In this document: positions 1 to 64,000 of the stretch, one piece after another | How the letters are laid out: every line of letters starts with the position of its first letter | Numbering within the stretch: position 1 is the stretch's first letter | Source: Candidatus Kaelpia imicola | GTDB taxonomy: Bacteria; Omnitrophota; Gorgyraeia; Kaelpiales; Kaelpiaceae | DNA length: 64,000 nt | Assembly: GCA_030765505.1 (NCBI GenBank) | Contig: JAVCCL010000025.1 | Span: forward strand, 14,865 to 78,864 | Direction: 5' to 3' | Notes under the pieces: generated by a model | The model's input: only the letters and a program-made list of their open reading frames with translations | Database searches by the model: none | What the model was told of the DNA's origin: nothing | Position numbers and translations under genes: made by a program

Positions 1-359
1 TAGAGAATTTAGTACTGTTGCTGTTTGTATAAATATATTTTAAATAATGCAAGCTGCAGAGAAATGAGTTGTTCTATTTTAGATTAACTGTAGAAGCAAG
101 CTGTATTTGGACCATAGATTAGAAGCTATTTGAAAGCTTTATTTCGCAGGTTTGAAAAAAACAATAAAAATACTGCCAGCTAAAATATGGGGTGTTTTTG
201 AAAAAAAAGCACCTTCTTTCGAGAAATTCCAAAGGTACCGACTCTCTAAATAGCGAAAAAAAAACGGGATTTGAGAATAGTTGTCTCAGCTTATAAATAT
301 TGTAACTTCTATAATATATTGACTTTTTATCCTCTAAATTTTACCATTGGTTAGGAATA

Positions 360-1952
360 ATGTTAAAACAATTTAAATCTAATCCAAAAAATATAGCTCT
401 CATAGTTATAACAGGAACTATCCTTCGTCTATATAAATTAGGCTATCATGACTTCTGGTATGATGAAGCGATGAGCATAGCGTTGGCTCGAGTACCTCTA
501 AACATTACCACTCCCCCTCTCTACTATCTTCTTCTTAATATATGGATGAAATTGTTCCCAATTAATGAGTTTTATCTTCGATTACCTTCATTGCTTTTCA
601 GCGCTGTATCTATACTATTAATTTTCATTCTGGGTAAAAAATTATTCAGTCCCAACATTGCTCTTTTTGCAGCTGCTATAATGAGCTTTTGCCCTTTTCA
701 TATCTGGTATGCTCAAGAAGCCCGTCCCTATAGCCTGCTTTTATTGTTAGGCCTTTTATCTACTTTTTTACTTTATCAAGCCTTAACCAAAAACAAAACA
801 TACCTTCTAATATTATTTATATTAACTTCTGTTTTAGGACTCTATACAAGCTATTTTTTCGGAGTCCTTTTTGCCTGTCAATTATTGACTATACTTTTTC
901 TTTTCAAAAAATTTAAATTTAAATTCACAGGAATATTTTTCCTCTTTTTTACCCCGATATTTATCTTCTTACCCTGGCTATTAAAATTTTTAAGAAGATT
1001 ATGCTACATTTACCAAGGCTTCTGGATACCTGAACCTAATTTTAAATCTTTGCTGATAACTTTAGAAAATTTAAATGTTGGATACAATGCACTGCCCATT
1101 ATCTATATCCTCGCAAATGTTGTAACACTAATTTCAGCAATTTATATTCTTTTAAATATTAATAAATTACCCTGGAAAAAGGTAAATTTAGTTTTTATAT
1201 TATCTCTATTTTTACTTCCTATTTTCCTAATATTTGTATTTTCAAAATTTGTTACTTCCATCTATTTAGACCGAGCATTCTTAATATTTAGCCCTTATTA
1301 TTACTTGTTTTTAAGCCTGGGTATCTGCTCGATTAAACCGAAGCGATTCAAAAACATTGTAATCTCTCTATTTTTTATTTTACTCTTCTATGGAAATTAT
1401 GCTTATTTTACTGACAAGATGCCCTCATCAGAAATTCATCATATGGGGGCAATGCTTAAAAAACAGGTTAAACCAGCAGTTGAATTTATATCTAACAATT
1501 ATAAATCGGAAGATTTAATTGCCTATACTAATTTTTCTTTTCCAATATTATTCAATTATTATTCTTCACCTGAAGCTTTAGAGACTAACTCTCACACTAT
1601 TTTCAAATTCTTTAACAAGAAGAATTTACCGCAGCATACTTCTTCACACAAAACTTCTGCAAAGATGGTTAAAACCTTCGATCAGAAATACTTTATAATA
1701 CCGTCTGCTCAAGACCCCTACTGGAGAAGAGGATATGCAGCTGACTATAGTATTATTAATTTGGAGAAACATTCTCCGGCTAAAGAGATTAAGACCATTT
1801 GGCTTATTTCAACTAACTGGCAAAGAGATGGTCAGTTGGATGAAAATTCCCAAGCTGTAAACAGATGGATGGATAAAAATTATAATCTTATTCTTGAAAA
1901 AGAATTTCAGGGTATATTTATATTTAAATATGTTAAAAACTTCCGAGATTAA
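360..1952 (+). CDS. GT-C fold membrane glycosyltransferase (PMT_2 / ArnT-like, GT39/GT83 family)
   Basis: 530 aa with multiple TM helices in the N-terminal two thirds and a soluble C-terminal domain. N-terminal motif YHDFWYDEAMS and FYLRLPSLLFS are typical of the COG1807 polyprenyl-phosphate-sugar dependent glycosyltransferases. The gene is very AT-rich (about 25-33% GC). Confidence 0.65.
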   Translation: MLKQFKSNPKNIALIVITGTILRLYKLGYHDFWYDEAMSIALARVPLNITTPPLYYLLLNIWMKLFPINEFYLRLPSLLFSAVSILLIFILGKKLFSPNIALFAAAIMSFCPFHIWYAQEARPYSLLLLLGLLSTFLLYQALTKNKTYLLILFILTSVLGLYTSYFFGVLFACQLLTILFLFKKFKFKFTGIFFLFFTPIFIFLPWLLKFLRRLCYIYQGFWIPEPNFKSLLITLENLNVGYNALPIIYILANVVTLISAIYILLNINKLPWKKVNLVFILSLFLLPIFLIFVFSKFVTSIYLDRAFLIFSPYYYLFLSLGICSIKPKRFKNIVISLFFILLFYGNYAYFTDKMPSSEIHHMGAMLKKQVKPAVEFISNNYKSEDLIAYTNFSFPILFNYYSSPEALETNSHTIFKFFNKKNLPQHTSSHKTSAKMVKTFDQKYFIIPSAQDPYWRRGYAADYSIINLEKHSPAKEIKTIWLISTNWQRDGQLDENSQAVNRWMDKNYNLILEKEFQGIFIFKYVKNFRD

Positions 1953-3066
1953 TCTATTACTTTCTTTAATTCGGAATAGTAATCCTAAAATAAAAAAAGA
2001 TATAAATTGGAGCATATTTATACAGCATCTCATTACTCATGAATTAATGCCTTTTGCTTACCAAAGATTAAAACATAGAAAAGATATAGTTCCCTCCAGT
2101 ATCTATAGTCGTCTTAAAAACAGTTATTATTACAATCTATCCCGTGATAATAATCTCTGGCAGGAATTTTTAAATATTGTTGATAATTTTAAGCGCAGCA
2201 ATATAACCCTATTACCTATTAAAGGTATGGATTTATTTCTAAGATTCTATCCTGATTATTACTGGCGAGCTATGTCTGATATAGATATTTTGATAAAAGA
2301 AGAAGATTTCGATAAGAGTAATAAAATTTTATCCCAATTAGGCTATAAAAAAGAACTGTTAGGACATAGAGAAAGATATTGGCGTAAAAACCAATGTCAT
2401 GTTTCGTTTAAAAAATTAGGTATATTCTTAGAGGTTCACTGGGCATTGGATTTTAAAAGGAAAAATAGAATTTTATTAGATCATCTTTGGAGAAGAATAA
2501 AACAAGTAAATATAGAAAATAGAAAGATAGATATTTTATCTGCAGAAGATTCGGTATTTAGTCTTGCTTTACATAACCGCCGTATGGGAAGAATACTTTC
2601 TCTAAAGCAGATCTTAGATACATCAAATATTATAAATAGCACCCTGCGTTTTGACTGGAACTATATATTAAAAGAAACACAGCAAAGTAAATTACAGGCA
2701 ACAATTTATTTTTCTCTTACACAGGCGAAATTTTTTACTAATGCAAAAATACCTTCATCGTTTATCCAAAGACTGACTATACCCTGCTGGCAGAAAGAAA
2801 CAATTCAGAAATTTATATTCAACAATACATTTCCTCAAAATTTCAATTTTGATATCAAGAGAGACTATCTTAAAACACATTTTCTTATTTATGATAAAAT
2901 ACGAGAACCCATCTGTTACATTATAAATATTCCTTATGAGCAATTCTGCAAATTTTACAACTTGAAATTATATAGAGAAAAAACAAATCTTTTATACAGA
3001 ATGCGTTTAATTTTTATCCCGTTCAATCTGTTTAAAAAGATATTTTCCGGAAAAATACCTTTTTAA
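1894..3066 (+). CDS. Nucleotidyltransferase family protein (NTP_transf_5 / PF14907-like)
   Basis: LLPIKGMDLFLRFYPDYYWRAMSDIDILI matches the conserved block of the uncharacterised nucleotidyltransferase family that co-occurs with HprK-like kinases. The first Met overlaps the upstream GT-C gene by 59 nt, so the true start is probably MLKTSE at about 1930. The gene is AT-rich. Confidence 0.5.
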   Translation: MKKNFRVYLYLNMLKTSEINLLLSLIRNSNPKIKKDINWSIFIQHLITHELMPFAYQRLKHRKDIVPSSIYSRLKNSYYYNLSRDNNLWQEFLNIVDNFKRSNITLLPIKGMDLFLRFYPDYYWRAMSDIDILIKEEDFDKSNKILSQLGYKKELLGHRERYWRKNQCHVSFKKLGIFLEVHWALDFKRKNRILLDHLWRRIKQVNIENRKIDILSAEDSVFSLALHNRRMGRILSLKQILDTSNIINSTLRFDWNYILKETQQSKLQATIYFSLTQAKFFTNAKIPSSFIQRLTIPCWQKETIQKFIFNNTFPQNFNFDIKRDYLKTHFLIYDKIREPICYIINIPYEQFCKFYNLKLYREKTNLLYRMRLIFIPFNLFKKIFSGKIPF

Positions 3067-3484
3067 AAGGCCTAAGAATTATCTTTGCAATAGGGGCAAA
3101 TTTAACAATGGCCCAATTCAGATACTTACTCCATATTCTATCCAGCCTTGATATTCGACCATTTCGTAAAATACCAACAGCTTTACCTATGAGCTGTTCT
3201 TCAAGTATCGGTGAATTTAATTTTATCTGATTATCTCCGCGCGGATATAAGAAATATCTGTTTTGAGAGATGATTTTTTTTACCAAACGATGGCAGGTAA
3301 TCTGTTTATTAGAACGGTATACTATTATATCTCCGATATGTAAATTACTTGACTCTGTTTTCTTTACTACGACTTTCTCACCACTTTTAAGAAAAGGCCA
3401 CATACTAAAACCAACTGTCCCCAATACAAACATATCCTTCTTCTCTACCGCAAAATCTCTATTCATCTGTATCTTTAGATCCAT
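3032..3484 (-). CDS. S24/S26-type serine peptidase-like protein (LexA/signal-peptidase fold)
   Basis: 150 aa. GFSMWPFLKSGEKVVV resembles the GDSMxP..GD catalytic Ser motif of S24/S26 peptidases, and a downstream HRLVKK could provide the general-base Lys. It sits immediately downstream of, and is co-oriented with, the HprK-like kinase gene. Confidence 0.45.
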   Translation of the reverse strand: MDLKIQMNRDFAVEKKDMFVLGTVGFSMWPFLKSGEKVVVKKTESSNLHIGDIIVYRSNKQITCHRLVKKIISQNRYFLYPRGDNQIKLNSPILEEQLIGKAVGILRNGRISRLDRIWSKYLNWAIVKFAPIAKIILRPFKKVFFRKISF

Positions 3485-3528
3485 CTCTGATTTTGAGCCT
3501 CTACAGATCTATAATTCTAATTCCGTGC

Positions 3529-4539
3529 TTATCTGTGACTTACACTTCTTATAAACCGTACTATTTCTCTCTCTTTACGAAAACCTAATTTAAAACAGGG
3601 GATTTCCTTTATTAAGTCTAAACAGAAAGAACTTGAAATATTCATCTTATTTTCATTCCAAAAAACAGGAAATATATTAGGGAACATTAACTCAAAAGCT
3701 TTCCTATTACTTACATTCTTAATACTATTTTTTTTACTATGATAAATAAAGAGTATTTTCTTTAACTTTGCCGGCTCTGTTTCTGACTTAAGATAATCTT
3801 TAAAATCTCCATGCCAAGGTGTAGCATAAAGAGAATACTCCCCATTCTGTTTCCTTACAATCATTCTATCATCATTCAATATCTTTGCCCGGCTATATCT
3901 ATGCCATAATCTTGCCATTGTAGATTTCCCTGCCCCAGATGGACCAATAAATAACATTCCACTCCCATCAATATCTTTAATTCCTGTACCATGAAAAAAA
4001 ATTCCGTTCCTTTGAGTGAGATAATTTATTAAAAGAACCTGCAAAAAAGTATAAATTATCTGGTGACTATTCCACGACCACGAATCTTTACGAATTATAC
4101 TTGAATTATCCCGAATTTTTAATCTACGATGACCTGCTCCTGGTTCATAATAATTTATGTTTTTAAAGCTGTTTTCATCTGTATCCGATAAATAGACATC
4201 TCCCTGATTAAAATCTTTATTTAAAAAAATAATACCTTCTATTTCTCCCGGATTGTGGAGAGCATACTGCTCTAAAACAAATCCTCCACCCCTCTTATAT
4301 ATCCTCCAGTTATCTGCATTATCTACAGGATGGATTGTCTCAAACAATCTCTCTGCCTCACCTACTTTAGGTAACCTGTCTACTACTTTTATTTTAAGCC
4401 TGATAGCAGGGCTTTCTCTGCCTTTATAAACAAAATTAGAAAACCTCCAGTCATAGGATTTGTTTAAAGGTTTTAATGGAAATTTACTTTTACAGGATAT
4501 AATTATATCACCAATTTTTAATTTTAAACTATTATCCAT
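3529..4539 (-). CDS. HprK-related P-loop kinase (HPr kinase C-terminal-domain-like)
   Basis: 336 aa with Walker A GPSGAGKST within an HprK-like C-terminal domain of about 150 aa and a distinct N-terminal domain of about 180 aa. This resembles the HprK-related kinases of RiPP/lasso-type cassettes (for example the paeninodin kinase). The gene is AT-rich. Confidence 0.55.
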   Translation of the reverse strand: MDNSLKLKIGDIIISCKSKFPLKPLNKSYDWRFSNFVYKGRESPAIRLKIKVVDRLPKVGEAERLFETIHPVDNADNWRIYKRGGGFVLEQYALHNPGEIEGIIFLNKDFNQGDVYLSDTDENSFKNINYYEPGAGHRRLKIRDNSSIIRKDSWSWNSHQIIYTFLQVLLINYLTQRNGIFFHGTGIKDIDGSGMLFIGPSGAGKSTMARLWHRYSRAKILNDDRMIVRKQNGEYSLYATPWHGDFKDYLKSETEPAKLKKILFIYHSKKNSIKNVSNRKAFELMFPNIFPVFWNENKMNISSSFCLDLIKEIPCFKLGFRKEREIVRFIRSVSHR

Positions 4540-4905
4540 TTTTTATATACCGATTGATACCAGAACTAAATCATCTATAGAATATCCCATCAAACTATTA
4601 GTAAAGCCAAGAATACCTTAATACTTTTCCCGTCTTATGTTTCAGCACAAAAGAACCGTTCTGTAATTTTTGACTCAATTATAATTATCTAAAGTACCTT
4701 TTCTATATTCACCCTGTCAAATTTAAACATTCTTCTAAACAGTTTTATACCTTGTCTTTTTATCAAACAGTAAAAGTAAAAGTTTTTGAATCTTAAAAGT
4801 TCTCATTCTTGGTTAGAGTTAACTATCTTGGTCTTCTCAGGATGAAGTTTAAATTTTAATATCTCTTTTAATAAATTCCTTACCGCATTCTATTCTGACT
4901 AATTC

Positions 4906-5082
4906 TTATTTAATCTTATCCAAAATAACAAAATTACTACAGCAATGCAAATAAAATTTTTGTTTATGCTGCTGAGGAGTGAACTGTCCGGTTTTACAAA
5001 TGCTATAATTATCTCTCAAGAAAGGAGGCAATATGATAGAGAAGGCTATTATCACAATGGTGTTACAATAAAAATCACCCAC
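4906..5082 (-). CDS. Candidate small Cys-containing membrane peptide (58 aa, GTG start), hypothetical
   Basis: Open frame of 65 codons in about 25% GC DNA, which is unlikely by chance. GTG start with a weak AGGA 8 nt upstream. Sequence VGDFYCNTIVIIAFSIILPPFLRDNYSICKTGQFTPQQHKQKFYLHCCSNFVILDKIK. It lies between the secreted 157-aa gene and the kinase operon and is below the ORF-track length cutoff. Confidence 0.2.
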   Translation of the reverse strand: MGDFYCNTIVIIAFSIILPPFLRDNYSICKTGQFTPQQHKQKFYLHCCSNFVILDKIK

Positions 5083-5096
5083 TTTATATCCTAACT

Positions 5097-5570
5097 TCAG
5101 TTAATAATATACTGCATAATCACAACTCCCAGATCCATACAGCTTATACAGCCTCCGGATGAATTTAAATCTATAAGCATTGCAAGCTTATCAGGGTCTG
5201 GCTCTCTTCCCTGATAGATCAACCTATCCTCTAACTTCATAAGAGCAAACTCTATATAAGCAACACCCTTCTCATCTATTATCTCTATCTCAATTATTCC
5301 TGCATCATATAGGGCATCACTAAAGAACTCCTTAATGCTAGGATAATTGACAACAATATCATTAAAACTATTGTAATCATTTTTAGAGGCTTGGCGAAGC
5401 AGGTTATACATAACTTTAACATCTCCATTCTTCTCTCTATCTATCTCCTTAACTTTTTCCCTGATAATAGAATCTATGTTTAAATCACCGCGATAGGCAT
5501 AATCAGAAGCATAAGAACGGAGAGTTAGCAACAAATTAAATATCAGAAACAGCCAAACAAACTTTCCCAT
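5097..5570 (-). CDS. Secreted hypothetical protein (signal peptide)
   Basis: N-terminal hydrophobic signal MGKFVWLFLIFNLLLTLRSYA. No recognised domain. The C-terminus contains the Cys pair SSGGCISCMD. Confidence 0.4.
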   Translation of the reverse strand: MGKFVWLFLIFNLLLTLRSYASDYAYRGDLNIDSIIREKVKEIDREKNGDVKVMYNLLRQASKNDYNSFNDIVVNYPSIKEFFSDALYDAGIIEIEIIDEKGVAYIEFALMKLEDRLIYQGREPDPDKLAMLIDLNSSGGCISCMDLGVVIMQYIIN

Positions 5571-5574
5571 AATA

Positions 5575-6954
5575 TTATCTCCTTACAAGATAAGTAAAGT
5601 AAGCCGGGAATGTCTTAAGCAGAGCAAACTGAACATTGCGACTCTGCATAAAGTTCTTCCAGATAAACTCGGAGAAATAGTTCTCAACCATCAGAGCCGG
5701 AAAGATCACATCCATTCCGACTATCCAGTGAGAGTTTACTTCCGGCACACCCTCTCTATCTAAAGAGCCTGCATCCATCGATTCAACCAAAAGACCCGAC
5801 CTATCAAAGGCTTTATCGCGTATCTTATAGAACATTAGGAATGCGGGGTTATCCAAGATGGCATATTCCTGAAAAAATGGCATCGAACCTATTGCTGCAT
5901 AAGGAGCAACCGGCTTAATCCCGTTCTTTGAATTATAGAATCTCTCAGCTTCTCCAGCACCTGAAAGCGCTCCGCCAACTCTATCTCTATATTCCATAAC
6001 ACTTGAACCCATAGAGACCTTAGACCAGCATGCGCTTATACCAAAGATATTTTCTGGATAGTTATTATCAGAACACCATCTAATGTCAGCTAATACAGCA
6101 TCTTTCGTATTCTCCCACCAGTCAACATTGTAAAGGAGATCATTGTCCAACCTTCTAAAATCAATAAAAGCATGAGCAAAGAGGTAAGTAAAGAGTGAAC
6201 CGTACCAGGAATAGACATACTTACGGTCTTTATAGATACCCTCTTTCACTGTAATATTTCCAAAAGAGTCCCTGATATCTATTCTATAATCTACAACAGG
6301 TGAGCCCTGAGCAAGTATTGATATCAAAAGTATCTCATCTGTATAATAGTCCCAAAAACCAAAGAACCCGCTGTTCCAACCCATATGAAACTGCCTTCTA
6401 CCGCTATGAAAGAACTCTCTCCACTCTATATTGGAATAAAATTCATTCGCCTTCTCTCTACACTCAGGATAACCCTGAGATATCAGATATTCAGATGCTG
6501 TGATTATACCTGCTAAAAGAATCGAGGTATCTATTATCGAAACTTCAACTCCGGATTTATGAACAAAACTCTTACCCGATATATCTGGAACATAAAAATG
6601 ATAGAGAAAACCGGAAAAATTCTGACCTTTGGTTTTCTGAAGTTTTAAACAGCTTTCAACTGTCTCTAAAAACATGTCTTTCGCCTTCTCTTTTGAGATC
6701 AAACCTTTTTGAGCAGAGAGAGCCAGACCGGCAAGAGCAAAACCTGAAGTCGCTATATCAACCTCTTTGATGTAGGGCGAACTTTTATAAAGCCCGTTTA
6801 TCCTAAAGAACTTTTGATAGCAATAATTTAACTGCTGAGTCTGAAAATCCTTCAGCATATCTACGGCCTGATAAACCTCTAAATTTGAAGCTAAAACAGC
6901 TCTGACCTGAACTGTTAAAATCAGAGCAACTACTATCTCTCTTAATATCTTCAT
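5575..6954 (-). CDS. Secreted (alpha/alpha)6-barrel glycoside hydrolase-like protein (glucoamylase / DUF3131 / GH144-like, tentative)
   Basis: 459 aa with a signal peptide. The aromatic- and acidic-rich repeating pattern, and a length typical of six-hairpin glycosidases, suggest this fold. The family assignment is by recall only. Confidence 0.35.
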   Translation of the reverse strand: MKILREIVVALILTVQVRAVLASNLEVYQAVDMLKDFQTQQLNYCYQKFFRINGLYKSSPYIKEVDIATSGFALAGLALSAQKGLISKEKAKDMFLETVESCLKLQKTKGQNFSGFLYHFYVPDISGKSFVHKSGVEVSIIDTSILLAGIITASEYLISQGYPECREKANEFYSNIEWREFFHSGRRQFHMGWNSGFFGFWDYYTDEILLISILAQGSPVVDYRIDIRDSFGNITVKEGIYKDRKYVYSWYGSLFTYLFAHAFIDFRRLDNDLLYNVDWWENTKDAVLADIRWCSDNNYPENIFGISACWSKVSMGSSVMEYRDRVGGALSGAGEAERFYNSKNGIKPVAPYAAIGSMPFFQEYAILDNPAFLMFYKIRDKAFDRSGLLVESMDAGSLDREGVPEVNSHWIVGMDVIFPALMVENYFSEFIWKNFMQSRNVQFALLKTFPAYFTYLVRR

Positions 6955-7198
6955 CTTAACTTATAAATAGCAATATATATGCCAAATATAAATAACAGAG
7001 CTTATTACTGTAAGTAATTATAGACAAAGGTGTTAAGCGGAAAATGCTTTTTGACTCCCTAAAAAATTAAAAGTACAATAGTACAATATTTTCTAATCTA
7101 ACTTAATAAATATTTAATAAATGCATTTAAGATTATATTACCTAAATCGTTAAAATTAAATGGGGTTAGAGTAAACTTTAGTTGCAGTTTATGGGTAG

Positions 7199-7500
7199 AG
7201 GCAGGTCCGTAAGCCGAATTCTGTTTTAGATAACCATCTGTCTACTATCCGAATTGCTTCGGATATTTAGCGGTTAACCCGCCCGCTGGGCCGGGCCAGC
7301 CTTAAACGCGGACTATTCAACCTTAACTCGCATAGAGATTGCCACGTTTCACCTCTCCCAGTTCAGGGAGAACTCGTCTCTGCGGCTCTTATCCTGACAG
7401 GTCTAAAAAACCTGCGTTCCGACGTTATCGGAATATGCTCACCCTCTGAGTTCGGACTTTCCTCCCTTTCAAAAGAAAGAGCGGCTATCCAACCTGCCTC
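7199..7500 (-). ncRNA. rnpB: RNase P RNA (bacterial type A, compact, about 300 nt)
   Basis: The minus-strand transcript begins GAGGCAGG and ends CCUGCCUC, forming the P1 helix. It contains GGGAGGAAAGUCCGAAC (CR-I/P4 5' strand), GAUAAGAGCCGCAG (GGUAAGAGC-like) and ACAGAAUUCGGCUUA (CR-V/P4 3' strand). The P4 pairing UCCGAA/UUCGGA covaries relative to the E. coli UCCGGG/CCCGGC. The region is GC-rich and free of ORFs. Confidence 0.65.
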
Positions 7501-7501
7501 T

Positions 7502-7915
7502 TTAAAATAAAACATCCTTGGATTCTGCAGCAGAATAAGCAAGCTTATCCGCCTCTCTATTCTCTTCCCGCAAAATATGATTAAACTCTATACTTTCAAA
7601 ATTATTCAGTAAGTACTTTATATTTACAAGGAGAGGTTTTAAATGTTCCTTCTTTGTCTTATACTCCCCCTTAACCTGCTTAACCAGCAACTCGCTATCT
7701 AAAAACACCTTTAAATCATCTATCCCTAAAAGCAGCGCTTCGGTAAGACCAACGATAAGGGCCAAATATTCAGCAACATTATTAGTACTAGAACCAATGG
7801 GCAGAGAGAGCTCTTTTAAGATAACCCCATGAGAATCTTTGATCACAACACCAACCCCGGCTGGGCCAGGATTACCGCGGGAAGAACCATCTGAATAAAG
7901 CCTAAAACTACTCAT
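7502..7915 (-). CDS. rnhA: Ribonuclease HI-like protein
   Basis: YSDGSSRGNPGPAGVGVV and AEYLALIVGL motifs belong to the RNase H fold. The track ORF extends to 7954, but the likely start is the internal Met (MSSFRLYSDG) at 7915, which overlaps the upstream Zn-ribbon gene by 8 nt. Confidence 0.7.
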   Translation of the reverse strand: MSSFRLYSDGSSRGNPGPAGVGVVIKDSHGVILKELSLPIGSSTNNVAEYLALIVGLTEALLLGIDDLKVFLDSELLVKQVKGEYKTKKEHLKPLLVNIKYLLNNFESIEFNHILREENREADKLAYSAAESKDVLF

Positions 7916-8627
7916 CGAGATAGAATATCCTAGAGCAGCGCTCACAAGTAACAATACTGCTTGCTCTCTTTATCTCATTTATAGTTTGAGGACGTAAACT
8001 TAAATGGCAGCCACCGCAAGCACCATCAACAACTGGAACAATAGCTAAACCATCCTTGCTCTCAATCAATCTTTCATAAATAGAGAGAACCTCAGGGTCT
8101 ACCTCTTGAGCGATTTTGCCTCTCTCTACTTTTTGAGATTGAATCTTCTGTTCAATTACAGCCACATCCTGCTTAACTTTATATTCTTCCTGCTGAAACT
8201 CTTCTTTAAACTTCTTGAACTCATTCTTCTCTCTGTTAAGCCTTAAGTCTATCTCATCCATGCTATCCATTAGCTTCAATATCTCGTCTTCAATGCATGA
8301 ATTATCGGCCTTCTTACCCTCTATCTCACCTAAAAGAGCTTTATACTCTTTGTTCGTCTTTACTTGAAGAAGCTGCTGCTGAAACTTCCGGATCCCCTCT
8401 TCGGCAATCTGGAGTTCTAACTCCTTATCTTTTATCTTAACCTGCAGATCCTTGATCTCTTCTTCAATTCTATCAATCTCTTCTTTTTTCTGATCTAACT
8501 CAAGCCTAAAGTCCTGAAGTTTTTTAGGCATATCCTCTTTACGAAAACTCAAATCACGGAGCCTGGAATCATACCCCTGGAGCTCTTTTAAAAATTCTAT
8601 CTGCTTTTTAAAGTCTTGCACTTTCAT
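7908..8627 (-). CDS. Coiled-coil protein with C-terminal C4 zinc ribbon (COG1579-like)
   Basis: Long coiled-coil followed by CGGCHLSL...CERCSRIF. This family is commonly found upstream of an RNase H-like gene. Confidence 0.6.
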   Translation of the reverse strand: MKVQDFKKQIEFLKELQGYDSRLRDLSFRKEDMPKKLQDFRLELDQKKEEIDRIEEEIKDLQVKIKDKELELQIAEEGIRKFQQQLLQVKTNKEYKALLGEIEGKKADNSCIEDEILKLMDSMDEIDLRLNREKNEFKKFKEEFQQEEYKVKQDVAVIEQKIQSQKVERGKIAQEVDPEVLSIYERLIESKDGLAIVPVVDGACGGCHLSLRPQTINEIKRASSIVTCERCSRIFYLDE

Positions 8628-8641
8628 ATAAGTTCATCAAC

Positions 8642-8715
8642 TGGGCGATAGAGGACTCGAACCTCCGACATCCACGATGTGAACGTGGCGCTCTAACCAG
8701 CTGAGCTAACCGCCC
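8642..8715 (-). tRNA. tRNA-Val (anticodon CAC)
   Basis: The minus-strand sequence GGGCGGTTAGCTCAGCTGGTTAGAGCGCCACGTTCACATCGTGGATGTCGGAGGTTCGAGTCCTCTATCGCCCA folds into a cloverleaf with anticodon loop UUCACAU. CCA is not encoded. Confidence 0.85.
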
Positions 8716-8744
8716 GCTCAACACTTTCTAACCATACTATTAAA

Positions 8745-8817
8745 TGGTCCCGCCAGGACTTGAACCTGGAACCAACTGATTATGAGTCAGCTGCTCTGCC
8801 AATTGAGCTACGAGACC
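8745..8817 (-). tRNA. tRNA-Met (anticodon CAU; elongator type, or tRNA-Ile2 if lysidinylated)
   Basis: The minus-strand sequence GGTCTCGTAGCTCAATTGGCAGAGCAGCTGACTCATAATCAGTTGGTTCCAGGTTCAAGTCCTGGCGGGACCA has a G1-C72 pair, so it is not an initiator. The anticodon loop is CUCAUAA. Confidence 0.8.
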
Positions 8818-8890
8818 AATCAATCAGCAAATGTTAATTTTAGCATATCAAATTAAAAAAGCAACACAACTTTACTAAAACTTGCCCAGT

Positions 8891-9706
8891 TTAGGAACCA
8901 AACCGTTTAGGTTTAATCCTTGCCGAGTTACCTTCTAAAGATATGATTCTTAACATCTCCTGGTGCAATAACCCGTTAGAAGAGAGTATATTAGGATAGA
9001 AAGGATTGAAATCTCCCCCGTCCATTCGCGTAACCCTGCCTCCAGCCTCTTCAATGAGGAGAATACCGGCTGCGGTATCCCAGGGATTCAAGCCCAGTTC
9101 CCAGAAACCATCCAATCTACCAGATGCGACATAAGCAAGGTCTAAAGCCGCAGCACCGCATCGACGTACACCTTGAGCATGGTATATGAAATTAGAGAAA
9201 TGTTCTATGTTGGTATCTGACTGATCTTTAAAATCATAGTAGAATCCTGTTGCAACTAAGCTACGGCTTATCTTATCTATTTTCGAGACTGAAATCTTCT
9301 TTCCGTTTAAGCAGGCACCCTCTTTTGATATTGCTGAAAAGATCTCTTTTCGCGTTGGGTCATAGATAACTCCAAGAATAGGATTCTTATCTTTTAACAA
9401 TGCTATTGAAACACAAAAAACCGGAAAAGTATGAGAGAAATTATTGGTACCATCTATCGGATCAACCAGCCAGTAATACTCACTATCGGCATCTCCTCCG
9501 AACTCCTCACCTACAAAATCAAAAGCAGGATACTTCCCAAAGAGATAACTCTTTATCATCTCCTCAGACCTTTTGTCTATTTCGGTGACCAGATTTCGCT
9601 CACCTTTAAACTCAATATTTTTTACCCTGCCAAGATTAGATAGAACATAATCTCCTGCATTTAAAGCAATATACTGAGAAGATTTGAGTATCTTCTTTAG
9701 ATTCAA
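8891..9706 (-). CDS. suhB: Inositol monophosphatase family protein
   Basis: WLVDPIDGTNNF and GAAALDLAYVASG motifs. The start codon appears to be TTG. Confidence 0.8.
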   Translation of the reverse strand: MNLKKILKSSQYIALNAGDYVLSNLGRVKNIEFKGERNLVTEIDKRSEEMIKSYLFGKYPAFDFVGEEFGGDADSEYYWLVDPIDGTNNFSHTFPVFCVSIALLKDKNPILGVIYDPTRKEIFSAISKEGACLNGKKISVSKIDKISRSLVATGFYYDFKDQSDTNIEHFSNFIYHAQGVRRCGAAALDLAYVASGRLDGFWELGLNPWDTAAGILLIEEAGGRVTRMDGGDFNPFYPNILSSNGLLHQEMLRIISLEGNSARIKPKRFGS

Positions 9707-9708
9707 GC

Positions 9709-9798
9709 CTATTTTTCCTTCTTGTTCTTATTTGGCTTACCAGACATCCGCTTTCTTCTTCGCCTATTTTTCAGTCCTCTTGTCAACTTCTTACTCAC
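9709..9798 (-). CDS. Candidate small basic peptide (29 aa), hypothetical
   Basis: GTG start with a canonical AAGGAGG 5 nt upstream. It encodes VSKKLTRGLKNRRRRKRMSGKPNKNKKEK. Its stop codon lies 2 nt before the suhB TTG start. Confidence 0.25.
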   Translation of the reverse strand: MSKKLTRGLKNRRRRKRMSGKPNKNKKEK

Positions 9799-9895
9799 AA
9801 CTACCTCCTTTTCTTAAAAACATAGAATAATCTAACAACTAAAGATTAAAAAATCAATAAGAGTTTAAAAAAGATTATTATCAATCAGTTAAAAA

Positions 9896-11599
9896 CTAAC
9901 TTAAAGGACTCTTCTTTATATCTCTAAAGACTCTCTCTATTTTTAGCTTACCTCTAGGCTTATTGATATCATCCGGAATTACAATCTTATTGTTTACAAG
10001 AGATGCCCCAATAACACCACTCATCGACTGATGAAACAACCAGCCGGCAGCGCCGGTATACCCACTCCAGATCATACGTCCAACCTCGAAATTAGTAAGA
10101 ATATCAGCCGGCTGCTTATTGGGCTGACCGCCGTAAATCTCTATCTTATCTTCTCCAACATGGCCAATGGGTGTTATCTTACGCCAAAGCCTATAACTGA
10201 TGGCTCTATATTCATCAGCCTTCTTATAGTCACCCAACTTCTCAAAACGCTCTGTGAGAACTCTGGAAGCTCTTATGAGCCACTGTACACCGTGACAATA
10301 CATTCCGTTTTCACGCACCCCCTCAGGATACCTTGAACTCCTTCCAAGGTAAGGCTTGGTATCCTCGCGTAACGCCGGCCAACCAAGCAAAATAACATCT
10401 TCTTTCTCAAGTACTTCCAATGCAGTATGGAACACTATCAACGACCTTTCTAAATTTACACCCGCTTTAACAGCCCAGGCAGCCGTTAAAGCATCTATCT
10501 CCCAGACACCGCTATCTTTTATTCCAATCTCTGTACCGTCATCGTGAATGGCACGTAAATACCTATCCTCTCTCCATGTACCTTCAAGAACATCTTCAAG
10601 TTTCTGCATCTTTCTTAGGTAGTGTTCTTTACGACCATGACCCTCTCTCTTTTCAATTATAGGAAGCATATGCCTTAAAACATAGTAGAGGAAGAACCCG
10701 AGCCATATACTCTCACCCCGCCCTTCGCTTCCTATTTCATCCAGGCCATCATTCCAATCTCCCGTTCTTATCAAGGGTATTCCATGTTCTCCCAATCGTT
10801 TTTCTAAAATAAGATCTATAGATCTTAAAGCATGCTTATAAACAGAATCTGCTCTGGTTGAACGATGATAGATATGACCCCAGCCTGTCTTATTATGCGG
10901 CAAATCGGCAAACGGAAACTCTGACCATACATATGATGTCATTTCATCCAATAACGAATAATCACCGGTAGTCCTAACATACTCTACAATGGCCCAGGGA
11001 AGCCAGAGCGGGTTATCTGAAGCATGGGAACGACAGGCAAAAGCAGTTCTGCCATCAAGCTGAGTAAAGAACCAGTGATAGACATCGCCTTCGAAGAATT
11101 GATGAGAAGCATGGAGAATAATCTGCTTTCTAGCCAGCGCAGGGTCTACCCAAATAAGGTTTACAGAGTCCTGAAGCTGATCCCTGAAACCATAGGCTCC
11201 GCTTGTTTGGTAAAATCCCCTCCGAGCCCAGATTCTCTCCGCCAAAGCTTGATATTTAAGCCAATTTTGATAGCGATCAAACTCAACTTGATTCGTCTTC
11301 ACCTCTACTGTTCCCATTAAATTCAACCACCAACTACGCGTATTATTAAGACTCTTCTTAACATAATCCAAACTTTTATACTTTTTGGCTAATTTAAGTG
11401 CTTTATCTCTCTTATCTGTCTGACCAAGAATAAATGCGATTGTGTAATCTCCGCCTGCAGGAATATCCAGGGTGCTTAAAAGGGCTGCTATCTGTCTATC
11501 ATCGTAGAGCTGAGCATTGTCAGCCTCACCCTTCTCTACCATAAACGGATGAGTTATACCTCTACCCAAACCAAAGAATCTCCCCCTCTTTGTCTCCAC
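9896..11599 (-). CDS. GH94 catalytic (alpha/alpha)6 domain (cellobiose phosphorylase / cyclic beta-1,2-glucan synthase C-terminal-like); probably the 3' part of the upstream gene
   Basis: RGRFFGLGRG and SGAYGFRDQLQD are GH94 signature blocks. The reading frame stays open upstream of the GTG start as far as 11638, and it overlaps the 3' end of the 1519-aa ORF in a different frame. Confidence 0.6.
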   Translation of the reverse strand: METKRGRFFGLGRGITHPFMVEKGEADNAQLYDDRQIAALLSTLDIPAGGDYTIAFILGQTDKRDKALKLAKKYKSLDYVKKSLNNTRSWWLNLMGTVEVKTNQVEFDRYQNWLKYQALAERIWARRGFYQTSGAYGFRDQLQDSVNLIWVDPALARKQIILHASHQFFEGDVYHWFFTQLDGRTAFACRSHASDNPLWLPWAIVEYVRTTGDYSLLDEMTSYVWSEFPFADLPHNKTGWGHIYHRSTRADSVYKHALRSIDLILEKRLGEHGIPLIRTGDWNDGLDEIGSEGRGESIWLGFFLYYVLRHMLPIIEKREGHGRKEHYLRKMQKLEDVLEGTWREDRYLRAIHDDGTEIGIKDSGVWEIDALTAAWAVKAGVNLERSLIVFHTALEVLEKEDVILLGWPALREDTKPYLGRSSRYPEGVRENGMYCHGVQWLIRASRVLTERFEKLGDYKKADEYRAISYRLWRKITPIGHVGEDKIEIYGGQPNKQPADILTNFEVGRMIWSGYTGAAGWLFHQSMSGVIGASLVNNKIVIPDDINKPRGKLKIERVFRDIKKSPLS

Positions 11600-14500
11600 A
11601 CCCTCAGAGAGAGTTGAGCTTGAAACAAAAGCCAGCCTTTACGGAACATATTACGAGGATTATAGAATAAAAGGACATCATTATCTTTGTCATAGCTTAT
11701 CAATAACTCACCTGAGCGCTCAGGCATAAACTCAAGCACCATCTGGAAATAAGGAGCAATGCGGAATCTTTTTTTACGGCCGCTATTGTTCTTTATTTTC
11801 AAAAGATATACACCTAAAGGGTCATCCGGCGGTACAAAAACTGTAAGCTCGGTTGAAATATCCTTTCCTTTCATATGAAAGACCGCACTGCCATCGACAC
11901 TGAACTCAGAGATATTTTTGACACTATTATCATTAAGCGGAAAATAGGTCGGAGAGTACCAGCTCTCTTCATCTATATCGTATAGATATATCGCCTCTCC
12001 GGGAATCTCTCTTGTAACCGTATCAGGCCAGTCTGGAGTCAAGCGGTTCTGCTGAGAGTTACCATTACAAGATGTATGAAGACCGCGATTTGTAACCATA
12101 ACAGAGTGCCCCAGAGAGTTAGACATAGCATGGTCATAAGGTCTGGGAGTATAGGGAGTACGGACTAAAATTTTGTTTCCATTATCCATATATTCAGAAT
12201 AAGGCTGCGGTGTTCCGGGAAGAATCTCTCCATGACCGATAAGTAATCTCTTCTCTCTCCTGGGTTCATAACCTACGGCAGTCTGCTTAGGTTGTAACAG
12301 TCTCTTCACCAGATCAAGAGCGCCGTTACGGCTCTCCTCGTATCCAATCATAAGATGTATAGTCTTAGAAGAGTTAGGGTCGAGCTCCACGTTAAGCATA
12401 AGACTCCCAATCGGGTCAAATGTCGGATAACGCTCGGTATTCTCGGCCTTCATGAAATCTAAAGTCTCAAGCACTCTTGGATTCCAGATGCTCTGAGCAC
12501 GGCCAATGAAGTCCATTCTGGAAAATAGAATACCTTCGGGGGAAATGTCTGTCGCTAAAATACCCATAGAGTTAGTACATTTTTGCCAGGATAGAAGTGT
12601 ATTAAAACCATTGATATACTCCATCTCAGGAAATAACCGCGCATACTGAGTATGGAACCTGTCATGCAAACCTCCATTAAGCACCCACTCTAAGTAGGGA
12701 ACAACTTTTAAATTACGCTTGCTATCTTTAAGGTTTTTAATATTTATCTTCCATATCTCCGCCCTGCTCTCCTGATCAGATAAGGTTATATCAATAGTAG
12801 TTTTAATGCCGTTTGAAGAGTTGATAACTTTAAGAGAATCTGAGTTCATCTTGATCTCAGAAGGTTGAAACTTATCTTCCGGAAAATTACCCACTACAGG
12901 CCAATAGCGCTTTTCAGCATCGGCAGAGTTGTCAACTAAATACAGAATTCTACCGCAAGGATCTATAATATCGTAAGAACGTCTGGTAATATCATATTCC
13001 GGAGGATAGACGCCACTCTTCCTGTGGTCAACCTGACTATATATCTCTCCATTCTCCTTAAGAAATGTCCTGTACCCAACTCTATTGGCTATATGGTAGG
13101 TCTTTATGAATCTCTTTCTTGAACGCCGTCTAAAAGAACGGACCAAAAACGATATTCCGCTAAAAATAAAAACAGCAACAAAGAATGATAGCAACCTCTG
13201 GTATAGAACAACACCTTCTAAGAAAGCAAAAATACCTCCTCCAAGAGAATCACGTATAGCCGCTGATCTACTCCAGGCATAATTCCACTCCTCACCTCTT
13301 GGGAGATAAAACGGAATTAAAAGAGGGCCCCAGGTACAGAATCTTTTAACCGCTTCCGGAATGTAGCGTTGAGCTGTATCTATTTTGATAAACCGCGCAA
13401 CTTTATCATCAAGCTTATCCAGTCCTATAAAACTTAAGTTGACCAACGTTGCGACACGCAGACCCATATGGTCCATCCAGATAAGAACCCTAAAGAAATC
13501 AAAAGCAAGTACATATACAAAGAGATTAAGGCTCCACTGTCTAAATGCCTGATCTGACATTGTTAAGTTATGATATATAGCAGAGAGCGTACGAATAGCT
13601 CCATCCTGATTATACCAGGTTGGATCCGGCATCATCCGCAAAAAGGTAAATATAATTGGCGACATCCATAAACCCCAACGCAAAACATATATCATATGTT
13701 CTATAAGCTGAGAGAATCCTTCTCTTGAGAAGAAAAATTTAATTGGTGCCTTATGTTTTTCAAAAAAAGCAAGAAGAAAGACTTTATTTATGGCAAATAA
13801 CCAGGCGGCTATAGCCCAGTTAATAACTCCGGCAAGCGATTCATCAAACAATAATCTGACTCCGCCGCGATAGATTCCCAGATCTATCCGCCCCCACTTA
13901 TTGACTAAAGGGTATGTAATATATTCCATAGCTTTAAACCCCGAGCTTGTATACAGCTTGAACTTCGCTACAACAACAGGGACCTGTAAAGCATCAAGAT
14001 AGAAAGCCAACGCACTACCAATAAAAACACCTATGATAGCATCGACAAAATACCGTCTCCAGGATTGAATTCGCCCCTGAGATTTAAATCTATAGGCAGC
14101 GTCTCTTAAAATACTTATCCCTGCAGATGAGAAGATACCAAAGACTGCACCAAATATAACTCTGCCCGACATATTCCAGTTAATAAAATCACTGCTTAAA
14201 GCATAGGCAACCCCTATGCCTAAAATAGCTCCTCTTGCATAAAGCACATGGTCACGATAGCTGTAACGTGCCCTCTGAAAAAAAGGCAGGCTACCATCAA
14301 AAGTCTCTATAATGGTTTTAAACAACGGTAGGGCCAGTGCCCCGATAAAAATACCCAAAAGAAGGGGAATCTTCTCTGCCGATAGTTGCAATAGATTAAA
14401 ATCCAGGAGCAGATAGATTGAGTACATGAACCCCATTAGAAGAGCACTGTAAGCCATTCCCTTTTTTACGCCTGTCTTTACATGTCCAGTCACGCTTTCC

Positions 14501-16113
14501 CATGAAGGAGCTACCCTGCGTCCGTAATCAAGAGCCATCCCAGTTAAGAAATAGACCACCCCCCACAGTCCTGCAAAAGAGAGCATGCTCGTCAATATAA
14601 CCACAAATATCTTAACCACTTCAGGCAGAGATTCAACTCCGGCAGTAGAACCTAAGTTCGCAATCATAGGCGCAAGAACAACACCGACAGAGATAAATAA
14701 AATAAAGAGATGAAGCTTGCGTTTTTTAAGCAGTTCTCTCTTAACAACTAGGCTAAAACTATTGGCAATAGCCTCATTAAATCCAAATATAACAACAACT
14801 CTGCCCAAGGATTCTAAAAACCACCTAAATGAAGACAAAAACCCTAAAGTCAACACATTACCCAGTTGCTTAAGAAGTACCGGGGTCTGCAAAACCATTA
14901 ACCAGTTAAGAAGAAAAGGTGTTAAGATGATAGAGAACCCTGTAAGAGCCCTGACGTGCTTACCACCAATTGCTAAAGAACGTGCATTGGACACCTGGTA
15001 GATTAAAAAGATGATTACTGCAGCATATTTATTTAACATTAGAACCTGACCAAAGGTAGAAGGAGCGAATAGAATACCTAGCTTGCTTGAAGATGCAGCT
15101 AAAAGCCCGACAATTAAGATGTTCTTGAATACCTGAAAAGGACTAAGATGCCTGCCTATAATTGTAAATTTAAGCAATTCTGCAATGACCGCACCCATCA
15201 AACTCAAAAAGAGAAACTCCAAACTGAAACCCTCATTTAAAGGGCAGATTGTACCAAGATAGCATATCCCAAAAGCAACCGCAGCTATTAATGTAAATGT
15301 CGACCCATAAAGCAAATCCTTTTTCACTTTAGTAAGAATAGAATTATCTGAGGAGTTGGATTTAACCCTAGACTCTGAATACCTTTCTATAGACCTTCTC
15401 TTCAGCAGTTTAATCACTGAATTAGCAAAAAAACCTACAATCGCACTCAACAAGAGAACTATAGCCAACCTAAAGAAGATATAATTTTTATGCAGAAAAC
15501 TCTGTTTATAGAACTCAACATCAAAGTATAGAAAACCCTCTAATGCTTTATCTCCTGAAGCACCTCCAGAGGCAATAATCTCTTCCGCACTAGATATGGT
15601 AGTTACAACAAAACATACCTCTCTGAGATCACCTATTGTATTCCAGGCAACCTCCTCCCTGAAATATTTCCAATCATTCCTGAGATCAAGAGGTATCGAT
15701 TGCATAGCGTTAGAACCTTTGATCTCCATCTTTACAGAGATTTCTTCCAACTGCTTTTTATTGGGCGCCTTGAGGGATATTTTAACAGCATCTACGCTAT
15801 CTTTGCTCAAACTGGCAGGATAGTCTTTTGTCCATACCCCTACGATAGAACCTTGAGGCAACCAGTATTTAAACCTTAAGACATCCTTATCTATGACTTT
15901 GTCAAATACTCTGTCTGTTGAACCCAGCGCAACACCGATATTGAACGTTCCTTTTTGATTCGAATCTAGAATGCCGAAAGAGCTATCAACACTAGAAAAC
16001 GCCGGGAGAGAGAGAAAGAATGAGATTAAAAAAACTGTGATTATTCCTGGATAGCAATTGCATTTTCTACAAAGTATCTCTTCTATTCTCATAACTCTAA
16101 ACATTTTAAGCAA
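11554..16113 (-). CDS. Large polytopic membrane protein with C-terminal GH94 N-terminal beta-sandwich domain (NdvB/Cgs-like, but lacking a recognisable GT domain)
   Basis: 1519 aa. It has an N-terminal signal/TM segment, a periplasmic domain of about 160 aa, and roughly 800 aa of repeated TM helices. Its C-terminal 450 aa resemble the N-terminal domain of GH94 enzymes and continue into the downstream 567-aa ORF after a frameshift. Confidence 0.5.
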   Translation of the reverse strand: MLKMFRVMRIEEILCRKCNCYPGIITVFLISFFLSLPAFSSVDSSFGILDSNQKGTFNIGVALGSTDRVFDKVIDKDVLRFKYWLPQGSIVGVWTKDYPASLSKDSVDAVKISLKAPNKKQLEEISVKMEIKGSNAMQSIPLDLRNDWKYFREEVAWNTIGDLREVCFVVTTISSAEEIIASGGASGDKALEGFLYFDVEFYKQSFLHKNYIFFRLAIVLLLSAIVGFFANSVIKLLKRRSIERYSESRVKSNSSDNSILTKVKKDLLYGSTFTLIAAVAFGICYLGTICPLNEGFSLEFLFLSLMGAVIAELLKFTIIGRHLSPFQVFKNILIVGLLAASSSKLGILFAPSTFGQVLMLNKYAAVIIFLIYQVSNARSLAIGGKHVRALTGFSIILTPFLLNWLMVLQTPVLLKQLGNVLTLGFLSSFRWFLESLGRVVVIFGFNEAIANSFSLVVKRELLKKRKLHLFILFISVGVVLAPMIANLGSTAGVESLPEVVKIFVVILTSMLSFAGLWGVVYFLTGMALDYGRRVAPSWESVTGHVKTGVKKGMAYSALLMGFMYSIYLLLDFNLLQLSAEKIPLLLGIFIGALALPLFKTIIETFDGSLPFFQRARYSYRDHVLYARGAILGIGVAYALSSDFINWNMSGRVIFGAVFGIFSSAGISILRDAAYRFKSQGRIQSWRRYFVDAIIGVFIGSALAFYLDALQVPVVVAKFKLYTSSGFKAMEYITYPLVNKWGRIDLGIYRGGVRLLFDESLAGVINWAIAAWLFAINKVFLLAFFEKHKAPIKFFFSREGFSQLIEHMIYVLRWGLWMSPIIFTFLRMMPDPTWYNQDGAIRTLSAIYHNLTMSDQAFRQWSLNLFVYVLAFDFFRVLIWMDHMGLRVATLVNLSFIGLDKLDDKVARFIKIDTAQRYIPEAVKRFCTWGPLLIPFYLPRGEEWNYAWSRSAAIRDSLGGGIFAFLEGVVLYQRLLSFFVAVFIFSGISFLVRSFRRRSRKRFIKTYHIANRVGYRTFLKENGEIYSQVDHRKSGVYPPEYDITRRSYDIIDPCGRILYLVDNSADAEKRYWPVVGNFPEDKFQPSEIKMNSDSLKVINSSNGIKTTIDITLSDQESRAEIWKINIKNLKDSKRNLKVVPYLEWVLNGGLHDRFHTQYARLFPEMEYINGFNTLLSWQKCTNSMGILATDISPEGILFSRMDFIGRAQSIWNPRVLETLDFMKAENTERYPTFDPIGSLMLNVELDPNSSKTIHLMIGYEESRNGALDLVKRLLQPKQTAVGYEPRREKRLLIGHGEILPGTPQPYSEYMDNGNKILVRTPYTPRPYDHAMSNSLGHSVMVTNRGLHTSCNGNSQQNRLTPDWPDTVTREIPGEAIYLYDIDEESWYSPTYFPLNDNSVKNISEFSVDGSAVFHMKGKDISTELTVFVPPDDPLGVYLLKIKNNSGRKKRFRIAPYFQMVLEFMPERSGELLISYDKDNDVLLFYNPRNMFRKGWLLFQAQLSLRVWRQRGGDSLVWVEV

Positions 16114-16254
16114 TTAAAACAACTGGATTCCCAACAACCCCCCCCATCTTAAGCAATACTCTACATGGAGTCATTATTGTATAATATATTTTCAAAGAAT
16201 GCAAATATAAATAGCTATTAAAAGAATACCTCTTATATGAAAACGAAATACCTC

Positions 16255-17703
16255 TTACCTTGGTATGTAATGGTGCAACTCAACCTCTCCATTTTTGGTC
16301 ACAAAATATCTCGACATTTCTAAATCAGATTTAAGATAGAGATATCTCTTTAAAAATCTATCCGCTTCAATAGCAAGTACACCTCCAACCCACGGAAGCT
16401 TTGAGTTCGACCAAACTATATACCAAATTCCCGACTCTTTATCTATGGTAGGCATACCGCCCAAACCTATTCCTGCAACTGTGCTCTCTCCATCGTAATA
16501 ATAACTGAAAGCACCGAGTGAAAAATCAGGCAATAACCAGATTTCATCCTGAATAGACTCATTCTCCTCAATATAATCTGCAATATTACCCCATGCGCTT
16601 TTTGGAATCTTAAAATATAAAATAGTATCATTAATATAAAGGCAACCCCAAAGAAGAATAAACAGCATTGCTATTTTTTTGCTTCTCTCATAAAGTCTAG
16701 CCATGGTATCTCCCCAACCTATAGCTATAAATGGCAGTAGATGAAAGAAGTATCGGGATTCAAACTTATAGCTTAAAGATAAAGATAGAAAAGAAACCAG
16801 CATCAATGTCAGACCAATTCTTTTGTGCTCTTTAGATAACTTTAGTAAACCAAATACAGACAATATCGCAAATAGAACAAATATAACAAAGTAAATCAAG
16901 GTCAAACTATAAGGGAGATCATAGAAACTCATTTCAGAAAAACCGGTTATATCCTTAAAAAATCTCAGGACCCAACCAATCATGTTAAGCAGCTGTGTCT
17001 TTAAAGCAAACTGGTGCTTGAGATAATAGCACTCCATCTCTATATTAAGAGACCGAGACAATATTGAAGAATATAAAAACAGGAAAGGAATCAAAACAAA
17101 TATAGTCAAAAAAGATATCCTCCTATATATCTTGTTTTTAAACTTAAAAAAAAGGAAAGACAGCACTCCCAGATATGGAATTATACAAACGCTGCCATTG
17201 AGTAAGAACAAAAAAAGCGAACAGGAATAGAGAATAGAATATCTTGGGTAATCTTTGATAATCTTAATTAGAAAAAAAATCCAAAGACAGAAGAACAGTA
17301 AAGCCGCTGAATACATCCTTACCTCTTGAGCAAGAGTTAAACCGTATACTGAAAAAGAGAAGATAAATAGAGACCAGTGCCTTGCAATATTTGCTTTCAG
17401 CAACAACTTGCTTATATTAAAAAAGACTATTAATGAAAATATAGATGGAATTAAAGAAGGTAGGCGCAAAGAAAATTCTGAATCTCCAAAGACCATAATC
17501 CAAAATTTTAAAAACAGAAAGTAGAAAGGAAAATGGCCTGCATAAATTCTATCTGCCCAAATATTGTTTAAAGACAAGAACTTTGCTATATACCAACTAG
17601 TCCCCTCGTCTATCCACAGAAAATGAGTCTCTAACTTATGGAACCTTACAGCTGCTGCAACTATTATTATGACCGCAGGCAGATACCAAGCATCTCTTCT
17701 CAT
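16255..17703 (-). CDS. GT-C fold membrane glycosyltransferase (PMT_2 / ArnT-like), paralog of the 360-1952 gene
   Basis: 482 aa. LWIDEGTSWYIAKF and FSLRLPSLIPSIFS parallel FWYDEAMSIALAR and FYLRLPSLLFSAVS in the first GT-C protein. It has many TM helices. Confidence 0.6.
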   Translation of the reverse strand: MRRDAWYLPAVIIIVAAAVRFHKLETHFLWIDEGTSWYIAKFLSLNNIWADRIYAGHFPFYFLFLKFWIMVFGDSEFSLRLPSLIPSIFSLIVFFNISKLLLKANIARHWSLFIFSFSVYGLTLAQEVRMYSAALLFFCLWIFFLIKIIKDYPRYSILYSCSLFLFLLNGSVCIIPYLGVLSFLFFKFKNKIYRRISFLTIFVLIPFLFLYSSILSRSLNIEMECYYLKHQFALKTQLLNMIGWVLRFFKDITGFSEMSFYDLPYSLTLIYFVIFVLFAILSVFGLLKLSKEHKRIGLTLMLVSFLSLSLSYKFESRYFFHLLPFIAIGWGDTMARLYERSKKIAMLFILLWGCLYINDTILYFKIPKSAWGNIADYIEENESIQDEIWLLPDFSLGAFSYYYDGESTVAGIGLGGMPTIDKESGIWYIVWSNSKLPWVGGVLAIEADRFLKRYLYLKSDLEMSRYFVTKNGEVELHHYIPR

Positions 17704-17765
17704 ATCTTTAAAAAGTCAAGGGCTGTAGACAGATAGATGTTGCCATCTACTCTTTTGATTTAAGA

Positions 17766-17841
17766 CGGGGACGACGGGAATCGAACCCGCGATCACCAGA
17801 TCGACAGTCTGGGGTCTTAGGCCAGGCTAGACGACGTCCCC
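17766..17841 (-). tRNA. tRNA-Asp (anticodon GUC)
   Basis: The minus-strand sequence GGGGACGTCGTCTAGCCTGGCCTAAGACCCCAGACTGTCGATCTGGTGATCGCGGGTTCGATTCCCGTCGTCCCCG has anticodon loop CUGUCGA and discriminator G. CCA is not encoded. Confidence 0.85.
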
Positions 17842-17898
17842 GTAAATGAGGTACGAATGCAAATAGTAATAGATTTTTTTATATCTGTCAACACTTAA

Positions 17899-19590
17899 CT
17901 ATTTCAATTTATCCAGTATCTGATCCAAGTTTTCAAACTCCAGTAAAACTTCCTGGCCTCTCTTCCTCAACTCAAACTTACCCTCTTTTACATAATTGGA
18001 ACCCACTACTATCTGATACGGAATGCCTATCAAATCTGCATCATTAAATTTGTTTCCTGCTCGAATTGGCCTATCATCAAAAAGCACTTCCAATCCAGAC
18101 TTCTCAAGAAACTGATATATCTCTTCAGATTTCCGGAGTATTTCCTCGTCGTCTATGTTTGTAGCTATAATGATCACTTTATAGGGCGCCAGAGCAGAAT
18201 TCCATATAATACCTTTAGTATCATTGTTCTGCTCAATAAAAGAGGCTGCTATCCTATTGATCCCTATTCCATAGCAACCCATGATAATTTCACTGCTATT
18301 GCCTTTATCATCGACAAAGAGAGCCTCAAGAGGTTTGCTATAGCGGTTCCCAAGCTTGAATATATGTCCTATCTCAATCGCGCTTTGAATTTTTAAAGCC
18401 TTACCGCACTCAGGACATAAGTCAGACTCTTTGACGTTTCTGATATCACAAAACTCATCCAACTTAAAATCCCTGCCTTCTGATAAGTTCACCAGATGAT
18501 AATCCTTTCTGTTTGCTCCTGCAACAGCACCTGATATACCTCTAACATCAAAATCAGCAATAGTTCTTAACTTTAAACCCAGAGGACCCGAAAATCCCGC
18601 ATCTGCCCCAGTCTCACTCTTTATCTCAGAAGTTGTTGCCATTCTCAGCTCGCTGCATTTAAGTTTTTTACGCAGCTTAGCCTCATTAACATCGCTCTCT
18701 CCTCTCACAACTACAGCAATGAAGCTATTGCCGGATCTATATATTATGGTTTTTAAAAGCTTCTCAGCTGAAACTCCTAGAACTCCAGAAACATCAGCAA
18801 CAGAACTAACACCCGGAGTATAGACTTCTTTAACAGGTTCTCCCCGGCTCTCTTCTCCCTTGACTACTTCCTCTTTTCTTCTTGCAACATCCAAGCTTGC
18901 TGAATAGTTACAACTAGAGCACAATACAACCCTATCCTCTCCGTATTCAGAAGGAGCCATAAACTCATGAGAGATATCTCCTCCCATTATCCCGGGATCC
19001 GCTTCAACGCTGAGGTAATTAAGCCCGCAGCTTTCAAATATATTGCAGTAGGCCTGGTGAATCTTTTTATAGCTATCATCCAGCGACTCCCAGTTAGCAT
19101 TAAAACTGTAAGCATCCTTCATGATAAACTCACAGGTTCTTATTACACCGAATCTGGGCCTGGGCTCATCCCTGAATTTAGTTTGAATCTGGTAGAGGAC
19201 CAGCGGCAGCTGTCTATAAGACTCAATCTCTTTTGAGACCAGCCAGGTTACAATCTCTTCATGGGTAGGCCCCAATATCATATTCTTCCCAGCCCTGTTT
19301 TTAAACTGAATTATATCTTCACCCAAAGTAGAGAGTCTGCCGGTTTTCTGCCAAAGCTCCTCAGGGTGTATAGCTGGAAGAAGCAGTTCTTGAGCTCCGG
19401 CTTTATTCATCTCTTCCCTCACTATAGTTATGACCTTCAGTAAAGTCTTAAAGCCTAAAGGAAGGTAAGAGTAAAGCCCTGAAGCTAAACGTCTTATCAT
19501 GCCTGACTTAAGCATCAGTTGATGCGATATAGCCTCTGCATCCTTGGGCAGCTCTCTAATTGTCGGTAAAAAACCTTCTGAAAATCTCAT
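17899..19590 (-). CDS. proS: Prolyl-tRNA synthetase (bacterial type with editing domain)
   Basis: Class II aaRS motifs, including the FRDEPRPRFGVIR motif-2-like block, and a C-terminal anticodon-binding domain. Confidence 0.85.
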   Translation of the reverse strand: MRFSEGFLPTIRELPKDAEAISHQLMLKSGMIRRLASGLYSYLPLGFKTLLKVITIVREEMNKAGAQELLLPAIHPEELWQKTGRLSTLGEDIIQFKNRAGKNMILGPTHEEIVTWLVSKEIESYRQLPLVLYQIQTKFRDEPRPRFGVIRTCEFIMKDAYSFNANWESLDDSYKKIHQAYCNIFESCGLNYLSVEADPGIMGGDISHEFMAPSEYGEDRVVLCSSCNYSASLDVARRKEEVVKGEESRGEPVKEVYTPGVSSVADVSGVLGVSAEKLLKTIIYRSGNSFIAVVVRGESDVNEAKLRKKLKCSELRMATTSEIKSETGADAGFSGPLGLKLRTIADFDVRGISGAVAGANRKDYHLVNLSEGRDFKLDEFCDIRNVKESDLCPECGKALKIQSAIEIGHIFKLGNRYSKPLEALFVDDKGNSSEIIMGCYGIGINRIAASFIEQNNDTKGIIWNSALAPYKVIIIATNIDDEEILRKSEEIYQFLEKSGLEVLFDDRPIRAGNKFNDADLIGIPYQIVVGSNYVKEGKFELRKRGQEVLLEFENLDQILDKLK

Positions 19591-20630
19591 ATCATTTCTC
19601 TTACTTCCCGAACTAAAACAGTTATCAAACCCGCTTTATCCAGCTTTTTAATCTGTCTCCCTTTTTTAAATAGGATAGCACAGTTTTTTCCTCCTGCAAC
19701 ACCTATATCAGCGTCTTTAGCTTCGCCGGGTCCATTGACTTCACAACCCATAATAGCAACCTTCAGTCCCTTCCCTCTCTTTACCTTGACCAGCTCCTCT
19801 TTTGCTCTATTAGCCAAGTCCAATATATCAATCTGAGCCCTGCCGCATCCAGGACAAGATATAACTTCGATCCCAAACTTACGAAGCCCTAAAGCAGAGA
19901 GTATCTCTTTTGCAACTTCAACCTCACGAAACGTTGAATCAGTAAGAGAGACCCTGATAGTATCGCCCACTCCCTGCATAAGAAGAGCCCCGATGCCGAT
20001 ACTGGATTTAACAACAGCAGATATTCCCAGCCCTGTTGCAGTAACACCGACATGGAGTGGATAGTCAAACAAAGAGGCTGCCTTCAAATTAGCCAAGTAA
20101 GTATCCATAACAGTATTAGCTTTAAGGGATAGAAAGATATCTTTAAAATTTAAACCTTCCATATAGCTTAAATACTCCTTAAGAAGCTCTAACATTGAAT
20201 CAACAGAGTCATATTTTTTTCTATAAATCTCAGGAACCGAACCGATATTAACCCCTACCCGAATTGGAATATTCTTTCTCTTAGCCGACAATACAATCTC
20301 TCTCAAACCCTCTTTTGAGATATTACCTGGATTAATCCTTACTGCATCTGCTCCAAGCTCTATCGCCGAGAGAGCAAGTTTAAAATCAAAATGGATATCC
20401 ATCTCAACAGGAAGAAGGCTCTCTTTTATAATCCTCCCTATAAACCCAGTCTCATCTTCTTCTCTATATGCAATCCTTATAATCTCAGAGCCCGCTTCTT
20501 TTAATTGAGCTATCTCATCTATTATCTGGGAATATTTATCGGAACTCTTTTTGATCATGGTCTGCACAGAGACCGGATTATCTCCCCCGATCTCAACATC
20601 ACCAACCCTGACCACTCTTCTCCTTCTCAT
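19587..20630 (-). CDS. ispG: 4-hydroxy-3-methylbut-2-enyl diphosphate synthase
   Basis: GcpE family: GGDNPVSVQTM, CPGCGRA and GCEVNGPGE. Confidence 0.85.
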   Translation of the reverse strand: MRRRRVVRVGDVEIGGDNPVSVQTMIKKSSDKYSQIIDEIAQLKEAGSEIIRIAYREEDETGFIGRIIKESLLPVEMDIHFDFKLALSAIELGADAVRINPGNISKEGLREIVLSAKRKNIPIRVGVNIGSVPEIYRKKYDSVDSMLELLKEYLSYMEGLNFKDIFLSLKANTVMDTYLANLKAASLFDYPLHVGVTATGLGISAVVKSSIGIGALLMQGVGDTIRVSLTDSTFREVEVAKEILSALGLRKFGIEVISCPGCGRAQIDILDLANRAKEELVKVKRGKGLKVAIMGCEVNGPGEAKDADIGVAGGKNCAILFKKGRQIKKLDKAGLITVLVREVREMI

Positions 20631-21679
20631 TTAAAGAACACCCGCATTAAATCAAAATATGTAAGGTATAAAAGAAGAAAGAGCAACAAACCCATTCCTG
20701 CCTGAGTAAACCTCTCCTGGACAATAATAGAGACAGGCCTGCGGCGAATCCTCTCTATCAGGATAAAGAAAAGATGACCTCCATCTAAGACCGGAATAGG
20801 CAGCAGGTTAAAGATTGCAAGGCTAACATTTATTAATGCCATCAGAGTTAGCAGATAGCTTATGCCCATATCGGCCATCTTAGAGGATATATGAATGATA
20901 CCTACCGGCCCTACGACTGAATCTTTAAGAGATAGCCTGCCGGTAACAATATTCAAGATAGCTCTTAGAGTCTTAGCAGAGATATCAAAGACAGTGGCTA
21001 CTGACTCTTGAAGTGACTTATAAGGCCCGTATCTCTTTATAAATACATCCTCATCGTCCGGCGATATACCCAATAATCCAATTATCTTTTTCTGGCCGTC
21101 TAAGTCTAAGAGCTCCTTATCTTTAGTTTTAACTGCATAACTAAACTCACCCTGATTACGTTTTATGGTTATCTTTAGCTCCTGATTCGGCCTTGGATGT
21201 ACTTCTGCTATTAAATCCTCCCAGCTTTTAACCTCCTCATTATCAACAGCAATTATCTTATCGCCAACTTTTAAACCCGAATCCTGGGCAGGATACCCCT
21301 CTTTAAAGCCGCCTATAGTAGTACCTATCACAGGAAAACCGCTGCTATAAAGTATAAAGAAGAGTATAAAAGCCAAAAGATAATTACCAAGAGGACCACC
21401 CAATATGATCAAGCTTCTCCTGCCGGGAGGTTGAGAAAGAAACTCACTTCTTTCGCCTTTTAACTCCTCTCTGGGGTTCTCGCCTGCCATCTTCACATAA
21501 CCTCCAAGAGGAATAAGTGAGATCTTATACTCTGTTTCAGAGCTTTTAAAAGAGAATATTTTGGGTCCAAACCCAATCGAGAAAACCTCGACAGCAACAC
21601 CCATTCTCTTAGCAACAATAAAATGGGATGCCTCATGCACAAATACAAGAAAACCAAAAGCAATGATAACTAAAATCAT
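20627..21679 (-). CDS. rseP: RIP zinc metalloprotease (site-2 protease, M50) with PDZ domain
   Basis: HEASHF HExxH motif, a PDZ region, and a C-terminal LDGG motif. Confidence 0.8.
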   Translation of the reverse strand: MILVIIAFGFLVFVHEASHFIVAKRMGVAVEVFSIGFGPKIFSFKSSETEYKISLIPLGGYVKMAGENPREELKGERSEFLSQPPGRRSLIILGGPLGNYLLAFILFFILYSSGFPVIGTTIGGFKEGYPAQDSGLKVGDKIIAVDNEEVKSWEDLIAEVHPRPNQELKITIKRNQGEFSYAVKTKDKELLDLDGQKKIIGLLGISPDDEDVFIKRYGPYKSLQESVATVFDISAKTLRAILNIVTGRLSLKDSVVGPVGIIHISSKMADMGISYLLTLMALINVSLAIFNLLPIPVLDGGHLFFILIERIRRRPVSIIVQERFTQAGMGLLLFLLLYLTYFDLMRVFFK

Positions 21680-22815
21680 ATCTTACCAACCTCCTTTATA
21701 ATATCAGTAGATATCTCTTCTGCATCTCTAAAAACTCTCTCAATATCCTTCAGTGAGTCTATCTCAAAAACATCATGCCTCCTTACAGCTTCTTCAACAG
21801 AAGAGATTATATCTTTAAAAGCTATCTTAGAACCCAAAAACTCATTGACTATGATCTCATCAACTTTAACAATAAAAGCGGGTAAGCTTCCACCTCGCTC
21901 TAACGCATCATAAGCTATTCTTAAGGCCGGATAACTCTCTATAGATACCGCTTTAAAACTCATCTTCTCTAAGCTTCTCCAATCAATCCTCAAACCTGAA
22001 TCAAACCTGTCAGGATACCCTAAAGCATGCGCTATAGATACCCTCATATCAGGCAGAGCCATTTCAGCAAATGTTGTTCCGTCTTTTAGCTCTATCATGG
22101 CATGGATAATTGCTTCTGGATGGATTATCACCTCCATAAAATCCGAGGAGAGACCAAAGAGATAGCAAGCCTCTATTACCTCAAAACCTTTATTCATCAA
22201 AGTAGCCGAATCTATTGTGATCTTATTTCCCATCTCCCACCTGGGGTGAGAGAGAGCCATATCCAAAGATACGTTCTCCAGTTCTCTATCTGAAAAATCC
22301 AGAAACGGCCCTCCAGAACAGGTTAAAAAGACCTTAGAGATCTCGTCTTTATCAACTCCTTTAAGAAGCTGAAATATCGCATTATGCTCACTGTCTAAAG
22401 GAATGATTTCAGAGCTACTGCTTGCTCTTATATTATTAACAATAGATCCTGCAGCTATTATCGCTTCTTTATTTGCAATAGCTAAATTAATATCGTTCTC
22501 TAGGGCAAATATTAGCGGTCTTATTGCATCTGTACCGGAAAGAGCTAAAATTAAAAGGTCTACCTTCTGACCAGCTACAAAGTTTAAAAAATCATTCTGG
22601 GATTCAAAAACCTCAAAGGGTAATCTGCCGATATCTTTAGCTCTATTTAAAAAAATATTATCTACTTTAAACTTTTTTGCCTGCTGAGCGAGAAGCTCTA
22701 TATTTCTGTCAGAACCCAAAGCAACTATCTTAAAAAGACCGTTACTTTTCTCAACTATATCAAGAATCTGCCTGCCAACGCTGCCTGTTGAGCCCAAGAT
22801 AGCAATCTTCTTCAT
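21676..22815 (-). CDS. dxr: 1-deoxy-D-xylulose 5-phosphate reductoisomerase
   Basis: ILGSTGSVG NADPH-binding motif and overall Dxr similarity. Confidence 0.85.
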   Translation of the reverse strand: MKKIAILGSTGSVGRQILDIVEKSNGLFKIVALGSDRNIELLAQQAKKFKVDNIFLNRAKDIGRLPFEVFESQNDFLNFVAGQKVDLLILALSGTDAIRPLIFALENDINLAIANKEAIIAAGSIVNNIRASSSSEIIPLDSEHNAIFQLLKGVDKDEISKVFLTCSGGPFLDFSDRELENVSLDMALSHPRWEMGNKITIDSATLMNKGFEVIEACYLFGLSSDFMEVIIHPEAIIHAMIELKDGTTFAEMALPDMRVSIAHALGYPDRFDSGLRIDWRSLEKMSFKAVSIESYPALRIAYDALERGGSLPAFIVKVDEIIVNEFLGSKIAFKDIISSVEEAVRRHDVFEIDSLKDIERVFRDAEEISTDIIKEVGKI

Positions 22816-23633
22816 TTAATTATAAAATTATGCATATAGATATAGTAAAACGGTAAAGCTATCAGGATGCTGTCTGATAGATCCAGTACACCGCCCAGAC
22901 CAGGAATAGTCTTACCAGAATCTTTAACTCCGGCATCACGCTTAAGAACCGATTCTGAGAGATCCCCAAACTGAGCACATACACCCAAGATAAAACCTAC
23001 GGTAAAAGCATGATAAAACGACATTACCCCCCAATAGATAGAGGCTGCACAGGAAACCGATATTGCAAACATAATACCGCCAATAAAACCCTCTATAGAT
23101 TTTTTAGGGCTTATTCTAGGAATCAAAGGATGTCTGCCAAATTTTACACCAACGAGATAAGCACCTATATCTGTTGCTTTGATTACACAGATATAATATA
23201 TTACTAAAGAGATACCTCCTTGAAGCATTCTAATCTTTATTAAAAATATTGCCGGTATCGTTATATATATTAACCCCAGCATGGTAAGCCCCAAACATAA
23301 AGCCGCATCTTTATTAGTCTTTCTCACCATCTGATAAAGAAAGAGCAATATTAATGCAAAAGAGAGCGGATATACAAGATATGCAAAACCAAGATTCTCT
23401 TTTAAAGAGACCGCGAAGAGAAGGTATGAGACTATAAAGCCAATACCGGGGTATATGCTGCCGTATCTCTTTGCAATAATCCTGTAAAACTCCCAAAGTG
23501 CAACCGTAGCAAGCATTACGATCAAAGAGGTATATATAAAGAGGTTGGCAAATATTATAACCCAGAATATAAACAGGATTATTACTATACTGCTAATAAT
23601 TCTTTTAACTAAATTCCTATCAAAGAGATCCAT
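22812..23633 (-). CDS. cdsA: Phosphatidate cytidylyltransferase
   Basis: Polytopic membrane protein with the C-terminal CTP_transf_1 signature SxxKRxxGxKDxG. Confidence 0.8.
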   Translation of the reverse strand: MDLFDRNLVKRIISSIVIILFIFWVIIFANLFIYTSLIVMLATVALWEFYRIIAKRYGSIYPGIGFIVSYLLFAVSLKENLGFAYLVYPLSFALILLFLYQMVRKTNKDAALCLGLTMLGLIYITIPAIFLIKIRMLQGGISLVIYYICVIKATDIGAYLVGVKFGRHPLIPRISPKKSIEGFIGGIMFAISVSCAASIYWGVMSFYHAFTVGFILGVCAQFGDLSESVLKRDAGVKDSGKTIPGLGGVLDLSDSILIALPFYYIYMHNFIIK

Positions 23634-24333
23634 ATTTTCTCCTGCATTTTTTATAGTTTTTTATAGCTTTTATTAAATCTGACTTTCTAAAGTCAGGCCA
23701 TAGTTTTGTTGTGGTATAAAGCTCTGTATAAGCTGCCTGCCAAAGTAAATAATTGCTAATACGGTATTCTCCTGCAGTACGAATCAAGAGATCGGGGTCG
23801 GGTAAATCAAAAGTATAAAGATAGTTGCTTAGGAAAGGTTCGTTGAATTCTTCAAGTTTAATCTTGCCAGATTTAAAATCGCTGGCAATTCTAACTGCTG
23901 CATTAACAATCTCTTGCCTAGCACCATAATTTATAGCTAAAGTCAGATTGAGCCTGTCAAAACCCTCTGTCTCGTGAATAACCTTCTCTATCTTCTGAGG
24001 AAGCTCACCAGGAAGAACTTTCCAATCTCCGATAATACGTACTCTTATATTCTTCTCCTCTGCAAGCTCGGTTAGATTGCTGCCTATATTCTCCTCCAAC
24101 ATCTTCATCAACATGTCAACCTCTTTCTTAGGCCTCTTCCAATTCTCTGTTGAAAAAGTATAGAGAGTCAGATACTCTATCCCTAACCCCAGGCAATAAT
24201 CAATTACTCTGCGGACAGACCTTACCCCTCTGCTATGTCCATACCTGCGAGGAAGACCTTTGTTTGCAGCCCAGCGACCATTGCCATCCATTATAATCGC
24301 TATATGTTTTGGAACATTAATAATAGAAACCAT
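23620..24333 (-). CDS. uppS: Undecaprenyl diphosphate synthase
   Basis: HIAIIMDGNGRWA and ENWKRP motifs. Confidence 0.85.
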   Translation of the reverse strand: MVSIINVPKHIAIIMDGNGRWAANKGLPRRYGHSRGVRSVRRVIDYCLGLGIEYLTLYTFSTENWKRPKKEVDMLMKMLEENIGSNLTELAEEKNIRVRIIGDWKVLPGELPQKIEKVIHETEGFDRLNLTLAINYGARQEIVNAAVRIASDFKSGKIKLEEFNEPFLSNYLYTFDLPDPDLLIRTAGEYRISNYLLWQAAYTELYTTTKLWPDFRKSDLIKAIKNYKKCRRKYGSL

Positions 24334-24376
24334 GAATAGTTATTAGAAAATCTTAGCGTTGAATATCTGACATATC

Positions 24377-24724
24377 TTAAGGCTGAATCCCAGCTAACAG
24401 TTCTTCTAGTTTACCCAATTTGTCTCTAAGTTGGCTTATGCTCTCTGCAGCTTTCTTGAGTTTTATTTCAAGCGAATCTATATAATCTTCTTTTGCTTTG
24501 TTAACTTCGAACAGTTCATCTCTCTTGACGGCAATACTATCAAGTTTTTCCTGAAAACTCTGAATTTTGTCCTCCAGATAGACGCTATTTTTAACTGTTG
24601 TATGATAGTTTGATTCCAGCTTATAAAACTGCTTTGCGGTTTTAACCCTCTCTCTCCTCTCCAGTAGAGCCCAAACAAGAACGAATGCTAAAATAAAAAC
24701 AAAACCAGTATAAATCTTTCTCAT
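24377..24724 (-). CDS. Membrane-anchored coiled-coil protein (FtsB/DivIC-like?)
   Basis: N-terminal TM helix followed by a coiled coil. No strong family signature. Confidence 0.3.
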   Translation of the reverse strand: MRKIYTGFVFILAFVLVWALLERRERVKTAKQFYKLESNYHTTVKNSVYLEDKIQSFQEKLDSIAVKRDELFEVNKAKEDYIDSLEIKLKKAAESISQLRDKLGKLEELLAGIQP

Positions 24725-24740
24725 TTAAGACCCTCCTTCA

Positions 24741-25460
24741 TTATTTAACATGCTCTTTAATTCTTCTCTGGCGGTCTTCTAACACTTTGCCAAGCTGCTC
24801 TAAAAATTCGGTCCGAATCTTGGTAAGTTTTTTAGGAAGCACTACTATCTCGACACGCCTATTTTTCTGCCGACCTTCTTTGGTTTCGTTTGAATCAATA
24901 GGCTTATACTCTCCGTATCCAGTAGCCTGTACACGGGCAGAGTCCAAACCTCTTTTGTCAGCAAAGTAGTGCAATACACTCAACGCTCTCGCTGCAGATA
25001 GCTCCCAGTTGGATTTCCAGGGTGAATATTTTATAGGAATATTATCGGTATAGCCCTCTATTGAAATCTTTCTATCGGGTACATCTTTTTCAAGAAATGC
25101 CGCAACCTTATCAAGCATGACATATGCTTCAGACCGCAACTCAGCCTTACCGGAATCAAAAAAAACTTCAGCAACAAACCTTAAAACCAGACCCTTCTCT
25201 TCCAAAGATAATCTTACCTCGCTATCGTCTATCTCTTTCCTGAACCTACTCTCCAAACTCTCTTTTGCCAATTCTAATTCTCTTATCTCCTGATTTTTCT
25301 CGGATTTCAATCTTTCGATCTCAATCCTTAGGCGCTGCAGCTCTCTTCTCATAATCTGTACTTTTTCAATCTCTTCCGGCGGTGTTTTCTTAAAAGTAAA
25401 AGCGCATCCTGAAACTAAAAAACTAATGGCCAATAAAACAACCCGGCTTTTTTTAAACAT
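24741..25460 (-). CDS. OmpA-family lipoprotein (Pal/MotB-like C-terminal peptidoglycan-binding domain) with coiled-coil
   Basis: Lipobox LVSGC. The C-terminus carries the OmpA-like block FDSGKAEL...NRRVEIVV. Confidence 0.7.
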   Translation of the reverse strand: MFKKSRVVLLAISFLVSGCAFTFKKTPPEEIEKVQIMRRELQRLRIEIERLKSEKNQEIRELELAKESLESRFRKEIDDSEVRLSLEEKGLVLRFVAEVFFDSGKAELRSEAYVMLDKVAAFLEKDVPDRKISIEGYTDNIPIKYSPWKSNWELSAARALSVLHYFADKRGLDSARVQATGYGEYKPIDSNETKEGRQKNRRVEIVVLPKKLTKIRTEFLEQLGKVLEDRQRRIKEHVK

Positions 25461-25525
25461 TTAACACCTCCTAAAGTTATCTTGCAATCGCTACTTTCAA
25501 ATATTAACACCACTCTTTTTAACAG

Positions 25526-27613
25526 TCAAGGAAGTAAGGTCTTATTAAGAATAAGCGCAGCAAATACAATGGACGCCATAGACATTATTTTAATGAGAAT
25601 ATTTATAGACGGTCCAGCTGTATCCTTGCAAGGGTCGCCTACCATATCACCAATCACAGCTGCCTTATGGGCATCAGAACCCTTACCCCCAAGGTTACCC
25701 TCTTCGATATATTTCTTTGCATTATCCCAGCTGGCACCAGAATTGGCCAGCATGACAGCAAGAACAAAACCGGATACAAGCGATGCGATAAGCAGCCCTA
25801 TATTGGCTTCAACTCCAAATAGTATTCCCACTAAAATAGGAGAGAGCAATGCTATGGCAGCCGGTAATATCATCTGCTTTTGCGACTCCAGAGTCACTAT
25901 CTTAACGCAGCGCGCATAATCAGGCTTGGTCTTACCCTCCATCAAACCTTTTATCTCCCTAAACTGTCTTCTAACTTCAAAGACTATCTTTGAAGCAGTA
26001 TTACCAACAGACCTCATCATCAAAGACGAGAACAGAAAAGGAAGCATACCTCCTATAAATAGACCTACTATGATTTTAGGGTTTAGTAGTGAGAGGTCTA
26101 AATCTGCACCTAAAAACTCGAGCCTCTCTTTGTAAGCCACGATAAGAGCCAACGCAGTCAAGGCAGCAGAGCCTATCGCAAAGCCCTTGCCTGTTGCAGC
26201 AGTAGTATTACCTAAAGAGTCTAACGCATCTGTTCTCTCTCTGACTTCAGAGGGAAGCCCAGCCATCTGAGCATTGCCTCCAGCATTATCAGCAACAGGA
26301 CCATAGGCATCTGTTGCCAGAGTAATTCCCAAGGTACTTAACATACCTACTGCAGATATACCCACCCCATAGAGACCAATATTAAAATTCGAAAACCCGC
26401 CTGAGAAATAAAAACTCAAGAGTATAGCCACAGCGACAGTAACTATCGGAATAAAAGTAGATGCCATTCCAACGGAGAGCCCCGAGATTATAACAGTTGC
26501 CGGCCCGGTTAAAGCCGACTTAGCCACCGAGCGTGTTGAAAAATACCTATGTGAGGTATAAAACTCGGTTGAAAGCCCTATCAAAATACCAGCTAAAAGA
26601 CCTGTTATTACCGAATAATAGATACCTAAATGTTCGAACCCTAAAACCCGGGTAATTAAGAAATATCCCATAACTGAAATTAAAATGGCTGAGAGAAAAG
26701 TGCTTCTTCTTAAAGCCCAGAGCAATGCAGATTGAGTAGACTTCTCCTTACTCCTTACGGTAACTATCCCTACGATTGAAGCGATAACACCCAGAGCAGC
26801 CATAGTCATCGGTATCGTAACTCCGGCTGCACCCAATCCGGCTGCAACAGCAAGAGCCATCGTAGCTACAATTGAACCTACGTAAGATTCATATAGGTCT
26901 GCGCCCATGCCGGCAACATCACCAACATTATCACCTACATTATCTGCTATAACCGCCGGGTTTCTAGGATCGTCCTCCGGAATCCCTGCTTCAACCTTCC
27001 CAACAAGATCGGCTCCTACATCAGCAGCCTTAGTATATATACCGCCGCCCACTCTGGCAAAAAGAGCCATAGAACTAGCTCCCAGTCCAAATGTCAACAT
27101 AGTAGAAGTAATATTAAATATTTTCTCGCCTGTCTCCATGTTGCTGTAATAAAAGTCGAGAATATAATACCAGATAGATAGGTCAAGTAATCCCAAACCT
27201 ACCACAACAAGCCCCATAACAGATCCTGAAAGAAAGGCTATCCTTAAGGCAGAATTAAGACTGCTGCGAGCTGCATTTGCCGTACGGGCACTGGAGTTTG
27301 TCGCTACTTTCATACCGATAAAACCGGCCAATCCTGAAAAAAACCCCCCGCTTACAAATGCATAAGGCACAAAAATTGCTATATAGCCTTGTCTAACCAT
27401 CATCATAAGAAAAACAAAAGCCAAGAGAAAAAATATTGCTACCGTAGTATATTGCCTTTTTAAATAGGCTTTTGCACCTTCCCGAACCGCATTAGCAATC
27501 TCAATCATCTTTTCGGTCCCTTCATCTTTTCTTAAAATCCAGATTACAACACCAGCAGAAAAGAGAAGTGCTAAGATAGAACAGAACGGAGCTAACCAAA
27601 ACAACTCTTTCAT
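25526..27613 (-). CDS. hppA: Membrane-bound proton/sodium-translocating pyrophosphatase
   Basis: 695 aa with about 16 TM helices and the V-PPase signature DNVGDNVGDVAGMGADL. Confidence 0.85.
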   Translation of the reverse strand: MKELFWLAPFCSILALLFSAGVVIWILRKDEGTEKMIEIANAVREGAKAYLKRQYTTVAIFFLLAFVFLMMMVRQGYIAIFVPYAFVSGGFFSGLAGFIGMKVATNSSARTANAARSSLNSALRIAFLSGSVMGLVVVGLGLLDLSIWYYILDFYYSNMETGEKIFNITSTMLTFGLGASSMALFARVGGGIYTKAADVGADLVGKVEAGIPEDDPRNPAVIADNVGDNVGDVAGMGADLYESYVGSIVATMALAVAAGLGAAGVTIPMTMAALGVIASIVGIVTVRSKEKSTQSALLWALRRSTFLSAILISVMGYFLITRVLGFEHLGIYYSVITGLLAGILIGLSTEFYTSHRYFSTRSVAKSALTGPATVIISGLSVGMASTFIPIVTVAVAILLSFYFSGGFSNFNIGLYGVGISAVGMLSTLGITLATDAYGPVADNAGGNAQMAGLPSEVRERTDALDSLGNTTAATGKGFAIGSAALTALALIVAYKERLEFLGADLDLSLLNPKIIVGLFIGGMLPFLFSSLMMRSVGNTASKIVFEVRRQFREIKGLMEGKTKPDYARCVKIVTLESQKQMILPAAIALLSPILVGILFGVEANIGLLIASLVSGFVLAVMLANSGASWDNAKKYIEEGNLGGKGSDAHKAAVIGDMVGDPCKDTAGPSINILIKIMSMASIVFAALILNKTLLP

Positions 27614-27679
27614 GATCTCCCCTTAATGTTCAAAAAAAATAACAATTTTATTTCCATTTTCTAATATTTTTTCACATCT

Positions 27680-28984
<1,305 letters not shown>

Positions 28985-29004
28985 TTAAACTGGTGAAATA
29001 AGAC

Positions 29005-30585
29005 TTAGAGTTTAATCCCTTTTACAACACGTATATATTTAAAATCAAGCAACTCTTTTATAACAGTAGCATCGACGGCTATATCAAGATTTAAAACCAT
29101 TAAAGCATTGCCGCCGGGTTCTTCTCTACCGAATGTCATTCCGGATATATTAGCATTATTCCTACCGAAAATAGTACCTATATGACCTATGACACCAGGC
29201 TTATCTTCGTTATATATAACAAGCATATTTCCTACTGGAGGCGCCTCAAGATAATAACCGTCAATATTGACTATTTTGGGATTGTTATTACTGAAGAGTG
29301 TTCCGGCAACCTCTTTTCTCTCTTTGTTGGTCTCGACAATTACCTGAATTAAATTACTAAAATTATGAACCTTTGAAGATTTGACCTCCTCTACACTTAT
29401 CTCTCTCTCTTTTGCAATCACAAGAGCATTTACATAATTTACAGATTCAGCGAGTATCGGAGAAAAGAAACCTTTAAGTACCGCCGAAGAGAGAGGGGTA
29501 GTATCGTGTTCCAAAATATCTCCGCTATATTTTATCTCAACCTTTTTAACGTTACCCTCTACAAGCTGACCAAGCAGCGAACCCAATTTTTCAGAAAGAT
29601 TAAAATAGGGCTTTAAAACCTCAGCCGTCTCAGGCTCAATAGAAGGCATGTTTACAGCATTCCTGATAACATTATTTATCAATGCATCCCTAACCTGCTC
29701 TGCAACCTCAACAGCCACATTGAGTTGCGCCTCTTCAGTAGATGCCCCTAGATGAGGAGTAAGAATAATGTTATCTAACTCAAGAAGCGGACTACTCTCC
29801 GGAGGTTCATTTTCGTAAACATCCAATGCAGCACCTGCAATCTTTTTCTCTGAAAGAGCCCTATGTAGAGCCTCTTCATCCACAACGCCGCCGCGGGAAC
29901 AGTTTATAATATACGCTGTATTTTTTATCATCTTCAACTCTTTATCAGAAAGCATATGATAAGTATTATCGGATAAAGGAATATGGAACGTTATATAATC
30001 CGACCTTTTCAAGAGTTCATTGTGCTCAACTAGCTCAACCTCAATCTTAAAGGCTATATCTTCAGAGATATAAGGGTCAAAAGTAAGAACCTTCATTCCA
30101 AATCCGATAGCTCGCTTGGCCACCTCTCTCCCTATTCTTCCCAAACCCACAACGCCTAAGATTTTACCATACAACTCTTTGCCCATAAACTTTTTCCGTT
30201 CCCATTTATTCTCTTTCATCGACAAGTTGGCCTGAGGAATATTTCGAGCCAAAGCTAAAATAACAGCCATGGTATGTTCCGCAGTCGATATAGTATTACC
30301 CAAGGGAGTATTCATTACAATGACCCCCTTCTTGGTCGCAGCATCAACATCTACATTATCCAAACCGACTCCAGCACGGCCTATAACTTTAAGACTATCT
30401 GCAGCGTCTATAATAGAGGATTTAACCTTTGTTCCGCTACGGATTATAATACCATCATAGCCCTTAATCTCTTTTACAAGCTCCTCTTCGCTTAAACCTG
30501 TTTTCTTTGTAACTTCAATGCCTGCTTTGGTTAAAATATCAATGCCATCCTGAGCTATGTTATCACCAACTAAAACCTTAACCAC
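29005..30585 (-). CDS. serA: D-3-phosphoglycerate dehydrogenase with C-terminal ACT domain
   Basis: GLGRIGREVAKRA NAD-binding motif of 2-hydroxyacid dehydrogenases, with an ASB/ACT tail. Confidence 0.85.
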   Translation of the reverse strand: MVKVLVGDNIAQDGIDILTKAGIEVTKKTGLSEEELVKEIKGYDGIIIRSGTKVKSSIIDAADSLKVIGRAGVGLDNVDVDAATKKGVIVMNTPLGNTISTAEHTMAVILALARNIPQANLSMKENKWERKKFMGKELYGKILGVVGLGRIGREVAKRAIGFGMKVLTFDPYISEDIAFKIEVELVEHNELLKRSDYITFHIPLSDNTYHMLSDKELKMIKNTAYIINCSRGGVVDEEALHRALSEKKIAGAALDVYENEPPESSPLLELDNIILTPHLGASTEEAQLNVAVEVAEQVRDALINNVIRNAVNMPSIEPETAEVLKPYFNLSEKLGSLLGQLVEGNVKKVEIKYSGDILEHDTTPLSSAVLKGFFSPILAESVNYVNALVIAKEREISVEEVKSSKVHNFSNLIQVIVETNKERKEVAGTLFSNNNPKIVNIDGYYLEAPPVGNMLVIYNEDKPGVIGHIGTIFGRNNANISGMTFGREEPGGNALMVLNLDIAVDATVIKELLDFKYIRVVKGIKL

Positions 30586-30586
30586 T

Positions 30587-31747
30587 TTAGGCCTCCTTCT
30601 TGTAGCTTTTAAGAAACTCTTCCTCTAGTTTTAAAATTCCCGCACCAAGCTTAAACTTATGTCCAAAATAATGCAACCCAAATTCAACAGCTGCAATACC
30701 TGATAGAACATCAAAAAGATTTATGTAACCCATGTGGGCAATCCTGATTATCTTACTCTTCAACTCTGCCTGACCGCCAGCTATGCTTATACCGAACTCT
30801 GCGCGGATAAACTTGACCATCTCTGCAGAGTCTATACTCTCCGGCATCAAAACGCTGGTAACAGCGCTGGAAGGACGCTGAGCAAAGACTTTAAGCCCTA
30901 AAGAAGTAACCGCTTCACGTGTCATAGCCGCAAGTTTAGCATGTCTTCTCCACACATTCTCAATACCCTCATCAAGTATCATCTTGAGGGCTGTCCGTAA
31001 AGCTACTATCATATTCACGGCGGGAGTCCAGGGAGTATCAGACTTAGATGCCGCCTTACCAGCTTTAATCAAGTCAAAGTAATATTTAGAAGAACTGGAC
31101 CTCTCTATTAAAGATTGTGCTTCTTTGGATAGGCTTATGAAGGCAAGACCCGGGGGAAGCATCAAGCCTTTCTGAGATCCGCTAACAACAATATCCAAAC
31201 CCCAATCGTCCATTCTCAGTTCATCAGCTCCCAAACCACTTACAGCATCAACAACAATTAAAGCGTTGAACTCTTTAGCTAGGATAGCCATACCTTTTAT
31301 ATCATAGTTTACACCTGTAGAGGTTTCGCATAGTGTCGTTAGGATAATCTTACGGCTATTACCTATTTTTAACTTTTCTCTTAGAGAGTCTAAGTTTGGA
31401 GCACTCCCCCACTTTAGATCTAAAGTATCATACTCTGCGCTATAGGCTTTGGCTATCTCGGCCCATCTCTCACCAAACTTTCCTCCTACAACAGGTATAA
31501 ATCTAACACCATCCTGCATTAGATTAGCTACCGCAGCCTCCATAACACCAGTACCTGAAGAAGAGACAATTAAAACCTGGTTTTTGGTTTGGAAGATAGT
31601 CTTTAAATCCTCCGAAACATCTTTAAGTATAGAACGGAACTCATCTGTTCTGTGATGAATTGTAGACTTCGCCTGCGAAAGTAAGACTTCCTCGGGAACA
31701 GGAGTTGGACCTGGAGTTAAAAGACTTTTTTTGTAAGGTTTAATCAC
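30587..31747 (-). CDS. Class-V aminotransferase (serine-pyruvate / phosphoserine aminotransferase type)
   Basis: PLP-dependent class V fold with the SGSQKGLMLPPGLAF lysine region. Its position next to serA suggests a phosphoserine aminotransferase role. Confidence 0.7.
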   Translation of the reverse strand: MIKPYKKSLLTPGPTPVPEEVLLSQAKSTIHHRTDEFRSILKDVSEDLKTIFQTKNQVLIVSSSGTGVMEAAVANLMQDGVRFIPVVGGKFGERWAEIAKAYSAEYDTLDLKWGSAPNLDSLREKLKIGNSRKIILTTLCETSTGVNYDIKGMAILAKEFNALIVVDAVSGLGADELRMDDWGLDIVVSGSQKGLMLPPGLAFISLSKEAQSLIERSSSSKYYFDLIKAGKAASKSDTPWTPAVNMIVALRTALKMILDEGIENVWRRHAKLAAMTREAVTSLGLKVFAQRPSSAVTSVLMPESIDSAEMVKFIRAEFGISIAGGQAELKSKIIRIAHMGYINLFDVLSGIAAVEFGLHYFGHKFKLGAGILKLEEEFLKSYKKEA

Positions 31748-31761
31748 CTCAATCCTCCTCT

Positions 31762-32370
31762 TTAAGATTTCTTCTTTTTAGTATAAATAACCTCGTCTAT
31801 TATGCCGTAATCTTTTGATTCTTCCGCGCTCATAAAATAATCTCTATCAGTATCTTTCTTAACCTTATCAATTGATTTAAAAGTATGGAAAGAGATCAAC
31901 CCGTTTATCTCATCTCTTAAGCGAAGTATCTCTTTAGCCTGAATATGAATATCTTCCGCAGCTCCCTGAACACCACCCCAAGGCTGATGAATCATTATCC
32001 TGGAATGCGGCAGAGAGAACCTCTTTCCTTTAGCGCCTGCCATAAGCAATAATGCTCCCATGCTGGCCGCCTGCCCTACGCAATAAGTAGAGATATCGGG
32101 TTTTACAAACTGCAGTGTATCGTAGATTGCCAATCCGCTCGTAACAGAACCTCCTGGTGAGTTAATATAAACACTTATATCCTTATCCGCATCCTCAGAC
32201 TGCAGGAAAAGAATCTGGGCAATAATAAGATTGGCTACATTGTCATCAATAGGAGTACCTATAAAAACTATCCTGTCTTTCAACAACCGAGAGTAAATGT
32301 CGAACGCACGCTCACCTCTTCCGGTCTTCTCAACTACCATGGGAACAAGAGTCTGAGACTTAACAGGCAT
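31762..32370 (-). CDS. clpP: ATP-dependent Clp protease proteolytic subunit
   Basis: [11 protein letters not shown] Ser motif and MIHQP His motif. Confidence 0.9.
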
Positions 32371-33656
32371 TATTCACCTCCATTTTTAATATTAATTATT
32401 TCAGCATGCTGCTTTAAAAATTCTATAACTTTCTTCCTTAATAAGCCAGCTTTTATATTCTCTAATCCATTATCTTTTTTAAGACTGGATTCTAACTCCT
32501 CCAGAGTACTGTTTTGACGCTTGGATAGAACTTCTAAATGTTTGCTCAATTCTTGACCCGAGACCACTATACTTTCTTTCTGAGCAATCTCTTTTAAAAT
32601 AAAATAGACCTTAAGCTCTCTCTGAGCCTCTCTTTGAGCCTCTCTCTGTATCATTTCTTTTTGGGTCTCCATATCTTTTCTAGGAAACCCCCGATAGAGC
32701 AACCTCATGGTTATATCTTCAGCCGAAACACGTACTTGACGGCTTAAAAGCTGAGGCGGCAACTCGATCTTGGAATTTTCGATAAGTTCAGATATAAGGC
32801 ACTCTTCTAAATCTATCTCAGCCTCCCTAATACGATGATTTTGCAACTCTTCCCTTATAACCCTCTTTAAATCATCGACATTGCTATGATTGCCAAGCTT
32901 CTTCGCGAAATCATCGTTAAGCTCAGGCTCCTTTTTCTCTTTAACCCCTTTTACGCTGACCTTAAAATCGCACTCTTTGCCAGCAATCTTTTTATCTCTA
33001 TAATCATCGGGAACCTCGAGCTTAAACTCCTTGACCTCGCCGGAACTCAACCCCTTAAGATTCTCTATAAGCCCGGGAAAGAGGCTCTCTTCACTAAGAT
33101 ACAATGAAAGAGCTTCTCTCTTATCTAAATCACCATCTTTTGACTTTATCTCTATGTCTGCTACAATGACATCCTCAAAAACGGACGGCCTCTGGACATC
33201 CAGCCACTGGGTCTTCTCCTTCTTGATATCATCTAAAACCTTATCAATATCTTTATCCTCTACACTTGCGTCCTTTCTCTTCAATTTTATATTCTTATAT
33301 TTCGACAATTTAACTTTTGGGACTTCCTCTATCTTCAATGTAAACCTATAGTCGCCTCTCTCCCCCTGTTCAATGCCAAGCAACACTGGAGCCGATATCG
33401 GATCCACTTTTGAAGCCTCTACAGCCTTTCTATAAAAAATAGAGACTACACTATCCTTGATATCTTTTTCAATCTCAACACCATATTTAACCAGCACCAT
33501 CTCCAGCGGAGCTTTACCTTTTCTATAGCCAGGAATTGCAACCTTATCTTGCCAATCAGACTCTACTTTTCTTTTTAAAGACCCAATCTCTTTAGGATCC
33601 AAATAGACTTCCAGATCACTCTCAACCGTATTGATTTTTTTAATCTTTATTTTCAT
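32370..33656 (-). CDS. tig: Trigger factor
   Basis: Domain order and GYRKGKAP / PGFRKGK-like motifs. The position upstream of clpP is canonical. Confidence 0.85.
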
Positions 33657-33966
33657 CTTTAAAATCCTTATCTCTATGTCTATGCATCTTTATTCTATCT
33701 TCATATTTTAAGACCTGCTGCTTTAAAACGTCGAACGATTCGTCGATGGCTAAATACATATCTTCATTTTTTTCCTTAACTTTAAAGTGAGAACTCTTAA
33801 GGTTCACATTGATCTCGACCACAGAAAGATGTCTCTCAATCTCCAGTACAACATGAACATTTATTATATCATCAACATATTTATCCAGATAGCTGATCTT
33901 ACCTTCAATATAAGACTTTAAAGCGCCGGTTGTATTAAAATGCCTGCCTGTTATTGTCGTTTTCAA
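33640..33966 (-). CDS. hpf: Ribosome hibernation promoting factor (short form)
   Basis: 108 aa of the YfiA/RaiA family, beginning MKTTITGRHF. Confidence 0.8.
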   Translation of the reverse strand: MKTTITGRHFNTTGALKSYIEGKISYLDKYVDDIINVHVVLEIERHLSVVEINVNLKSSHFKVKEKNEDMYLAIDESFDVLKQQVLKYEDRIKMHRHRDKDFKDENKD

Positions 33967-33987
33967 AATATACCCCCTTTTAATCTT

Positions 33988-34704
33988 TTACATCTTAAAC
34001 CTTTCTCCAAGGTAGACTTCTTTTGCTTTATCATCGTTAATCAAATGGTCCGCATCTCCTGAAAGGAGGATACTGCCCTCAGAGACTATATAAGCCCTAT
34101 CCGTTATCGCCAAAGTCTCTCTTACATTATGGTCAGTCAGCAATATTCCAATACCTTTTTTCTTAAGATCTAAAATTATATCCTGACATTCAGCGACAGC
34201 AATAGGGTCTATTCCGCTAAAGGGTTCGTCTAAAAGCAAGAACGATGGATTTATAGCCAGAGCTCTTGTAATCTCCAGCCGTCTTCTCTCGCCGCCAGAT
34301 AAAGTATAGGCTCTGTTCTTCGCTAAATATGATATCCTTAACTCTTCCAACAGCATTTCAAGCCTCAACTTTCTCTCCTGCGGATGAATGATTAAAGTCT
34401 CCAACACCGCCATTATATTATCCCTGACACTTAGGTTTCCAAATATAGCCGGTTCCTGCGAAAGATAACCTATTCCCAAACTTGCTCTCTTATGCATAGG
34501 CAACCTTGTTATATCAACATCCTTAAAGTATACACACCCCTTATTAGGAGCAACTAAACCCACGATCATATAGAAAGTAGTGGTCTTGCCAGCTCCGTTA
34601 GGACCCAGCAACCCGACTATCTCAGAGCCAGCTACATCAAGCGAGATACTATTTACCACCCTTCTGTTTCCGTACTCTTTTATTAACCCCTTAACCTTTA
34701 ACAT
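33988..34704 (-). CDS. lptB: LPS export ABC transporter ATP-binding protein
   Basis: GPNGAGKTT Walker A, LSGGERRRLEI signature and LLLDEP Walker B. It lies next to an OstA/LptA-like gene. Confidence 0.85.
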   Translation of the reverse strand: MLKVKGLIKEYGNRRVVNSISLDVAGSEIVGLLGPNGAGKTTTFYMIVGLVAPNKGCVYFKDVDITRLPMHKRASLGIGYLSQEPAIFGNLSVRDNIMAVLETLIIHPQERKLRLEMLLEELRISYLAKNRAYTLSGGERRRLEITRALAINPSFLLLDEPFSGIDPIAVAECQDIILDLKKKGIGILLTDHNVRETLAITDRAYIVSEGSILLSGDADHLINDDKAKEVYLGERFKM

Positions 34705-34707
34705 ATT

Positions 34708-35523
34708 TTACTCAGGATATATCTCAAGCTTAGGGTGCCCGAGAAGATTGATCTTTCCCTCTTTTAAATCATATATCGCTTCAGAAGAATAGGTAAGCGA
34801 ACTGCCGCGCCTAAGTTTTACATTGCCTTTGGCGTGAACTCTAGTAATGCTTTTTTCATCTTTGTCAAAATATACAGTCAACTTATCGCAGAACAGCTCT
34901 CCTTTTCTATCTAAGACATGGACATTGTCGTTGAAGACCGCAATGTTTTTGGTGTAATCTATATTTAAGGGTCCGTCGGATTTAATTATAGCCTGAGGCA
35001 CGGCTTTAAACTTGACGTCTTTTTTAATAACCGCCTTCGTTAATTTTGTATCAATCTCGCCGCCTTCGCCTGACACCTCGCTATCGTTCTTCACTATTCT
35101 CAATCTCTCTTCTGTCCAGACAACCTCTCTATCCTGATCCCAGTGTAGTATATCCGTAAAAAGCGAATCGCCTTCTGAGTTTTTTATAACAACATTTCCT
35201 GTTAACTCTACCTGCCTATTCACTCTATTCAAAAAACCTCTGTCTGCCCGCATGTTTACAGGACCATTATCACCATAAAGCCTTGCTTTAACCGATCTTA
35301 AGGCTACATCCTCTTTACTTAGCTGCGCACTCTCTCCTTCTATCTCCCATTTTTTATTATTCTGCTTATCATAACCTGTTAGAGTAAAATTATTTAAGTT
35401 CTCTTCCGTTGCATAGGAGCTTCTAATCGAAAACACCAATAATAAGACTACTATCTTTATCAACATTTTAAACCCGCCTATCCTAACATGGCAACAGAAC
35501 CAAGTCAAGCTGGAGATAGACAC
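34708..35523 (-). CDS. lptA: LptA/OstA-N family periplasmic LPS transport protein
   Basis: Signal/TM segment followed by beta-jellyroll OstA-like repeats. The likely start is MLIKIVVLL at about 35466. Confidence 0.55.
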   Translation of the reverse strand: MSISSLTWFCCHVRIGGFKMLIKIVVLLLVFSIRSSYATEENLNNFTLTGYDKQNNKKWEIEGESAQLSKEDVALRSVKARLYGDNGPVNMRADRGFLNRVNRQVELTGNVVIKNSEGDSLFTDILHWDQDREVVWTEERLRIVKNDSEVSGEGGEIDTKLTKAVIKKDVKFKAVPQAIIKSDGPLNIDYTKNIAVFNDNVHVLDRKGELFCDKLTVYFDKDEKSITRVHAKGNVKLRRGSSLTYSSEAIYDLKEGKINLLGHPKLEIYPE

Positions 35524-35551
35524 CGAATATTAAAAAATACAACAGAGAGAG

Positions 35552-35782
35552 CTAATCCAATATCAGATTGGTTATTGTCTTTGTAATACCCTCTATTGCA
35601 CGTAATTCTGTTACAACGAATCTCATCAACTCTTCATAGTTAGAAGCTTTAATCTGGGCTATAACATCCTGCTCTCCAGAGGTTAAATTTGCATCAATTA
35701 CATTTTCAAAAGACTTCATTTTTTGAATAACCTCTCTCTCTTCACCCGGCTCTACGTTAATTTTCAAATAAGCTCTGGCCAT
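35552..35782 (-). CDS. Stand-alone Lrp/AsnC C-terminal (RAM) domain protein
   Basis: 76 aa resembling AsnC-type ligand-binding domains (VIQKMKSFENVIDANLTSGEQDV...). Confidence 0.45.
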   Translation of the reverse strand: MARAYLKINVEPGEEREVIQKMKSFENVIDANLTSGEQDVIAQIKASNYEELMRFVVTELRAIEGITKTITNLILD

Positions 35783-35807
35783 CTCTCTCTCCTCTTTTAA
35801 ATTTAAA

Positions 35808-36074
35808 TTAATCTCTCCTCAACTTAAAGACCCTATCATGAGAACGGACCCGCTCTTTAACACCTAGGCCTACAATCTGCCCCGGCAATATCTCATTGAC
35901 AGTCTGATGCTCAATCTGCATAGAGTTCACATCCATCTCAAAATCGGTTGTATGTCCTTTTATTTTGATCCTATCACCAGCCTTCAAACTTTGAGCTGTG
36001 ATCTCTATGATGGCAGCAGAAGGTTTGGCATAAAAATTCGTAACAACACCTATCTCGATCCATTCTTCAGACAT
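35808..36074 (-). CDS. Hypothetical small protein (beta-barrel-like)
   Basis: 88 aa with no confident family. Confidence 0.3.
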   Translation of the reverse strand: MSEEWIEIGVVTNFYAKPSAAIIEITAQSLKAGDRIKIKGHTTDFEMDVNSMQIEHQTVNEILPGQIVGLGVKERVRSHDRVFKLRRD

Positions 36075-36101
36075 AACCTCACCTCCTTAAAAGATACTTT
36101 T

Positions 36102-37199
36102 TCAAAGATAACTAAGACCTTCACTGAGAGCAGAAGTTATTAAAGTTTTATCTAGATCCGAAGATACTGCCGCAGAACCTATAGAGTTTGGTAATACAAA
36201 CCTTATGGCGCCAAATTTGGCTTTCTTATCATAAAGGATGCTATCCAAAATTTTTTTCTGCTCTATCTTTCTGTTTATTCTAGGCAGAGTCTTAAACTTC
36301 AAGATTAGACTTATTACTCTCTTCAAATCCTTCTCTTTCAAGACCCCAATCTTATTGGCAATCAAACTCTCGACAACAAGACCGAAAGATACCGCCTCCC
36401 CATGAGATACTCTCTCGTAATCAAAGACTGTCTCTATAGCATGGGCTATTGTATGGCCTAGGTTTAAGACTATTCTTACGTCTTCACTGTCACGCTCATC
36501 TCTTTCAACAAGTGACGTTTTTATTCTGCTGCATCTTGAAACTATCTCACTCCATAAACTCAGTGAGAAAGAAGATGGGTCTTCGTTTTCAGATTCCAGT
36601 AATTCAAAGAGCCCTGAATCTCCCAGAATTCCATATTTTATAATCTCGGATAACCCATTAGAGAGTTCTCTGGGAGGTAGACTCTTTAAGAAATTCAAAT
36701 CAGAGAGAACCAATCTAGGCTGATAGAAAGCTCCCAATAAATTCTTGCCCCATTTTAGATCTATAGCAACTTTCCCGCCGATACTTGAATCGACTTGAGC
36801 AAGAAGAGTCGTCGGAATCTGAATAAAAGGTACACCTCTCTTGTAAATAGCCGCTAAAAACCCTACTAAGTCTCCGATAACTCCTCCTCCAAAAGCTATA
36901 AAGAGCACGCTCTCTGCCTTAGAAAACTCAACGGTTGATCTTAGGAGATCGAAAAGAACCTGCCAGGACTTGCTCTTCTCAGAATCCGCAACTTCCAAGA
37001 AAAGGCTCTCTTTGAATATCTCTAAATAAGGCTCTAAATAATCCCTGTGGAGAGAGCATATCTTTCTGTTGGATACCACAACAGCTGAATACTTCTCTAG
37101 ATTTAACCTTACGACTTCATTTTTTAGAGACGCCAATGCTCCCTCTGAAACCAGAATATCGTAAGACCTATCCTTTAAATTTAGACTTATTCTCTCCAT
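36102..37199 (-). CDS. aroB: 3-dehydroquinate synthase
   Basis: GGGVIGDLVGFLAA and NLGHTIAHAIE motifs. Confidence 0.85.
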   Translation of the reverse strand: MERISLNLKDRSYDILVSEGALASLKNEVVRLNLEKYSAVVVSNRKICSLHRDYLEPYLEIFKESLFLEVADSEKSKSWQVLFDLLRSTVEFSKAESVLFIAFGGGVIGDLVGFLAAIYKRGVPFIQIPTTLLAQVDSSIGGKVAIDLKWGKNLLGAFYQPRLVLSDLNFLKSLPPRELSNGLSEIIKYGILGDSGLFELLESENEDPSSFSLSLWSEIVSRCSRIKTSLVERDERDSEDVRIVLNLGHTIAHAIETVFDYERVSHGEAVSFGLVVESLIANKIGVLKEKDLKRVISLILKFKTLPRINRKIEQKKILDSILYDKKAKFGAIRFVLPNSIGSAAVSSDLDKTLITSALSEGLSYL

Positions 37200-37217
37200 T
37201 TAAAATATGGACCCGGT

Positions 37218-37478
37218 TTAAGACTTTTCTTTGACAGAATCCTCTGCAGGCTTATCAGTCCGGCCTTCTACTGCCTGCTCTGCACCCTCAAGCTCTTCTT
37301 TCTTAGGCTCTTTCTTAAGCGCTTTTAACCTCTTTCTCTTGTATTTCGGTAACTTAAATACTTCTATCCCTTCCTCTCCGGACTTCTTCAAAAACATAGC
37401 TATTCTCTCAAACCTTTTGAGCACATTTCTATGCTGTAAATCCGAATCTTTAATCTTTAAACTTGGGTGCCTTGACAT
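37218..37478 (-). CDS. Hypothetical small basic protein
   Basis: 86 aa, K/E-rich. No family recognised. Confidence 0.3.
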   Translation of the reverse strand: MSRHPSLKIKDSDLQHRNVLKRFERIAMFLKKSGEEGIEVFKLPKYKRKRLKALKKEPKKEELEGAEQAVEGRTDKPAEDSVKEKS

Positions 37479-38050
37479 TACCTACCTCCTTTCAATTCTT
37501 TCATAAAAGCATCTTTGTATATTTTTCTTAATTTTACTAACACGTTCTGAGCTCTATCCTGCTCGCTATAATCTCCAACAAAGACAATCTTGTATCTGCC
37601 CTGCTCACGAATATAAGAAGGGAGACCTGCCTTTTTAAGTTTATCCCTTTCGGACTCAGCGTAGGATATATTTTTGTACGTTACAACCTGTAGAGCAAAC
37701 CTTAGATCCGAAGACTCTTTTTTATTATCCAACCCGCTATCGTCAGACTCGGAAAGAATAAAACCGTAATCAACAAATTTATTTTCAACTGCTTTCTCCT
37801 TATCTTCCACCATTATACTAGAGAGAAGAACATCCGCTTCTTCTTTTGCACCGCTAACAGTTATACCTTTTTTATAACCGCCGATATAACTACCGACCAT
37901 CAAAAAAAGAAAGACCATAACAGCTGTACATAGCTTCTCTTCATTTACTCGAATATACCTCTCCGTTATTAGCTTTAACCTTTTTCTTTTTTTTCGCCTG
38001 ATAACATTCTCGTCAATATCAGGGAACAGATTCTCTTTATAATCTTCCAT
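37478..38050 (-). CDS. SPOR domain-containing membrane protein
   Basis: N-terminal TM helix and a C-terminal SPOR-like block (ALQVVTYKNISYAESERDKLKKAGLPSYIRE...YKIVFVGDY). Confidence 0.5.
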   Translation of the reverse strand: MEDYKENLFPDIDENVIRRKKRKRLKLITERYIRVNEEKLCTAVMVFLFLMVGSYIGGYKKGITVSGAKEEADVLLSSIMVEDKEKAVENKFVDYGFILSESDDSGLDNKKESSDLRFALQVVTYKNISYAESERDKLKKAGLPSYIREQGRYKIVFVGDYSEQDRAQNVLVKLRKIYKDAFMKELKGGR

Positions 38051-38058
38051 AGGTTAAA

Positions 38059-38817
38059 CTATTCATGTTTAAAGTCGAATTTAAAATCAATCCTTCCTAA
38101 GGCTTCATCATTTACATCAAAAGAAGTCTTTATATTAGACATAATCAGCTTTACATCTTTAGCTTTTGAATTTGGCTTAAGAAAACAGAGATAGCCATCG
38201 TAAACAACGCCTGGATAGAGATAACCGCCGCTTAGCTCTATAGATTTAAGCAAGGCAAATTTTTTCTTTAAGCCTCTGCCTGCCAAGCCTTTGGCCATAT
38301 CCAGAGGAGCTCCATAGATACCAGGGGCTAACGAAGACGTCGATTTTGTAAAATTATAGACTGAACTTTTAGCTTCATAAATCTCTTTAATCCTCTCCGG
38401 GCTTATATAAAGATACTGAGTACCAAGCTCATCCAGTAATACAAAATCACCGGGATTTATAAATATCCTGGATTCGGTCTTGTTCTCAATTCTTACCTTC
38501 ATAACTATCATGCCATCCGGGTAAGGATTCTTTCCTGCATAGGTTCCGTATATTTTTTTATCAAGAAATATATTTTTTAAATTCTCCTCAGGCAGATACT
38601 CTACCAATATCCATATGCCCTCCTCTTCCTGCTGCTGCTGAACAGGAATAAGAGCATAGGCTATCTCTCTGCACTTTTCTACGGGCTCAAACCTGCCTTT
38701 AGTCTTCTTTCCATAAACATAGCCGCCAGCACAACCTGCCATGGATAGACATAAAAGAACAAGAGTAAGCTTTTTAATCATATCCTTCCTCTTCCATAAA
38801 CTCTTTGACTGCTGCAA
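38059..38817 (-). CDS. Lipoprotein, hypothetical
   Basis: Lipobox LSMAGC. No domain recognised. Confidence 0.35.
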   Translation of the reverse strand: MQQSKSLWKRKDMIKKLTLVLLCLSMAGCAGGYVYGKKTKGRFEPVEKCREIAYALIPVQQQQEEEGIWILVEYLPEENLKNIFLDKKIYGTYAGKNPYPDGMIVMKVRIENKTESRIFINPGDFVLLDELGTQYLYISPERIKEIYEAKSSVYNFTKSTSSLAPGIYGAPLDMAKGLAGRGLKKKFALLKSIELSGGYLYPGVVYDGYLCFLKPNSKAKDVKLIMSNIKTSFDVNDEALGRIDFKFDFKHE

Positions 38818-39049
38818 TAATATCTCTATCTTGCGTATAAGAGTAAGCTACTGTAGTATAGCTCCTATCTTTGTTTAAAATATTCTTCTTCGTGAGATAT
38901 TCCAACTGCTTAACAATGAGAGCCTCTTCCTCATCTATCCATTTGGCAATATTTTCAGCCGTATCAATACAGCCGGGATTGTTGTAATAAAATTTCAGCA
39001 CTTTTTTCAAGATTAAGTCTCCGCTTATTTTTTTTAAAAATTCTTTCAT
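38774..39049 (-). CDS. Hypothetical protein
   Basis: 91 aa. It overlaps the downstream lipoprotein gene start. Confidence 0.3.
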   Translation of the reverse strand: MKEFLKKISGDLILKKVLKFYYNNPGCIDTAENIAKWIDEEEALIVKQLEYLTKKNILNKDRSYTTVAYSYTQDRDIIAAVKEFMEEEGYD

Positions 39050-40569
39050 CTCTTTTTCTTAATCTCTTCCATCATACGCTGAGATATTTTTTTAATCTTT
39101 CCTTTATTAGCACAGACCATAAAAGCATCTACAACATCCGGGTCAAACTGCTTAGCTCTCTGTTTCAATATCTCCTCCACGGCAGTGCTGTAATTCTTAG
39201 TCTTCTTATAAGGCCTGTGACATACCATTGCTTCAAAAGAGTCAGCGACAGCCAGTATCCTTGCCCCAAGCGGAATCTTATTACCCTTCAGACCTTTAGG
39301 GTAGCCCTTCCCATCAAACCTTTCATGGTGATGCAATATTATAGGCACAGCAGGTTTCAAAGCCTTGACCGTCTTGATTATCTCAGCACTTTTAATTGGA
39401 TGCTCCCGGACAGAGCTATACTCTCTCTCTGTTAAAAGATCGGGTTTCTTAAGTATCTTCTCCGGAACAGCAACCTTCCCGGTATCCAAAAGTAAAGTTG
39501 CATATTTTATATATTCCCTCTCTTCTTGAGAAACACCGTATTCATCAGCAATAGCAAGTACCAAATCAATAAAACTTTTCGGATGGGTATAGATACTAGG
39601 AGACTTTACCTCTAAAACCTTTGAGAGAGCTTGCAAGCTCTCTATTAAAATCTTACTTTGAGTCTCATATAACTTGGCATTCTTTATAGCAACAACAGCC
39701 TGTTCTGACAAAACAGATAGAATCTCTCTGTCGTTTAAGTCGAACGGTCTTCCGTTCTGCTTCGACTTTAATCCAATTGCTCCGATAAGATCTTCTTCAA
39801 TTAGAGGCACCCAGAGTGCATTCTTGCTAAGAATAAGGGTTCCGGCTTCCAGATTTTTACCAATCTTAGAATTAAAAATGTCTATCTTATGAGGCTTCTC
39901 CGAAGAACTAACAGAAGCAACGGTCTTAGGCTTTAAATAGTTTCCGGCTCTCAGATATATAACGCAACTTTTAGCCCGTATTACCTGAAGGCATAACCTT
40001 GCAAGACGAGGCAAAAGCTCGGCCATGTTAAGGGTTGAAGATATCAAACGATGAACAGTGTGAACCGAAGAGAGAGCAATAGCACGGGGCCGCAGAGTAC
40101 CATGAACCTTTATCAACTCCAGCTCCTTTAAAGCTTTCTCTAGAGAGATGGCCAAATAATCCTCAACAAAATCAAGCACCTCCTTGGATAATTTTCCATT
40201 CTCTATAATAAGACAGATATAACCATAATTAGCTCCTCCATGAATAAGAGGAAAGATCCAGAGACTCTCCGTAAATCTACATCTCACCTCTTCAAAATAG
40301 CCGCTTCGAGATACTTGTCTCATTTTGCCCTTCATCTCTCCTACGGCTACTTTTTCAATCTTAGTTTTTAGATCGTACTCTTTTGCTATCTTTTTAATCT
40401 TCTTCAGCAGCTCTTGAATCGGCCTTTTTGACTCCAGCCTGGAAAAAAGAATCAATACCACATTGGAGTCTGACAGCTTATCCAAATGGAATTTTAGTCT
40501 TTCCAGATCCCCCCCCTTATCCAGGGTCTCAACAACATTTCTCTCTAAGACTATTTCATTCATATGCAA
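39046..40569 (-). CDS. HD-GYP domain phosphodiesterase with N-terminal GAF-like sensor
   Basis: HD...HHERFDGKGYP motif typical of HD-GYP c-di-GMP phosphodiesterases. Confidence 0.75.
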   Translation of the reverse strand: MHMNEIVLERNVVETLDKGGDLERLKFHLDKLSDSNVVLILFSRLESKRPIQELLKKIKKIAKEYDLKTKIEKVAVGEMKGKMRQVSRSGYFEEVRCRFTESLWIFPLIHGGANYGYICLIIENGKLSKEVLDFVEDYLAISLEKALKELELIKVHGTLRPRAIALSSVHTVHRLISSTLNMAELLPRLARLCLQVIRAKSCVIYLRAGNYLKPKTVASVSSSEKPHKIDIFNSKIGKNLEAGTLILSKNALWVPLIEEDLIGAIGLKSKQNGRPFDLNDREILSVLSEQAVVAIKNAKLYETQSKILIESLQALSKVLEVKSPSIYTHPKSFIDLVLAIADEYGVSQEEREYIKYATLLLDTGKVAVPEKILKKPDLLTEREYSSVREHPIKSAEIIKTVKALKPAVPIILHHHERFDGKGYPKGLKGNKIPLGARILAVADSFEAMVCHRPYKKTKNYSTAVEEILKQRAKQFDPDVVDAFMVCANKGKIKKISQRMMEEIKKKR

Positions 40570-40666
40570 TTATTCTACAACAAGAAGTAATCTTTTTCAA
40601 CAATGGATAAAACAATTGGGGTATCAGATAATCAGAATCTAACTATTTAGTAACTATATAGTTAGA

Positions 40667-41854
40667 TTAAACTATTTCCATGGGATCAAACAGCTTGCGG
40701 TATTCACCTGCAGCAAAGCTATCAGTCATAGAGGCTATATAGTCAGATATGGTACGTTTAAGTCCCTCTTTTTTTATCCTGCGCTGGATATCATCAGGTA
40801 GCTGAGCAGGTTTTTTATAATAAACATTGAATAACTCTGTTAGAATCCTACTGGCTTTATCAGACATTCTGACAACCCGATAATGGTGATAGAGGTTCTG
40901 ATAGAGAAAATCTCTTAAAGGCTTTCTTCTCCTCTGCATAGTAACGCTAAAACCTATAAACCTTTTAGTTGCCGTTCTCACGTCTTCTACGGAACGAATT
41001 GATTCTAAATTCCTGAATGAACTTTTAATTAGGTCTTTAACATCCATATCTATCAGGGATCTGATTACCTGATGCTTCTTAAACCTTGCAGATATACTTG
41101 AGTAGCGCTTCTTAACTCTCTTCTCCGCCTCTCTCCATAGTTCTATCTTCTTTAAATCCGAAATAGCAATTAAACCCGAAGTTATTCCATCGTCTAAATC
41201 GTGACTGTCGTATGCAATTTCATCCGCAATATTTACAACCTGGGCTTCAAGCGTAGGCTGTTCTTGATTGTAAAACTCGCTCAGATTTAACCTGCCATAT
41301 TTTTTTAAGCTCTGAGGGTTTAAATTCTTATACCCGTTATCATAACGCGTGCTATGTTTTAAAAACCCCTCTCTAACCTCCCAAGTAAGATTTAACCCGT
41401 TAAAATCCGGATACCTTAACTCCAAACAATCCACTACCCTCAATCCCTGAAGATTATGGTCAAAACCCCCGACATCGGCAACCAAATAATTCAAAACCTC
41501 TTCTCCTGAATGACCGAAAGGAGTATGTCCGACATCATGACCTAAGGCTATAGCTTCAACAAGATCTACATTTAATGACAAAACGCGGGCAACAGAACGC
41601 GCAATCTGAGCAACCTCAAGACTATGAGTCAGGCGAGTCCTATAATAATCGCCTTCATGTATCAAAAAAACCTGAGTCTTGTACTCTAAACGCCTAAAAG
41701 CAGTGGAGTGTATAATCCTATCTCTATCCCTCTGGAAGCAAGTCCTGTAATCATCTTCGGTTTCACCGTACTTTCTACCCCTGCTAAGCAAACTTTTAAA
41801 TGCATAGGACGCTAATATTTTATTCTCTAAGTTTTGATATTCTTTTCTATTCAT
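40667..41854 (-). CDS. dgt: dGTP triphosphohydrolase-like HD protein
   Basis: HSLEVAQIARS...GHDVGHTPFGHSGE motifs. Confidence 0.8.
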   Translation of the reverse strand: MNRKEYQNLENKILASYAFKSLLSRGRKYGETEDDYRTCFQRDRDRIIHSTAFRRLEYKTQVFLIHEGDYYRTRLTHSLEVAQIARSVARVLSLNVDLVEAIALGHDVGHTPFGHSGEEVLNYLVADVGGFDHNLQGLRVVDCLELRYPDFNGLNLTWEVREGFLKHSTRYDNGYKNLNPQSLKKYGRLNLSEFYNQEQPTLEAQVVNIADEIAYDSHDLDDGITSGLIAISDLKKIELWREAEKRVKKRYSSISARFKKHQVIRSLIDMDVKDLIKSSFRNLESIRSVEDVRTATKRFIGFSVTMQRRRKPLRDFLYQNLYHHYRVVRMSDKASRILTELFNVYYKKPAQLPDDIQRRIKKEGLKRTISDYIASMTDSFAAGEYRKLFDPMEIV

Positions 41855-42323
41855 CTGACATTAGAAGCTGGTATAAATTATTCAAAGATTGAGATAAAAC
41901 TTTGGTATCAGACAGAAGCGGCATAAAATTCGTATCTCCAACCCAGCGAGGCACAATATGAAAATGTATGTGGTCTTTTATTCCGGCGCCAGCTGCTGCG
42001 CCGATATTTAACCCAATATTAAAACCTTCGGGATTTAATCTCTTTTTCAATCTCTCCTTAAAACTTTTGATTAACTTAAAGATCTCGCTTAACTCAGAAT
42101 CATTTAAATCAGTAATATCCGGAACATGCCTATAAGGAGCAACCATCAAGTGGCCATTATTGTAGGGGTATATATTGAGTAAGATAAAGGAATGCTCGCC
42201 TCTTGATAAAACATAATTAGTCTCATCATCCCTGCTCTTGAATTTCCTGCAAAATATACAATCCCTATCCTTGTCAGGATTTGAAACATATTCCATTCTC
42301 CATGGAGCCCAGATATTCTTCAT
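41847..42323 (-). CDS. HIT family hydrolase
   Basis: C-terminal histidine triad HIHFHIVPR. Confidence 0.75.
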   Translation of the reverse strand: MKNIWAPWRMEYVSNPDKDRDCIFCRKFKSRDDETNYVLSRGEHSFILLNIYPYNNGHLMVAPYRHVPDITDLNDSELSEIFKLIKSFKERLKKRLNPEGFNIGLNIGAAAGAGIKDHIHFHIVPRWVGDTNFMPLLSDTKVLSQSLNNLYQLLMSDE

Positions 42324-42325
42324 AG

Positions 42326-43282
42326 TTAAAATATTATTATTAACGGAACTATTAATAAAAGCAACAGCATTAACTCGTAAGCTCTCTTTAGCTTTCTGGA
42401 CCTAAGCAGAATAAACAATGTCAATGTTGTTATCTCTACAGCTGCAAGAGTATAGAGATGAGAGAGCGACGCTTCTGAAAGAAGAGGTATCCTGAAAGAG
42501 ATTACCTCTAGGATAGGTATTATAGCTATATCTAACGCATTACTTCCTATTATATTACCTATAGCCATAGCGTGAGACCTGTTCATAAGCGCTGAAACTG
42601 TTACAACAAGCTCCGGCAGGGAGGTAACAAAACCTAAAAACAATGTTCCAAAAAAAACATAGTTCAGCATAGACCTCTCAACAATAATCTTGGATTGAAC
42701 AACTGTAAGTTGAGCAAAAAACGCCATTGCAATCAAAGCAACTACAAATATAGCCCATTCTTTTAAATAATTTTTGTTATTGCTGGATTCGGAAAAAATG
42801 TTATCAGCCTTATTGTCTCTTAGTTCACCTTTAAGAAAAAAGAAGTATAGAATCACTATTAAAATATTCTCTAATCCAAAGTTAAAAAGATTCGGATTAA
42901 AACCAGTAAAACTCCTCAGGATAATTGAAACCACAATCAAAGCCTGCAATATTAAGACTATAAATATTCCCTTAAAATTCTTACTTCTCTTTAAAAATCC
43001 GCCCTTGGATACAAAAATATCCAGCAATATTAAAATAAAAAGATTGATTAAAAGAGATCCGAATATATTTCCTAAGGCCAGATCAAAAATCTTATTTTTA
43101 ACAGCAATGGCAGAAGTGAACAACTCTGGCGAAGAGGTAGCCAGAGCAAGAAAGAAGACACCCATAAAACCTTCGGATATTCGAGTCTTCTTTGCTATCA
43201 GGTAACCATACTTACAAGATATATAGCCAAACAGAAAGATGGCAATAGCATAGGCTGTGAATTTAAGCCAAGCTATCAACAT
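42326..43282 (-). CDS. Ca2+:cation antiporter (CaCA/YrbG family)
   Basis: Two alpha-repeat regions (GNIFGSLLINL and GNIIGSNALDIAI) across about 10 TM helices. Confidence 0.7.
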   Translation of the reverse strand: MLIAWLKFTAYAIAIFLFGYISCKYGYLIAKKTRISEGFMGVFFLALATSSPELFTSAIAVKNKIFDLALGNIFGSLLINLFILILLDIFVSKGGFLKRSKNFKGIFIVLILQALIVVSIILRSFTGFNPNLFNFGLENILIVILYFFFLKGELRDNKADNIFSESSNNKNYLKEWAIFVVALIAMAFFAQLTVVQSKIIVERSMLNYVFFGTLFLGFVTSLPELVVTVSALMNRSHAMAIGNIIGSNALDIAIIPILEVISFRIPLLSEASLSHLYTLAAVEITTLTLFILLRSRKLKRAYELMLLLLLIVPLIIIF

Positions 43283-44897
43283 TATTCTTCCCGGTTACAG
43301 AATAAAACTCACAGAGTTTAATTAGAAATTCCATATCCCAAAGCCAAAATCCCATAGTCTTTAGTATTAAATTTACACTGTTACCCCCCAGTTGATTAGG
43401 AATAATTGCCACCTTCTGGTTAAATCTTACCTGACTATCTTTAAGTCTCTCTACAATGGTATAACTATCCTGCTCTTTAAACCCCAGGGATACTACAAGG
43501 AAGAGCCAGCATCCCGACCCCTCTCTCTTAGCGCGAAAGAGAGTATAATCTTGCCCTTGAAACTCTTTTTCAAAAGAGAAAATCTTAGGCAACTGCTTCC
43601 TTTTTCCGGCTAAATCTATAAATTCATTATCGAACCTCAAGATAAGCTCTTTGACAACAGCCTCTATCTCTGAGATCGGCTTATCGCTACAGAAAAGATT
43701 GGAACCGGAATTAACGCAGTCCAACTCTCTCTCTAACATCTCCATACGAGTTTTAAAACCTATTCCCAACCCCATAAGATCTGCGCTGTAAGCATAGAGA
43801 AGCCATATTCTGAAAAGCGGGTCCTTTATCCGGAAAAAACTGCCATTCTTCTCCAAAAAACCGTTCATAGAATAGCCAGAGTTAGCATAGGAGAGATCCA
43901 GCTTCTTAAGGCTCTTTTTCTTTGTATTACCTCTTGCAACCTCAATAATAAAAGGCAGAAATTCCTGAAACTTTTCAACCCCGGGATAATTTCTCAATTT
44001 TTCACTGAAAAACCTATAAAGAAAACCTTTATTGTTAATCAGATTCTCCCTAATCATTAGAATGAGGCTTTCAGAATCAAAGCTATCTACATTCTCTTGG
44101 ACCCAGGATGTCAATATATCAAGATAGAGAGGTACACCCGCAGTTAAAGTTATTAGCCTATCTATGGCAGTGCTGTCTATCTCCTTTATTTTCCTCATTC
44201 TGGATTCTATAAACCCTCTAGACTCTTGATATAAGAACTTATCCAACTCCATAATTTCAAAATTGCCAAATAACAGAGAGAACTCTGAATTTAAGACAGA
44301 TTTAGATCTATCCTGATCTGAACTTATCAATATAAATAGAGCATGCTCATCCAGCATAATATGCTCTCTTAATATCTGCATCCAATAATTTAATTTAAGC
44401 TTACCCAGGCCAAAAAATTCATCTATCACAAAGAGAGAGTTCTTTTTAAACTCTTTCTTGATCTTAAGCGGAAGGCGTAATATTGAATCCATCAAAAACT
44501 CGTAATTATTATTTTTAAGACCTGCCTCTATGTTTCTTATAATAGGACTGAAGGCTGGATAATCCCTTTCGATAACCCTCCCGCTATCAGCCGCATTATC
44601 TATAAGAAAATTACCATCTATTGAGGAAAGCTTACGCAGGGAATGGAGTAAAAATCCTAAAAAACTCTCTTTCAAAAACCCTTCTTCAAGGTTGAGATAG
44701 ATAGGAAAAAGGTCTCCTTTTAAATCATCGTGGATGAATTTAAGGATGAGCGATGTCTTGCCGATGCTCCAAGGACCCAGAATAGCGAGATTTCTCCTGT
44801 AACCATCAAGATAATCGTTCTTTATCTTCTTTAATCTTTTTAGCTCTCTCTCTCTTGAAGAAAACTGTTCTTTTATTACAGGGCCTATTTTTATCAT
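43263..44897 (-). CDS. AAA+ ATPase (Arch_ATPase-like) with C-terminal DUF234-like domain
   Basis: Walker A GPWSIGKTS and Walker B LFVIDEF, followed by a C-terminal region of about 200 aa. Confidence 0.55.
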   Translation of the reverse strand: MIKIGPVIKEQFSSRERELKRLKKIKNDYLDGYRRNLAILGPWSIGKTSLILKFIHDDLKGDLFPIYLNLEEGFLKESFLGFLLHSLRKLSSIDGNFLIDNAADSGRVIERDYPAFSPIIRNIEAGLKNNNYEFLMDSILRLPLKIKKEFKKNSLFVIDEFFGLGKLKLNYWMQILREHIMLDEHALFILISSDQDRSKSVLNSEFSLLFGNFEIMELDKFLYQESRGFIESRMRKIKEIDSTAIDRLITLTAGVPLYLDILTSWVQENVDSFDSESLILMIRENLINNKGFLYRFFSEKLRNYPGVEKFQEFLPFIIEVARGNTKKKSLKKLDLSYANSGYSMNGFLEKNGSFFRIKDPLFRIWLLYAYSADLMGLGIGFKTRMEMLERELDCVNSGSNLFCSDKPISEIEAVVKELILRFDNEFIDLAGKRKQLPKIFSFEKEFQGQDYTLFRAKREGSGCWLFLVVSLGFKEQDSYTIVERLKDSQVRFNQKVAIIPNQLGGNSVNLILKTMGFWLWDMEFLIKLCEFYSVTGKNNVDSLA

Positions 44898-44907
44898 TAA
44901 GTAAAAA

Positions 44908-45561
44908 TTATTTTAAAAATTTTAACGGGTCTAAAGGGTTATTCTCTCTTCTTAGCTCAAAGTGCAATACCCCGCTCTCTTTATCAATACAGGATATGAA
45001 ATCCCCTTGTTTGACATAGTCACCTTTTTTAACTAAAAGAAGATCGTTATAAGCATAGAGCGAATAGAGCCCTTCTCCGTGATCAATCATGACAACCTTA
45101 TCATAGCCTTTTATATCTTCACCAGAATAACAGACCTCACCCGAAGCCGCGGCAACTACTCTCTGAGACGAAAACAGTCTTATATCTATACCTTTATTAG
45201 CTCCCTTAGAAGTTGTATCTTTAAAATAGGATATGACTTTACCTTCAACAGGCCAAATAAAATTAGAGCTGGATATATTCGGCTTTACAGTTCTATCCGG
45301 GATATACAACAATTGGCCCTCCTTTATTCTGGAAGGATCTTCCATGTTATTAGCAATTATTACATCTTTTAACTTTACTCCATAAGAAGAGCATATTTTA
45401 TAGAGAGTCTCTCCGCTTCTAACCTTATGATATTGACCTTTGGCTTTATCCCAGTAAGACTCCGTACAGACTTTAGATGCAGGTAAAAATTCAACACTCC
45501 TGCTGCTGGTTGAAGTACAGCCCCATAATAACAGCATAGCAAGAAAAATTATCATCTTCAT
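44908..45561 (-). CDS. LysM domain / M23 family peptidase lipoprotein
   Basis: LysM block YHKVRSGETLYKICSSYGV followed by an M23 block GIDIR...HFELRREN. Confidence 0.75.
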   Translation of the reverse strand: MKMIIFLAMLLLWGCTSTSSRSVEFLPASKVCTESYWDKAKGQYHKVRSGETLYKICSSYGVKLKDVIIANNMEDPSRIKEGQLLYIPDRTVKPNISSSNFIWPVEGKVISYFKDTTSKGANKGIDIRLFSSQRVVAAASGEVCYSGEDIKGYDKVVMIDHGEGLYSLYAYNDLLLVKKGDYVKQGDFISCIDKESGVLHFELRRENNPLDPLKFLK

Positions 45562-45590
45562 ACCACAGACTTCAAAAGACTCCTATTACT

Positions 45591-45665
45591 GGAGCGAGTG
45601 AGGGGGATCGAACCCCCGACATCCAGCTTGGGAAGCTGACGTTCTACCGCTGAACTACACTCGCT
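45591..45665 (-). tRNA. tRNA-Gly (anticodon CCC), CCA encoded
   Basis: The minus-strand sequence GCGAGTGTAGTTCAGCGGTAGAACGTCAGCTTCCCAAGCTGGATGTCGGGGGTTCGATCCCCCTCACTCGCTCCA has anticodon loop UUCCCAA with U33 and A37, and discriminator U as in bacterial Gly tRNAs. Confidence 0.8.
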
Positions 45666-45707
45666 TATTATTTGACTAAAAACCAAACAATAGTCAAAAC
45701 AGTAAAA

Positions 45708-47003
45708 TTAAACCGCAAATTTTTTATTTAAATACTTCTCTACAATCTTTATAGAACAAAACTTGCTGCACATAGAACATGTATCTTTTATCCCAGGCGG
45801 AATTTTATTGTGATACTCTGACGCTTTTTCACTATCCAAGAAAAACTTCATCTGTTCTTCCCAGTCTCTCTCTTTACGCGCTCTATTAACCTTCAGCTCT
45901 CTCTGGACTGCCCTCTCCTTACCCCGGCAAAAGTTTACTGCCTGGGCGGCTATTTTAAAAGCCATAATCCCATCTCTAACATCATTGATATCAGGAAGAG
46001 ACAAGTGCTCTGCAGGAGTGAGATAACATAAAAAATCGGCTCCGGAATAAGCCGCTATGGATGCTCCAATCGCAGCATTTATATGATCATATCCAGCAGC
46101 AGAATCTATAATTAGAGGTCCTAAGACATAGAGCGGAGCTCCTCCAATTATCTCTTTTATAGCCTTAATCTCATGCTCAATTTTATTTAGCGGAACATGG
46201 CCGGGACCCTCAACCATAGTCTGAACACCGTAATCTCTGGCTCTCCTCACAAGGTCTGAGACTATAAATGTCTCATGGTATTGCAACGAATCCCCGGCAT
46301 CAAATATTGACCCTGGCCTTAATGCATCTCCAAGGCTTATAGTAACGTCATACTTCTTGGTAATCTCAAGCACTCTGTCAAAATATTCATAAAAGGGGTT
46401 CTCTCTCTCATTCACTATCATCCATTCCAGCATTAGAGCTCCGCCTCGACTAACTATATCCAGCTCCCTCTCATACCTCTTTATCTTATCAATACAGTCA
46501 GCTGTAATACCGGCATGTATTGTAAAAAAATCTACCCCTTCGCGAGCCTGCCCCTCTAAGACTTCAAAAAAATCTTCAGTTGAAGCAGTCGCAAAAGACC
46601 CCTCTCTATCGGAACATCTTGCCGCAGCTTCATAGAGCGGTACAGTTCCAAAAGGAAGGACAGTCTTAGAGATCAACTCTCTTCTTATCTTAGCAATATC
46701 TCCCCCGACAGAGAGATCCATTATCGTATCAGCCTTAAGGCGCTCTGAGAGCTCGATCTTTCTGGTTTCAAGATTCAAATCAATCTTATCCAGAGAGGTA
46801 CCTATATTGACATTTATTTTGACATTCATCCCTTCGCCGATAGCAACCCTGCGCTTATTAGAATGGGCCTCATTGTCAGGTATCACCGCTCTGCCTTTTA
46901 ATATTTTATCTAATAAAAAATCTTCGGTAACTTCTTCGAAATTCGCAATCTCTTTTATAAAAAGAGGTATATCTCCTTTTTTAATTTTATCTATAAGTGT
47001 CAT
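45708..47003 (-). CDS. thiC: Phosphomethylpyrimidine synthase
   Basis: Radical-SAM ThiC C-terminal cluster CSMCSKFCS and overall ThiC similarity. Confidence 0.9.
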   Translation of the reverse strand: MTLIDKIKKGDIPLFIKEIANFEEVTEDFLLDKILKGRAVIPDNEAHSNKRRVAIGEGMNVKINVNIGTSLDKIDLNLETRKIELSERLKADTIMDLSVGGDIAKIRRELISKTVLPFGTVPLYEAAARCSDREGSFATASTEDFFEVLEGQAREGVDFFTIHAGITADCIDKIKRYERELDIVSRGGALMLEWMIVNERENPFYEYFDRVLEITKKYDVTISLGDALRPGSIFDAGDSLQYHETFIVSDLVRRARDYGVQTMVEGPGHVPLNKIEHEIKAIKEIIGGAPLYVLGPLIIDSAAGYDHINAAIGASIAAYSGADFLCYLTPAEHLSLPDINDVRDGIMAFKIAAQAVNFCRGKERAVQRELKVNRARKERDWEEQMKFFLDSEKASEYHNKIPPGIKDTCSMCSKFCSIKIVEKYLNKKFAV

Positions 47004-47614
47004 CTGGTTATCACCTTTCTTATCTCGTCTATATATCTCTTCTTATCCCCTGCAGCTTTAAGTGAGGAGATAACAGCTACATTGGAAAAGCCATAATCTC
47101 TAACCTCGTTTATATTCTCTAAATTGATCCCTCCTATCGCCACCTGAGGAAGCTTGATATTCTCTGTTATCAATTCTATTTCATCTCTCCCTATTGTTTC
47201 AAGATCTTTTTTAGTATTACTCTTAAAGACCGGGCCGATACTAATATAATCTAAATTTAAATCTTTAACATCTAAAGCATCCTGATAACTATGGCAGCTA
47301 TAACCCAGAATCTTATCCTCTCCCAATATAGACCTAACCTCCTTAGGCAGCAGATCTTCAACTCCTACATGAATACCGTCTGCATCCACAAGAAGAGCGA
47401 CATCAAGCCTATCATTGATAATAAACGGTTTCCCAAAATCAGCTGCTATCTTCTTAAGAGTAATCGCAATATTGTAAAATTCCCTGTCAGAGAGATTTTT
47501 ATCTCTTAACTGAATTATATCTATACCCGAAAACAGAAGCTCTTTAAGATATTCTATTTGATCAAATCCCGTATCAGATACTCCATAAATAGTGCAATCT
47601 TCAAATATTTTCAT
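47000..47614 (-). CDS. thiE: Thiamine-phosphate synthase
   Basis: TMP-TENI fold with IQLRDK and AIGGI motifs. Confidence 0.8.
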   Translation of the reverse strand: MKIFEDCTIYGVSDTGFDQIEYLKELLFSGIDIIQLRDKNLSDREFYNIAITLKKIAADFGKPFIINDRLDVALLVDADGIHVGVEDLLPKEVRSILGEDKILGYSCHSYQDALDVKDLNLDYISIGPVFKSNTKKDLETIGRDEIELITENIKLPQVAIGGINLENINEVRDYGFSNVAVISSLKAAGDKKRYIDEIRKVITR

Positions 47615-48012
47615 ATAGCAGCAAAAGAGTCTTTCTCGATATCATAGACCTTAAAACGCAACCTCATAAACTTCTGCTTTAACTGAGGCTTTAAAACCTG
47701 AGAAACCTCCTCTAATACTCTTAATGCTTCTGTAACTCTTTGAAAGTTAAACCGCAATATATCATCATACCTGAACTTAGAACCTTTGGCATATCTAAAC
47801 TTACCTTTATCTGCCCTTAGATCTCTTCTTTTGAGGAGCTCCTCTCTGCTCAATTGCGCTATTATAAGCGATAATGATCTTCTTGTCTTCTTTAGCTTAA
47901 GAGCAGAATCGGACTTGCTATAGATAAAGCGCATTATATCTTCGCAGACTCTTAAACCCTCTCTCGCCCTATTGAAATTGGCATCTACTATGCGGAAGGA
48001 TTCTTTCTGCAT
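47611..48012 (-). CDS. Hypothetical protein upstream of thiE
   Basis: 133 aa, basic. No family recognised. Confidence 0.3.
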   Translation of the reverse strand: MQKESFRIVDANFNRAREGLRVCEDIMRFIYSKSDSALKLKKTRRSLSLIIAQLSREELLKRRDLRADKGKFRYAKGSKFRYDDILRFNFQRVTEALRVLEEVSQVLKPQLKQKFMRLRFKVYDIEKDSFAAI

Positions 48013-48473
48013 ATCTTCTTTAAAATAGATGTTGTACTATAACCTTTGAGGTAGGGTAAGAGCTTAACCTTCCCCCCATATTCCCTTAAGATATCTCTCC
48101 CCACCACAATTTTATCCCTCCAGTCTGCTCCCTTAAAAAGATAGTCCGGCTTTATCAGGAAGATAACTTCATACGGCGTCGGTTCATCAAAGACGACTAT
48201 ATGATCAACATCCTCTAGTGCTGATAGAACTTCAGCTCTATAATTTTGGTTATTAATCGGCCTACTCTTACCTTTAATAGCTCTAACCGAACTATCTGAG
48301 TTTAGACCTACCACTAAAGAGTCAACATGTTTTTTAGCTTCGGATATAAAATCAACATGGCCGGGATGGAGAATATCAAAACAACCATTAGTAAACCCTA
48401 TAACTTTACCCTCTTTTTTGAGATTTTTGATTCTTCTCTGCAAAAGAACAAGAGAGAAAACTTTATTTTTCAT
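47988..48473 (-). CDS. hldE: D-glycero-beta-D-manno-heptose 1-phosphate adenylyltransferase (RfaE domain II)
   Basis: Cytidylyltransferase motif GCFDILHPGHV. Confidence 0.8.
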   Translation of the reverse strand: MKNKVFSLVLLQRRIKNLKKEGKVIGFTNGCFDILHPGHVDFISEAKKHVDSLVVGLNSDSSVRAIKGKSRPINNQNYRAEVLSALEDVDHIVVFDEPTPYEVIFLIKPDYLFKGADWRDKIVVGRDILREYGGKVKLLPYLKGYSTTSILKKICRKNPSA

Positions 48474-48493
48474 ATTTAAGCTTGAAATATAAG

Positions 48494-49060
48494 TTAAAAC
48501 AATCCTTCTTCGATTAAAAGACAGAGCAGGTGTGCCAGGGTTATATGAACCTCTTGAATAATTGAGGTTTTCTTTGACGGAACAATGAAATTTAGATCTG
48601 AAAGTTCTCTCATCTTACCGCCATCTCCTCCTGTAAAAGATATCGCATAGCCATTATTATTCCTTAAGAATTTTAGAGCCTCTATCACATTGGAAGAGCT
48701 GCCGCTTGTTGAAATAGCAATCGCTATATCGCCCTGCTCGTAAAAAGCTTCGAGCTGCCTTTTGAATACAGCTTTATAACCATAATCGTTTGCTAGAGCT
48801 GTAAGGGAAGCAATATTGCCGGTTAAGGAGATAACAGGAAGAGGTTTGCGTTCTTTTCTAAACCTGCCAACAAGCTCAGCAGCAATATGCTGACTATCAG
48901 ACGCACTGCCGCCATTACCAAATATGATCAATTTCTTTTTATCTTTAAAAGCAGCGGTTAATTTTTCAGCAACCTCTTCTATCTTATCAATATTAGCCTT
49001 AAAGAATCTCTCTTTGACCTCTATGCTCTCTTTAAAATAGCTCTCAATTATATCTTTCAT
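48494..49060 (-). CDS. gmhA: Phosphoheptose isomerase (SIS domain)
   Basis: GNGGSASDSQHIAAEL motif. Confidence 0.85.
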   Translation of the reverse strand: MKDIIESYFKESIEVKERFFKANIDKIEEVAEKLTAAFKDKKKLIIFGNGGSASDSQHIAAELVGRFRKERKPLPVISLTGNIASLTALANDYGYKAVFKRQLEAFYEQGDIAIAISTSGSSSNVIEALKFLRNNNGYAISFTGGDGGKMRELSDLNFIVPSKKTSIIQEVHITLAHLLCLLIEEGLF

Positions 49061-50091
49061 CAGCCAAAGAAAGTAGCTGCAATACTATAAATTTTATCAT
49101 CTACGGTCTTCAGCTTACCCAGCACATCTTTAATCGGTATATCGGATATCTCATTACCTTTTAATACTACAACACGCCCAAACCTACCATCATTAACCAG
49201 CTCAAAAGCTCTGATTCCATATCTTGTACCCAAGATTCTGTCATATGCTGTAGGTGATCCGCCTCTCTGAATGTGACCTAAGACTGTTACTCTAGTCTCA
49301 TAACCTGTCTTCTCCTCCAGCCTATCTGCTACTTGCTGACCTATACCTCCTAACTTAATATGACCAAAAGAATCTAAGTTGTCATCTTGAACCACATCAG
49401 CTCCTCTTTTAAACTTCGCACCTTCAGCAACCACTACAACAGAGAAGTCTTTACCTCTTGAATGGCGCTTCTTTATCAAGGAGCATACCTGATCCATATC
49501 TATCGGCTTCTCGGGTATCAAGATAGCATCGGCGCCTCCAGCAAGACCGGCGTAAAGTGCAATCCAGCCTGCATGTCTGCCCATAACCTCAACAACCATA
49601 ACTCTATTGTGAGATTCGGCTGTAGTATGGAGTTTATCAATACACTCCATCGCAATATTAACAGCTGTATCAAAACCAAAAGTAAAATCTGTACCCGAGA
49701 TATCGTTATCTATCGTCTTTGGAACTCCAATGACGGGAAGTTTAAAATCACGGTATAGTTTTGCAGCTACACCCAGGGTATCTTCACCTCCTATCGGTAT
49801 TAGAGCATCAAACCCAAGAGACTCAAAGTTATCTACCACCTTCTGGATCTCCCCCTCACTCTTATAGGGGTTTGTTCTAGAAGTCCTTAAAATAGTTCCA
49901 CCCCGATGCAAAATCCCTGACACAGAGTCTATATCAAGATTGACAACATCTTTATCCAATAGACCCTTCCATCCATTCTTTATACCTAATATCTTATAGT
50001 TTTCAATTAAGCCTCTTCTTACAATAGCTCTGATTACCGAATTCAAACCGGGACAATCGCCCCCACCGGTTAAAATGCCAATGCTTTTCAT
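49060..50091 (-). CDS. pfk: 6-phosphofructokinase, probably pyrophosphate-dependent
   Basis: PFK-A fold GILTGGGDCPGLN. The E. coli PfkA GGDGS block reads GGEDT here (Asp at residue 104), and the PGTIDND block reads PKTIDND (Lys at residue 124). That residue pair is the known determinant of PPi versus ATP use. Confidence 0.8.
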   Translation of the reverse strand: MKSIGILTGGGDCPGLNSVIRAIVRRGLIENYKILGIKNGWKGLLDKDVVNLDIDSVSGILHRGGTILRTSRTNPYKSEGEIQKVVDNFESLGFDALIPIGGEDTLGVAAKLYRDFKLPVIGVPKTIDNDISGTDFTFGFDTAVNIAMECIDKLHTTAESHNRVMVVEVMGRHAGWIALYAGLAGGADAILIPEKPIDMDQVCSLIKKRHSRGKDFSVVVVAEGAKFKRGADVVQDDNLDSFGHIKLGGIGQQVADRLEEKTGYETRVTVLGHIQRGGSPTAYDRILGTRYGIRAFELVNDGRFGRVVVLKGNEISDIPIKDVLGKLKTVDDKIYSIAATFFG

Positions 50092-50110
50092 CTCTCACCC
50101 CTCTCCTTTC

Positions 50111-50737
50111 TTAAAACTCTCTATAAGGAGGAACAACATCCTGAGGTTCCTCCCCCTGCTTGAGCTTCTTTTTTTTATCTTTTTCACCTATTTTGGATAT
50201 AAAGACTTTAACGATAACAGGTTCTTCCATTCCAAGCATCTCCTGAACTTTGCTTCTCAATTCAGACTGTATCTTCTCGGTTACAGAGGGGATATTAATC
50301 TCGGACAACATTGCAGCCTTAAGAGAGATAACCAATCCGCGCTTCCTAACCGTTACCTTGCTGCGCAGATCCCTTACATCGGGGTCATCTCTCATTATCT
50401 TTCTAACATAATCCTCAATAGCAGAGAGAGAGACTAAGACCTCCCCATAATCTGTTTTAAAAGCTATATTCTTCTCTGCAGCCGCACCTGACCATACAAA
50501 GTTAAGCAATGCAATCACAAGTACGATAAGCGCTGTCCCAACAAAACCTGCAAGAAGCTTTAAGGGAATAAGCTGCTCAGATTCGGCTAGAATAAAACTT
50601 AAATCCTGTTGGGAGATAAAATCCAGAGCATAGAGAACCATAAAGACGCCTATTACAAGGTAGAATAATCCGAACATTAAAAGAACAAACTTAGCCCTCA
50701 ATTTCATCTTTACCCTCCTTTGACAACTTTTTATCAA
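50111..50737 (-). CDS. Membrane protein downstream of asp23 (AmaP-like anchor?)
   Basis: N-terminal TM helices, with operon context alongside the Asp23 family gene. Confidence 0.35.
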   Translation of the reverse strand: MIKSCQRRVKMKLRAKFVLLMFGLFYLVIGVFMVLYALDFISQQDLSFILAESEQLIPLKLLAGFVGTALIVLVIALLNFVWSGAAAEKNIAFKTDYGEVLVSLSAIEDYVRKIMRDDPDVRDLRSKVTVRKRGLVISLKAAMLSEINIPSVTEKIQSELRSKVQEMLGMEEPVIVKVFISKIGEKDKKKKLKQGEEPQDVVPPYREF

Positions 50738-51116
50738 ATTTTATCTTCTCTATTACTCCGTGGATAGACATATCTTCAACTCTCTCTACTTCAACATTTA
50801 TTCTCTCGGGAATAATACCTATCATCTGATCAAGCATTCTCTTAATGCTGGATTGAACCCCGTTTACAATGTCGGGAATATTAACACCTAAAGCAACAAC
50901 TATTGCTATCGAAACCTTCAACTCTCCATCCTTTGACTCATCAATAGTTACTCCGCGTGAGAACTTTTTGCGGCCCAAAAAAGAGAGCAATCCTTTTTTA
51001 AAACCACTGGCAATCTTCTCTACGCCTTCAACTTCAAGCGCAGCCTTACGCATAATAACAGTTATAACCTCATTATGTATTTTTACATCCCCATTATTAC
51101 CTTTCTTAAACTCCAT
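50691..51116 (-). CDS. Asp23/Gls24 family (alkaline shock protein-like)
   Basis: DUF322-like block VKIHNEVITVIMRKAALEVEGV. Confidence 0.65.
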   Translation of the reverse strand: MEFKKGNNGDVKIHNEVITVIMRKAALEVEGVEKIASGFKKGLLSFLGRKKFSRGVTIDESKDGELKVSIAIVVALGVNIPDIVNGVQSSIKRMLDQMIGIIPERINVEVERVEDMSIHGVIEKIKFDKKLSKEGKDEIEG

Positions 51117-51120
51117 AAAC

Positions 51121-52473
51121 CTACCCTTTCTCTTTCTGCAAGAATCTCTCTACGAAATCAGTATAGTAACTACCTTGACAAAATCTCTCATCCTGAACTA
51201 TCTCTCTCAAAAAAGGAGTCGTAGTCTTAAGCGGCCTGATTAAAAGTTCGTCTAGAGCACGTCTCATATTTATTAAAGCTTCATCTCTATTCTGCCCATA
51301 GGCTATAACCTTGGCAATCAAAGAATCGTAAAAAGGCGGAATATTGTAGCCTGAATAGACATGAGTATCAACTCTCAACCCAAACCCTCCGGGGAAATAG
51401 AGTTCTTCTATCTTGCCGGGAGAAGGCAGAAATCCATTGTAAGGATCTTCAGCATTTATCCTGCATTCAATAGCATGACCACTCACTTTAATCTTAGGTT
51501 GCGAAAGCCCAAGCTTCTCACCTGAGGCGCTCTTAATCTGTTCTTTAAGAATGTCAACTCCTGTTACAACTTCAGTAACTGGGTGTTCAACCTGTATTCT
51601 TGTATTCATCTCAAGAAAATAGAACTTATTATTTTCATCAAGCACAAATTCAACCGTTCCGACATTATCATAGCCAATAGTCTTTACAAGCTTTAAAGCT
51701 ACCTCTCCGAGTTTCTTCCTTAGTTTACTATTTACCCTGGGAGACGGGCTCTCTTCAATCAGCTTCTGAAACCTTCTCTGAACCGTACAATCTCTCTCTC
51801 CGAGATGGATTGCGTTGCCGTGCTTATCAGCTAAAATCTGTACCTCAACATGTCTAATATTTGAAACAAATTTCTCGATATATACATCCTTATTACCGAA
51901 GGCCTCCTCAGCCTCTCTCTGAGCAGTAATATAAGCCGACACTAACCTAATATCATTATGGCAGACACGCATCCCCTTACCTCCGCCTCCGGCAACAGCT
52001 TTTATCACCACAGGATAGCCGATACGATTGGCAACGGCAATCGCCTCCTCTTCATTGGTAACAGGACCATCAGACCCCGGTATAACCGGAATATTGGCTC
52101 TCTTCGCAACCTCTCGAGCCCTAAGCTTATCACCCATTAATTGTAGATTTTTAGAACTTGGGCCTATAAAAGAGAGCTTGCAAGATTTACATACTTCGGC
52201 AAAATGATAGTCTTCTGCTAAAAATCCATAACCCGGATGTATTGCCTCAACGTCTGTAATCTCTGCAGCACTTATTATAGCCGGAATATTGAGGTAGCTA
52301 TCCTTAGACGGCGCAGGACCGATACACAGCGCCTCATCGGCAAATTTAACATGGAGGCATTCCTCATCCGCCTTAGAGTAAACAGCAACTGTCTTAATCC
52401 TCAAATCCTTACAGGCGCGTATTACACGCAGTGCTATCTCACCCCTGTTTGCAATTAATATCTTTTCAAACAT
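51121..52473 (-). CDS. accC: Acetyl-CoA carboxylase biotin carboxylase subunit
   Basis: ATP-grasp biotin carboxylase with MFEKILIANRGEIA and overall AccC similarity. Confidence 0.9.
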   Translation of the reverse strand: MFEKILIANRGEIALRVIRACKDLRIKTVAVYSKADEECLHVKFADEALCIGPAPSKDSYLNIPAIISAAEITDVEAIHPGYGFLAEDYHFAEVCKSCKLSFIGPSSKNLQLMGDKLRAREVAKRANIPVIPGSDGPVTNEEEAIAVANRIGYPVVIKAVAGGGGKGMRVCHNDIRLVSAYITAQREAEEAFGNKDVYIEKFVSNIRHVEVQILADKHGNAIHLGERDCTVQRRFQKLIEESPSPRVNSKLRKKLGEVALKLVKTIGYDNVGTVEFVLDENNKFYFLEMNTRIQVEHPVTEVVTGVDILKEQIKSASGEKLGLSQPKIKVSGHAIECRINAEDPYNGFLPSPGKIEELYFPGGFGLRVDTHVYSGYNIPPFYDSLIAKVIAYGQNRDEALINMRRALDELLIRPLKTTTPFLREIVQDERFCQGSYYTDFVERFLQKEKG

Positions 52474-52478
52474 ATTTT

Positions 52479-52913
52479 TTATTCAGGTATAATTTTAAAA
52501 AGAGGGTGGCCAAAATCTACCGGATCACCATTCTCAACAAGAACATCTGCAACCCTGCCTCTATATTCAGATTTGATCTCATTCATCAACTTCATAGCTT
52601 CGACAATACATACGGTATCTCCCACCTCTACCTTCTTATTTATATCAGTATAGGGAGCAGCATCCGGAGCAGGGGTCCTGTAAAAAGTTCCGACCATAGG
52701 AGAGTTGATATAATACACACCCTCTTCTGCTCTATCTACCTCCTTAATATACTCCTGAGGTTGAGTTTGAGGAGAGAGAGGCTGAATCTCTCTAACCGGC
52801 TGCTCTTCTTTCTTACGCAGTTTTATACGCTTACCCTCTTCCTCCAATTCGACTTCAACAAGGTCTTCTCTGTTCATAAGCTCAATCATCTCTTTAATCT
52901 TTTTTATATCCAT
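52479..52913 (-). CDS. accB: Biotin carboxyl carrier protein
   Basis: Biotinylation motif EAMKLMNEI. Confidence 0.85.
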   Translation of the reverse strand: MDIKKIKEMIELMNREDLVEVELEEEGKRIKLRKKEEQPVREIQPLSPQTQPQEYIKEVDRAEEGVYYINSPMVGTFYRTPAPDAAPYTDINKKVEVGDTVCIVEAMKLMNEIKSEYRGRVADVLVENGDPVDFGHPLFKIIPE

Positions 52914-52915
52914 AT

Positions 52916-53473
52916 CTATACCCTCTCTATATATCCAGCGGTTCTAGTATCAATTTTTACAACATCGCCTTTATCTATAAAAAGAGGGACCTGTATTGTA
53001 GCGCCGGTCTCAAGCTTTGCCGGCTTTGTCCCTGTCTTGACCGTATCACCCTTAAAACCGGGGTCGGTTTCAATGATCTCCAATTTAACAAACATAGGTA
53101 AAGAGAGGACAACTATCTTACCCTCATACATTGTTGCATTAATATGGGAGCTCTCTTTAAGAAAATCTTTTATCTCTTCAATATCATCCGCTGCTATAGC
53201 AACATCTTCGTAAGTCTCATCGTCCATAAAATGATAACTCTGAGAATCCCTGTAAATATAGTTCATCCGTCTCTCTTCAACGTAAGCATTGTCAACCTTC
53301 TCATCTGTAGAGATAGTACGCTCTATCACCTGCCCATTTGATACATCTTTAAGCCTCACTCTTAAATAGGCTCCGCCTTTACCAGGCTTTGTGTGTGAAA
53401 AATTGACAACAGCAAAAAGTTTCTCTTCTAACTTAATCACCATGCCTCTCTTTATCTGATTCGCAGGAATCAT
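52916..53473 (-). CDS. efp: Elongation factor P
   Basis: 185 aa with KPGKGGA (Lys34 region). Confidence 0.9.
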   Translation of the reverse strand: MIPANQIKRGMVIKLEEKLFAVVNFSHTKPGKGGAYLRVRLKDVSNGQVIERTISTDEKVDNAYVEERRMNYIYRDSQSYHFMDDETYEDVAIAADDIEEIKDFLKESSHINATMYEGKIVVLSLPMFVKLEIIETDPGFKGDTVKTGTKPAKLETGATIQVPLFIDKGDVVKIDTRTAGYIERV

Positions 53474-54525
53474 TACAATACCTTAAGCCCTCTCTTTTTA
53501 ACCACAACTACATCTTCTACTCTAACACCGCCAATCCCAGGAAAATATAATCCCGGCTCAACAGTTAAAACCATACTCTCTCTGAATATCTCTTTTGAGC
53601 TCTTATTAAAAAATGGCTTCTCATGTACTTCAATGCCTATCCCATGCCCTAAGCTATGCCTTAGGGCAGACTTAAACCCTCTTCGCTCGATTAACTTCTC
53701 AGCCTTGGCTGCAATCTCCCCCATTTTAACACCTTCAGATAGAGAAGAGAAAATAAAATCTCTCACCTCTTCAATTACCCCGTAAGCCTTTTTAACTATC
53801 TTGGGAATTTTATCCCAAAAGAAGACGTGTGTCAAGTCAGCACAGTACCCCCTAAAGACCGCTCCGCAGTCAATAAGAACAAATCCATCCTTTTTTCTTA
53901 TTTTTTCAGCTCTTGCCTTTGCATGAGGCAGAGCACTTCTTGCCCCGGAAGCAACTATAGAAGGAAAAGCAGAGCCATCGGCTGCTCTCTTTCTAAACTC
54001 AAGCTCAAGCAATCCCTGAACTTCAAGTTCAGTCATCCCGCCCTTAAGGCTCTTACTCAAAGAAGCCAATGAATCTTTCGTTATTTTAACCGCTCTGGAT
54101 ATCTTCTCTATCTCACTCTTATCCTTAATCTCTCTCAATTCAGCTACCGAATCTGAGCCCATAAACTTATGCTTATTGAGATTGTTTTTAAGTTTAATAT
54201 AACTTGAAAGAGGGATACTGTTTTCAAGAGCAATCTTATGGGGCCTCTTTTTTAGTCTTAACATTTTTATCAACTCATCTACAGGAGAGTTCTCTCTTAT
54301 AATCTTTTTAAACCCGGGAGCTTTTATTCTATCGAGCTGCTCTCTATATCTTAAGTCGGATACAATTAGATTATCAGAACCGGATTGGGATATAAAGAGA
54401 GCTGCCTCTATATCTGAATTTAGAAGATAGCGTACATTGTTGCAATCTAATAAAAAAATAGAATCAAATCCGGATAATGAGAGACTATTTCTTAACTTTA
54501 AGATTCTTTTCTGATTTAAAGACAT
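53473..54525 (-). CDS. pepP: Xaa-Pro aminopeptidase (M24 family)
   Basis: Pita-bread fold with HGLGHGIGIEVHE metal-binding block. Confidence 0.8.
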   Translation of the reverse strand: MSLNQKRILKLRNSLSLSGFDSIFLLDCNNVRYLLNSDIEAALFISQSGSDNLIVSDLRYREQLDRIKAPGFKKIIRENSPVDELIKMLRLKKRPHKIALENSIPLSSYIKLKNNLNKHKFMGSDSVAELREIKDKSEIEKISRAVKITKDSLASLSKSLKGGMTELEVQGLLELEFRKRAADGSAFPSIVASGARSALPHAKARAEKIRKKDGFVLIDCGAVFRGYCADLTHVFFWDKIPKIVKKAYGVIEEVRDFIFSSLSEGVKMGEIAAKAEKLIERRGFKSALRHSLGHGIGIEVHEKPFFNKSSKEIFRESMVLTVEPGLYFPGIGGVRVEDVVVVKKRGLKVL

Positions 54526-54527
54526 CT

Positions 54528-54968
54528 TTAGGAGAGGTTTAAGATCTTAAGAGCCGCCTCAAGAGCAAGCAGATAACTATTCTTACCAAACCCCGAAATC
54601 TGCCCGCGGCAGACCGGCGCTATAAGCGAGTTGCTTCTAAACTCCTCTCTGGCGTAGATATTTGAAAGGTGAACCTCAATAGCAGGCAGAGCAGATGCCT
54701 CTATTGCATCTCTTATTGCTACAGAGGTATGGGTATAACCTGCGGGGTTTATAATGACCAAGTCAAACTCTTCCCTGGCTTTACCTATCTTTGATACTAT
54801 ATCTCCTTCTGAATCAGACTGAAAGAATTCAATATCCGCATTATTACCCCGGGCAATCTCTTTTAACTCCGAGTTTATCTCATCCAATGTAAAAGTTCCG
54901 TAGATATCAGGCTCTCTCTCGCCCAGCAGGCTCAAATTAGGACCGTGAATAATCAATATCTTAACCAT
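54528..54968 (-). CDS. aroQ: Type II 3-dehydroquinate dehydratase
   Basis: [21 protein letters not shown] and HLSNI motifs. Confidence 0.85.
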
Positions 54969-55141
54969 TACTCATCCTCATTGTAAGGGAAGGCTTCATC
55001 GATAAGCATTACAGGTATACCGTCTTTTACAGGATAGAGCAGTCTGCAGCTCCTGCATAACAGACCCTTCTCTTCAATAAGCTCTATATCGCCTTTACAT
55101 TTAGGGCAGGCCAAGATATCAAGCAGCTCTTTATTTATCAT
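54968..55141 (-). CDS. Trm112-like small protein (UPF0434 family)
   Basis: 57 aa, [51 protein letters not shown], with the conserved LxxLxCPxCKG ... CxxC pattern. It was not in the ORF track because it is shorter than 60 aa. Its stop codon overlaps the aroQ ATG as TAATG. Confidence 0.6.
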
Positions 55142-55568
55142 CCTTACTCTCCGCTTTGTCTTCTATTTTATCTTCTACGATCTCTGATTTGCTATCTTTC
55201 TCTACCTCACCTGAATCCAAATCTTTATCTTTAGGTTCTTCCTCTCCCTCTGCATTCTTCTCTTCCTTATCTTCTTTCTTTTCCTTATCTTTCTCACCTT
55301 GAATCTCCACATAGACCATCTTAAGATAAGAAGATAGCTCATCTATTATCTTCTGCTCATCATCCTTAAGGTTACCCTCTGTCTTCTCTTTAAGCATATC
55401 CAGAGTATCTATTATATAGCGAACCTGCTTGGGGTTTACCTCTTTACGCTTTGTAAGAGGATTCTCTATCTTACCCAGCCCCACCAAGCACTCTAAGCCT
55501 AAACCGTTTATAAAATTAACAAAATTTACTTCCCAAACTTTGTCTTTTATATCTTTATTTTCTTCCAT
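55131..55568 (-). CDS. DUF1844-like acidic protein
   Basis: N-terminal FVNFINGLGLECLVGLG...NPLTKRKEVNPKQVRYIIDTLDMLKEKTEGNL resembles DUF1844, and the tail is K/E/D-rich. The family was recalled from memory. Confidence 0.4.
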   Translation of the reverse strand: MEENKDIKDKVWEVNFVNFINGLGLECLVGLGKIENPLTKRKEVNPKQVRYIIDTLDMLKEKTEGNLKDDEQKIIDELSSYLKMVYVEIQGEKDKEKKEDKEEKNAEGEEEPKDKDLDSGEVEKDSKSEIVEDKIEDKAESKDDK

Positions 55569-55601
55569 CTTTTATATTTTACACCTTTTTAACTCTTTTT
55601 T

Positions 55602-58196
55602 CTACTCTTTTTCAATCCTGCCTACCCTGATAATAGCCGCTTTCAGAGGGTCGATATAAACCTCTAAGAACTTAACAATATCTTCTTTGCTAACCGCAGC
55701 TATCTTCTCTAAATATTGATCTATCTCACGATAGCCGATTCCTAAAACCTCATACACGGCTGTCCGAAAAGAGATTGAAGAGTTGGTTATTATATCTCTT
55801 AAATAACGGCTCCTTAACATCTCCTTAGCATCTGCTATCTCCTTAACGGCTATATCTCCGCTCCTGATCTCACTTAATATCAAAAGCATCTTCTCTAAAA
55901 CCTGCTCTTCTTTATCCGGTGTTGTTGCAACATAGAAACTCATAATCCCAGGATCAGGGCCTAAGAACAACATCCCGCCTAAAGCATAAGCACCGCCCAG
56001 CTCTCTTCTGATCCTGTTAAAGAAGAGTGAGCCCTGGCCTGTAACCATCATCTGTATCAAATCCATAACATATCTATCATCCGAGGATATCTCCGGAACC
56101 ATAAAACCGATCTCAACCAATACCTCTCTTTGAGGTATAAACTTATCTACTCTCTTCTGCTCACCTGGGTAGAGATCTCTTGTTTTTGAGAACTCCGGCT
56201 CAATCCCTCTCCATTCCCCAAGCTCTTTCCTTAAAACCTTTTTAACGCTATCCTTGCCTATATCACCTGCAACCGATATCACACAGTTAGCAGGAGTAAA
56301 TACCCTATCTTTGAAGTTGTATATATCTTCCATCTCTAGTGACCCTACTGACTCTACTGTTCCATCCGGCATCATCCTGTAAGACTGCTCTTTAAATATA
56401 GCCTCACGCATAATCTTGGATGCCTGATAGAAAAGATCTATCTCAGAGTCTTTTATCTTCCCAATTTGAATATTCTTAATAACCTCTAAATCGTCTTTCT
56501 TAAATTCGGGGTTCTTCAGGAGGTTTGCCGTTAGACTTAATACTTCGGATATCTCCATCTCCGGTGTCTGAATCGAGAATCCAATGCTGTTATTTCCGGA
56601 TACCGGCTTAACGACAGCCCCCAGGTCAAGGAATCTCTGCTCTATCTCAGATGTTATAAGCAGGTTGGGCAGAATTTTAGAGATACCGTTTATATCTTTA
56701 TCCTCAGCCCTTAATCCGCCTTCAAAAATAACTGTAATTGCAGTAAGAGGTGAAACATCGGAGTCAGAGAGAATAACTCTAAGCCCGTTATCGTAATCTA
56801 TCTTCTCAAAACTCCTTTTCTTAAACTTAAGCCTCTCCTGCTGCTCTTTTTCTACTTCAGGGATAAGTTTTACCTCAACTGCTCTCTCTAAGTTTAAGTA
56901 TCTATCAGCTACTCTACTCAGACCTTCCTTATCTATAGATAAAAACCTATTTAGGTATTTTAGGTTGTACTTATAATCCGATGCTAAGCTCTCACTCCTT
57001 GATAAACTCTGCGCAATATCAATAGGTCTCTCCTGCTCTTTTAAGAACTCAAACGAGACTCTCTTTTTAAGACGCCGGATCCTCTCATCATTAAAACCGC
57101 CTCTCTCTATCTCAGAGAGAAACTTTTTAAACTCTCTCTTAAAATCTCCAATATTTTTATCTTCAAGAACCACAAAGAATCCGAATAGACCTTGGGAGTA
57201 AGGCGTATAGCTGACTGTATCTATCGAATAACATATTCCTCTCTCTATAAAACGCTTATAGAGAGGGGCATCTTTACCCCAGCTTAGATATTCAGATAAG
57301 AAATCCAAGCTCTCTAAATCCGAATGAAACATAGATACACCGGGAAAGGATATAAATATATAACTGACCTTACCCGGGTAATGCTCTGTATATTCTAAAG
57401 GATGACTTCTCTCTTCATCAGGAAAAGACTCTTTCCTAATACAGCCGGGTTTAAGTTTAGAGATTAAACCCTTTAAGCGCTTATCAACCTCTTTATAGTC
57501 TAAATCACCTGTAATAGATATGACAGCATTGTTGGGAACATAGTTCTTACTGTGAAACTCTATCAAATCGTCCAGAGTAACTTTTTCTATAAGCTGGGTC
57601 TCACCGATTATCGGATAACCATAGGGATGGTCCCTGTAGGATTTCTTAAAAGCAATCTTAGATATTCGGGATGAGGGATTATCATCTCTAAACTTGGCCT
57701 CTTTTAAAACAACCTCTCTCTCTCTGGAGAAAACCTCCTCAGTTAACTCAGGGCTAAACATAGCAGGGATAAAGATCTCAAGAGTCTTGTTTAGGTTTTC
57801 CTTAGGTACTTCGAAATAATATAGCGTATGATCAAATGTAGTATAGGCATTGGATGACGCCCCATACTCTCTCATCTTATCCTCTAAATCCTTCCTGCCT
57901 TCAAAGACAAGATGTTCTGTAAGATGGGCTAAACCTGAGCCTAAAAACTCAGCCTCATCAGAGCTCCCGGTAGCAAAACATATCGATACCGCAGCTATAT
58001 CAGAGGGAAAATGCTTATAGATGAACTTGAGACCGTTATCATATTCTTTCAAGTTAACACCGCTATAAAAACCATCCATATTCTTCATAACCCACTCCTT
58101 AAAGTGATTTAAGTTATCTTTAAATAACGGGATAGCAGAAAGAAAAAACAGAAGAGATAAAAACCTTATATGTTTTCTGTAAATTCCGGTAAACAC
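55602..58196 (-). CDS. M16 family zinc peptidase (tandem pitrilysin-like domains)
   Basis: Inverted zinc motif HLTEHLVFEG. At 864 aa it can hold two M16 units. Confidence 0.8.
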   Translation of the reverse strand: MFTGIYRKHIRFLSLLFFLSAIPLFKDNLNHFKEWVMKNMDGFYSGVNLKEYDNGLKFIYKHFPSDIAAVSICFATGSSDEAEFLGSGLAHLTEHLVFEGRKDLEDKMREYGASSNAYTTFDHTLYYFEVPKENLNKTLEIFIPAMFSPELTEEVFSREREVVLKEAKFRDDNPSSRISKIAFKKSYRDHPYGYPIIGETQLIEKVTLDDLIEFHSKNYVPNNAVISITGDLDYKEVDKRLKGLISKLKPGCIRKESFPDEERSHPLEYTEHYPGKVSYIFISFPGVSMFHSDLESLDFLSEYLSWGKDAPLYKRFIERGICYSIDTVSYTPYSQGLFGFFVVLEDKNIGDFKREFKKFLSEIERGGFNDERIRRLKKRVSFEFLKEQERPIDIAQSLSRSESLASDYKYNLKYLNRFLSIDKEGLSRVADRYLNLERAVEVKLIPEVEKEQQERLKFKKRSFEKIDYDNGLRVILSDSDVSPLTAITVIFEGGLRAEDKDINGISKILPNLLITSEIEQRFLDLGAVVKPVSGNNSIGFSIQTPEMEISEVLSLTANLLKNPEFKKDDLEVIKNIQIGKIKDSEIDLFYQASKIMREAIFKEQSYRMMPDGTVESVGSLEMEDIYNFKDRVFTPANCVISVAGDIGKDSVKKVLRKELGEWRGIEPEFSKTRDLYPGEQKRVDKFIPQREVLVEIGFMVPEISSDDRYVMDLIQMMVTGQGSLFFNRIRRELGGAYALGGMLFLGPDPGIMSFYVATTPDKEEQVLEKMLLILSEIRSGDIAVKEIADAKEMLRSRYLRDIITNSSISFRTAVYEVLGIGYREIDQYLEKIAAVSKEDIVKFLEVYIDPLKAAIIRVGRIEKE

Positions 58197-58218
58197 TTAA
58201 AGTATAGGGAAAGGAGTC

Positions 58219-58392
58219 TATTTACTCCTGCGTTTTTTCTTCATCATCTTTCTGCGCTTGATTTCACTAGGCTTCTCATAATGCCTAATGGCGCGCAGAA
58301 CCTTCATCAGGCCTTCCTGCTCAACCTTTCTTTTAAAACGGCGCAATGCCTGATCCAGGCTCTCGTTTGATCTAACTTCTACCTTTGCCACT
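58219..58392 (-). CDS. rpsU: 30S ribosomal protein S21
   Basis: 57 aa with a GTG start: VAKVEVRSNESLDQALRRFKRKVEQEGLMKVLRAIRHYEKPSEIKRRKMMKKKRRSK. This matches the S21 pattern (xVxVRxNExxDxALRRFKR...YEKP). It is missing from the ORF track because of its length. Confidence 0.75.
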
Positions 58393-58621
58393 AATTATCA
58401 CATCCTTTCCGTTAAATTTTCTAAATTATAATTATTGTAACCATAAAAGTCAAGATGAAAGGGTTTAAATGAAAGGGTTTTAAGTTTCTGAGATTAAACA
58501 GAGTATCAAAACAAAATCATTATGATATTAAAACCTGCAGAGATTTAATAATAGAAAAACTTTTATTTCAAATGTTCAAAAAAATGACTAAAAACATAAT
58601 CTTTACTTCTAAATCAAAACT

Positions 58622-60382
58622 TTAATTCGCTCCCAAGTCTTGAAGAATAAGATCTAATACTTCTATTACATCATCTATTACATCATCTACATCATCTATT
58701 GATAATGGAGGAGTGATCAAACCATTTAAAACAGCTTCTTTTATCATTAGAATTGCTTGCTCCTGAAGCTCTTCAAGATTATCTCCTGCTATAGATTCCA
58801 ATGCTTTATCAAATTCCATCTCATTAGCAGCCGGGATAATCACAGCCATTACCTCATTTGTCATTCCTAAATCAGCATGCATGATATACTTAACTGTCCA
58901 TTCTGAAAATTCCATTATATTTGTCAAAAAATCCTCTAGCGGCATTTCCGCTATGTTTGCAATCTCTTCACTGTATAGACTTAAAAAATAACTCTGACCA
59001 TCAGCTATGGTTATATTAAACACACCGCTTAACTGCTCATCAGTCAACAAGCCTAAAGAAGCAAGATATGCTCGGGCTACGGCTTCTCCTCCATTATCAA
59101 GCGCTAACCTGTAACCATTGATATGGTCTTCGCTTAACCCGTAACTTGACAACTTACTTCCCTGATTTTTCAGAATTCCCAATCTATTGTCTGCAAGATA
59201 TGCCTCATCTATAGCTCTGTATTCTTCCACCGCTTCTTCAGCCCAATCCTTAACTGTATTAATTCTCGCAAGTACTGAAAATTCCTGCAATTGTTTTTTA
59301 ACTTGATTCGCTATTAGAGAAGTATTATTGGGAGGAGTTCCAGGATCTGGAGAAGTTCCAGGATCTCGAGGATTACGCTGGGCGGCAGGATTAGCAGGAT
59401 TAGCAGCAGCAGGATTTAGTAAATTTCCATCTGCATCATAAAGATGATAACTAATTTGGTCCCCAGTTACAGGATCATAAAACATATCTACGGAAGCAAC
59501 GGTGCCAGTGGAATCTTTCACTTCAGCTGCCGTAATATTATTTCTTTCCGTATCAAACCATCGTACTCCTATCATAGACTCTAAACCCCATATTTCCTCT
59601 CCATTTTTCTCAACAATAACATCTCTTCGAATTTCTGAAGTGAAAATAACCAGACCACCAGCATCTTGTGTTATATCAAAAAATTGACCCTCTCTTGTCC
59701 CTGAAGTTCCATTATAAGAATCTTCGTTAAATAGCGAATACTCCTCTAATAGTTTAGACACAGTTGGTTCTTGCCCAGCTTCCGTTGGTTCCACCGTTGT
59801 TGTTTCTTTTTTTCGCATATAAACCGGTTCTAAGCTACCATCATTATTGATGTCTCGCAAAACAGTAAAAGTCTCAGTAGTAACAGTATAAGCAGGATTA
59901 GTATCAGTAGCAGCATGCGGCTCCTTAATCTCATTTGTAAGAACAATATCTTCTTCAGTGAAATCAGGGACACTTTCCGGTTTTATTCCACTATCAGGGA
60001 ACTCTGAAATCTGAGAAATTAAGGCTTTCAAATCATCACTATACTGTTTTGCAGCATTAAGGTCGCTAAAATGTGCTACTTGGACATTATCTGGGTCTAT
60101 ACCATTTCGCAGAGCTGCAGCTTTAACAGCACTCATTATAGGATCATCTTCTGCTACATCGACAAAGGTTGGTGGTGCCGTCTCTGCTGGCGCTGCTTCT
60201 GGAGCTTCTTCCTCTGGTAGTGGTGCTGGTACTGTTTGCGGAATATATTCGTAGGGGTCGCCAGAATAATAACTACCGCCATAATAGTAGCCATCCGCTA
60301 TATTGCTAAAGAAAATCGGTAGCAAGAGAAATAAACTTGCTATTAAAATCAATCCTGTGTGTTTTTCTTTAATTTTTTCCAT
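58622..60382 (-). CDS. Secreted hypothetical protein with Pro-rich linker
   Basis: N-terminal signal/TM segment and a low-complexity PEEEAPEAAPAETAPP / NPAAANPANPAAQ region. No family recognised. Confidence 0.4.
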   Translation of the reverse strand: MEKIKEKHTGLILIASLFLLLPIFFSNIADGYYYGGSYYSGDPYEYIPQTVPAPLPEEEAPEAAPAETAPPTFVDVAEDDPIMSAVKAAALRNGIDPDNVQVAHFSDLNAAKQYSDDLKALISQISEFPDSGIKPESVPDFTEEDIVLTNEIKEPHAATDTNPAYTVTTETFTVLRDINNDGSLEPVYMRKKETTTVEPTEAGQEPTVSKLLEEYSLFNEDSYNGTSGTREGQFFDITQDAGGLVIFTSEIRRDVIVEKNGEEIWGLESMIGVRWFDTERNNITAAEVKDSTGTVASVDMFYDPVTGDQISYHLYDADGNLLNPAAANPANPAAQRNPRDPGTSPDPGTPPNNTSLIANQVKKQLQEFSVLARINTVKDWAEEAVEEYRAIDEAYLADNRLGILKNQGSKLSSYGLSEDHINGYRLALDNGGEAVARAYLASLGLLTDEQLSGVFNITIADGQSYFLSLYSEEIANIAEMPLEDFLTNIMEFSEWTVKYIMHADLGMTNEVMAVIIPAANEMEFDKALESIAGDNLEELQEQAILMIKEAVLNGLITPPLSIDDVDDVIDDVIEVLDLILQDLGAN

Positions 60383-61338
60383 TATTGACCTCCTACAAAA
60401 GTACCGCTAAGAGTGGTTGAATAATTGTCAATACCATTCTCGAACCATTCAGTATCTACCACAAAAACCGTAGTCGTAATACTGGTACCCGTATGATCTG
60501 TTACTATTGTTATAGAACGCACTAATTGACCCTGATTATTATAGGCTCTATTTGTTTCCGCTCTAGCCTGATTAACATTTATATTACCACCATATAAGTT
60601 TGCTACATCTTCAAGAGTTTTTCCTGTTTCGTTTAAAACCTCACTGTTGGTTTCTATAGCAGCTATTAGCAAGTCCAAGTTTGACCAATCTATACTTTCA
60701 CGATTTACCACCTCAATATACAACGAATTGTACCCCAATAGTTCACGGTCATCAATATTATCTTCCGGATTAGGGTCACCGTATTCAAAATCAGTACTCA
60801 AATTCAGCGTAATAGTACCATCTGCAGCCACAACGGTTGTTAACTGCCTATATGTCTCTCCATTTATAGTCCATGCTTCTGTTACTTTTAAGCTATCTTC
60901 ACCATTCTCATCTGTAATTGTTGATGTTGTCCGAGTATAATTTCCATCAGTGGTTGATTCAATGAATGATTCAAAATGGAATACCCTTTGTACCCACTGC
61001 TCTTCACCGTTAACCAACTCCAATGTCCAAACAATTTTATCACCGGCCTTACCATATATCTCCACACCATCAACGATCATGCTTATTTTCCCACTCGTTT
61101 CTGCAGTAAAATTCCATGCGTTTATTGGGGCACTATCTCCTGGTGGTGTAACATTTGACGGCGGATCCTGCCAAACTACAGGTAGATTGTCAACTTCAGG
61201 AGGAAGATTCCAGTCGCCCGAAACCTCAAAAGCAGATATTGAAAGAATAAATAAACCTAAAACAACTCCGCATGTACTTCTTAATATTCTCTTCATCTTT
61301 CTACCTCCCTTGTTAACTGCATTAATTTGTTTTATCAT
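60382..61338 (-). CDS. Secreted hypothetical protein
   Basis: Signal peptide and a Thr/Asn/Glu-rich sequence. It is in an operon with the flanking secreted proteins. Confidence 0.4.
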   Translation of the reverse strand: MIKQINAVNKGGRKMKRILRSTCGVVLGLFILSISAFEVSGDWNLPPEVDNLPVVWQDPPSNVTPPGDSAPINAWNFTAETSGKISMIVDGVEIYGKAGDKIVWTLELVNGEEQWVQRVFHFESFIESTTDGNYTRTTSTITDENGEDSLKVTEAWTINGETYRQLTTVVAADGTITLNLSTDFEYGDPNPEDNIDDRELLGYNSLYIEVVNRESIDWSNLDLLIAAIETNSEVLNETGKTLEDVANLYGGNINVNQARAETNRAYNNQGQLVRSITIVTDHTGTSITTTVFVVDTEWFENGIDNYSTTLSGTFVGGQ

Positions 61339-61403
61339 TTTTCTTCACTTTAATTATACCACATAAATCTATTTTTGTCAAACATAACCATACCTTTTTA
61401 AAA

Positions 61404-61868
61404 CTATTCATATACTTCCATCTCCTTTTCGCAGCGCTGAAGAAAAGTAAGAAACCACTTTGGAATATTGTATCCCAGCTTCACGGCTTTGTTATAACCC
61501 TTCTTTGCCAATTCTATACTTGGTTCTTCCTTCTTAAGATAAGCCACAGCTATAGCATAATTGGCTTTTGGAGAGTCAGGGTTTAATTTTAAAGATTGAT
61601 TAAGCGAATTTATCGCTTTCTCAAAATTGCCTTCTTCCATATAGCATATCCCTAATTCACGCCAGGCTTTGGCATATTCAGGATTAAGTTTTAAAGCTTC
61701 CTCAAAGCAGTTTTTTGCCTTAGCAATATCTCTATTTATATAATGCAATCTGCCTGATTTAAAATATTCTCCTGATTCTTGAGCTGCTGCTGGTTTTTGC
61801 AAAAATGCTGCAAAACCTATTAGCATTAGAAGAAGACCTATTGAATTAAATTTCTTTTTAAGTTTCAT
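61404..61868 (-). CDS. TPR repeat protein with signal peptide
   Basis: Three TPR-like units (AKNCFEEALKLNPEYAKAWRELGICY...). Confidence 0.65.
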   Translation of the reverse strand: MKLKKKFNSIGLLLMLIGFAAFLQKPAAAQESGEYFKSGRLHYINRDIAKAKNCFEEALKLNPEYAKAWRELGICYMEEGNFEKAINSLNQSLKLNPDSPKANYAIAVAYLKKEEPSIELAKKGYNKAVKLGYNIPKWFLTFLQRCEKEMEVYE

Positions 61869-63984
61869 TATGCCACTCGTCTATTTGTTCAATTGCAATT
61901 TCTAATGCATCCTCAAAGCTCATACCATCATTTTCTGCCATAATATCTGCAACATATCTTGCCCCATCAATAAGAACAGTCATGTCATCATATATATTAA
62001 AGGAACCGTAATAAGATTCAACCGCAGCCCTTAATCCCTCATCATTCAAAGCCTTATAGACATTTCTTCCGTATTCTAAGGCCTCTTGATAAGAGAGATC
62101 ACCTCTTAGATTGCTAACGATAGAAGTATTTATTGCTTCACCTAAACCGTCATATATAATCCCCAATGTTAGAGCAATAGTTATTGCATCTGATGAAGAA
62201 TCTCTATATATCTCTAACGACTGAATAAGCTGACCGAAACTGTTGTATTTTATCTCTTCCTTATGAATATGAGTAACAATACCCGGGGCTACGGAACTAA
62301 CTCTATCTTCATCATATTCTATTACTTGACCCCAAGAATTATACTGTGTGTTTAAACGAGTTATTGTAGTAGTAACTCCTTCTGTAGTAGTTGTCTGAGT
62401 ATAGCTAAGCACACGGCCGTTATCATCATATACCATATCAGACATTTCTAACATCACAGTCTTAGACTGATCTGAAGCAAGGTGGTCTATGGTAGTAATC
62501 TCTTCGGTATAACCTGTAACCTGCTCTAACTCGTTGTAAGTAGTACTTGATCTATTCGTTGTTGTAGTCGTATCTATCTGATGTACTACCCCCTCTTCAT
62601 CAGTATAACTTCCATATCTATGAGTAACTTCAGTATAAGTCGTGCTTAAACCTGAATCCCATTCATCCTCTTCCCAATCCCACACAGACGGCTGATTATA
62701 ACTTATGTTAGTTTTTTCAACGATTGTAGTTAAATCCGGAGCAGCTGAATTATGGATAGTCTCATAAGAATATACCGTCTGACCATCGACAGAATCTCTT
62801 TCAAACTCCGTAGTAATTACCAGGTCAGGATTGGCCTCATCAGTTGTAACCGAAGTACCTGTAGTATGGCTTTGATTACTCTTGGTGCCGCATTCCGTCT
62901 GAACTCCATACCCGTCATAAGTAGCTTTCCAATCAGTCTGAGAACTACCGCTAGAACTATAGTCTGATACAGTCTTTCTACCGGGATATCCTGCATAAGT
63001 AGTAGTAGAGTGTCCTGTACTATTAAATGTAGAACTGCCTTCATAGCTTATCATCTGCCCTAAAGTGTTGTACTTCATATTGGTAACAACGCTGTGGGAG
63101 CTGCTCGTAGATGTAGTCACGGTTGTTTGTGAGCCGTCTTCACTGGTATCGGTATCACTTCCTGAACTCGTACTATCTGAAATATATCCAGTTCTCTGCC
63201 CGTAAGAATTGTAAGTTATACCGTATGTATGAGAGGTATATTGATTATCCTCGGTATCAATTCCGCTCTCATTATATTCAATTATTTGATTCAGCTTATT
63301 ATAGCGGATATTGGTTCTATCAAAAGAGTATGTTCCATCCTTATTGCTGCCTTCTTCATGATAGCTGCTCTTATTACCATTCTCATCATATATTATATTG
63401 GTTATACAAGACTCCCTATGTTCGTCCTCACCATCGTAAATCTCCGTATAGCCGGTAACTTGATTATTATCATTAAAACTGTTATAGATTCTCTCTAAAG
63501 TATAATGGTTGTCTAACCCCTCTGATGCACCCTCATCCGGAAGACCTACTGCATGCCCCTCTTCATAATAACGGACTACTCTATCAAAAATCTTCTCATC
63601 GTACTCAACCTCTATATGAGCATATACAATCTTATCCGGTGTAGTAGAATCATATCTTTCCTCATCCCAACTGATCTCCCGGCCTTTGCTATCATAGCGA
63701 ATATTCGACTTTATCGTCGTAACAAACCCTTCTTCACCTTCATCTTCCTGTTCACTATCTTCTGATTGTTCTCCCGAATCACCCTCTAAAATAGGCTGCA
63801 TCTTTTGATCATCATTACCGCTGCTCACCGGAAGCCGCCCTTCTCTATCGTTACTCTCTTCAGACTCTTCTGCAAAGGATATAACACTATTAAATAAAAA
63901 TAACACTACTATAACATTCGCAATTATTACCAAATATTTATATCCATTCTTATCCATTTTTTCGTAAAACCTATTCGCCTTCAT
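61858..63984 (-). CDS. YD-repeat (Rhs/teneurin-like) secreted protein with S/T-rich linkers
   Basis: At least 12 repeats of the form xxYDxxG(R/Q)xxxY (IRYDSKGREISW, IIYDENGNKSSY, ITYNSYGQRTGY, MKYNTLGQMISY, MVYDDNGRVLSY, TQYNSWGQVIEY, IKYNSFGQLIQS, IIYDGLGEAIN) and an N-terminal TM/signal segment. Confidence 0.5.
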   Translation of the reverse strand: MKANRFYEKMDKNGYKYLVIIANVIVVLFLFNSVISFAEESEESNDREGRLPVSSGNDDQKMQPILEGDSGEQSEDSEQEDEGEEGFVTTIKSNIRYDSKGREISWDEERYDSTTPDKIVYAHIEVEYDEKIFDRVVRYYEEGHAVGLPDEGASEGLDNHYTLERIYNSFNDNNQVTGYTEIYDGEDEHRESCITNIIYDENGNKSSYHEEGSNKDGTYSFDRTNIRYNKLNQIIEYNESGIDTEDNQYTSHTYGITYNSYGQRTGYISDSTSSGSDTDTSEDGSQTTVTTSTSSSHSVVTNMKYNTLGQMISYEGSSTFNSTGHSTTTYAGYPGRKTVSDYSSSGSSQTDWKATYDGYGVQTECGTKSNQSHTTGTSVTTDEANPDLVITTEFERDSVDGQTVYSYETIHNSAAPDLTTIVEKTNISYNQPSVWDWEEDEWDSGLSTTYTEVTHRYGSYTDEEGVVHQIDTTTTTNRSSTTYNELEQVTGYTEEITTIDHLASDQSKTVMLEMSDMVYDDNGRVLSYTQTTTTEGVTTTITRLNTQYNSWGQVIEYDEDRVSSVAPGIVTHIHKEEIKYNSFGQLIQSLEIYRDSSSDAITIALTLGIIYDGLGEAINTSIVSNLRGDLSYQEALEYGRNVYKALNDEGLRAAVESYYGSFNIYDDMTVLIDGARYVADIMAENDGMSFEDALEIAIEQIDEWHNET

Positions 63985-64000
63985 CTTGATTTAAATTTAA

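Follow-up and report, generated by a model that had tools for sequence, protein, structure and literature searches.

Among the closest described systems is SynChlorMet (SCM), which is represented in TIGRFAMs/NCBIfam by ScmC (TIGR04249), ScmD (TIGR04248), ScmE (TIGR04250) and ScmF (TIGR04251) and in Pfam by PF27840 ('ScmC'); a literature search found no paper naming it. A further point of comparison is offered by GtrB/GT-C pairs, in which a polyprenol-phosphate-sugar synthase works with a PMT/ArnT-like transferase, the classic arrangement being a small GT2 gene directly before the GT-C gene. In lasso-peptide biosynthesis, it has been demonstrated that the kinases PadeK, ThcoK and PsmK phosphorylate the conserved C-terminal serine of the lasso precursor via a His-Lys-Asp-Asp motif (PMC9266682), and that the hexose carried on the phosphate of pseudomycoidin requires PsmN (PMC6993621).

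The DNA analysed here, termed the window, is a 64-kb stretch from a metagenome-assembled genome (MAG) of Candidatus Kaelpia imicola (Omnitrophota). The gene island at its start probably belongs to a family of radical-SAM/PqqD RiPP cassettes related to SCM, in which its four genes would constitute a tailoring and processing module. The four-gene set is not a self-contained pathway, and the cassette family is widespread and experimentally uncharacterised.

An acquired island at the edge of the window

Positions 1-5096 of the window form the right end of an island gained by horizontal transfer. In the sister species K. aquatica the site of the island is empty, and homology between the two species (85.6% identity), which runs rightwards from 5096, breaks off exactly there, which identifies the segment as acquired. 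This right edge, the island/backbone junction at 5096/5097, is spanned by two independent ENA contigs with 100% and 99.7% identity over 4886-5685 (L091 and L092). GC content is 30.4% at 1-5096 versus 39.1% for the remaining window, and the four island genes are the lowest in GC among 55 ORFs compared (z -2.4 to -5.0), their GC3 being likewise low. The empty site, the sharp breakpoint, the reproduced junction and the low GC and GC3 make the island accessory, as a preliminary description of this DNA had proposed from composition, although the values of 20-33% against 40-45% GC given there become 26-34% against 35-46% in a sliding-window measure. The limits of 360 to 5100 assigned at that time have to be abandoned as well, given that the left edge lies beyond position 1 and the island is therefore not wholly inside the window. 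Its visible part comprises the following features:

1..359, no strand: non-coding island DNA 5' of the GT-C gene, GC about 31%
360..1952, plus strand: GT-C glycosyltransferase, 530 aa (PMT_2 5e-14, 53 bits against a cutoff of 26)
1894..3066, plus strand: NTP_transf_5 (PF14907) nucleotidyltransferase-fold protein, 390 aa (PF14907 4e-43)
3032..3484, minus strand: S24/S26-like serine peptidase, 150 aa (Peptidase_S24 5e-8, above cutoff)
3529..4539, minus strand: ScmC-family (Pfam PF27840) P-loop protein of PEPCK/HprK fold, 336 aa (precomputed PF27840 match)
4540..5096, no strand: AT-rich spacer of 557 nt at the right island edge, ending at the K. aquatica alignment breakpoint

Within 1..359 there is no ORF of at least 40 aa and no homology to the K. 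aquatica syntenic region, and a sigma-70-like TTGACT-17-TACCAT at 319-347 is no better than chance expectation. In the spacer at 4540..5096, neither a convincing ORF nor any remnant of radical SAM or PqqD genes is seen; in related cassettes, radical SAM and PqqD genes occupy the equivalent spot.

Predicted functions of the four island proteins

The four domain assignments made earlier (GT-C, NTP_transf_5, S24/S26-like and HprK-like) were upheld by HMM searches and, for the HprK-like protein, by AlphaFold/Foldseek. The 336-aa protein, 100% identical to MDP8216456 of Ca. Kaelpia imicola, has 649 homologues, the majority from Omnitrophota. Its HMM matches are weak only (ScmC 3.6e-5, HprK_rel_B 7e-5, Hpr_kinase_C 0.015); for its AlphaFold2 model (pLDDT 85.8), the best 50 Foldseek matches in the PDB are solely ATP-PEPCK (3e-7) and HprK/P (6e-6, TM about 0.5 on the target). 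H183, K205, D223 and D224, which are invariant in the ScmC family and all kept in the Kaelpia protein, correspond to the catalytic His-Lys-Asp-Asp motif of the lasso-peptide kinases (PMC9266682), and the protein is presumed to be a peptide Ser/Thr kinase. Its closest relatives (44-46% identity) also adjoin radical SAM genes.

The peptidase gene lies 44 nt downstream of the kinase gene on the same strand, in keeping with the single operon suggested before. Residues G25, S27, M28, P30, G51, H65, R66, D84 and G100, invariant in 35 of 35 cassette peptidases, are all kept in Kaelpia, and alignment to LexA pairs Ser119 with S27 and Lys156 with H65. Judging from its sequence, the enzyme is thus of the Ser/His type (ER/archaeal signal-peptidase-like), with His at the general-base position expected by the preliminary description to hold the Lys of a Ser/Lys dyad. 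The match to the archaeal-type signal peptidase I model TIGR02228 falls just below its cutoff (1e-12; 48.2 against 51.85), and no N-terminal membrane anchor was seen by eye in the Kaelpia protein. Since its gene belongs to a cytoplasmic module for RiPP tailoring, in which the domain is at times part of a fusion protein, its presumed role is the removal of leaders and not of secretory signal peptides; fusions of the S24 domain to NTP_transf_5 occur in either order (L003 and L001).

The NTP_transf_5 gene starts with TTG at 1894 or ATG at 1930. Its product shares 40% identity with the NTP5 part of the fused NTP5-S24 protein in L003 and retains 58 of the 60 positions at least 85% conserved among 31 cassette homologues, including D129 and D131, the counterparts of the essential D134 and D136 of PsmN (PMC6993621). 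It is this ORF that forms the convergent junction, sharing 35 nt tail-to-tail with the ORF of the peptidase; the GT-C gene, previously placed at that junction, lies upstream, its 3' end overlapping the NTP_transf_5 start. The GT-C protein, named family 39 glycosyltransferase by NCBI (MDP8216453), is 46% and 37% identical to the cassette GT-Cs of L011 and L047, respectively, and the three share about 150 invariant columns, including the loop-1 WYDE and the C-terminal NW.RDG.L.ENS motif.

Related cassettes in Omnitrophota

Such RiPP gene islands are common in Omnitrophota, and the radical SAM/PqqD pair is the predicted core of the cassette type. A survey of 80 GTDB loci with ScmC homologues gave 77 that have radical SAM genes, 64 with PqqD, 54 with NTP5 and/or S24 and 41 with an ABC exporter, while tblastn with a few leader sequences as query placed leader-bearing ORFs in 42. 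Omnitrophota cassettes have two to six radical SAM genes each, whose products match PqqE-like and SPASM maturases, including ScmE and ScmF; the PqqD protein has ScmD as its best match, and B12-dependent radical SAM proteins and FlmR/OhkR-type arginases are added in some loci. The precursors of these relatives share the leader consensus KPKFKPxITRVKLNPEQAVL, and a leader HMM run against loci L001-L092 detected 87 precursors in 55 loci, with Ser as the C-terminal residue in 68 (78%) and Thr in 11 (13%), together 91%. They form a distinct family with neither a Pfam nor an NCBIfam model.

The expectation that the island genes would be syntenic elsewhere was borne out, the recurrent pairs being kinase-then-peptidase and GT-C-then-nucleotidyltransferase. 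All four gene types occur together in L047, L011 and L096, each of which also carries radical SAM and PqqD genes, and in L047 and L011 precursors too. The order in L047 is GT-C, NTP5, S24, PqqD, two radical SAM genes, ScmC, precursor, GT4, precursor, GT4, radical SAM and ABC, and in L096 GT2 and GT-C on the plus strand converge with NTP5, S24, ScmC, PqqD and two radical SAM genes on the minus strand. The HprK-like kinase and the PF14907 protein are RiPP-type tailoring genes, as had been supposed.

A putative order of steps

By analogy with the systems introduced above, we infer the following enzymatic steps. A PqqD-type recognition protein would bind the leader-bearing precursor, which in relatives consists of the leader, CxC, a variable core and a terminal Ser or Thr, and radical SAM enzymes would cross-link or otherwise modify it. 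The C-terminal Ser/Thr would then be phosphorylated by the ScmC-like HprK-fold kinase, and the NTP_transf_5 protein could add a nucleotidyl or hexose group to the phosphate, in the way PsmN does in pseudomycoidin. The leader would be cleaved off in the cytoplasm by the Ser/His S26-like peptidase and, in the GT-C variant only, a polyprenol-phosphate-sugar-dependent GT-C might glycosylate the product after export.

The missing core and alternative readings

Radical SAM, PqqD, cassette-type ABC exporter and precursor genes were not detected anywhere in the 64-kb window, which holds, of the SCM members, the ScmC-like one only. The earlier statement that a recognisable core enzyme is lacking therefore stands for the window, but not for the cassette type, whose radical SAM/PqqD core is well recognisable; a pathway without such a core is not supported, given that radical SAM, PqqD and leader-bearing precursors accompany the kinase in relatives. 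The contig measures 81.6 kb, of which 17.6 kb lie outside the window. The accessions of the window proteins begin with MDP8216453 and end at about MDP8216515. As Obg (MDP8216521) already belongs to another contig, 101 kb long, there is room for no more than five proteins after the window on the 81.6-kb contig. Assuming contig-by-contig numbering of GenBank protein accessions and ordinary gene lengths, this suggests that most of the outside sequence, roughly 8-17 kb, adjoins the GT-C gene directly upstream. Since most of the out-of-window contig probably adjoins the island, the absence of the core may reflect a view cut by the window; it may otherwise reflect secondary loss. We consider it fairly likely that the radical SAM, PqqD, precursor and exporter genes sit on the contig directly upstream of the GT-C gene.

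It is possible, if rather unlikely, that the island is instead an orphaned remnant, in which a once complete cassette lost its radical SAM, PqqD and precursor genes through a deletion or rearrangement at the right edge that left an inverted kinase-peptidase pair beside GT-C and NTP5, with no substrate or with a precursor encoded elsewhere. On the kinase-gene side, where core genes normally sit, the island stops after the 557-nt spacer, and in 40 of 60 relatives a radical SAM gene is found no more than 500 nt away on that side. The Kaelpia arrangement would need the nearest radical SAM gene to lie more than 3.5 kb from the kinase gene; as no related locus shows such a distance, the gene order departs from the usual one and may be that of a remnant. 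That such cassettes do decay is illustrated by L011 and L012, with their ScmC fragments and precursors shortened to 38 aa, and three divergent loci (L066, L071, L075) have an ScmC-like gene with no radical SAM gene detected. However, the four ORFs are full-length and keep all family-invariant catalytic residues and, in NTP5, 58 of 60 conserved positions, which speaks against a long period of neutral decay; much of the out-of-window contig probably adjoins GT-C at a site that is empty in K. aquatica, and L107, L114 and L132 do have their radical SAM and PqqD genes upstream of GT-C.

That the GT-C is an unrelated cell-envelope glycosyltransferase merely adjoining RiPP tailoring genes is improbable. 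PMT_2 proteins are common envelope enzymes, a GT-C homologue is found in only 3 of the 80 loci retrieved via the kinase, and many weaker GT-C relatives have no cassette genes nearby. Against this, cassette-type radical SAM genes are present in 43 of 79 loci of its metagenome relatives and NTP_transf_5 is present in 30 of the 79, directly 3' of GT-C in 22 of the 59 with room for it; in Kaelpia the ORF overlaps the NTP5 start and has the low GC of the island. The Kaelpia GT-C belongs to a subfamily recurrently placed directly 5' of a PF14907 gene in cassettes.

Still more doubtful is an autonomous core-less pathway, as envisaged in the preliminary description, in which the four enzymes would phosphorylate, nucleotidylate and/or glycosylate a peptide or surface protein without a radical SAM step. 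It would agree with a window devoid of any other RiPP-like gene, with the few distant loci in which no radical SAM gene is detectable and with the frequent location of related cassettes among envelope-polysaccharide genes (Poly_export, Wzz, Wzy_C, GT2, GT4, WecG), but in 57 of 60 relatives with enough flank the distance from the kinase gene to a radical SAM gene is at most 3.5 kb, every four-gene locus has the core pair, and no candidate substrate ORF was found in the window. Assignment to a lasso-peptide cluster, to the HPr-rel-A/B type or to anti-phage defence is very improbable, the neighbourhood data having in effect refuted it. HprK-like kinases do co-occur with PF14907 proteins in lasso clusters and HprK_rel_B is weakly matched, but with 22 bits against a cutoff of 200, while lasso cyclase, B1 and B2 were found neither in window searches nor in the Pfam listings of related cassettes, and PADLOC yields only a Walker-A-level JetC match (1.2e-3).

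Comparison with known systems

Like GtrB/GT-C periplasmic glycosylation pairs, the Kaelpia GT-C has a PMT_2 domain and a loop-1 Asp-Glu motif, and a small GT2 gene directly precedes GT-C in L011 and L096; unlike them, the GT2 partner is absent from the window, and the acceptor, in those pairs O-antigen, lipid A or protein Ser/Thr, would conceivably be a RiPP or its phospho-Ser appendage. The peptidase shares the GxSMxP catalytic-Ser box, the HR box and the GD box with ER/archaeal-type (S26B, SipW-like) signal peptidase I, TIGR02228 being its best NCBIfam match.

With the lasso kinases and PsmN, the locus has in common the two protein families side by side in a RiPP context, the His-Lys-Asp-Asp residues invariant in the ScmC family, the conserved D-x-D motif of the PF14907-like PsmN and, in Omnitrophota precursors, a C-terminal residue that is mostly Ser and otherwise often Thr. 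It differs in a core chemistry that would be radical SAM, with no lasso cyclase or B1/B2 protease, in leader removal presumably by a Ser/His S26-like peptidase instead of the B2 cysteine protease, and in a kinase that falls below the cutoffs of HprK models, has a beta-rich domain added at the N-terminus and aligns with PEPCK along its full length.

The likeness to SCM lies in PF27840, carried by the Kaelpia kinase-like protein, in the ScmD-best PqqD and the PqqE-like radical SAM proteins matching ScmE/ScmF that stand beside the kinase in relatives, and in a cassette defined by bioinformatics whose product is not known. In contrast to SCM, none of the four equivalog models, ScmC to ScmF, comes near its cutoff (ScmC 23 against 125 bits, ScmD 37 against 100), and the Omnitrophota cassettes often include radical SAM proteins of the B12-dependent kind, arginase-TPR proteins of the FlmR/OhkR type, NTP_transf_5 either alone or fused to an S24 domain, and an ABC exporter, sometimes GT2, GT4 or GT-C, and have a precursor family of their own.

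Gene content and origin of the island

The first 5.1 kb of the window is occupied by four genes on two strands, followed by a spacer.

Gene layout of the first 5.1 kb of the window
360-1952, plus strand: GT-C glycosyltransferase ORF, 530 aa
1894-3066, plus strand: NTP_transf_5 ORF, 390 aa, overlapping the 3' end of the GT-C ORF
3032-3484, minus strand: S24/S26-like peptidase ORF, 150 aa, in a 35-nt tail-to-tail overlap (3032-3066) with the NTP_transf_5 ORF
3529-4539, minus strand: ScmC-like kinase ORF, 336 aa, on the strand of the peptidase ORF and 44 nt upstream of it
4540-5096, no strand: non-coding spacer, 557 nt, with a minus-strand gene run beyond

No terminator-like structure was found between the convergent NTP_transf_5 and peptidase ORFs when 3032-3066 was scanned, and the promoter and terminator scans gave results at chance level. 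The window shows an extreme strand bias: between 3032 and 63984, ORFs of 120 aa or more all lie on the minus strand, bar five short plus-strand ORFs that overlap longer minus-strand ones, and the only plus-strand ORFs not overlapped in this way are those of the GT-C and NTP_transf_5 genes.

It had been suggested in the preliminary description that this segment is acquired DNA, and the reading of a horizontally acquired island specific to Candidatus Kaelpia imicola is now well supported by composition and by comparison with the sister species K. aquatica. GC content is 30.4% at positions 1-5096 against 39.1% in the remainder of the window, and the four genes have the lowest GC of the 55 ORFs compared, with a low GC3 as well. 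The K. aquatica backbone is the same (GH94, inositol phosphatase, Zn-ribbon protein, RNase H, a glucoamylase-family protein 88% identical to that of the window, and a 158-aa protein), and the 158-aa protein is directly followed there by a 192-aa protein, rplU, rpmA, obg, proB and proA, the syntenic site being empty of all four island genes. The window aligns to K. aquatica at 85.6% nucleotide identity over a stretch that reaches at least to position 12000 on one side and breaks off precisely at 5096 on the other, a single base beyond the stop codon of the 157-aa gene; no K. aquatica gene from beyond the junction occurs in the window. An assembly chimera is ruled out, because two independent ENA contigs span the 5096/5097 junction at 100% and 99.7% identity; the ENA contigs of the neighbouring 157-aa gene are 761 bp long. 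Since K. aquatica proteins are in the database searched and no ScmC homologue in it exceeds 46% identity to that of Kaelpia, the island is confined to the K. imicola lineage.

At the visible island edge there is no sign of an integrase, a tRNA or a flanking repeat. In the spacer, at about 4787-4870 on the minus strand, a 28-aa open stretch, NAVRNLLKEILKFKLHPEKTKIVNSNQE, resembles by eye a reverse-transcriptase motif of the group II intron or retron kind; it has no Pfam match and no group II intron RNA lies nearby, and as an unproven hint of a mobile-element scar at the island edge it is not used here as evidence.

Other features of the window
7194-7500, minus strand: bacterial RNase P RNA class A (172.5 bits, gathering score 100), between the glucoamylase-family and RNase H genes
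8642-8818, 17764-17842 and 45590-45664, minus strand: four tRNA genes (Val-CAC, Met-CAT, Asp-GTC, Gly-CCC), none at the island edge
9896-16113, minus strand: giant GH94-type gene, split between ORFs 9896-11599 and 11554-16113, which overlap and are read in different frames; the frame changes near 11608-11632

The GH94-type gene of K. aquatica is a single ORF of 2064 aa (858-7052 of L093, the K. aquatica locus), and its split in the window is a frameshift, a pseudogene or an assembly error.

Cassettes related to the island

The genomic surroundings of related kinases were surveyed on three long contigs and then in 80 GTDB loci recovered with an alignment of ScmC, the family of the window kinase, gene content being tallied by tblastn. 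A recurring cassette emerged, composed of a PqqD-family protein (best NCBIfam match ScmD), two to six radical SAM proteins (PqqE-like or SPASM-type, matching ScmE and ScmF among others, some of them B12-dependent), an ScmC-like protein, an ABC exporter without a C39 peptidase domain, an NTP_transf_5 protein, an S24-like peptidase and one to six small ORFs.

Occurrence of cassette genes in the 80 kinase-side loci
Radical SAM: 77/80
PqqD: 64/80
NTP_transf_5 and/or S24-like peptidase: 54/80
Leader-bearing ORFs: 42/80
ABC exporter: 41/80
TPR/arginase: 21/80
GT-C: 3/80

The radical SAM genes keep close to the kinase gene. In the 60 loci whose upstream flank is 3 kb or longer, one lies within 500 nt upstream of ScmC in 40 and within 3.5 kb on either side in 57, further off in none and undetected in three; the closest relatives of the Kaelpia kinase (44-46% identity) are also flanked by such genes.

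The small ORFs include a large family of precursor peptides. A profile of their conserved leader (M-x-K-K-P-K-F-K-P-x-I-T-R-V-K-L-N-P-E-Q-A-V-L-x-C-x-C), run over loci L001-L092 of our collection of related loci, retrieved 87 small ORFs, for example in L005 4678-6945 and L052 177-7978; they are spread over 55 loci, with as many as six in one, and have a median length of 67 aa, hypervariable cores and a CxC (or CC) motif. Their last residue is Ser in 68 of the 87 (78%) and Thr in 11 (13%), together 91%, and 37 end in 'SS'; those with another ending are mostly truncated ORFs of 38-43 aa. Two representative precursors were scanned against Pfam and NCBIfam and gave no match.

Several further features of these loci deserve mention. 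Many cassettes (21/80; L001 2201-3652, L005 1910-3331) encode a TPR-repeat fusion protein whose N-terminal domain is of the FlmR/OhkR peptide-arginase type, and many encode B12-dependent radical SAM methyltransferase-like proteins; together these suggest Arg-to-ornithine conversion and C-methylation in some members of the family. Envelope-polysaccharide genes (Poly_export, Wzz/GNVR, Wzy_C, GT2, GT4, WecG) often surround the cassettes, as in the flanks of L001, L005, L088 and L089, which may be relevant to a surface-linked product. At 8817-9094 and 4612-4728 of L011 and L012, a cassette that is complete in other respects also contains a fragment of ScmC and a precursor truncated to 38 aa, which shows that duplication and decay occur within such loci.

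The four proteins and their families

Profile scans upheld three of the four assignments of the preliminary description, namely PMT_2, NTP_transf_5 and Peptidase_S24, all of which score above cutoff. The fourth, an HprK-related kinase, is backed by fold and catalytic residues even though the HMM cutoffs are not reached.

The kinase sequence is that of MDP8216456 (P9L98_03955) from the Ca. Kaelpia imicola MAG, at 100% identity. A precomputed match to Pfam PF27840.1, labelled 'ScmC' in neighbourhood listings, exists for the window kinase (protein P0001) and for nearly all of the 120 homologues shown. Its other profile matches are weak and far below cutoffs (ScmC 3.6e-5, HprK_rel_B 7e-5, PEPCK 1e-3, Hpr_kinase_C 0.015) and include ABC and AAA models at the level of the Walker A motif. 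The NCBIfam equivalog TIGR04249 ScmC is not reached (23.2 vs 125 bits), nor are the HprK-type models Hpr_kinase_C (PF07475; 15.3 vs 33.3), TIGR00679 (17.4 vs 240) and HprK_rel_B (22 vs 200). PDB searches by sequence, with the ScmC profile or its P-loop segment, were likewise ambiguous, returning only Walker-A-level ABC transporter matches and weak HprK matches, so a fold search was needed to settle the identity of the protein. An AlphaFold2 model built on 35 homologues (pLDDT 85.8) matched exclusively ATP-PEPCK (best 3.3e-7) or HprK/P (6e-6, TM about 0.5 on a 170-residue target) among the best 50 of 65 Foldseek PDB matches at E <= 0.001, with no ABC ATPase among those 50. The family alignment of 35 sequences has 37 invariant columns, including H183, K205 (in the Walker A motif GxSGAGKS) and D223-D224 (in NDDR), and the HprK alignment covers ScmC segment 183-237. 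A His-Lys-Asp-Asp set is catalytic in the HprK-type kinases that phosphorylate lasso-peptide precursors (PMC9266682), and order and spacing indicate that H183, K205, D223 and D224 are probably equivalent to that tetrad residue by residue. The PEPCK/HprK fold and the invariant His-Lys-Asp-Asp set rule out an ordinary ABC/ATPase fragment. As a side observation, the ScmC protein of L001 is 461 aa long and carries a 160-residue N-terminal extension.

The NTP_transf_5 protein matches PF14907 at 148.1 bits (cutoff 31.2), residues 36-279 aligning to profile positions 2-245 of 249, and retains 58 of the 60 highly conserved positions, including a D-x-D motif. D129 and D131, present in the Kaelpia protein and conserved in at least 85% of 31 cassette homologues, would by motif correspond to D134/D136, the metal-binding D-x-D of the lasso-peptide protein PsmN. 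NTP_transf_5 and peptidase domains are fused in both orders in related cassettes, which is a classic sign of functional coupling.

NTP_transf_5/Ser-His peptidase fusion genes
L003 1574-3421: NTP_transf_5 at residues 6-378, S24 at 406-477
L001 15259-16923: S24 at residues 36-149, NTP_transf_5 at 214-476

The stand-alone peptidase of the window matches Pfam Peptidase_S24 at 33.2 bits (cutoff 23.3) and stays below cutoff with Pfam S26 (17.8 vs 22.9), its best NCBIfam match being the archaeal-type signal peptidase I TIGR02228 (1e-12, 48.2 bits vs cutoff 51.85). In a comparison set of 35 homologous domains extracted from related loci, G25, S27, M28, P30, G51, H65, R66, D84 and G100 are invariant (35/35), and at each of the 14 positions where 80% or more of the sequences agree, the Kaelpia protein has the consensus residue. 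Alignment with LexA places Ser119 on S27 (in GFSMWP) and the general base Lys156 on H65. Because S27 and H65 are invariant and H65 pairs with that lysine, the family is predicted to be a Ser/His one (SMxP, HR and GD boxes), like the ER, archaeal and SipW-type (S26B) signal peptidases. The Ser/Lys dyad of S24 proper, which had been expected here, is not borne out, the general-base position holding His rather than Lys in 35/35 sequences. A single-sequence AlphaFold model of the peptidase (pLDDT 43) was too poor for use.

The GT-C protein matches PMT_2 at 53.2 bits (cutoff 26.1). Homologues are rare among the kinase-side loci; the three cassette GT-Cs (window, L047, L011) have about 150 invariant columns in common, including a distinctive C-terminal motif and an acidic WYDE motif (D35, E36) in the putative first extracytoplasmic loop. 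In both L047 and L011 the GT-C gene lies directly upstream of NTP_transf_5, as in the window. A small GT2 precedes the GT-C in L011; GT2 plus GT-C is how a polyprenol-phosphate-sugar synthase and a GT-C enzyme are usually paired. A metagenome search with the alignment of the three GT-Cs yielded 79 loci, with cassette-type radical SAM genes in 43, NTP_transf_5 in 30, leader-type ORFs in 17 and ScmC in 12; NTP_transf_5 follows the GT-C immediately in 22 of the 59 loci with room downstream.

Cassette layouts with a GT-C gene
L047: GT-C, NTP_transf_5, S24, PqqD, radical SAM, radical SAM, ScmC, precursor, GT4, precursor, GT4, radical SAM, ABC
L096, the layout closest to that of Kaelpia: GT2 and GT-C (plus strand) converging on NTP_transf_5, S24, ScmC, PqqD, radical SAM, radical SAM (minus strand)

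To judge from these counts and from the layouts of L096, L047 and L011, the GT-C-NTP_transf_5 pair recurs as a true accessory of this cassette family, and the expectation that the four genes travel together in other genomes was borne out in the same three loci. A 54-aa protein of the same cluster as the GT-C (P0122) was also considered as a GT-C relative and is unrelated to it in sequence.

Probable location of the core genes

In the relatives, the core of the cassette consists of the radical SAM, PqqD and precursor genes. Searches of the 64 kb by tblastn with all cassette proteins, by the leader profile that found precursors elsewhere and by motif scans revealed no radical SAM, PqqD, exporter or leader-bearing precursor gene; the sole ABC match, near 34 kb, is a generic ATPase of 22-24% identity. 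At system level, the PqqD and radical SAM/SPASM genes that stand beside the ScmC-like gene in an Scm-like RiPP cassette are therefore absent from the window. A metagenome scan with ScmC-specific peptides gave no match, and the GTDB representative contigs retrieved with the ScmC alignment include none of K. imicola.

The numbering of the GenBank proteins, which rises along the window, bears on where the rest of the island lies.

GenBank protein accessions of window genes
GT-C: MDP8216453
S24-like peptidase: MDP8216455
ScmC: MDP8216456
Gene at 61404-61868: MDP8216514
Last complete gene in the window: MDP8216515 (inferred)

These proteins are all encoded on one contig of 81,601 bp. MDP8216521, the Obg protein of K. 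imicola (85% identity to its K. aquatica counterpart), is encoded on another contig, of 101,028 bp. Since MDP8216515 ends the window and MDP8216521 is on the other contig, no more than five proteins can be encoded on the window's own contig past its end. Given this numbering and genes of typical length, the greater part of the remaining 17.6 kb of that contig (about 8-17 kb) should therefore lie upstream of position 1, adjoining the GT-C gene, where the sister species has an empty site. The start of the 101-kb contig is evidently the rplU-obg side of this site, so that the assembly is interrupted either within the island or at its far boundary.

These points, the radical SAM and PqqD genes found upstream of the GT-C in loci L107, L114 and L132 and the intactness of the four ORFs make it more likely than not that a complete cassette continues upstream of the GT-C gene. 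An orphaned remnant of a cassette, for which we see a real if smaller chance, would account for the atypical Kaelpia layout, in which the kinase-peptidase operon is inverted and the island ends where the radical SAM genes of that operon would be expected, the nearest such gene never lying more than 3.5 kb from ScmC in relatives; all four ORFs, however, are intact. The autonomous, core-less pathway of the preliminary description is unlikely, given that loci with the four-gene set always also hold radical SAM and PqqD genes.

The four genes of the window thus represent either part of a cassette whose remainder is out of view or the relic of one, and the cassette is a variant of a kind that is known but uncharacterised. 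What stood of the earlier interpretation is the recognition of RiPP-type tailoring genes within an island. The Ser/Lys dyad did not stand, nor did the claim that a recognisable core enzyme is lacking: the core in relatives is radical SAM/PqqD, and its apparent lack here may well be a matter of the frame of view. Most of the local puzzle goes away once the four genes are seen as the accessory end of a cassette type that can be recognised.

Proposed chemistry and comparison with known systems

What remains of interest is the family. Homologues of the kinase alone number 649 at E <= 1e-3, mostly from Omnitrophota and at about 40% identity, pointing to hundreds of related cassettes in Omnitrophota and some other anaerobe lineages, with a shared set of Ser/Thr-ending precursors that no model covers, an HprK-fold kinase with an apparently intact tetrad, a PF14907 protein, a putative Ser/His peptidase and occasionally a GT-C. 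For this uncharacterised RiPP class, that set of features predicts phosphorylation at the C-terminus with later elaboration of the phosphate, and leader removal by an S26-like enzyme. PADLOC returned nothing meaningful, and by that tool this is not a defence system. It is conceivable, and we hold this with low confidence, that the island and its upstream part belong to an undescribed RiPP class, widespread in Omnitrophota, whose products carry a C-terminal phospho-Ser/Thr extended by NTP_transf_5 and then by GT-C. Under such a scheme the ScmC-type kinase would install the phosphate on the C-terminal Ser/Thr of a radical-SAM-modified peptide, NTP_transf_5 would extend that phosphate and, in the GT-C variant, a polyprenol-sugar-dependent GT-C would extend it further outside the membrane. 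If true, this would be the first GT-C-dependent glycosylation of a RiPP and possibly a cell-surface-attached peptide; the Omnitrophota are uncultured, ultra-small, host-associated bacteria.

At system level, the closest known system is SynChlorMet (SCM), defined by TIGRFAMs/NCBIfam models and Pfam PF27840. The proteins of Kaelpia and other Omnitrophota are related to it, but they score far below the equivalog cutoffs and the composition of their cassettes differs, and for these reasons they are regarded as a variant rather than a member of SCM. No description of this cassette, or of SCM by name, was found in the literature searched (SynChlorMet/ScmC, Omnitrophota RiPPs).

For the enzymes, the nearest precedent is found in the kinase and PsmN of the phosphorylated lasso peptides. 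The lasso precursor ends in a strictly conserved Ser that is phosphorylated by the HprK-type kinases PadeK, ThcoK and PsmK (PMC9266682; PMC6993621), and the PF14907-like PsmN is required for the addition of one or two hexoses to that phosphate (PMC6993621). A lasso cluster proper is ruled out by the absence of cyclase and B proteins, no Asn-synthetase-like cyclase or B1/B2 protein having been found among the six window proteins scanned or in the Pfam listings of related cassettes. The scaffold enzymes differ, but the same two enzyme families stand beside precursors with the same C-terminal signature, and for this reason the best-supported inference, by analogy, is that kinase and NTP_transf_5 carry out in the Omnitrophota cassettes the same chemistry as the lasso pair, which would extend the kinase/PsmN tailoring logic beyond lasso peptides.

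Follow-up and report, generated by a model that had tools for sequence, protein, structure and literature searches.

The locus and its reading frames

From the reading frames of the 64-kb stretch of DNA analysed here (the window), two long ORFs were recognised on the minus strand, 1519 aa from a TTG start (16113..11554) and 567 aa from a GTG start (11599..9896), respectively. As the earlier note had described, the ORF listing shows them to overlap by 46 nt (11554-11599) in different frames, the downstream frame being -1 (= +2) relative to the upstream one, and no stop interrupts the downstream frame as far back as the TAA at 11641-11639. Started at ATG 16092, the upstream product is identical to NCBI P9L98_04005 (P0024). 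Its final 25 codons (11631-11557), closed by a TAA stop (11556-11554), constitute a non-homologous out-of-frame tail. In the downstream frame the mechanical ORF call begins only at GTG 11599. Insertion of one G results in a repaired gene of 2072 codons from TTG, or 2065 aa from ATG 16092, with zero internal stops; this corrects the ~2,085 aa first estimated. The features of the locus are collected in Table 1.

Table 1. Features of the GH94 locus, in window coordinates
Feature	Position	Strand	Remarks
3' continuation of GH94 gene, -1 frame	9896..11631	-	begins AFVSSSTLSEGVETKRGRFFG; stop 9898-9896
GH94 (alpha/alpha)6 catalytic domain	10007..11332	-	GDWNDG motif conserved, aligned with Cgs structure 8RF9
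Second GH94 beta-supersandwich	11423..12132	-	residues 1328-1564 of repaired protein (Pfam)
5' fragment of GH94 gene	11554..16092	-	ATG at 16092 gives 1512 aa
(CT)4 run, CTCTCTCT	11606..11613	-	L001/L002 carry the same (CT)4 in intact frame
T4 run	11627..11630	-	same length in L001-L004; encodes conserved A-F-V in downstream frame
Frameshift: GG where five related loci have GGG	11632..11633	-	DNA comparison with L001-L005
TAA in downstream frame	11639..11641	-	5' limit for shift position
First GH94_b-supersand domain (PF06165)	12343..13074	-	residues 1014-1257, E 1.9e-53 (Pfam)
Polytopic membrane domain	13141..15480	-	~780 aa, ~16 hydrophobic segments; many invariant residues across orthologues
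N-terminal extracytoplasmic beta-sandwich	15508..15957	-	after signal anchor; predicted fold resembles CBM11
PMT_2-type (GT-C-like) glycosyltransferase	16255..17703	-	upstream neighbour; adjacency to GH94 gene kept in L001/L002

On either side of the GH94 gene the order of genes is conserved. Between 11300 and 12000 no promoter or terminator signal rose above shuffle expectation. Exact-protein look-ups with P0024, three start variants of the downstream ORF and the PMT_2 neighbour returned no match. Among the three longest other same-strand ORF overlaps in the window no further split genes were discovered: the pairs 360/1894, 7908/7502 and 50691/50111, considered as frameshifts, were rejected as different genes or paralogues whose ORFs had been extended to upstream alternative starts. 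Since these overlaps involve different genes, the assembly is not rich in indels.

Domains of the repaired protein and its single-frame relatives

Pfam analysis revealed that the frameshift cuts the second supersandwich of the repaired protein after residue 1494. The upstream fragment alone matches positions 6-185 of this profile with 91.1 bits, and the repaired protein matches 6-251 of 251 with 134.6 bits. The downstream ORF opens with positions 194-251 of the same profile, so that the cut falls at positions ~185-194 of 251, and continues with Glyco_hydro_94 (PF17167; ORF residues 90-531, profile 1-420 of 420, E 3.2e-64). The matches of the split supersandwich in both ORFs are far beyond chance. 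The earlier note had assigned the sandwich to the upstream ORF and the catalytic domain to the downstream one; the catalytic domain is indeed downstream, but the break lies inside the second supersandwich and not between it and the catalytic domain.

In the catalytic domain, RTGDWNDGLDEIG aligns with GGDWNDGMNRVG of 8RF9 and ADWNDCL of 3QDE, at the conserved DWND motif to which we take the catalytic Asp of GH94 to be assigned. The sequence features of the GH94 family (supersandwich, (alpha/alpha)6 domain and DWND motif) are all present. For the ~780-aa membrane domain, sequence searches of Pfam, NCBIfam and the PDB gave no match; the Foldseek alignments, of SID1 type with rmsd >23 A, were meaningless, and none was credible.

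Among Omnitrophota and related MAGs there are at least 17 orthologues of 2018-2690 aa, each a single ORF, whose coverage of the repaired protein is 98-100%. They are centred on the Omnitrophota, the sole named exception among them being an Elusimicrobiota MAG, and the family of this GH94 membrane protein comprises 435 representatives at 50% clustering. Five related loci (L001-L005) show 75-86% nucleotide identity to the window and are all in frame; the gene in L005 is split in the stored record by a run of N, and not by a frameshift. By protein-based search, loci of other species only were retrieved, at 88-94% amino acid identity. A 200-aa junction query matched only fragments of 120-300 aa and missed the full-length orthologues, a search bias which limits its use to the local consensus. 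Exact 28-nt patterns carrying either GG or GGG gave zero matches in genome and metagenome contigs in the same-species search; this type of scan missed L003 solely through a SNP in the pattern. The orthologues and L001-L005, all single ORFs, bear out the earlier proposal of one gene with a frameshift, and the comparison with orthologues which it had recommended revealed no conserved separate genes. Sequence comparison therefore identifies the two ORFs as the halves of one gene.

The frameshift site

The window reads GGC TGG CT TTT where all five related loci have GGC TGG GCT TTT. The lost G lies at the boundary between a W codon (tgg, 11634-11632) and an A codon (gct), in the context GGC TGG[G]CT TTT GTT, and GGCTGGGCTTT (or GGTTGGGC) is found in five of five related loci, all of them open across the site. 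When the gene was aligned in turn with those of L003 and L004 (shared ~5.8-5.9 kb), the GG site was the sole uncompensated gap. Since homology in the upstream frame continues through FRKGW and that in the downstream frame begins at AFVSS, the lesion can be placed at 11632-11633, as a change of GGG to GG. The 42-nt stretch aggctggcttttgtttcaagctcaactctctctgagggtgtgg, within which the junction had been predicted, is present in the window, and the lesion coincides with its first bases. The (CT)4/T4 stretch blamed for slippage is not responsible: both tracts are unchanged in length and frame in intact relatives, the lesion is located ~20 nt 5' of the CT repeat, and in the window the (CT)4 run is read as T L S E, in the same frame as in the orthologues. 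The GH94 gene is broken by an ordinary one-base frameshift, which is either a recent mutation or an assembly error.

Selection was compared between the two halves. The dN/dS ratio was 0.074 in the downstream half versus 0.063 in the upstream one, indicating no relaxed selection downstream, and the downstream half carries 17 lineage-specific amino acid changes in the window versus 22 in L003. This lack of decay fits a young lesion; a long-standing pseudogene was rejected, since neither measure was raised in the downstream half.

Origin of the frameshift

We consider the chances about even that GG is a real, evolutionarily very recent and non-programmed allele of the Ca. Kaelpia imicola population of Ace Lake, an Antarctic lake. 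In such a population, deletion of one G from GGG at 11632-11633 (minus strand) would interrupt a normal ORF of 2065 codons, whose product is a membrane protein of the Omnitrophota that carries a GH94 module of phosphorylase type on its cytoplasmic side. Ribosomes beginning at the usual start would stop 25 out-of-frame codons past Trp1494. Ectodomain, membrane domain and first supersandwich would all remain in the truncated product, from which the final quarter of the second supersandwich would be missing, together with the entire catalytic domain. Since the catalytic domain and the end of a supersandwich would be lost, this would be a loss-of-function allele. We infer that GG occurs in cells as well as in the assembly, and that the truncated protein has no activity.

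Documented here are where the lesion lies and of what kind it is, the single ORFs of all relatives, and the lack of a recoding signal. In favour of a real allele stand the continuous Pfam domain after repair, the conserved gene order and the absence of other split genes among the overlaps checked. MEGAHIT builds its paths from repeatedly seen k-mers and resolves bubbles toward the better-covered path, which makes a well-supported allele likelier than a random read error. Against it, a run of three nucleotides is no mutational hot spot, a constrained and intact downstream half would be equally expected after an assembly error, and neither reads nor another assembly of this species turned up, the exact-pattern scans of genome and metagenome contigs and the exact-protein look-ups being empty. 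It is quite conceivable, if somewhat short of an even chance, that the gene is intact (GGG) in the organism, the G having been lost by co-assembly or through a minor or erroneous path in the de Bruijn graph. Several points favour this. The source is a MAG, and its species was described from 120 metagenomes that had been co-assembled with MEGAHIT 'meta-large' and left unpolished (PMC8542988). The 578 codons downstream are stop-free and under purifying selection no different from that upstream, the catalytic motif is preserved, all of the closest relatives have GGG, and the same contig scans gave GG no independent sequence confirmation. Against it, none of the further ORF overlaps examined in the window was a split gene, short-read assemblies have low indel rates, and G3 is not a typical error-prone homopolymer.

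Programmed -1 ribosomal frameshifting or transcriptional slippage, the former also suggested in the earlier note, would yield the full-length protein from the GG template; the shift needed is indeed -1, and a slip right after TGG would give exactly the orthologous KGWAFVSS. We regard this as very improbable, since there is no X XXY YYZ heptamer at CGT AAA GGC TGG CTT, the slip window (11638-11632), bounded by the TAA and the conserved AFV, allows just GGC and TGG, for both of which re-pairing fails (-1 codons AGG and CTG), and no long A/T run is available for transcriptional slippage. Nor do the 93 nt downstream fold better than their shuffles, the search for a stimulatory structure 3' of the shift, confined to pseudoknot-free folds, giving an MFE of -21.7 kcal/mol where the shuffles averaged -22.0 (z 0.11), and the shift is missing from every relative, including the loci with 88-94% amino acid identity. 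A phase-variable on/off switch through slipped-strand mispairing at (CT)4 or T4, likewise raised before, might be thought of because both short repeats lie within 30 nt of the junction. Contingency loci slip at appreciable rates in tracts far longer than 3 nt; the lesion is in a G run of that length, far under such tracts and without a repeat tract of its own, and the indel lies outside both repeats, whose length and frame are kept in intact relatives (T4 in L001-L004, (CT)4 in L001/L002), so that we give this explanation almost no credence. Equally hard to credit is a pair of separate functional genes, one for a membrane protein and the other for a stand-alone GH94 catalytic protein. Both GTG 11599 and ATG 11542 are available as starts, and the latter sits 11 nt past the upstream stop, where termination-reinitiation is conceivable; however, the cut runs through a folded beta-supersandwich, zero orthologues are split at 11632-11633, GAGGG stands 1 nt before GTG 11599, too close for Shine-Dalgarno function, and homology is lacking in the last 25 codons of the upstream ORF.

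Should GG prove to be a real allele, a natural knockout of the membrane GH94 family would exist in Ace Lake. The frameshift has no regulatory meaning, and its sole interest would be as such a natural null allele. In annotation, a single gene flagged as frameshifted should take the place of the two ORFs, which should not be listed as a stand-alone GH94 enzyme and a hypothetical membrane protein. An incidental value of the analysis is that it brings to notice a conserved and unstudied family of membrane GH94 proteins in the Omnitrophota.

Comparison with known systems

Cgs/NdvB (A. tumefaciens 8RF0 and 8RF9; Brucella) is likewise a large polytopic inner-membrane protein, and shares with the present one the cytoplasmic C-terminal tandem of GH94 supersandwiches and the (alpha/alpha)6 catalytic domain; P0023, the closest full-length orthologue, matches 8RF9 with E 2.5e-100 over query residues 1306-2033. 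Compared with canonical Cgs of 2800-2970 aa, only the GH94 third is held in common (35-38% query coverage). The glucoamylase-like cyclase (PF10091) is present in canonical Cgs (P0053-P0068) and absent from both ORFs and all close orthologues. For the GT84 domain of Cgs, residues 1-1000 showed no sequence match to 8RF0/8RF9, their AF2 model had no Foldseek match to any Cgs chain, and no Pfam or NCBIfam match was obtained. Where Cgs has its GT/TM region, this protein has a CBM11-like ectodomain and the unannotated ~16-TM domain. JGI pipelines call the orthologues 'cyclic beta-1,2-glucan synthetase', an automated name which is unjustified, since of the three Cgs modules only the GH94 one is present; the gene family is uncharacterised and is no Cgs. 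Perhaps, though we think it less likely than not, the family represents a membrane-coupled beta-glucan synthase/translocase built unlike Cgs, and with it a new envelope-glycan machine. Such a machine may consist of a cytoplasmic, Cgs-like GH94 phosphorylase module fused to the conserved ~780-aa ~16-TM domain and to one to five extracytoplasmic CBM11-like modules, its gene always lying beside one for a GT-C-type PMT_2 glycosyltransferase.

The soluble GH94 phosphorylases acting on cellobiose (3QDE/2CQS) and chitobiose (1V7V) have the same supersandwich and (alpha/alpha)6 fold family and the same catalytic motif region (E 1e-23 to 1e-39 with P0023). Residue 3 of the downstream ORF aligns with residue 207 of 3QDE and, by extrapolation, the frameshift would correspond to about residue 190-195 of 3QDE, within the N-terminal domain of CBP. 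In contrast to the present protein, these enzymes are cytosolic, ~800 aa in length, and possess one supersandwich and no membrane or extracytoplasmic parts.

With programmed -1 sites, such as that of dnaX (A AAA AAG) and those of IS3-family transposases, the lesion shares the direction of the shift, but unlike them it has no slippery heptamer, stimulatory structure, conservation or functional shorter product. It resembles the ordinary frameshifted genes of draft genomes and MAGs, which likewise carry one 1-nt indel in a short homopolymer, with both halves fully homologous and no recoding signals, and from these it is distinct only by the size of the gene and its uncharacterised nature.

A single gene across two reading frames

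Both overlapping ORFs described in the earlier note were located in the window, together with its quoted sequence and its T4 and (CT)4 runs. The ORFs share 46 nt, the downstream frame being -1 (+2) relative to the upstream one.

Features of the interrupted gene and its surroundings
Feature	Position	Strand	Remarks
Interrupted gene	9896-16092	-
Upstream ORF	16113..11554	-	1519 aa, TTG start
Downstream ORF	11599..9896	-	567 aa, GTG start
TAA closing the downstream frame on its 5' side	11641-11639	-	frame open from there on
T4 run	11630-11627	-
CTCTCTCT run	11613-11606	-
PMT_2-type (GT-C-like) glycosyltransferase	16255-17703	-	directly upstream of the GH94 gene
Second PMT_2-type (GT-C-like) glycosyltransferase	360-1952	+
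RNase P RNA	7194-7500	-	class A, 172.5 bits
RNase H/RVT_3-like ORF	7502-7954	-	ends 1-2 nt ahead of the RNase P RNA start
Two tRNA genes	8642-8817		just upstream of the two preceding features
Two adjacent Asp23-family ORFs	50111-51116	-	47-nt overlap in the mechanical ORF list

Pfam analysis revealed that residues 1014-1257 of the upstream ORF form a complete GH94 beta-supersandwich, after which comes a partial second copy. The downstream ORF opens with profile positions 194-251 of the same domain, and its residues 90-531 constitute the GH94 catalytic domain. In the upstream fragment alone the second supersandwich covers profile positions 6-185 (91 bits); after insertion of one base it runs continuously from 6 to 251 (134.6 bits). 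The joined protein retrieved at least 17 single-ORF orthologues (2018-2690 aa, 45-77% identity, 98-100% query coverage) from Omnitrophota MAGs and one Elusimicrobiota MAG, as well as the upstream fragment itself, NCBI 'MAG: hypothetical protein P9L98_04005 [Candidatus Kaelpia imicola]' (1512 aa, 100% identical). None of the orthologues found with this query is split at the position of the break. The continuous domain and the single-ORF orthologues bear out the proposal of one gene cut by a frameshift, and the two separate, conserved genes that would have spoken against it were not encountered. Two genes were also rejected on the grounds that the break falls within a folded domain, that the final 25 codons of the upstream product are non-homologous, and that GAGGG stands only 1 nt before the downstream GTG.

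Homologues retrieved with the junction region from apparently high-GC organisms (P0001-P0022) occur as 120-300-aa fragments on contigs of up to 755 kb, with out-of-frame tails beginning at differing positions. These look like indel-rich assemblies of a long gene, rather than a conserved feature.

Position and origin of the lesion

Across the site P0023, the closest full-length orthologue, reads ...FYNPRNMFRKGWAFVSSS...ETKRGRFFGLGRG. The upstream frame of the window reads ...NPRNMFRKGW and then the non-homologous LLFQAQLSLRVW..., and the downstream frame (stop)RL and then AFVSSSTLSEGVETKRGRFFGLGRG. At the DNA level, L001/L002 (77% amino acid identity to the window) and L003 (94% over the 389-aa query, 86% nucleotide identity) have TTCCGTAAAGGCTGGGCTTTTGT, L004 (91% amino acid identity over the query) ...GGTTGGGCTTTTGT and L005 (88%) ...GGTTGGGCCTTTGT; the window has TTCCGTAAAGGCTGG-CTTTTGT. 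By comparison with P0023 and with the DNA of these five related loci, the lesion is the loss of one G from a GGG run, between a Trp codon (tgg, 11634-11632) and an Ala codon. Insertion of a G yields 6219 nt (2072 codons) with no internal stops, and a protein of 2065 aa from the annotated ATG at 16092. In gapped pairwise alignments with L003 and L004, the G at 11632-11634 is the sole uncompensated indel in the gene; all other gaps are compensating +1/-1 or +2/-2 pairs, at most about 17 nt apart, and are alignment noise in divergent codons. A stretch of Ns at about 1535-1635 in the stored record of L005, either masking or a gap in the scaffold, falls within the orthologous gene and makes it look split in ORF lists.

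The earlier note had placed the shift in a (CT)4/T4 'slippery stretch'. This location did not hold, because the T4 run is of equal length in the window and L001-L004, the intact L001/L002 have the (CT)4 run too and read it in frame, and the window reads both runs in the orthologous frame. Programmed -1 frameshifting would confine the slip to GGC or TGG, between the TAA at 11639 and a conserved AFV, and neither re-pairs in -1. No X XXY YYZ heptamer occurs at the shift site, folding of the 93 nt that follow is no more stable than that of shuffled sequences (z 0.11), and the frameshift is absent from relatives at 88-94% amino acid identity. Phase variation likewise found no support, the G3 run being too short and the nearby repeats unchanged.

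Relaxed selection left no trace, either in dN/dS against L003 (0.063 for the upstream GH94 part, 0.074 for the downstream part) or in private downstream amino acid changes with L001 as outgroup (17 in the window lineage versus 22 in L003), so the lesion is either very young or not biological. Nucleotide-pattern, exact-protein and protein-based locus searches found no independent copy of the same species. The description of Candidatus Kaelpia imicola (PMC8542988) rests on MAG 3300035698_1655, for which 120 metagenomes of Ace Lake, Antarctica, were co-assembled with MEGAHIT. The three longest other same-strand ORF overlaps in the 64-kb window each lie between different genes, so the assembly is not indel-rich. 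A consensus error of the unpolished co-assembly is a serious contender, if somewhat short of an even chance. De Bruijn graph contigs trace well-supported k-mer paths, and we therefore lean slightly towards a real, recent null allele, to which we give roughly even odds. What the MAG shows is an ordinary frameshift of a single base, and neither the proposed slippery site nor any of the more interesting mechanisms is supported.

Genomic neighbourhood

Relatives share the gene order around the GH94 gene, with a PMT_2-type glycosyltransferase on its upstream side and a gene of the inositol-monophosphatase family on its downstream side. Since the former keeps its position upstream of the GH94 gene in L001/L002, a functional pairing of the two is suggested. 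Between 3032 and 63984 (~61 kb) nearly all substantial ORFs lie on the minus strand, many with 4-nt overlaps, an unusually long co-directional run. The Asp23-family pair was considered as another split gene and rejected: these are paralogues, the second matching weakly (E 1.6e-4).

Domain architecture and comparison with Cgs

The family of the interrupted gene combines a CBM11-like ectodomain, a ~16-TM domain, tandem GH94 supersandwiches and a GH94 catalytic domain. Residues 8-1010 were modelled with AlphaFold2 (28 orthologues; mean pLDDT 75.5, pTM 0.69), which predicts three parts, namely a signal anchor, a beta-sandwich and a helical membrane domain. The modelled beta-sandwich is matched best in the PDB by carbohydrate-binding modules of family 11 (E 5e-5, TMt 0.56); Foldseek with the predicted model gave no credible PDB match for the membrane domain. 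The latter (residues 212-991, ~780 aa) has about 16 segments by hydropathy scan, the 18 windows of the scan including the N-terminal signal anchor and one overlapping pair. Because RRRSRKR follows the last hydrophobic segment, the GH94 module is probably cytoplasmic. A search of 1.84 billion representative proteins gave 435 relatives of the membrane domain, mostly within proteins of 1700-2250 aa, and dozens of its residues are invariant. Motif counts (GVFNIG ... VWTKxYP) give one to five ectodomain modules per orthologue, with a single copy in the window protein, two or more in P0030, roughly three in P0044 and five in P0026. Much of the spread in orthologue length (2018-2690 aa) stems from this variable copy number. 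One might speculate that the protein acts as a membrane-coupled glucan synthase/translocase.

Residues 1-1000 gave no Pfam match (even at E<=5), no NCBIfam match and no PDB sequence match. Automated pipelines name the orthologues 'cyclic beta-1,2-glucan synthetase' despite the absence of GT84 and PF10091. The C-terminal ~720 residues of P0023 do resemble the GH94 module of Agrobacterium Cgs, a cyclic beta-1,2-glucan synthase (8RF0/8RF9, E 2.5e-100) and, more distantly, soluble cellobiose and chitobiose phosphorylases, and the GDWNDG catalytic motif is kept in the downstream ORF. Cgs, however, has a GT84 module, which this family lacks, and PF10091, which the window protein lacks. Given the missing PF10091 and the lack of sequence matches to the first 1000 residues, the window protein is not a Cgs; the interrupted gene is a member of an uncharacterised, mis-named family centred on Omnitrophota.

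Follow-up and report, generated by a model that had tools for sequence, protein, structure and literature searches.

The window considered in this study is a stretch of 64,000 nt from Candidatus Kaelpia imicola, and the minus strand of positions 9896..16113 within it forms one long coding region. The features of this locus, together with one gene nearby, are as follows.

9896..16113, minus strand: whole locus, one ancestral gene, here in two ORFs (basis: intact homologous ORFs)
15994..16092, minus strand: probable start (ATG 16092), followed by a Sec-type signal peptide, residues 8-40 (MRIEEILCRKCNCYPGIITVFLISFFLSLPAFS; sequence, hydropathy)
15499..15987, minus strand: periplasmic beta-sandwich with CBM11-like fold, residues 43-205 (AF2, Foldseek)
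13108..15498, minus strand: polytopic all-helical membrane domain, residues 206-1002 (AF2 model)
14290..14307, minus strand: invariant ETFDGS, residues 603-608, predicted to lie where TM11 ends in the cytoplasm
13264..14016, minus strand: most conserved membrane core, residues 700-950 (conservation, 40 full-length sequences)
13600-13620, minus strand: core motif TWYNQDG
13456-13473, minus strand: core motif DHMGLR
13111-13131, minus strand: RRRSRKR stop-transfer cluster, preceding the first GH94 beta-sandwich
12190..13107, minus strand: first GH94 beta-sandwich (GP1-like), residues 1003-1308 (probable second stretch of PF06165)
11423..12132, minus strand: GH94 supersandwich (GP2-like), residues 1328-1564, broken by the frameshift (best stretch of PF06165)
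11632..11634, minus strand: 1-nt deletion site, TGG(W1494)+GCT(A1495) to TGGCT (blastn against L003, one gap)
10007..11332, minus strand: GH94 catalytic (alpha/alpha)6 domain, residues 1595-2036 (PF17167)
11168-11185, minus strand: RDQLQD
10748-10759, minus strand: DWND of GDWNDG, residues 1786-1789
5575..6954, minus strand: secreted SGL-clan (PF10091) protein, nearby (PF10091 E 1e-28; visible signal peptide)

With its 6,218 nt the span does not divide by 3 and so cannot be a single ORF. Two ORFs lie there in different frames, 11554..16113 (1519 codons) and 9896..11599 (567 codons). The preliminary description read the locus as one ORF; the parts it named are real, and 39 homologs are intact, but it missed the frameshift that splits 9896..16113. 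The closest relative, L003 (85% amino acid identity), has TGGGCT where the window, lacking one G, has TGGCT (GGG to GG), and the protein P0002 continues across the deletion site (...NPRNMFRTGWAFAS...). Past the deletion, the upstream frame runs on for 26 more codons to a stop at 11554-11556. Once repaired, the gene has 2,072 codons if it starts at the TTG at 16113, or 2,065 if it starts at the ATG at 16092. The ATG is the likelier start (MRIEE...), since the NCBI model (P0001) and L003 begin at the same Met. The repaired product of about 2,070 residues is one inner-membrane protein.

Since dN/dS relative to L003 is equally low on both sides of the break (0.049 downstream, 0.059 upstream), the break is either very recent or an assembly error. 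Owing to the frameshift, the gene in this MAG may be inactive. That the copy in the window really became a pseudogene of late, or yields two polypeptides, and was not simply misassembled, is on the doubtful side. The deposited MAG does contain the frameshift, the product annotated by NCBI has 1512 aa and terminates in the shifted frame, about 8 of some 50 homologous loci are likewise disrupted by stops or frame changes (every one at a different place), and homopolymer sequencing errors typically affect runs longer than GG/GGG; but the two dN/dS values, the absence of a second lesion in the 575 codons downstream, the lack of a slippery heptamer at the deletion site, and the 39 intact relatives all speak against this reading.

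The fusion is more than chance, because 39 independent related genomes contain it as a single intact ORF of ~2,000-2,560 aa. The family comprises 510 clusters at 50% identity, of which 150 listed representatives were examined. Among the long proteins in these 150 (at least 900 aa), the membrane domain almost always leads into GH94 or into the end of the contig; the shorter proteins P0011, P0016, and P0019 end in unaligned tails. The intact ORFs and this pattern together mark the fusion as real and apparently obligatory. A proteobacterial short form keeps the membrane domain, lacks the CBM and the operon partners, and stands alone. No description of the architecture was found in the searchable literature. 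It is uncharacterised, as the preliminary description supposed, and apparently new.

The C-terminal ~1,070 aa of the repaired protein are GH94 according to Pfam, in agreement with the earlier assignment from the motifs FFGLGRG (11558-11578) and RDQLQD, both of which are present. PF06165 (GH94_b-supersand) matches in two stretches with an E-value of 1e-65, and PF17167 (Glyco_hydro_94) matches residues 1595-2036 with 1e-62; both were also found in all six homologs tested. The best-scoring stretch of PF06165 is residues 1328-1564, and the other is probably residues 1003-1308, a region that aligns weakly with residues 1550-1807 of Cgs (i-Evalue 2.8, not significant alone). Four motifs of the catalytic domain are invariant in 40 sequences: RDQLQD, GDWNDG, YPEGVRENGMYCHG, and GGQPNKQPAD. 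GDWNDG, which holds the catalytic Asp, aligns with GGDWNDG of Cgs, whose catalytic acid is D2528 (PMC10901819), and FRDQLQD, with the RD(Q) motif for substrate/phosphate, is identical in that protein. The best PDB match of the module is Cgs/NdvB (8rf0/8rf9, residues ~2034-2760; E 2e-99, 337 bits, ~740 aligned residues), as compared to 1e-34 and 121 bits for cellobiose phosphorylases. By these scores the module is to be classed with the Cgs/NdvB type, far nearer to it than to the cellobiose phosphorylases. With its catalytic motifs intact, it is predicted to be a phosphorylase, and its similarity to the GP region of Cgs, together with the neighbouring genes, suggests specificity for beta-1,2 linkages.

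The N-terminal ~1,000 aa contain what had been described there: a signal peptide, a periplasmic module of ~160 aa, and many TM helices. Neither Pfam nor NCBIfam gave a match in this part of the protein (residues 1-1050). Hydropathy is at its maximum at residues 24-42, and the signal peptide is probably cleaved. The model of the periplasmic module (AF2 pLDDT 94.2) finds CBM11 structures at the top of the Foldseek list (6r3m, 1v0a, 6r31; E 3e-7, probability 1.00, TM 0.56-0.60), followed by CBM22/4/27/61. The CBM11-like fold is an addition to the preliminary description. The module has the beta-jelly-roll fold in common with the CBM11 module of Clostridium thermocellum Lic26A-Cel5E (1v0a/6r3m), but it is only 12-13% identical and has no match to PF03425 at E<=10, nor any Pfam match at all. 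When its profile was compared (HH) with that of the small CBM11-like operon proteins described below, the E-value was 0.19, which is not significant. Because of this value and the missing PF03425 match, the module, although predicted to have a CBM fold, should not be filed as a member of the CBM11 family. Its fold and its occurrence in 1-4 tandem copies in homologs suggest that it binds glycans.

Between the periplasmic module and GH94 lie ~800 aa with ~17 spans and a kinked hydrophobic helix. The AF2 model of residues 202-1002 (pLDDT 91.6, pTM 0.89) is helical throughout but for one beta-hairpin and has no Rossmann-like sheet. Compared by Foldseek with 350,542 PDB chains, it has no relative and no similarity to solved transporter, channel, or GT-C folds (best E 0.4; TM at most 0.13 by query and 0.20 by target). 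A profile of the membrane domain from 40 sequences found no match at E<=10 among PDB sequences, Cgs included, Pfam found nothing consistent in the membrane domain of 40 members, and no internal repeat was found. Relative to Pfam, NCBIfam, and the PDB, then, the domain would represent a family and a fold yet to be described. The earlier view that the protein has no GT-A or GT84 domain holds: a GT84 (GT2-like, GT-A fold) domain is absent by Pfam, NCBIfam, the AF2 model, and the PDB-sequence profile. A cyclase/transglycosylase domain (GH144-like, GH189) is likewise absent, with no PF10091 or other match inside the protein. Automated pipelines label the family 'cyclic beta-1,2-glucan synthetase'. 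I reject the identification as a cyclic glucan synthase, because both the GT84/GT-A and the cyclase domains are missing.

Residues 700-950 carry the motifs YLD..Q, KFKLY, WG, GVINW..AAWLFAIN, LRWGLWM.PII, TWYNQDG, DHMGLR, and KRF.TW.PLL.PF..PRG. In 40 full-length sequences, this core has 11 invariant Trp and equals the GH94 catalytic domain in conservation. Invariant D/E/R/H/N/Q lie on both of its predicted faces, and D881, H882, R886, N776, and N892 are polar invariants within predicted helices. The dN/dS of the membrane domain is 0.098. The domain is probably functional, and because its core matches the catalytic domain in conservation, the role of bare anchor that the preliminary description allowed is unlikely.

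The K+R density of the loops alternates, cleanly over TM1-14, and is highest (0.36) in the tail beyond the last TM. This pattern favours a cytoplasmic GH94. The parity of the last spans is ambiguous from sequence, and a naive count of 18 would place GH94 outside.

The window's SGL-clan gene lies ~3 kb from the fusion gene, and its product has as best PDB matches XcSGL/XCC2207 (8xul, 4e-24) and CpSGL (5gzh, 2e-10). SGL-clan genes adjoin the fusion in 19 loci; the PF10091 proteins are separately encoded and have signal peptides. About 13 loci have a common operon: RR, HK, small protein, SGL, TPR, fusion, SGL, two MalFG-type permeases, and ROK regulator. The small protein clusters with SGL proteins, and its L001 member has a precomputed match to PF03425 (CBM_11). 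An N-terminal stretch of the ROK regulator resembles an HTH by eye, with no Pfam match. The neighbours (SGL-clan glucanases, ABC sugar permeases, ROK regulator) point to beta-1,2-glucan.

I propose, tentatively, that the protein is a membrane-embedded beta-1,2-glucan phosphorylase that couples translocation with phosphorolysis, most likely in the direction of import. The periplasmic module would capture a glucan chain, the Trp-rich conserved membrane domain would conduct it across the inner membrane, and the GH94 site, with phosphate, would take glucose off the chain at its non-reducing end and set it free in the cell as glucose-1-phosphate. Uptake of the sugar would thus be coupled to its activation without ATP. 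I infer the substrate, the topology of the last spans, the conduit function, and the direction of transport. With such a design, a sugar polymer may cross the membrane as it is being cut or built. Some observations count against the proposal. An ABC importer is present in the operon already, so a second import route is less obviously needed; many members lie outside the glucan operon, among them the proteobacterial short form and the copy in this window; and CBM-like domains accompany synthases too, e.g., BcsB.

It is unlikely that the protein works in the opposite direction, as a GT-independent glucan synthase and exporter, in which the CBM-like module would guide the glucan outward and the secreted SGL/GH189-clan enzymes would trim or cyclise it, an outcome like that of Cgs or OpgH but with no nucleotide-sugar transferase. 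The nearest relative of the GH94 module does belong to a synthase, the clan of the PF10091 neighbours includes the cyclase domain of Cgs (PMC10901819; PMC12102758), and reversible GH94 enzymes build beta-1,2-oligoglucans from Glc1P in vitro, according to PMC3960220. The HK/RR genes of the operon could mean osmoregulation, and the solitary proteobacterial form resembles a self-sufficient synthase. Phosphorylases require a primer, however, and cytoplasmic Pi/Glc1P ratios normally favour phosphorolysis. Moreover, with its MalFG-type importer permeases and its ROK repressor-type regulator the operon looks like a typical catabolic locus, and the solved SGL-clan homologs that match the neighbour in the window are hydrolases.

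Also improbable is a phosphorylase that is only tethered to the membrane, no sugar passing through the protein. GH94 would then degrade oligosaccharides imported by the ABC system, and the membrane and periplasmic parts would serve as anchor, sensor, or scaffold, e.g., keeping polymer close to the glucanases that are secreted, or controlling GH94. The operon's complete ABC permease pair fits this, as does a membrane domain with no detectable likeness to transporter or channel folds and without the internal repeat typical of many transporters. But its size far exceeds the needs of an anchor, its core is conserved like a catalytic domain with polar invariants in predicted helices, there is no output domain, the long representatives that were listed rarely if ever show a membrane domain without GH94, and the proteobacterial short form retains the domain without CBM or operon partners.

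The preliminary description's other suggestion was a protein that sets chain length for, or scaffolds, a glucan synthase encoded by another gene. This resembles the role of the GP domain inside Cgs, which trims chain length and also scaffolds (PMC10901819) and to whose type the GH94 module here belongs, but it is very improbable. No conserved glycosyltransferase (GT2/GT84) gene was found beside the fusion in 68 loci, nor any GT2/GT84 among the ORFs of the window that were scanned (nine next to the gene, and nine of the larger ones elsewhere), nor any adjoining the proteobacterial copies.

Returning to the proposed translocating phosphorylase, its closest solved relative is the C-terminal GH94 (GP) region of Cgs. 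Both proteins are in the inner membrane, with GH94 presumably cytoplasmic, and both are tied to beta-1,2-glucan, the fusion by inference. The fusion lacks the N-terminal domain, GT84, and GH144-like cyclase (CY/GH189) of Cgs, has ~17 TM helices unrelated to the 6 of Cgs, and possesses CBM-like modules in the periplasm as well as a signal peptide; in Cgs, every soluble domain is cytoplasmic. The GP1-GP2-GP3 layout has been given for both Cgs and LpSOGP (PMC10901819). In Cgs the order is GP1-RFL-GP2-GP3, but the fusion, judging from lengths, appears to lack the Rossmann-like RFL insert, since GP1 (1003-1308) directly abuts GP2 (1328-).

The 1,2-beta-oligoglucan phosphorylases, or SOGP enzymes (Listeria innocua Lin1839 and L. 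phytofermentans LpSOGP), resemble the fusion in their GH94 machinery, in having one more beta-sandwich on the N-terminal side of the supersandwich, and in gene neighbours, which include SGL glucanases, sugar ABC transporters, and regulators. Unlike the fusion, they are soluble proteins of the cytoplasm, ~1,100 aa long and lacking membrane and periplasmic parts. The PDB sequence matches of the GH94 module at E<=1e-3 include no SOGP chain, and the module is therefore more distant from SOGP than from the GP region of Cgs.

Conceptually, the fusion is like BcsA-BcsB and OpgH (GT2), which combine a cytoplasmic glucose-transferring module with a polytopic domain; the periplasmic jelly-roll carbohydrate-binding domains of BcsB guide the chain. 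The fusion has neither their GT-A fold nor their D,D,D,QxxRW motifs, and its membrane domain matches no PDB entry in fold by Foldseek. Those systems use a UDP-glucose transferase, whereas the fusion is predicted to use a phosphorylase, with Pi/Glc1P.

The fusion gene lies on the minus strand between 9896 and 16113, an interval that the preliminary description had treated as encoding one protein. A reading as a single ORF is ruled out, since the two parts of the interval lie in different frames according to the ORF listing:

11554..16113, minus strand, upstream ORF of 1519 codons with a TTG start
9896..11599, minus strand, downstream ORF of 567 codons with a GTG start

In the six-frame translation, the GH94 sequence passes from frame 0 (...NPRNMFRKGW) to frame -1 (AFVSSSTLSEGVETKRGRFFGLGRG...). 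Alignment with the closest relative, locus L003 (85% amino-acid identity, from a MAG that carries only the label "uncultured Planctomycetia"), contains exactly one gap, TGGGCT in L003 against TGGCT at ~11632-11634 of the window, and the homologous protein P0002 is uninterrupted across the same site. The gene was repaired by the addition of one G, giving a protein of 2,072 residues. Residue numbers count from the TTG codon, and the start of the gene is probably the ATG at 16092, as it is in L003 and in the NCBI model for Ca. Kaelpia imicola (P0001).

Relative to L003, dN/dS is 0.059 for GH94 upstream of the break, 0.049 for the sequence downstream and 0.098 for the membrane domain, and the comparison with L003 revealed no second lesion in the gene. 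Because the ratio is low on both sides and no further lesion accompanies the break, I take it, on the sequence, to be either very recent or an artefact of assembly. A programmed frameshift was considered and rejected, since the site lacks a slippery heptamer, the gene is unshifted in 39 relatives, and other loci are broken at different positions. When one genome per species was scanned, 68 loci proved to encode the membrane domain; 39 of these have one ORF of 1,996-2,562 codons, free of stops, that holds the membrane-domain motifs together with the GH94 DWND motif. A stop or frame change, at a different position in each, interrupts about 8 of some 50 fusion loci, a notable frequency, though these interruptions are probably MAG errors. 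They include L002, L008, L022, L047, L051 and L062; the gene of P0003 has an in-frame TAG at L002:14700-14730 in place of the sense codon of its relatives (PLNDYSAKNE*EFGVDG), and the homolog in L062 has four frame changes. On the ENA contig with P0002 (L001), the match to GH94 ends after residue 1577, and a 606-aa gene beyond that end (L001:14589-16409, minus strand) extends to the end of the contig, which could mean that a rearrangement truncated the gene, that something was inserted or that the assembly is chimeric.

Residues 1003-2072 constitute the GH94 module, with two stretches of the PF06165 sandwich and the PF17167 catalytic domain found by Pfam. Comparison with PDB sequences gives as its closest solved relative the GH94 phosphorylase region (GP) of Cgs, the A. 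tumefaciens synthase of cyclic beta-1,2-glucan (E 2e-99, 337 bits), with cellobiose phosphorylases trailing far behind (E 1e-34). The motifs RDQLQD, GDWNDG, YPEGVRENGMYCHG and GGQPNKQPAD are invariant in the GH94 part of the family, and GDWNDG aligns with the catalytic acid motif of Cgs, D2528 (PMC10901819). Judged by these motifs and matches, the module is catalytically intact and of the Cgs type. The search for a hidden glycosyltransferase domain was negative throughout, by Pfam and NCBIfam with the protein, by Pfam with 40 family members (E<=1), by searching PDB sequences with a profile and by inspection of the AlphaFold2 secondary structure. The preliminary description was thus right in recognizing GH94 and in seeing no GT-A or GT84 domain, and the order of elements it had proposed, a signal/TM segment, a periplasmic module of about 160 aa and a region of many TM helices, is the one found (residues 8-40, 43-205 and 206-1002, respectively).

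A stretch resembling a Sec signal peptide occupies residues 8-40. Residues 43-205, which have no match in Pfam, are predicted to form a beta-sandwich (pLDDT 94.2). In the PDB it matches CBM11 modules best (E 3e-7, TM 0.56-0.60), then CBM22, CBM4, CBM27 and CBM61. Homologs carry 1, 2, 3 or 4 copies of this module in tandem.

The membrane domain (residues 206-1002) is polytopic, and AlphaFold2, given an alignment of 50 sequences, models it as all helical apart from one hairpin at 729-748 (pLDDT 91.6, pTM 0.89). Foldseek, a weak instrument for large all-helical membrane proteins, found nothing in the PDB better than E 0.4, with TM scores of at most 0.13 (query-normalized) and 0.20 (target-normalized), so that no kinship with the TM helices of Cgs, with transporters or with GT-C enzymes was found. 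Neither phmmer nor a 40-sequence profile found a related chain among PDB sequences, the sole phmmer match (Cmr5, E 0.75) being judged due to chance. A Pfam scan of 40 family members (E<=1) gave nothing consistent, and self-comparison by hhalign found no internal duplication (best off-diagonal E 0.056, probability 1%). Measured against the PDB, this is apparently a new membrane fold.

Conservation climbs toward the C-terminal third of the membrane domain, where residues 700-950 match the level of the catalytic domain. This stretch has 11 invariant Trp residues and the invariant motifs YLD..Q, KFKLY, WG, GVINW..AAWLFAIN, LRWGLWM.PII, TWYNQDG, DHMGLR.AT.VNLSF and KRF.TW.PLL.PF..PRG. ETFDGS (603-608) and RD (670-671) are located in loops rich in K and R. 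Averaged over 40 sequences, the density of K+R alternates cleanly over the first 14 spans, 0.11-0.34 inside and 0.02-0.06 outside, and reaches its maximum, 0.36, in the tail past the last helix (RRRSRKR). This alternation and the peak in the tail place the CBM-like module on the periplasmic side and GH94 on the cytoplasmic side, as far as sequence can predict topology. The same pattern implies that, of the four hydrophobic elements following TM14, one does not span the membrane fully. This is most likely the kinked helix 854-909, the bearer of DHMGLR, and in that case much of the conserved core would face the periplasm or the outer leaflet.

The profile of the membrane domain matches 510 representative clusters (50% identity) among 1.84 billion proteins at E<=1e-3 and 210 at E<=1e-30. 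The loci come chiefly from MAGs of Omnitrophota, others being labelled Elusimicrobiota, Planctomycetota, Verrucomicrobiota or Auribacterota. A short form of 1,650-1,870 aa, without signal peptide and CBM, occurs in Hyphomicrobiales (Beijerinckiaceae, Roseiarcus, Methylocystis), where a search for a cultured host found MAGs only. Among the 150 representatives listed, almost all long proteins (at least 900 aa) run into GH94 or the end of a contig, the exceptions being the homologs P0011, P0016 and P0019, which finish in unaligned tails, so there is no clear case in this set of the membrane domain alone or joined to another partner. The phosphorylase appears always to be joined to the membrane domain of about 800 residues, and the fusion of a Cgs-type GH94 to this strongly constrained domain is apparently obligatory.

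The genes around the fusion in the window are mostly housekeeping (inositol monophosphatase, ProS, IspG, RseP, Dxr, H+-PPase). The other features of concern are:

360-1952, plus strand, second PMT_2-like candidate (E 5e-14)
5575-6954, minus strand, secreted protein of the SGL (beta-1,2-glucanase) clan, PF10091, 3 kb downstream of the fusion
7502-7954, minus strand, RNase H / RVT_3-like ORF, 150 aa, TTG start
7908-8627, minus strand, CT398-like coiled-coil zinc-ribbon gene, its end overlapped for 47 nt by the RNase H / RVT_3-like ORF
16255-17703, minus strand, first PMT_2-like candidate (E 5e-5, below the Pfam cut-off), directly upstream of the fusion
58622-60382 and 61858-63984, minus strand, ORFs of 586 aa and 708 aa without a Pfam match (E<=1e-5)

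The top PDB matches of the SGL-clan protein are the beta-1,2-glucanases XcSGL (4e-24) and CpSGL (2e-10), and SGL-clan genes stand beside the fusion in 19 loci. About 13 loci (including L017, L019, L030, L032, L048, L054 and L061) share a same-strand operon in the order response regulator, histidine kinase, ~205-aa protein, SGL (~770 aa), TPR protein (~610 aa), fusion, SGL (~688 aa), two MalFG-type permeases, 258-aa membrane protein, ROK regulator and M48 peptidase. The TPR protein is YfiO-like. The ~205-aa protein clusters with SGL proteins, its member in L001 having a precomputed match to PF03425 (CBM_11). Neither the N-terminal nor the small CBM11-like proteins in the operon are recognizably kin to the periplasmic module of the fusion (no hmmsearch matches, hhalign E 0.19). 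Proteobacterial copies of the fusion stand alone. By their sequence matches, the neighbors form a context related to beta-1,2-glucan and catabolic in appearance.

The two PMT_2-like proteins are candidate polytopic glycosyltransferases of the GT-C type (ArnT/PMT-like), and the first keeps its place upstream of the fusion only in L003. The RNase H / RVT_3-like and CT398-like pair also follows the fusion in L003 and L055. Giant ORFs adjoin the fusion in two Omnitrophota/Auribacterota loci, both upstream, L035 (2,614 aa, minus) and L066 (2,611 aa, plus). Nearly all ORFs of at least 100 aa from 3 to 30 kb are on the minus strand, as are all those listed of at least 150 aa from 22 to 64 kb except one that itself overlaps minus-strand ORFs. 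Every 2-kb bin has a negative GC skew (-0.09 to -0.30), and strand bias and skew together fit one long co-oriented segment of a replichore. GC content falls to 0.30 in the first 4 kb.

From these observations I infer the substrate, direction and conduit function of the fusion. It is possible, though I put it forward tentatively, that the protein is a polysaccharide translocase driven by phosphorolysis. The membrane domain would link periplasmic glucan with the cytoplasmic phosphorylase, its fold threading beta-1,2-glucan into the GH94 site, and import and activation to glucose-1-phosphate (Glc1P) would be a single ATP-independent step, the group translocation of a polymer. Import coupled to phosphorolysis would be favored over the reverse because cellular Pi/Glc1P ratios favor phosphorolysis, because the operon encodes permeases for import along with a ROK-type regulator and secreted endo-glucanases, and because tandem CBMs are typical of substrate capture. 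Run in reverse, the protein would be a glucan synthase-exporter, driven by Glc1P and independent of nucleotide sugars, with periplasmic enzymes of the SGL/GH189 clan finishing the product; the affinity of the GH94 module to Cgs and the self-sufficient proteobacterial form speak for this direction, and the Pi/Glc1P ratios and the makeup of the operon for import. A membrane domain that serves purely as anchor or scaffold would agree with there being a separate ABC importer, yet a domain of this size and conservation is hard to square with so limited a role. The suggestion in the preliminary description that the protein is the partner of a separate glucan synthase has no contextual support, no conserved glycosyltransferase being found near the fusion across the loci.

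Either a translocase or a synthase-exporter, if true, would be a class of mechanism not described for glycan transport. A membrane domain that conducts glucan would couple polymer transport to phosphorolysis in a new way, of consequence to energy-limited anaerobes and possibly to host-dependent Omnitrophota that feed on the periplasmic glucans of other bacteria, and it could give biotechnology a Glc1P-driven route to beta-1,2-glucans. Even if it conducts no glucan, the domain would, given the quality of the model, offer a testable new membrane fold.

Known GH94 phosphorylases are either soluble enzymes or one module of the giant Cgs synthase. I class the fusion as a GH94 phosphorylase in a new and widespread architecture, the third for GH94, present in MAGs labelled Omnitrophota, Elusimicrobiota, Planctomycetota, Verrucomicrobiota and Hyphomicrobiales. 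The membrane domain and the periplasmic module both fall outside Pfam (models to 2025) and NCBIfam (2026). The searchable literature, in which only papers on Cgs were found, describes no GH94 fused to such a domain, in agreement with the earlier impression of an uncharacterised architecture, and the paper that names Ca. Kaelpia does not mention it. Members of the family are currently misannotated, under the names "cyclic beta-1,2-glucan synthetase" and "hypothetical protein".

Cgs itself combines an N-terminal domain with a GT84 domain, six TM helices, a GH144-like cyclase and the GH94 region, and every one of its soluble domains is cytoplasmic (PMC10901819). The fusion, in contrast, has periplasmic modules, lacks both GT84 and the cyclase, and shows no detectable similarity to any part of Cgs outside GH94. 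For these reasons, the JGI label "cyclic beta-1,2-glucan synthetase" is wrong as a statement of membership.
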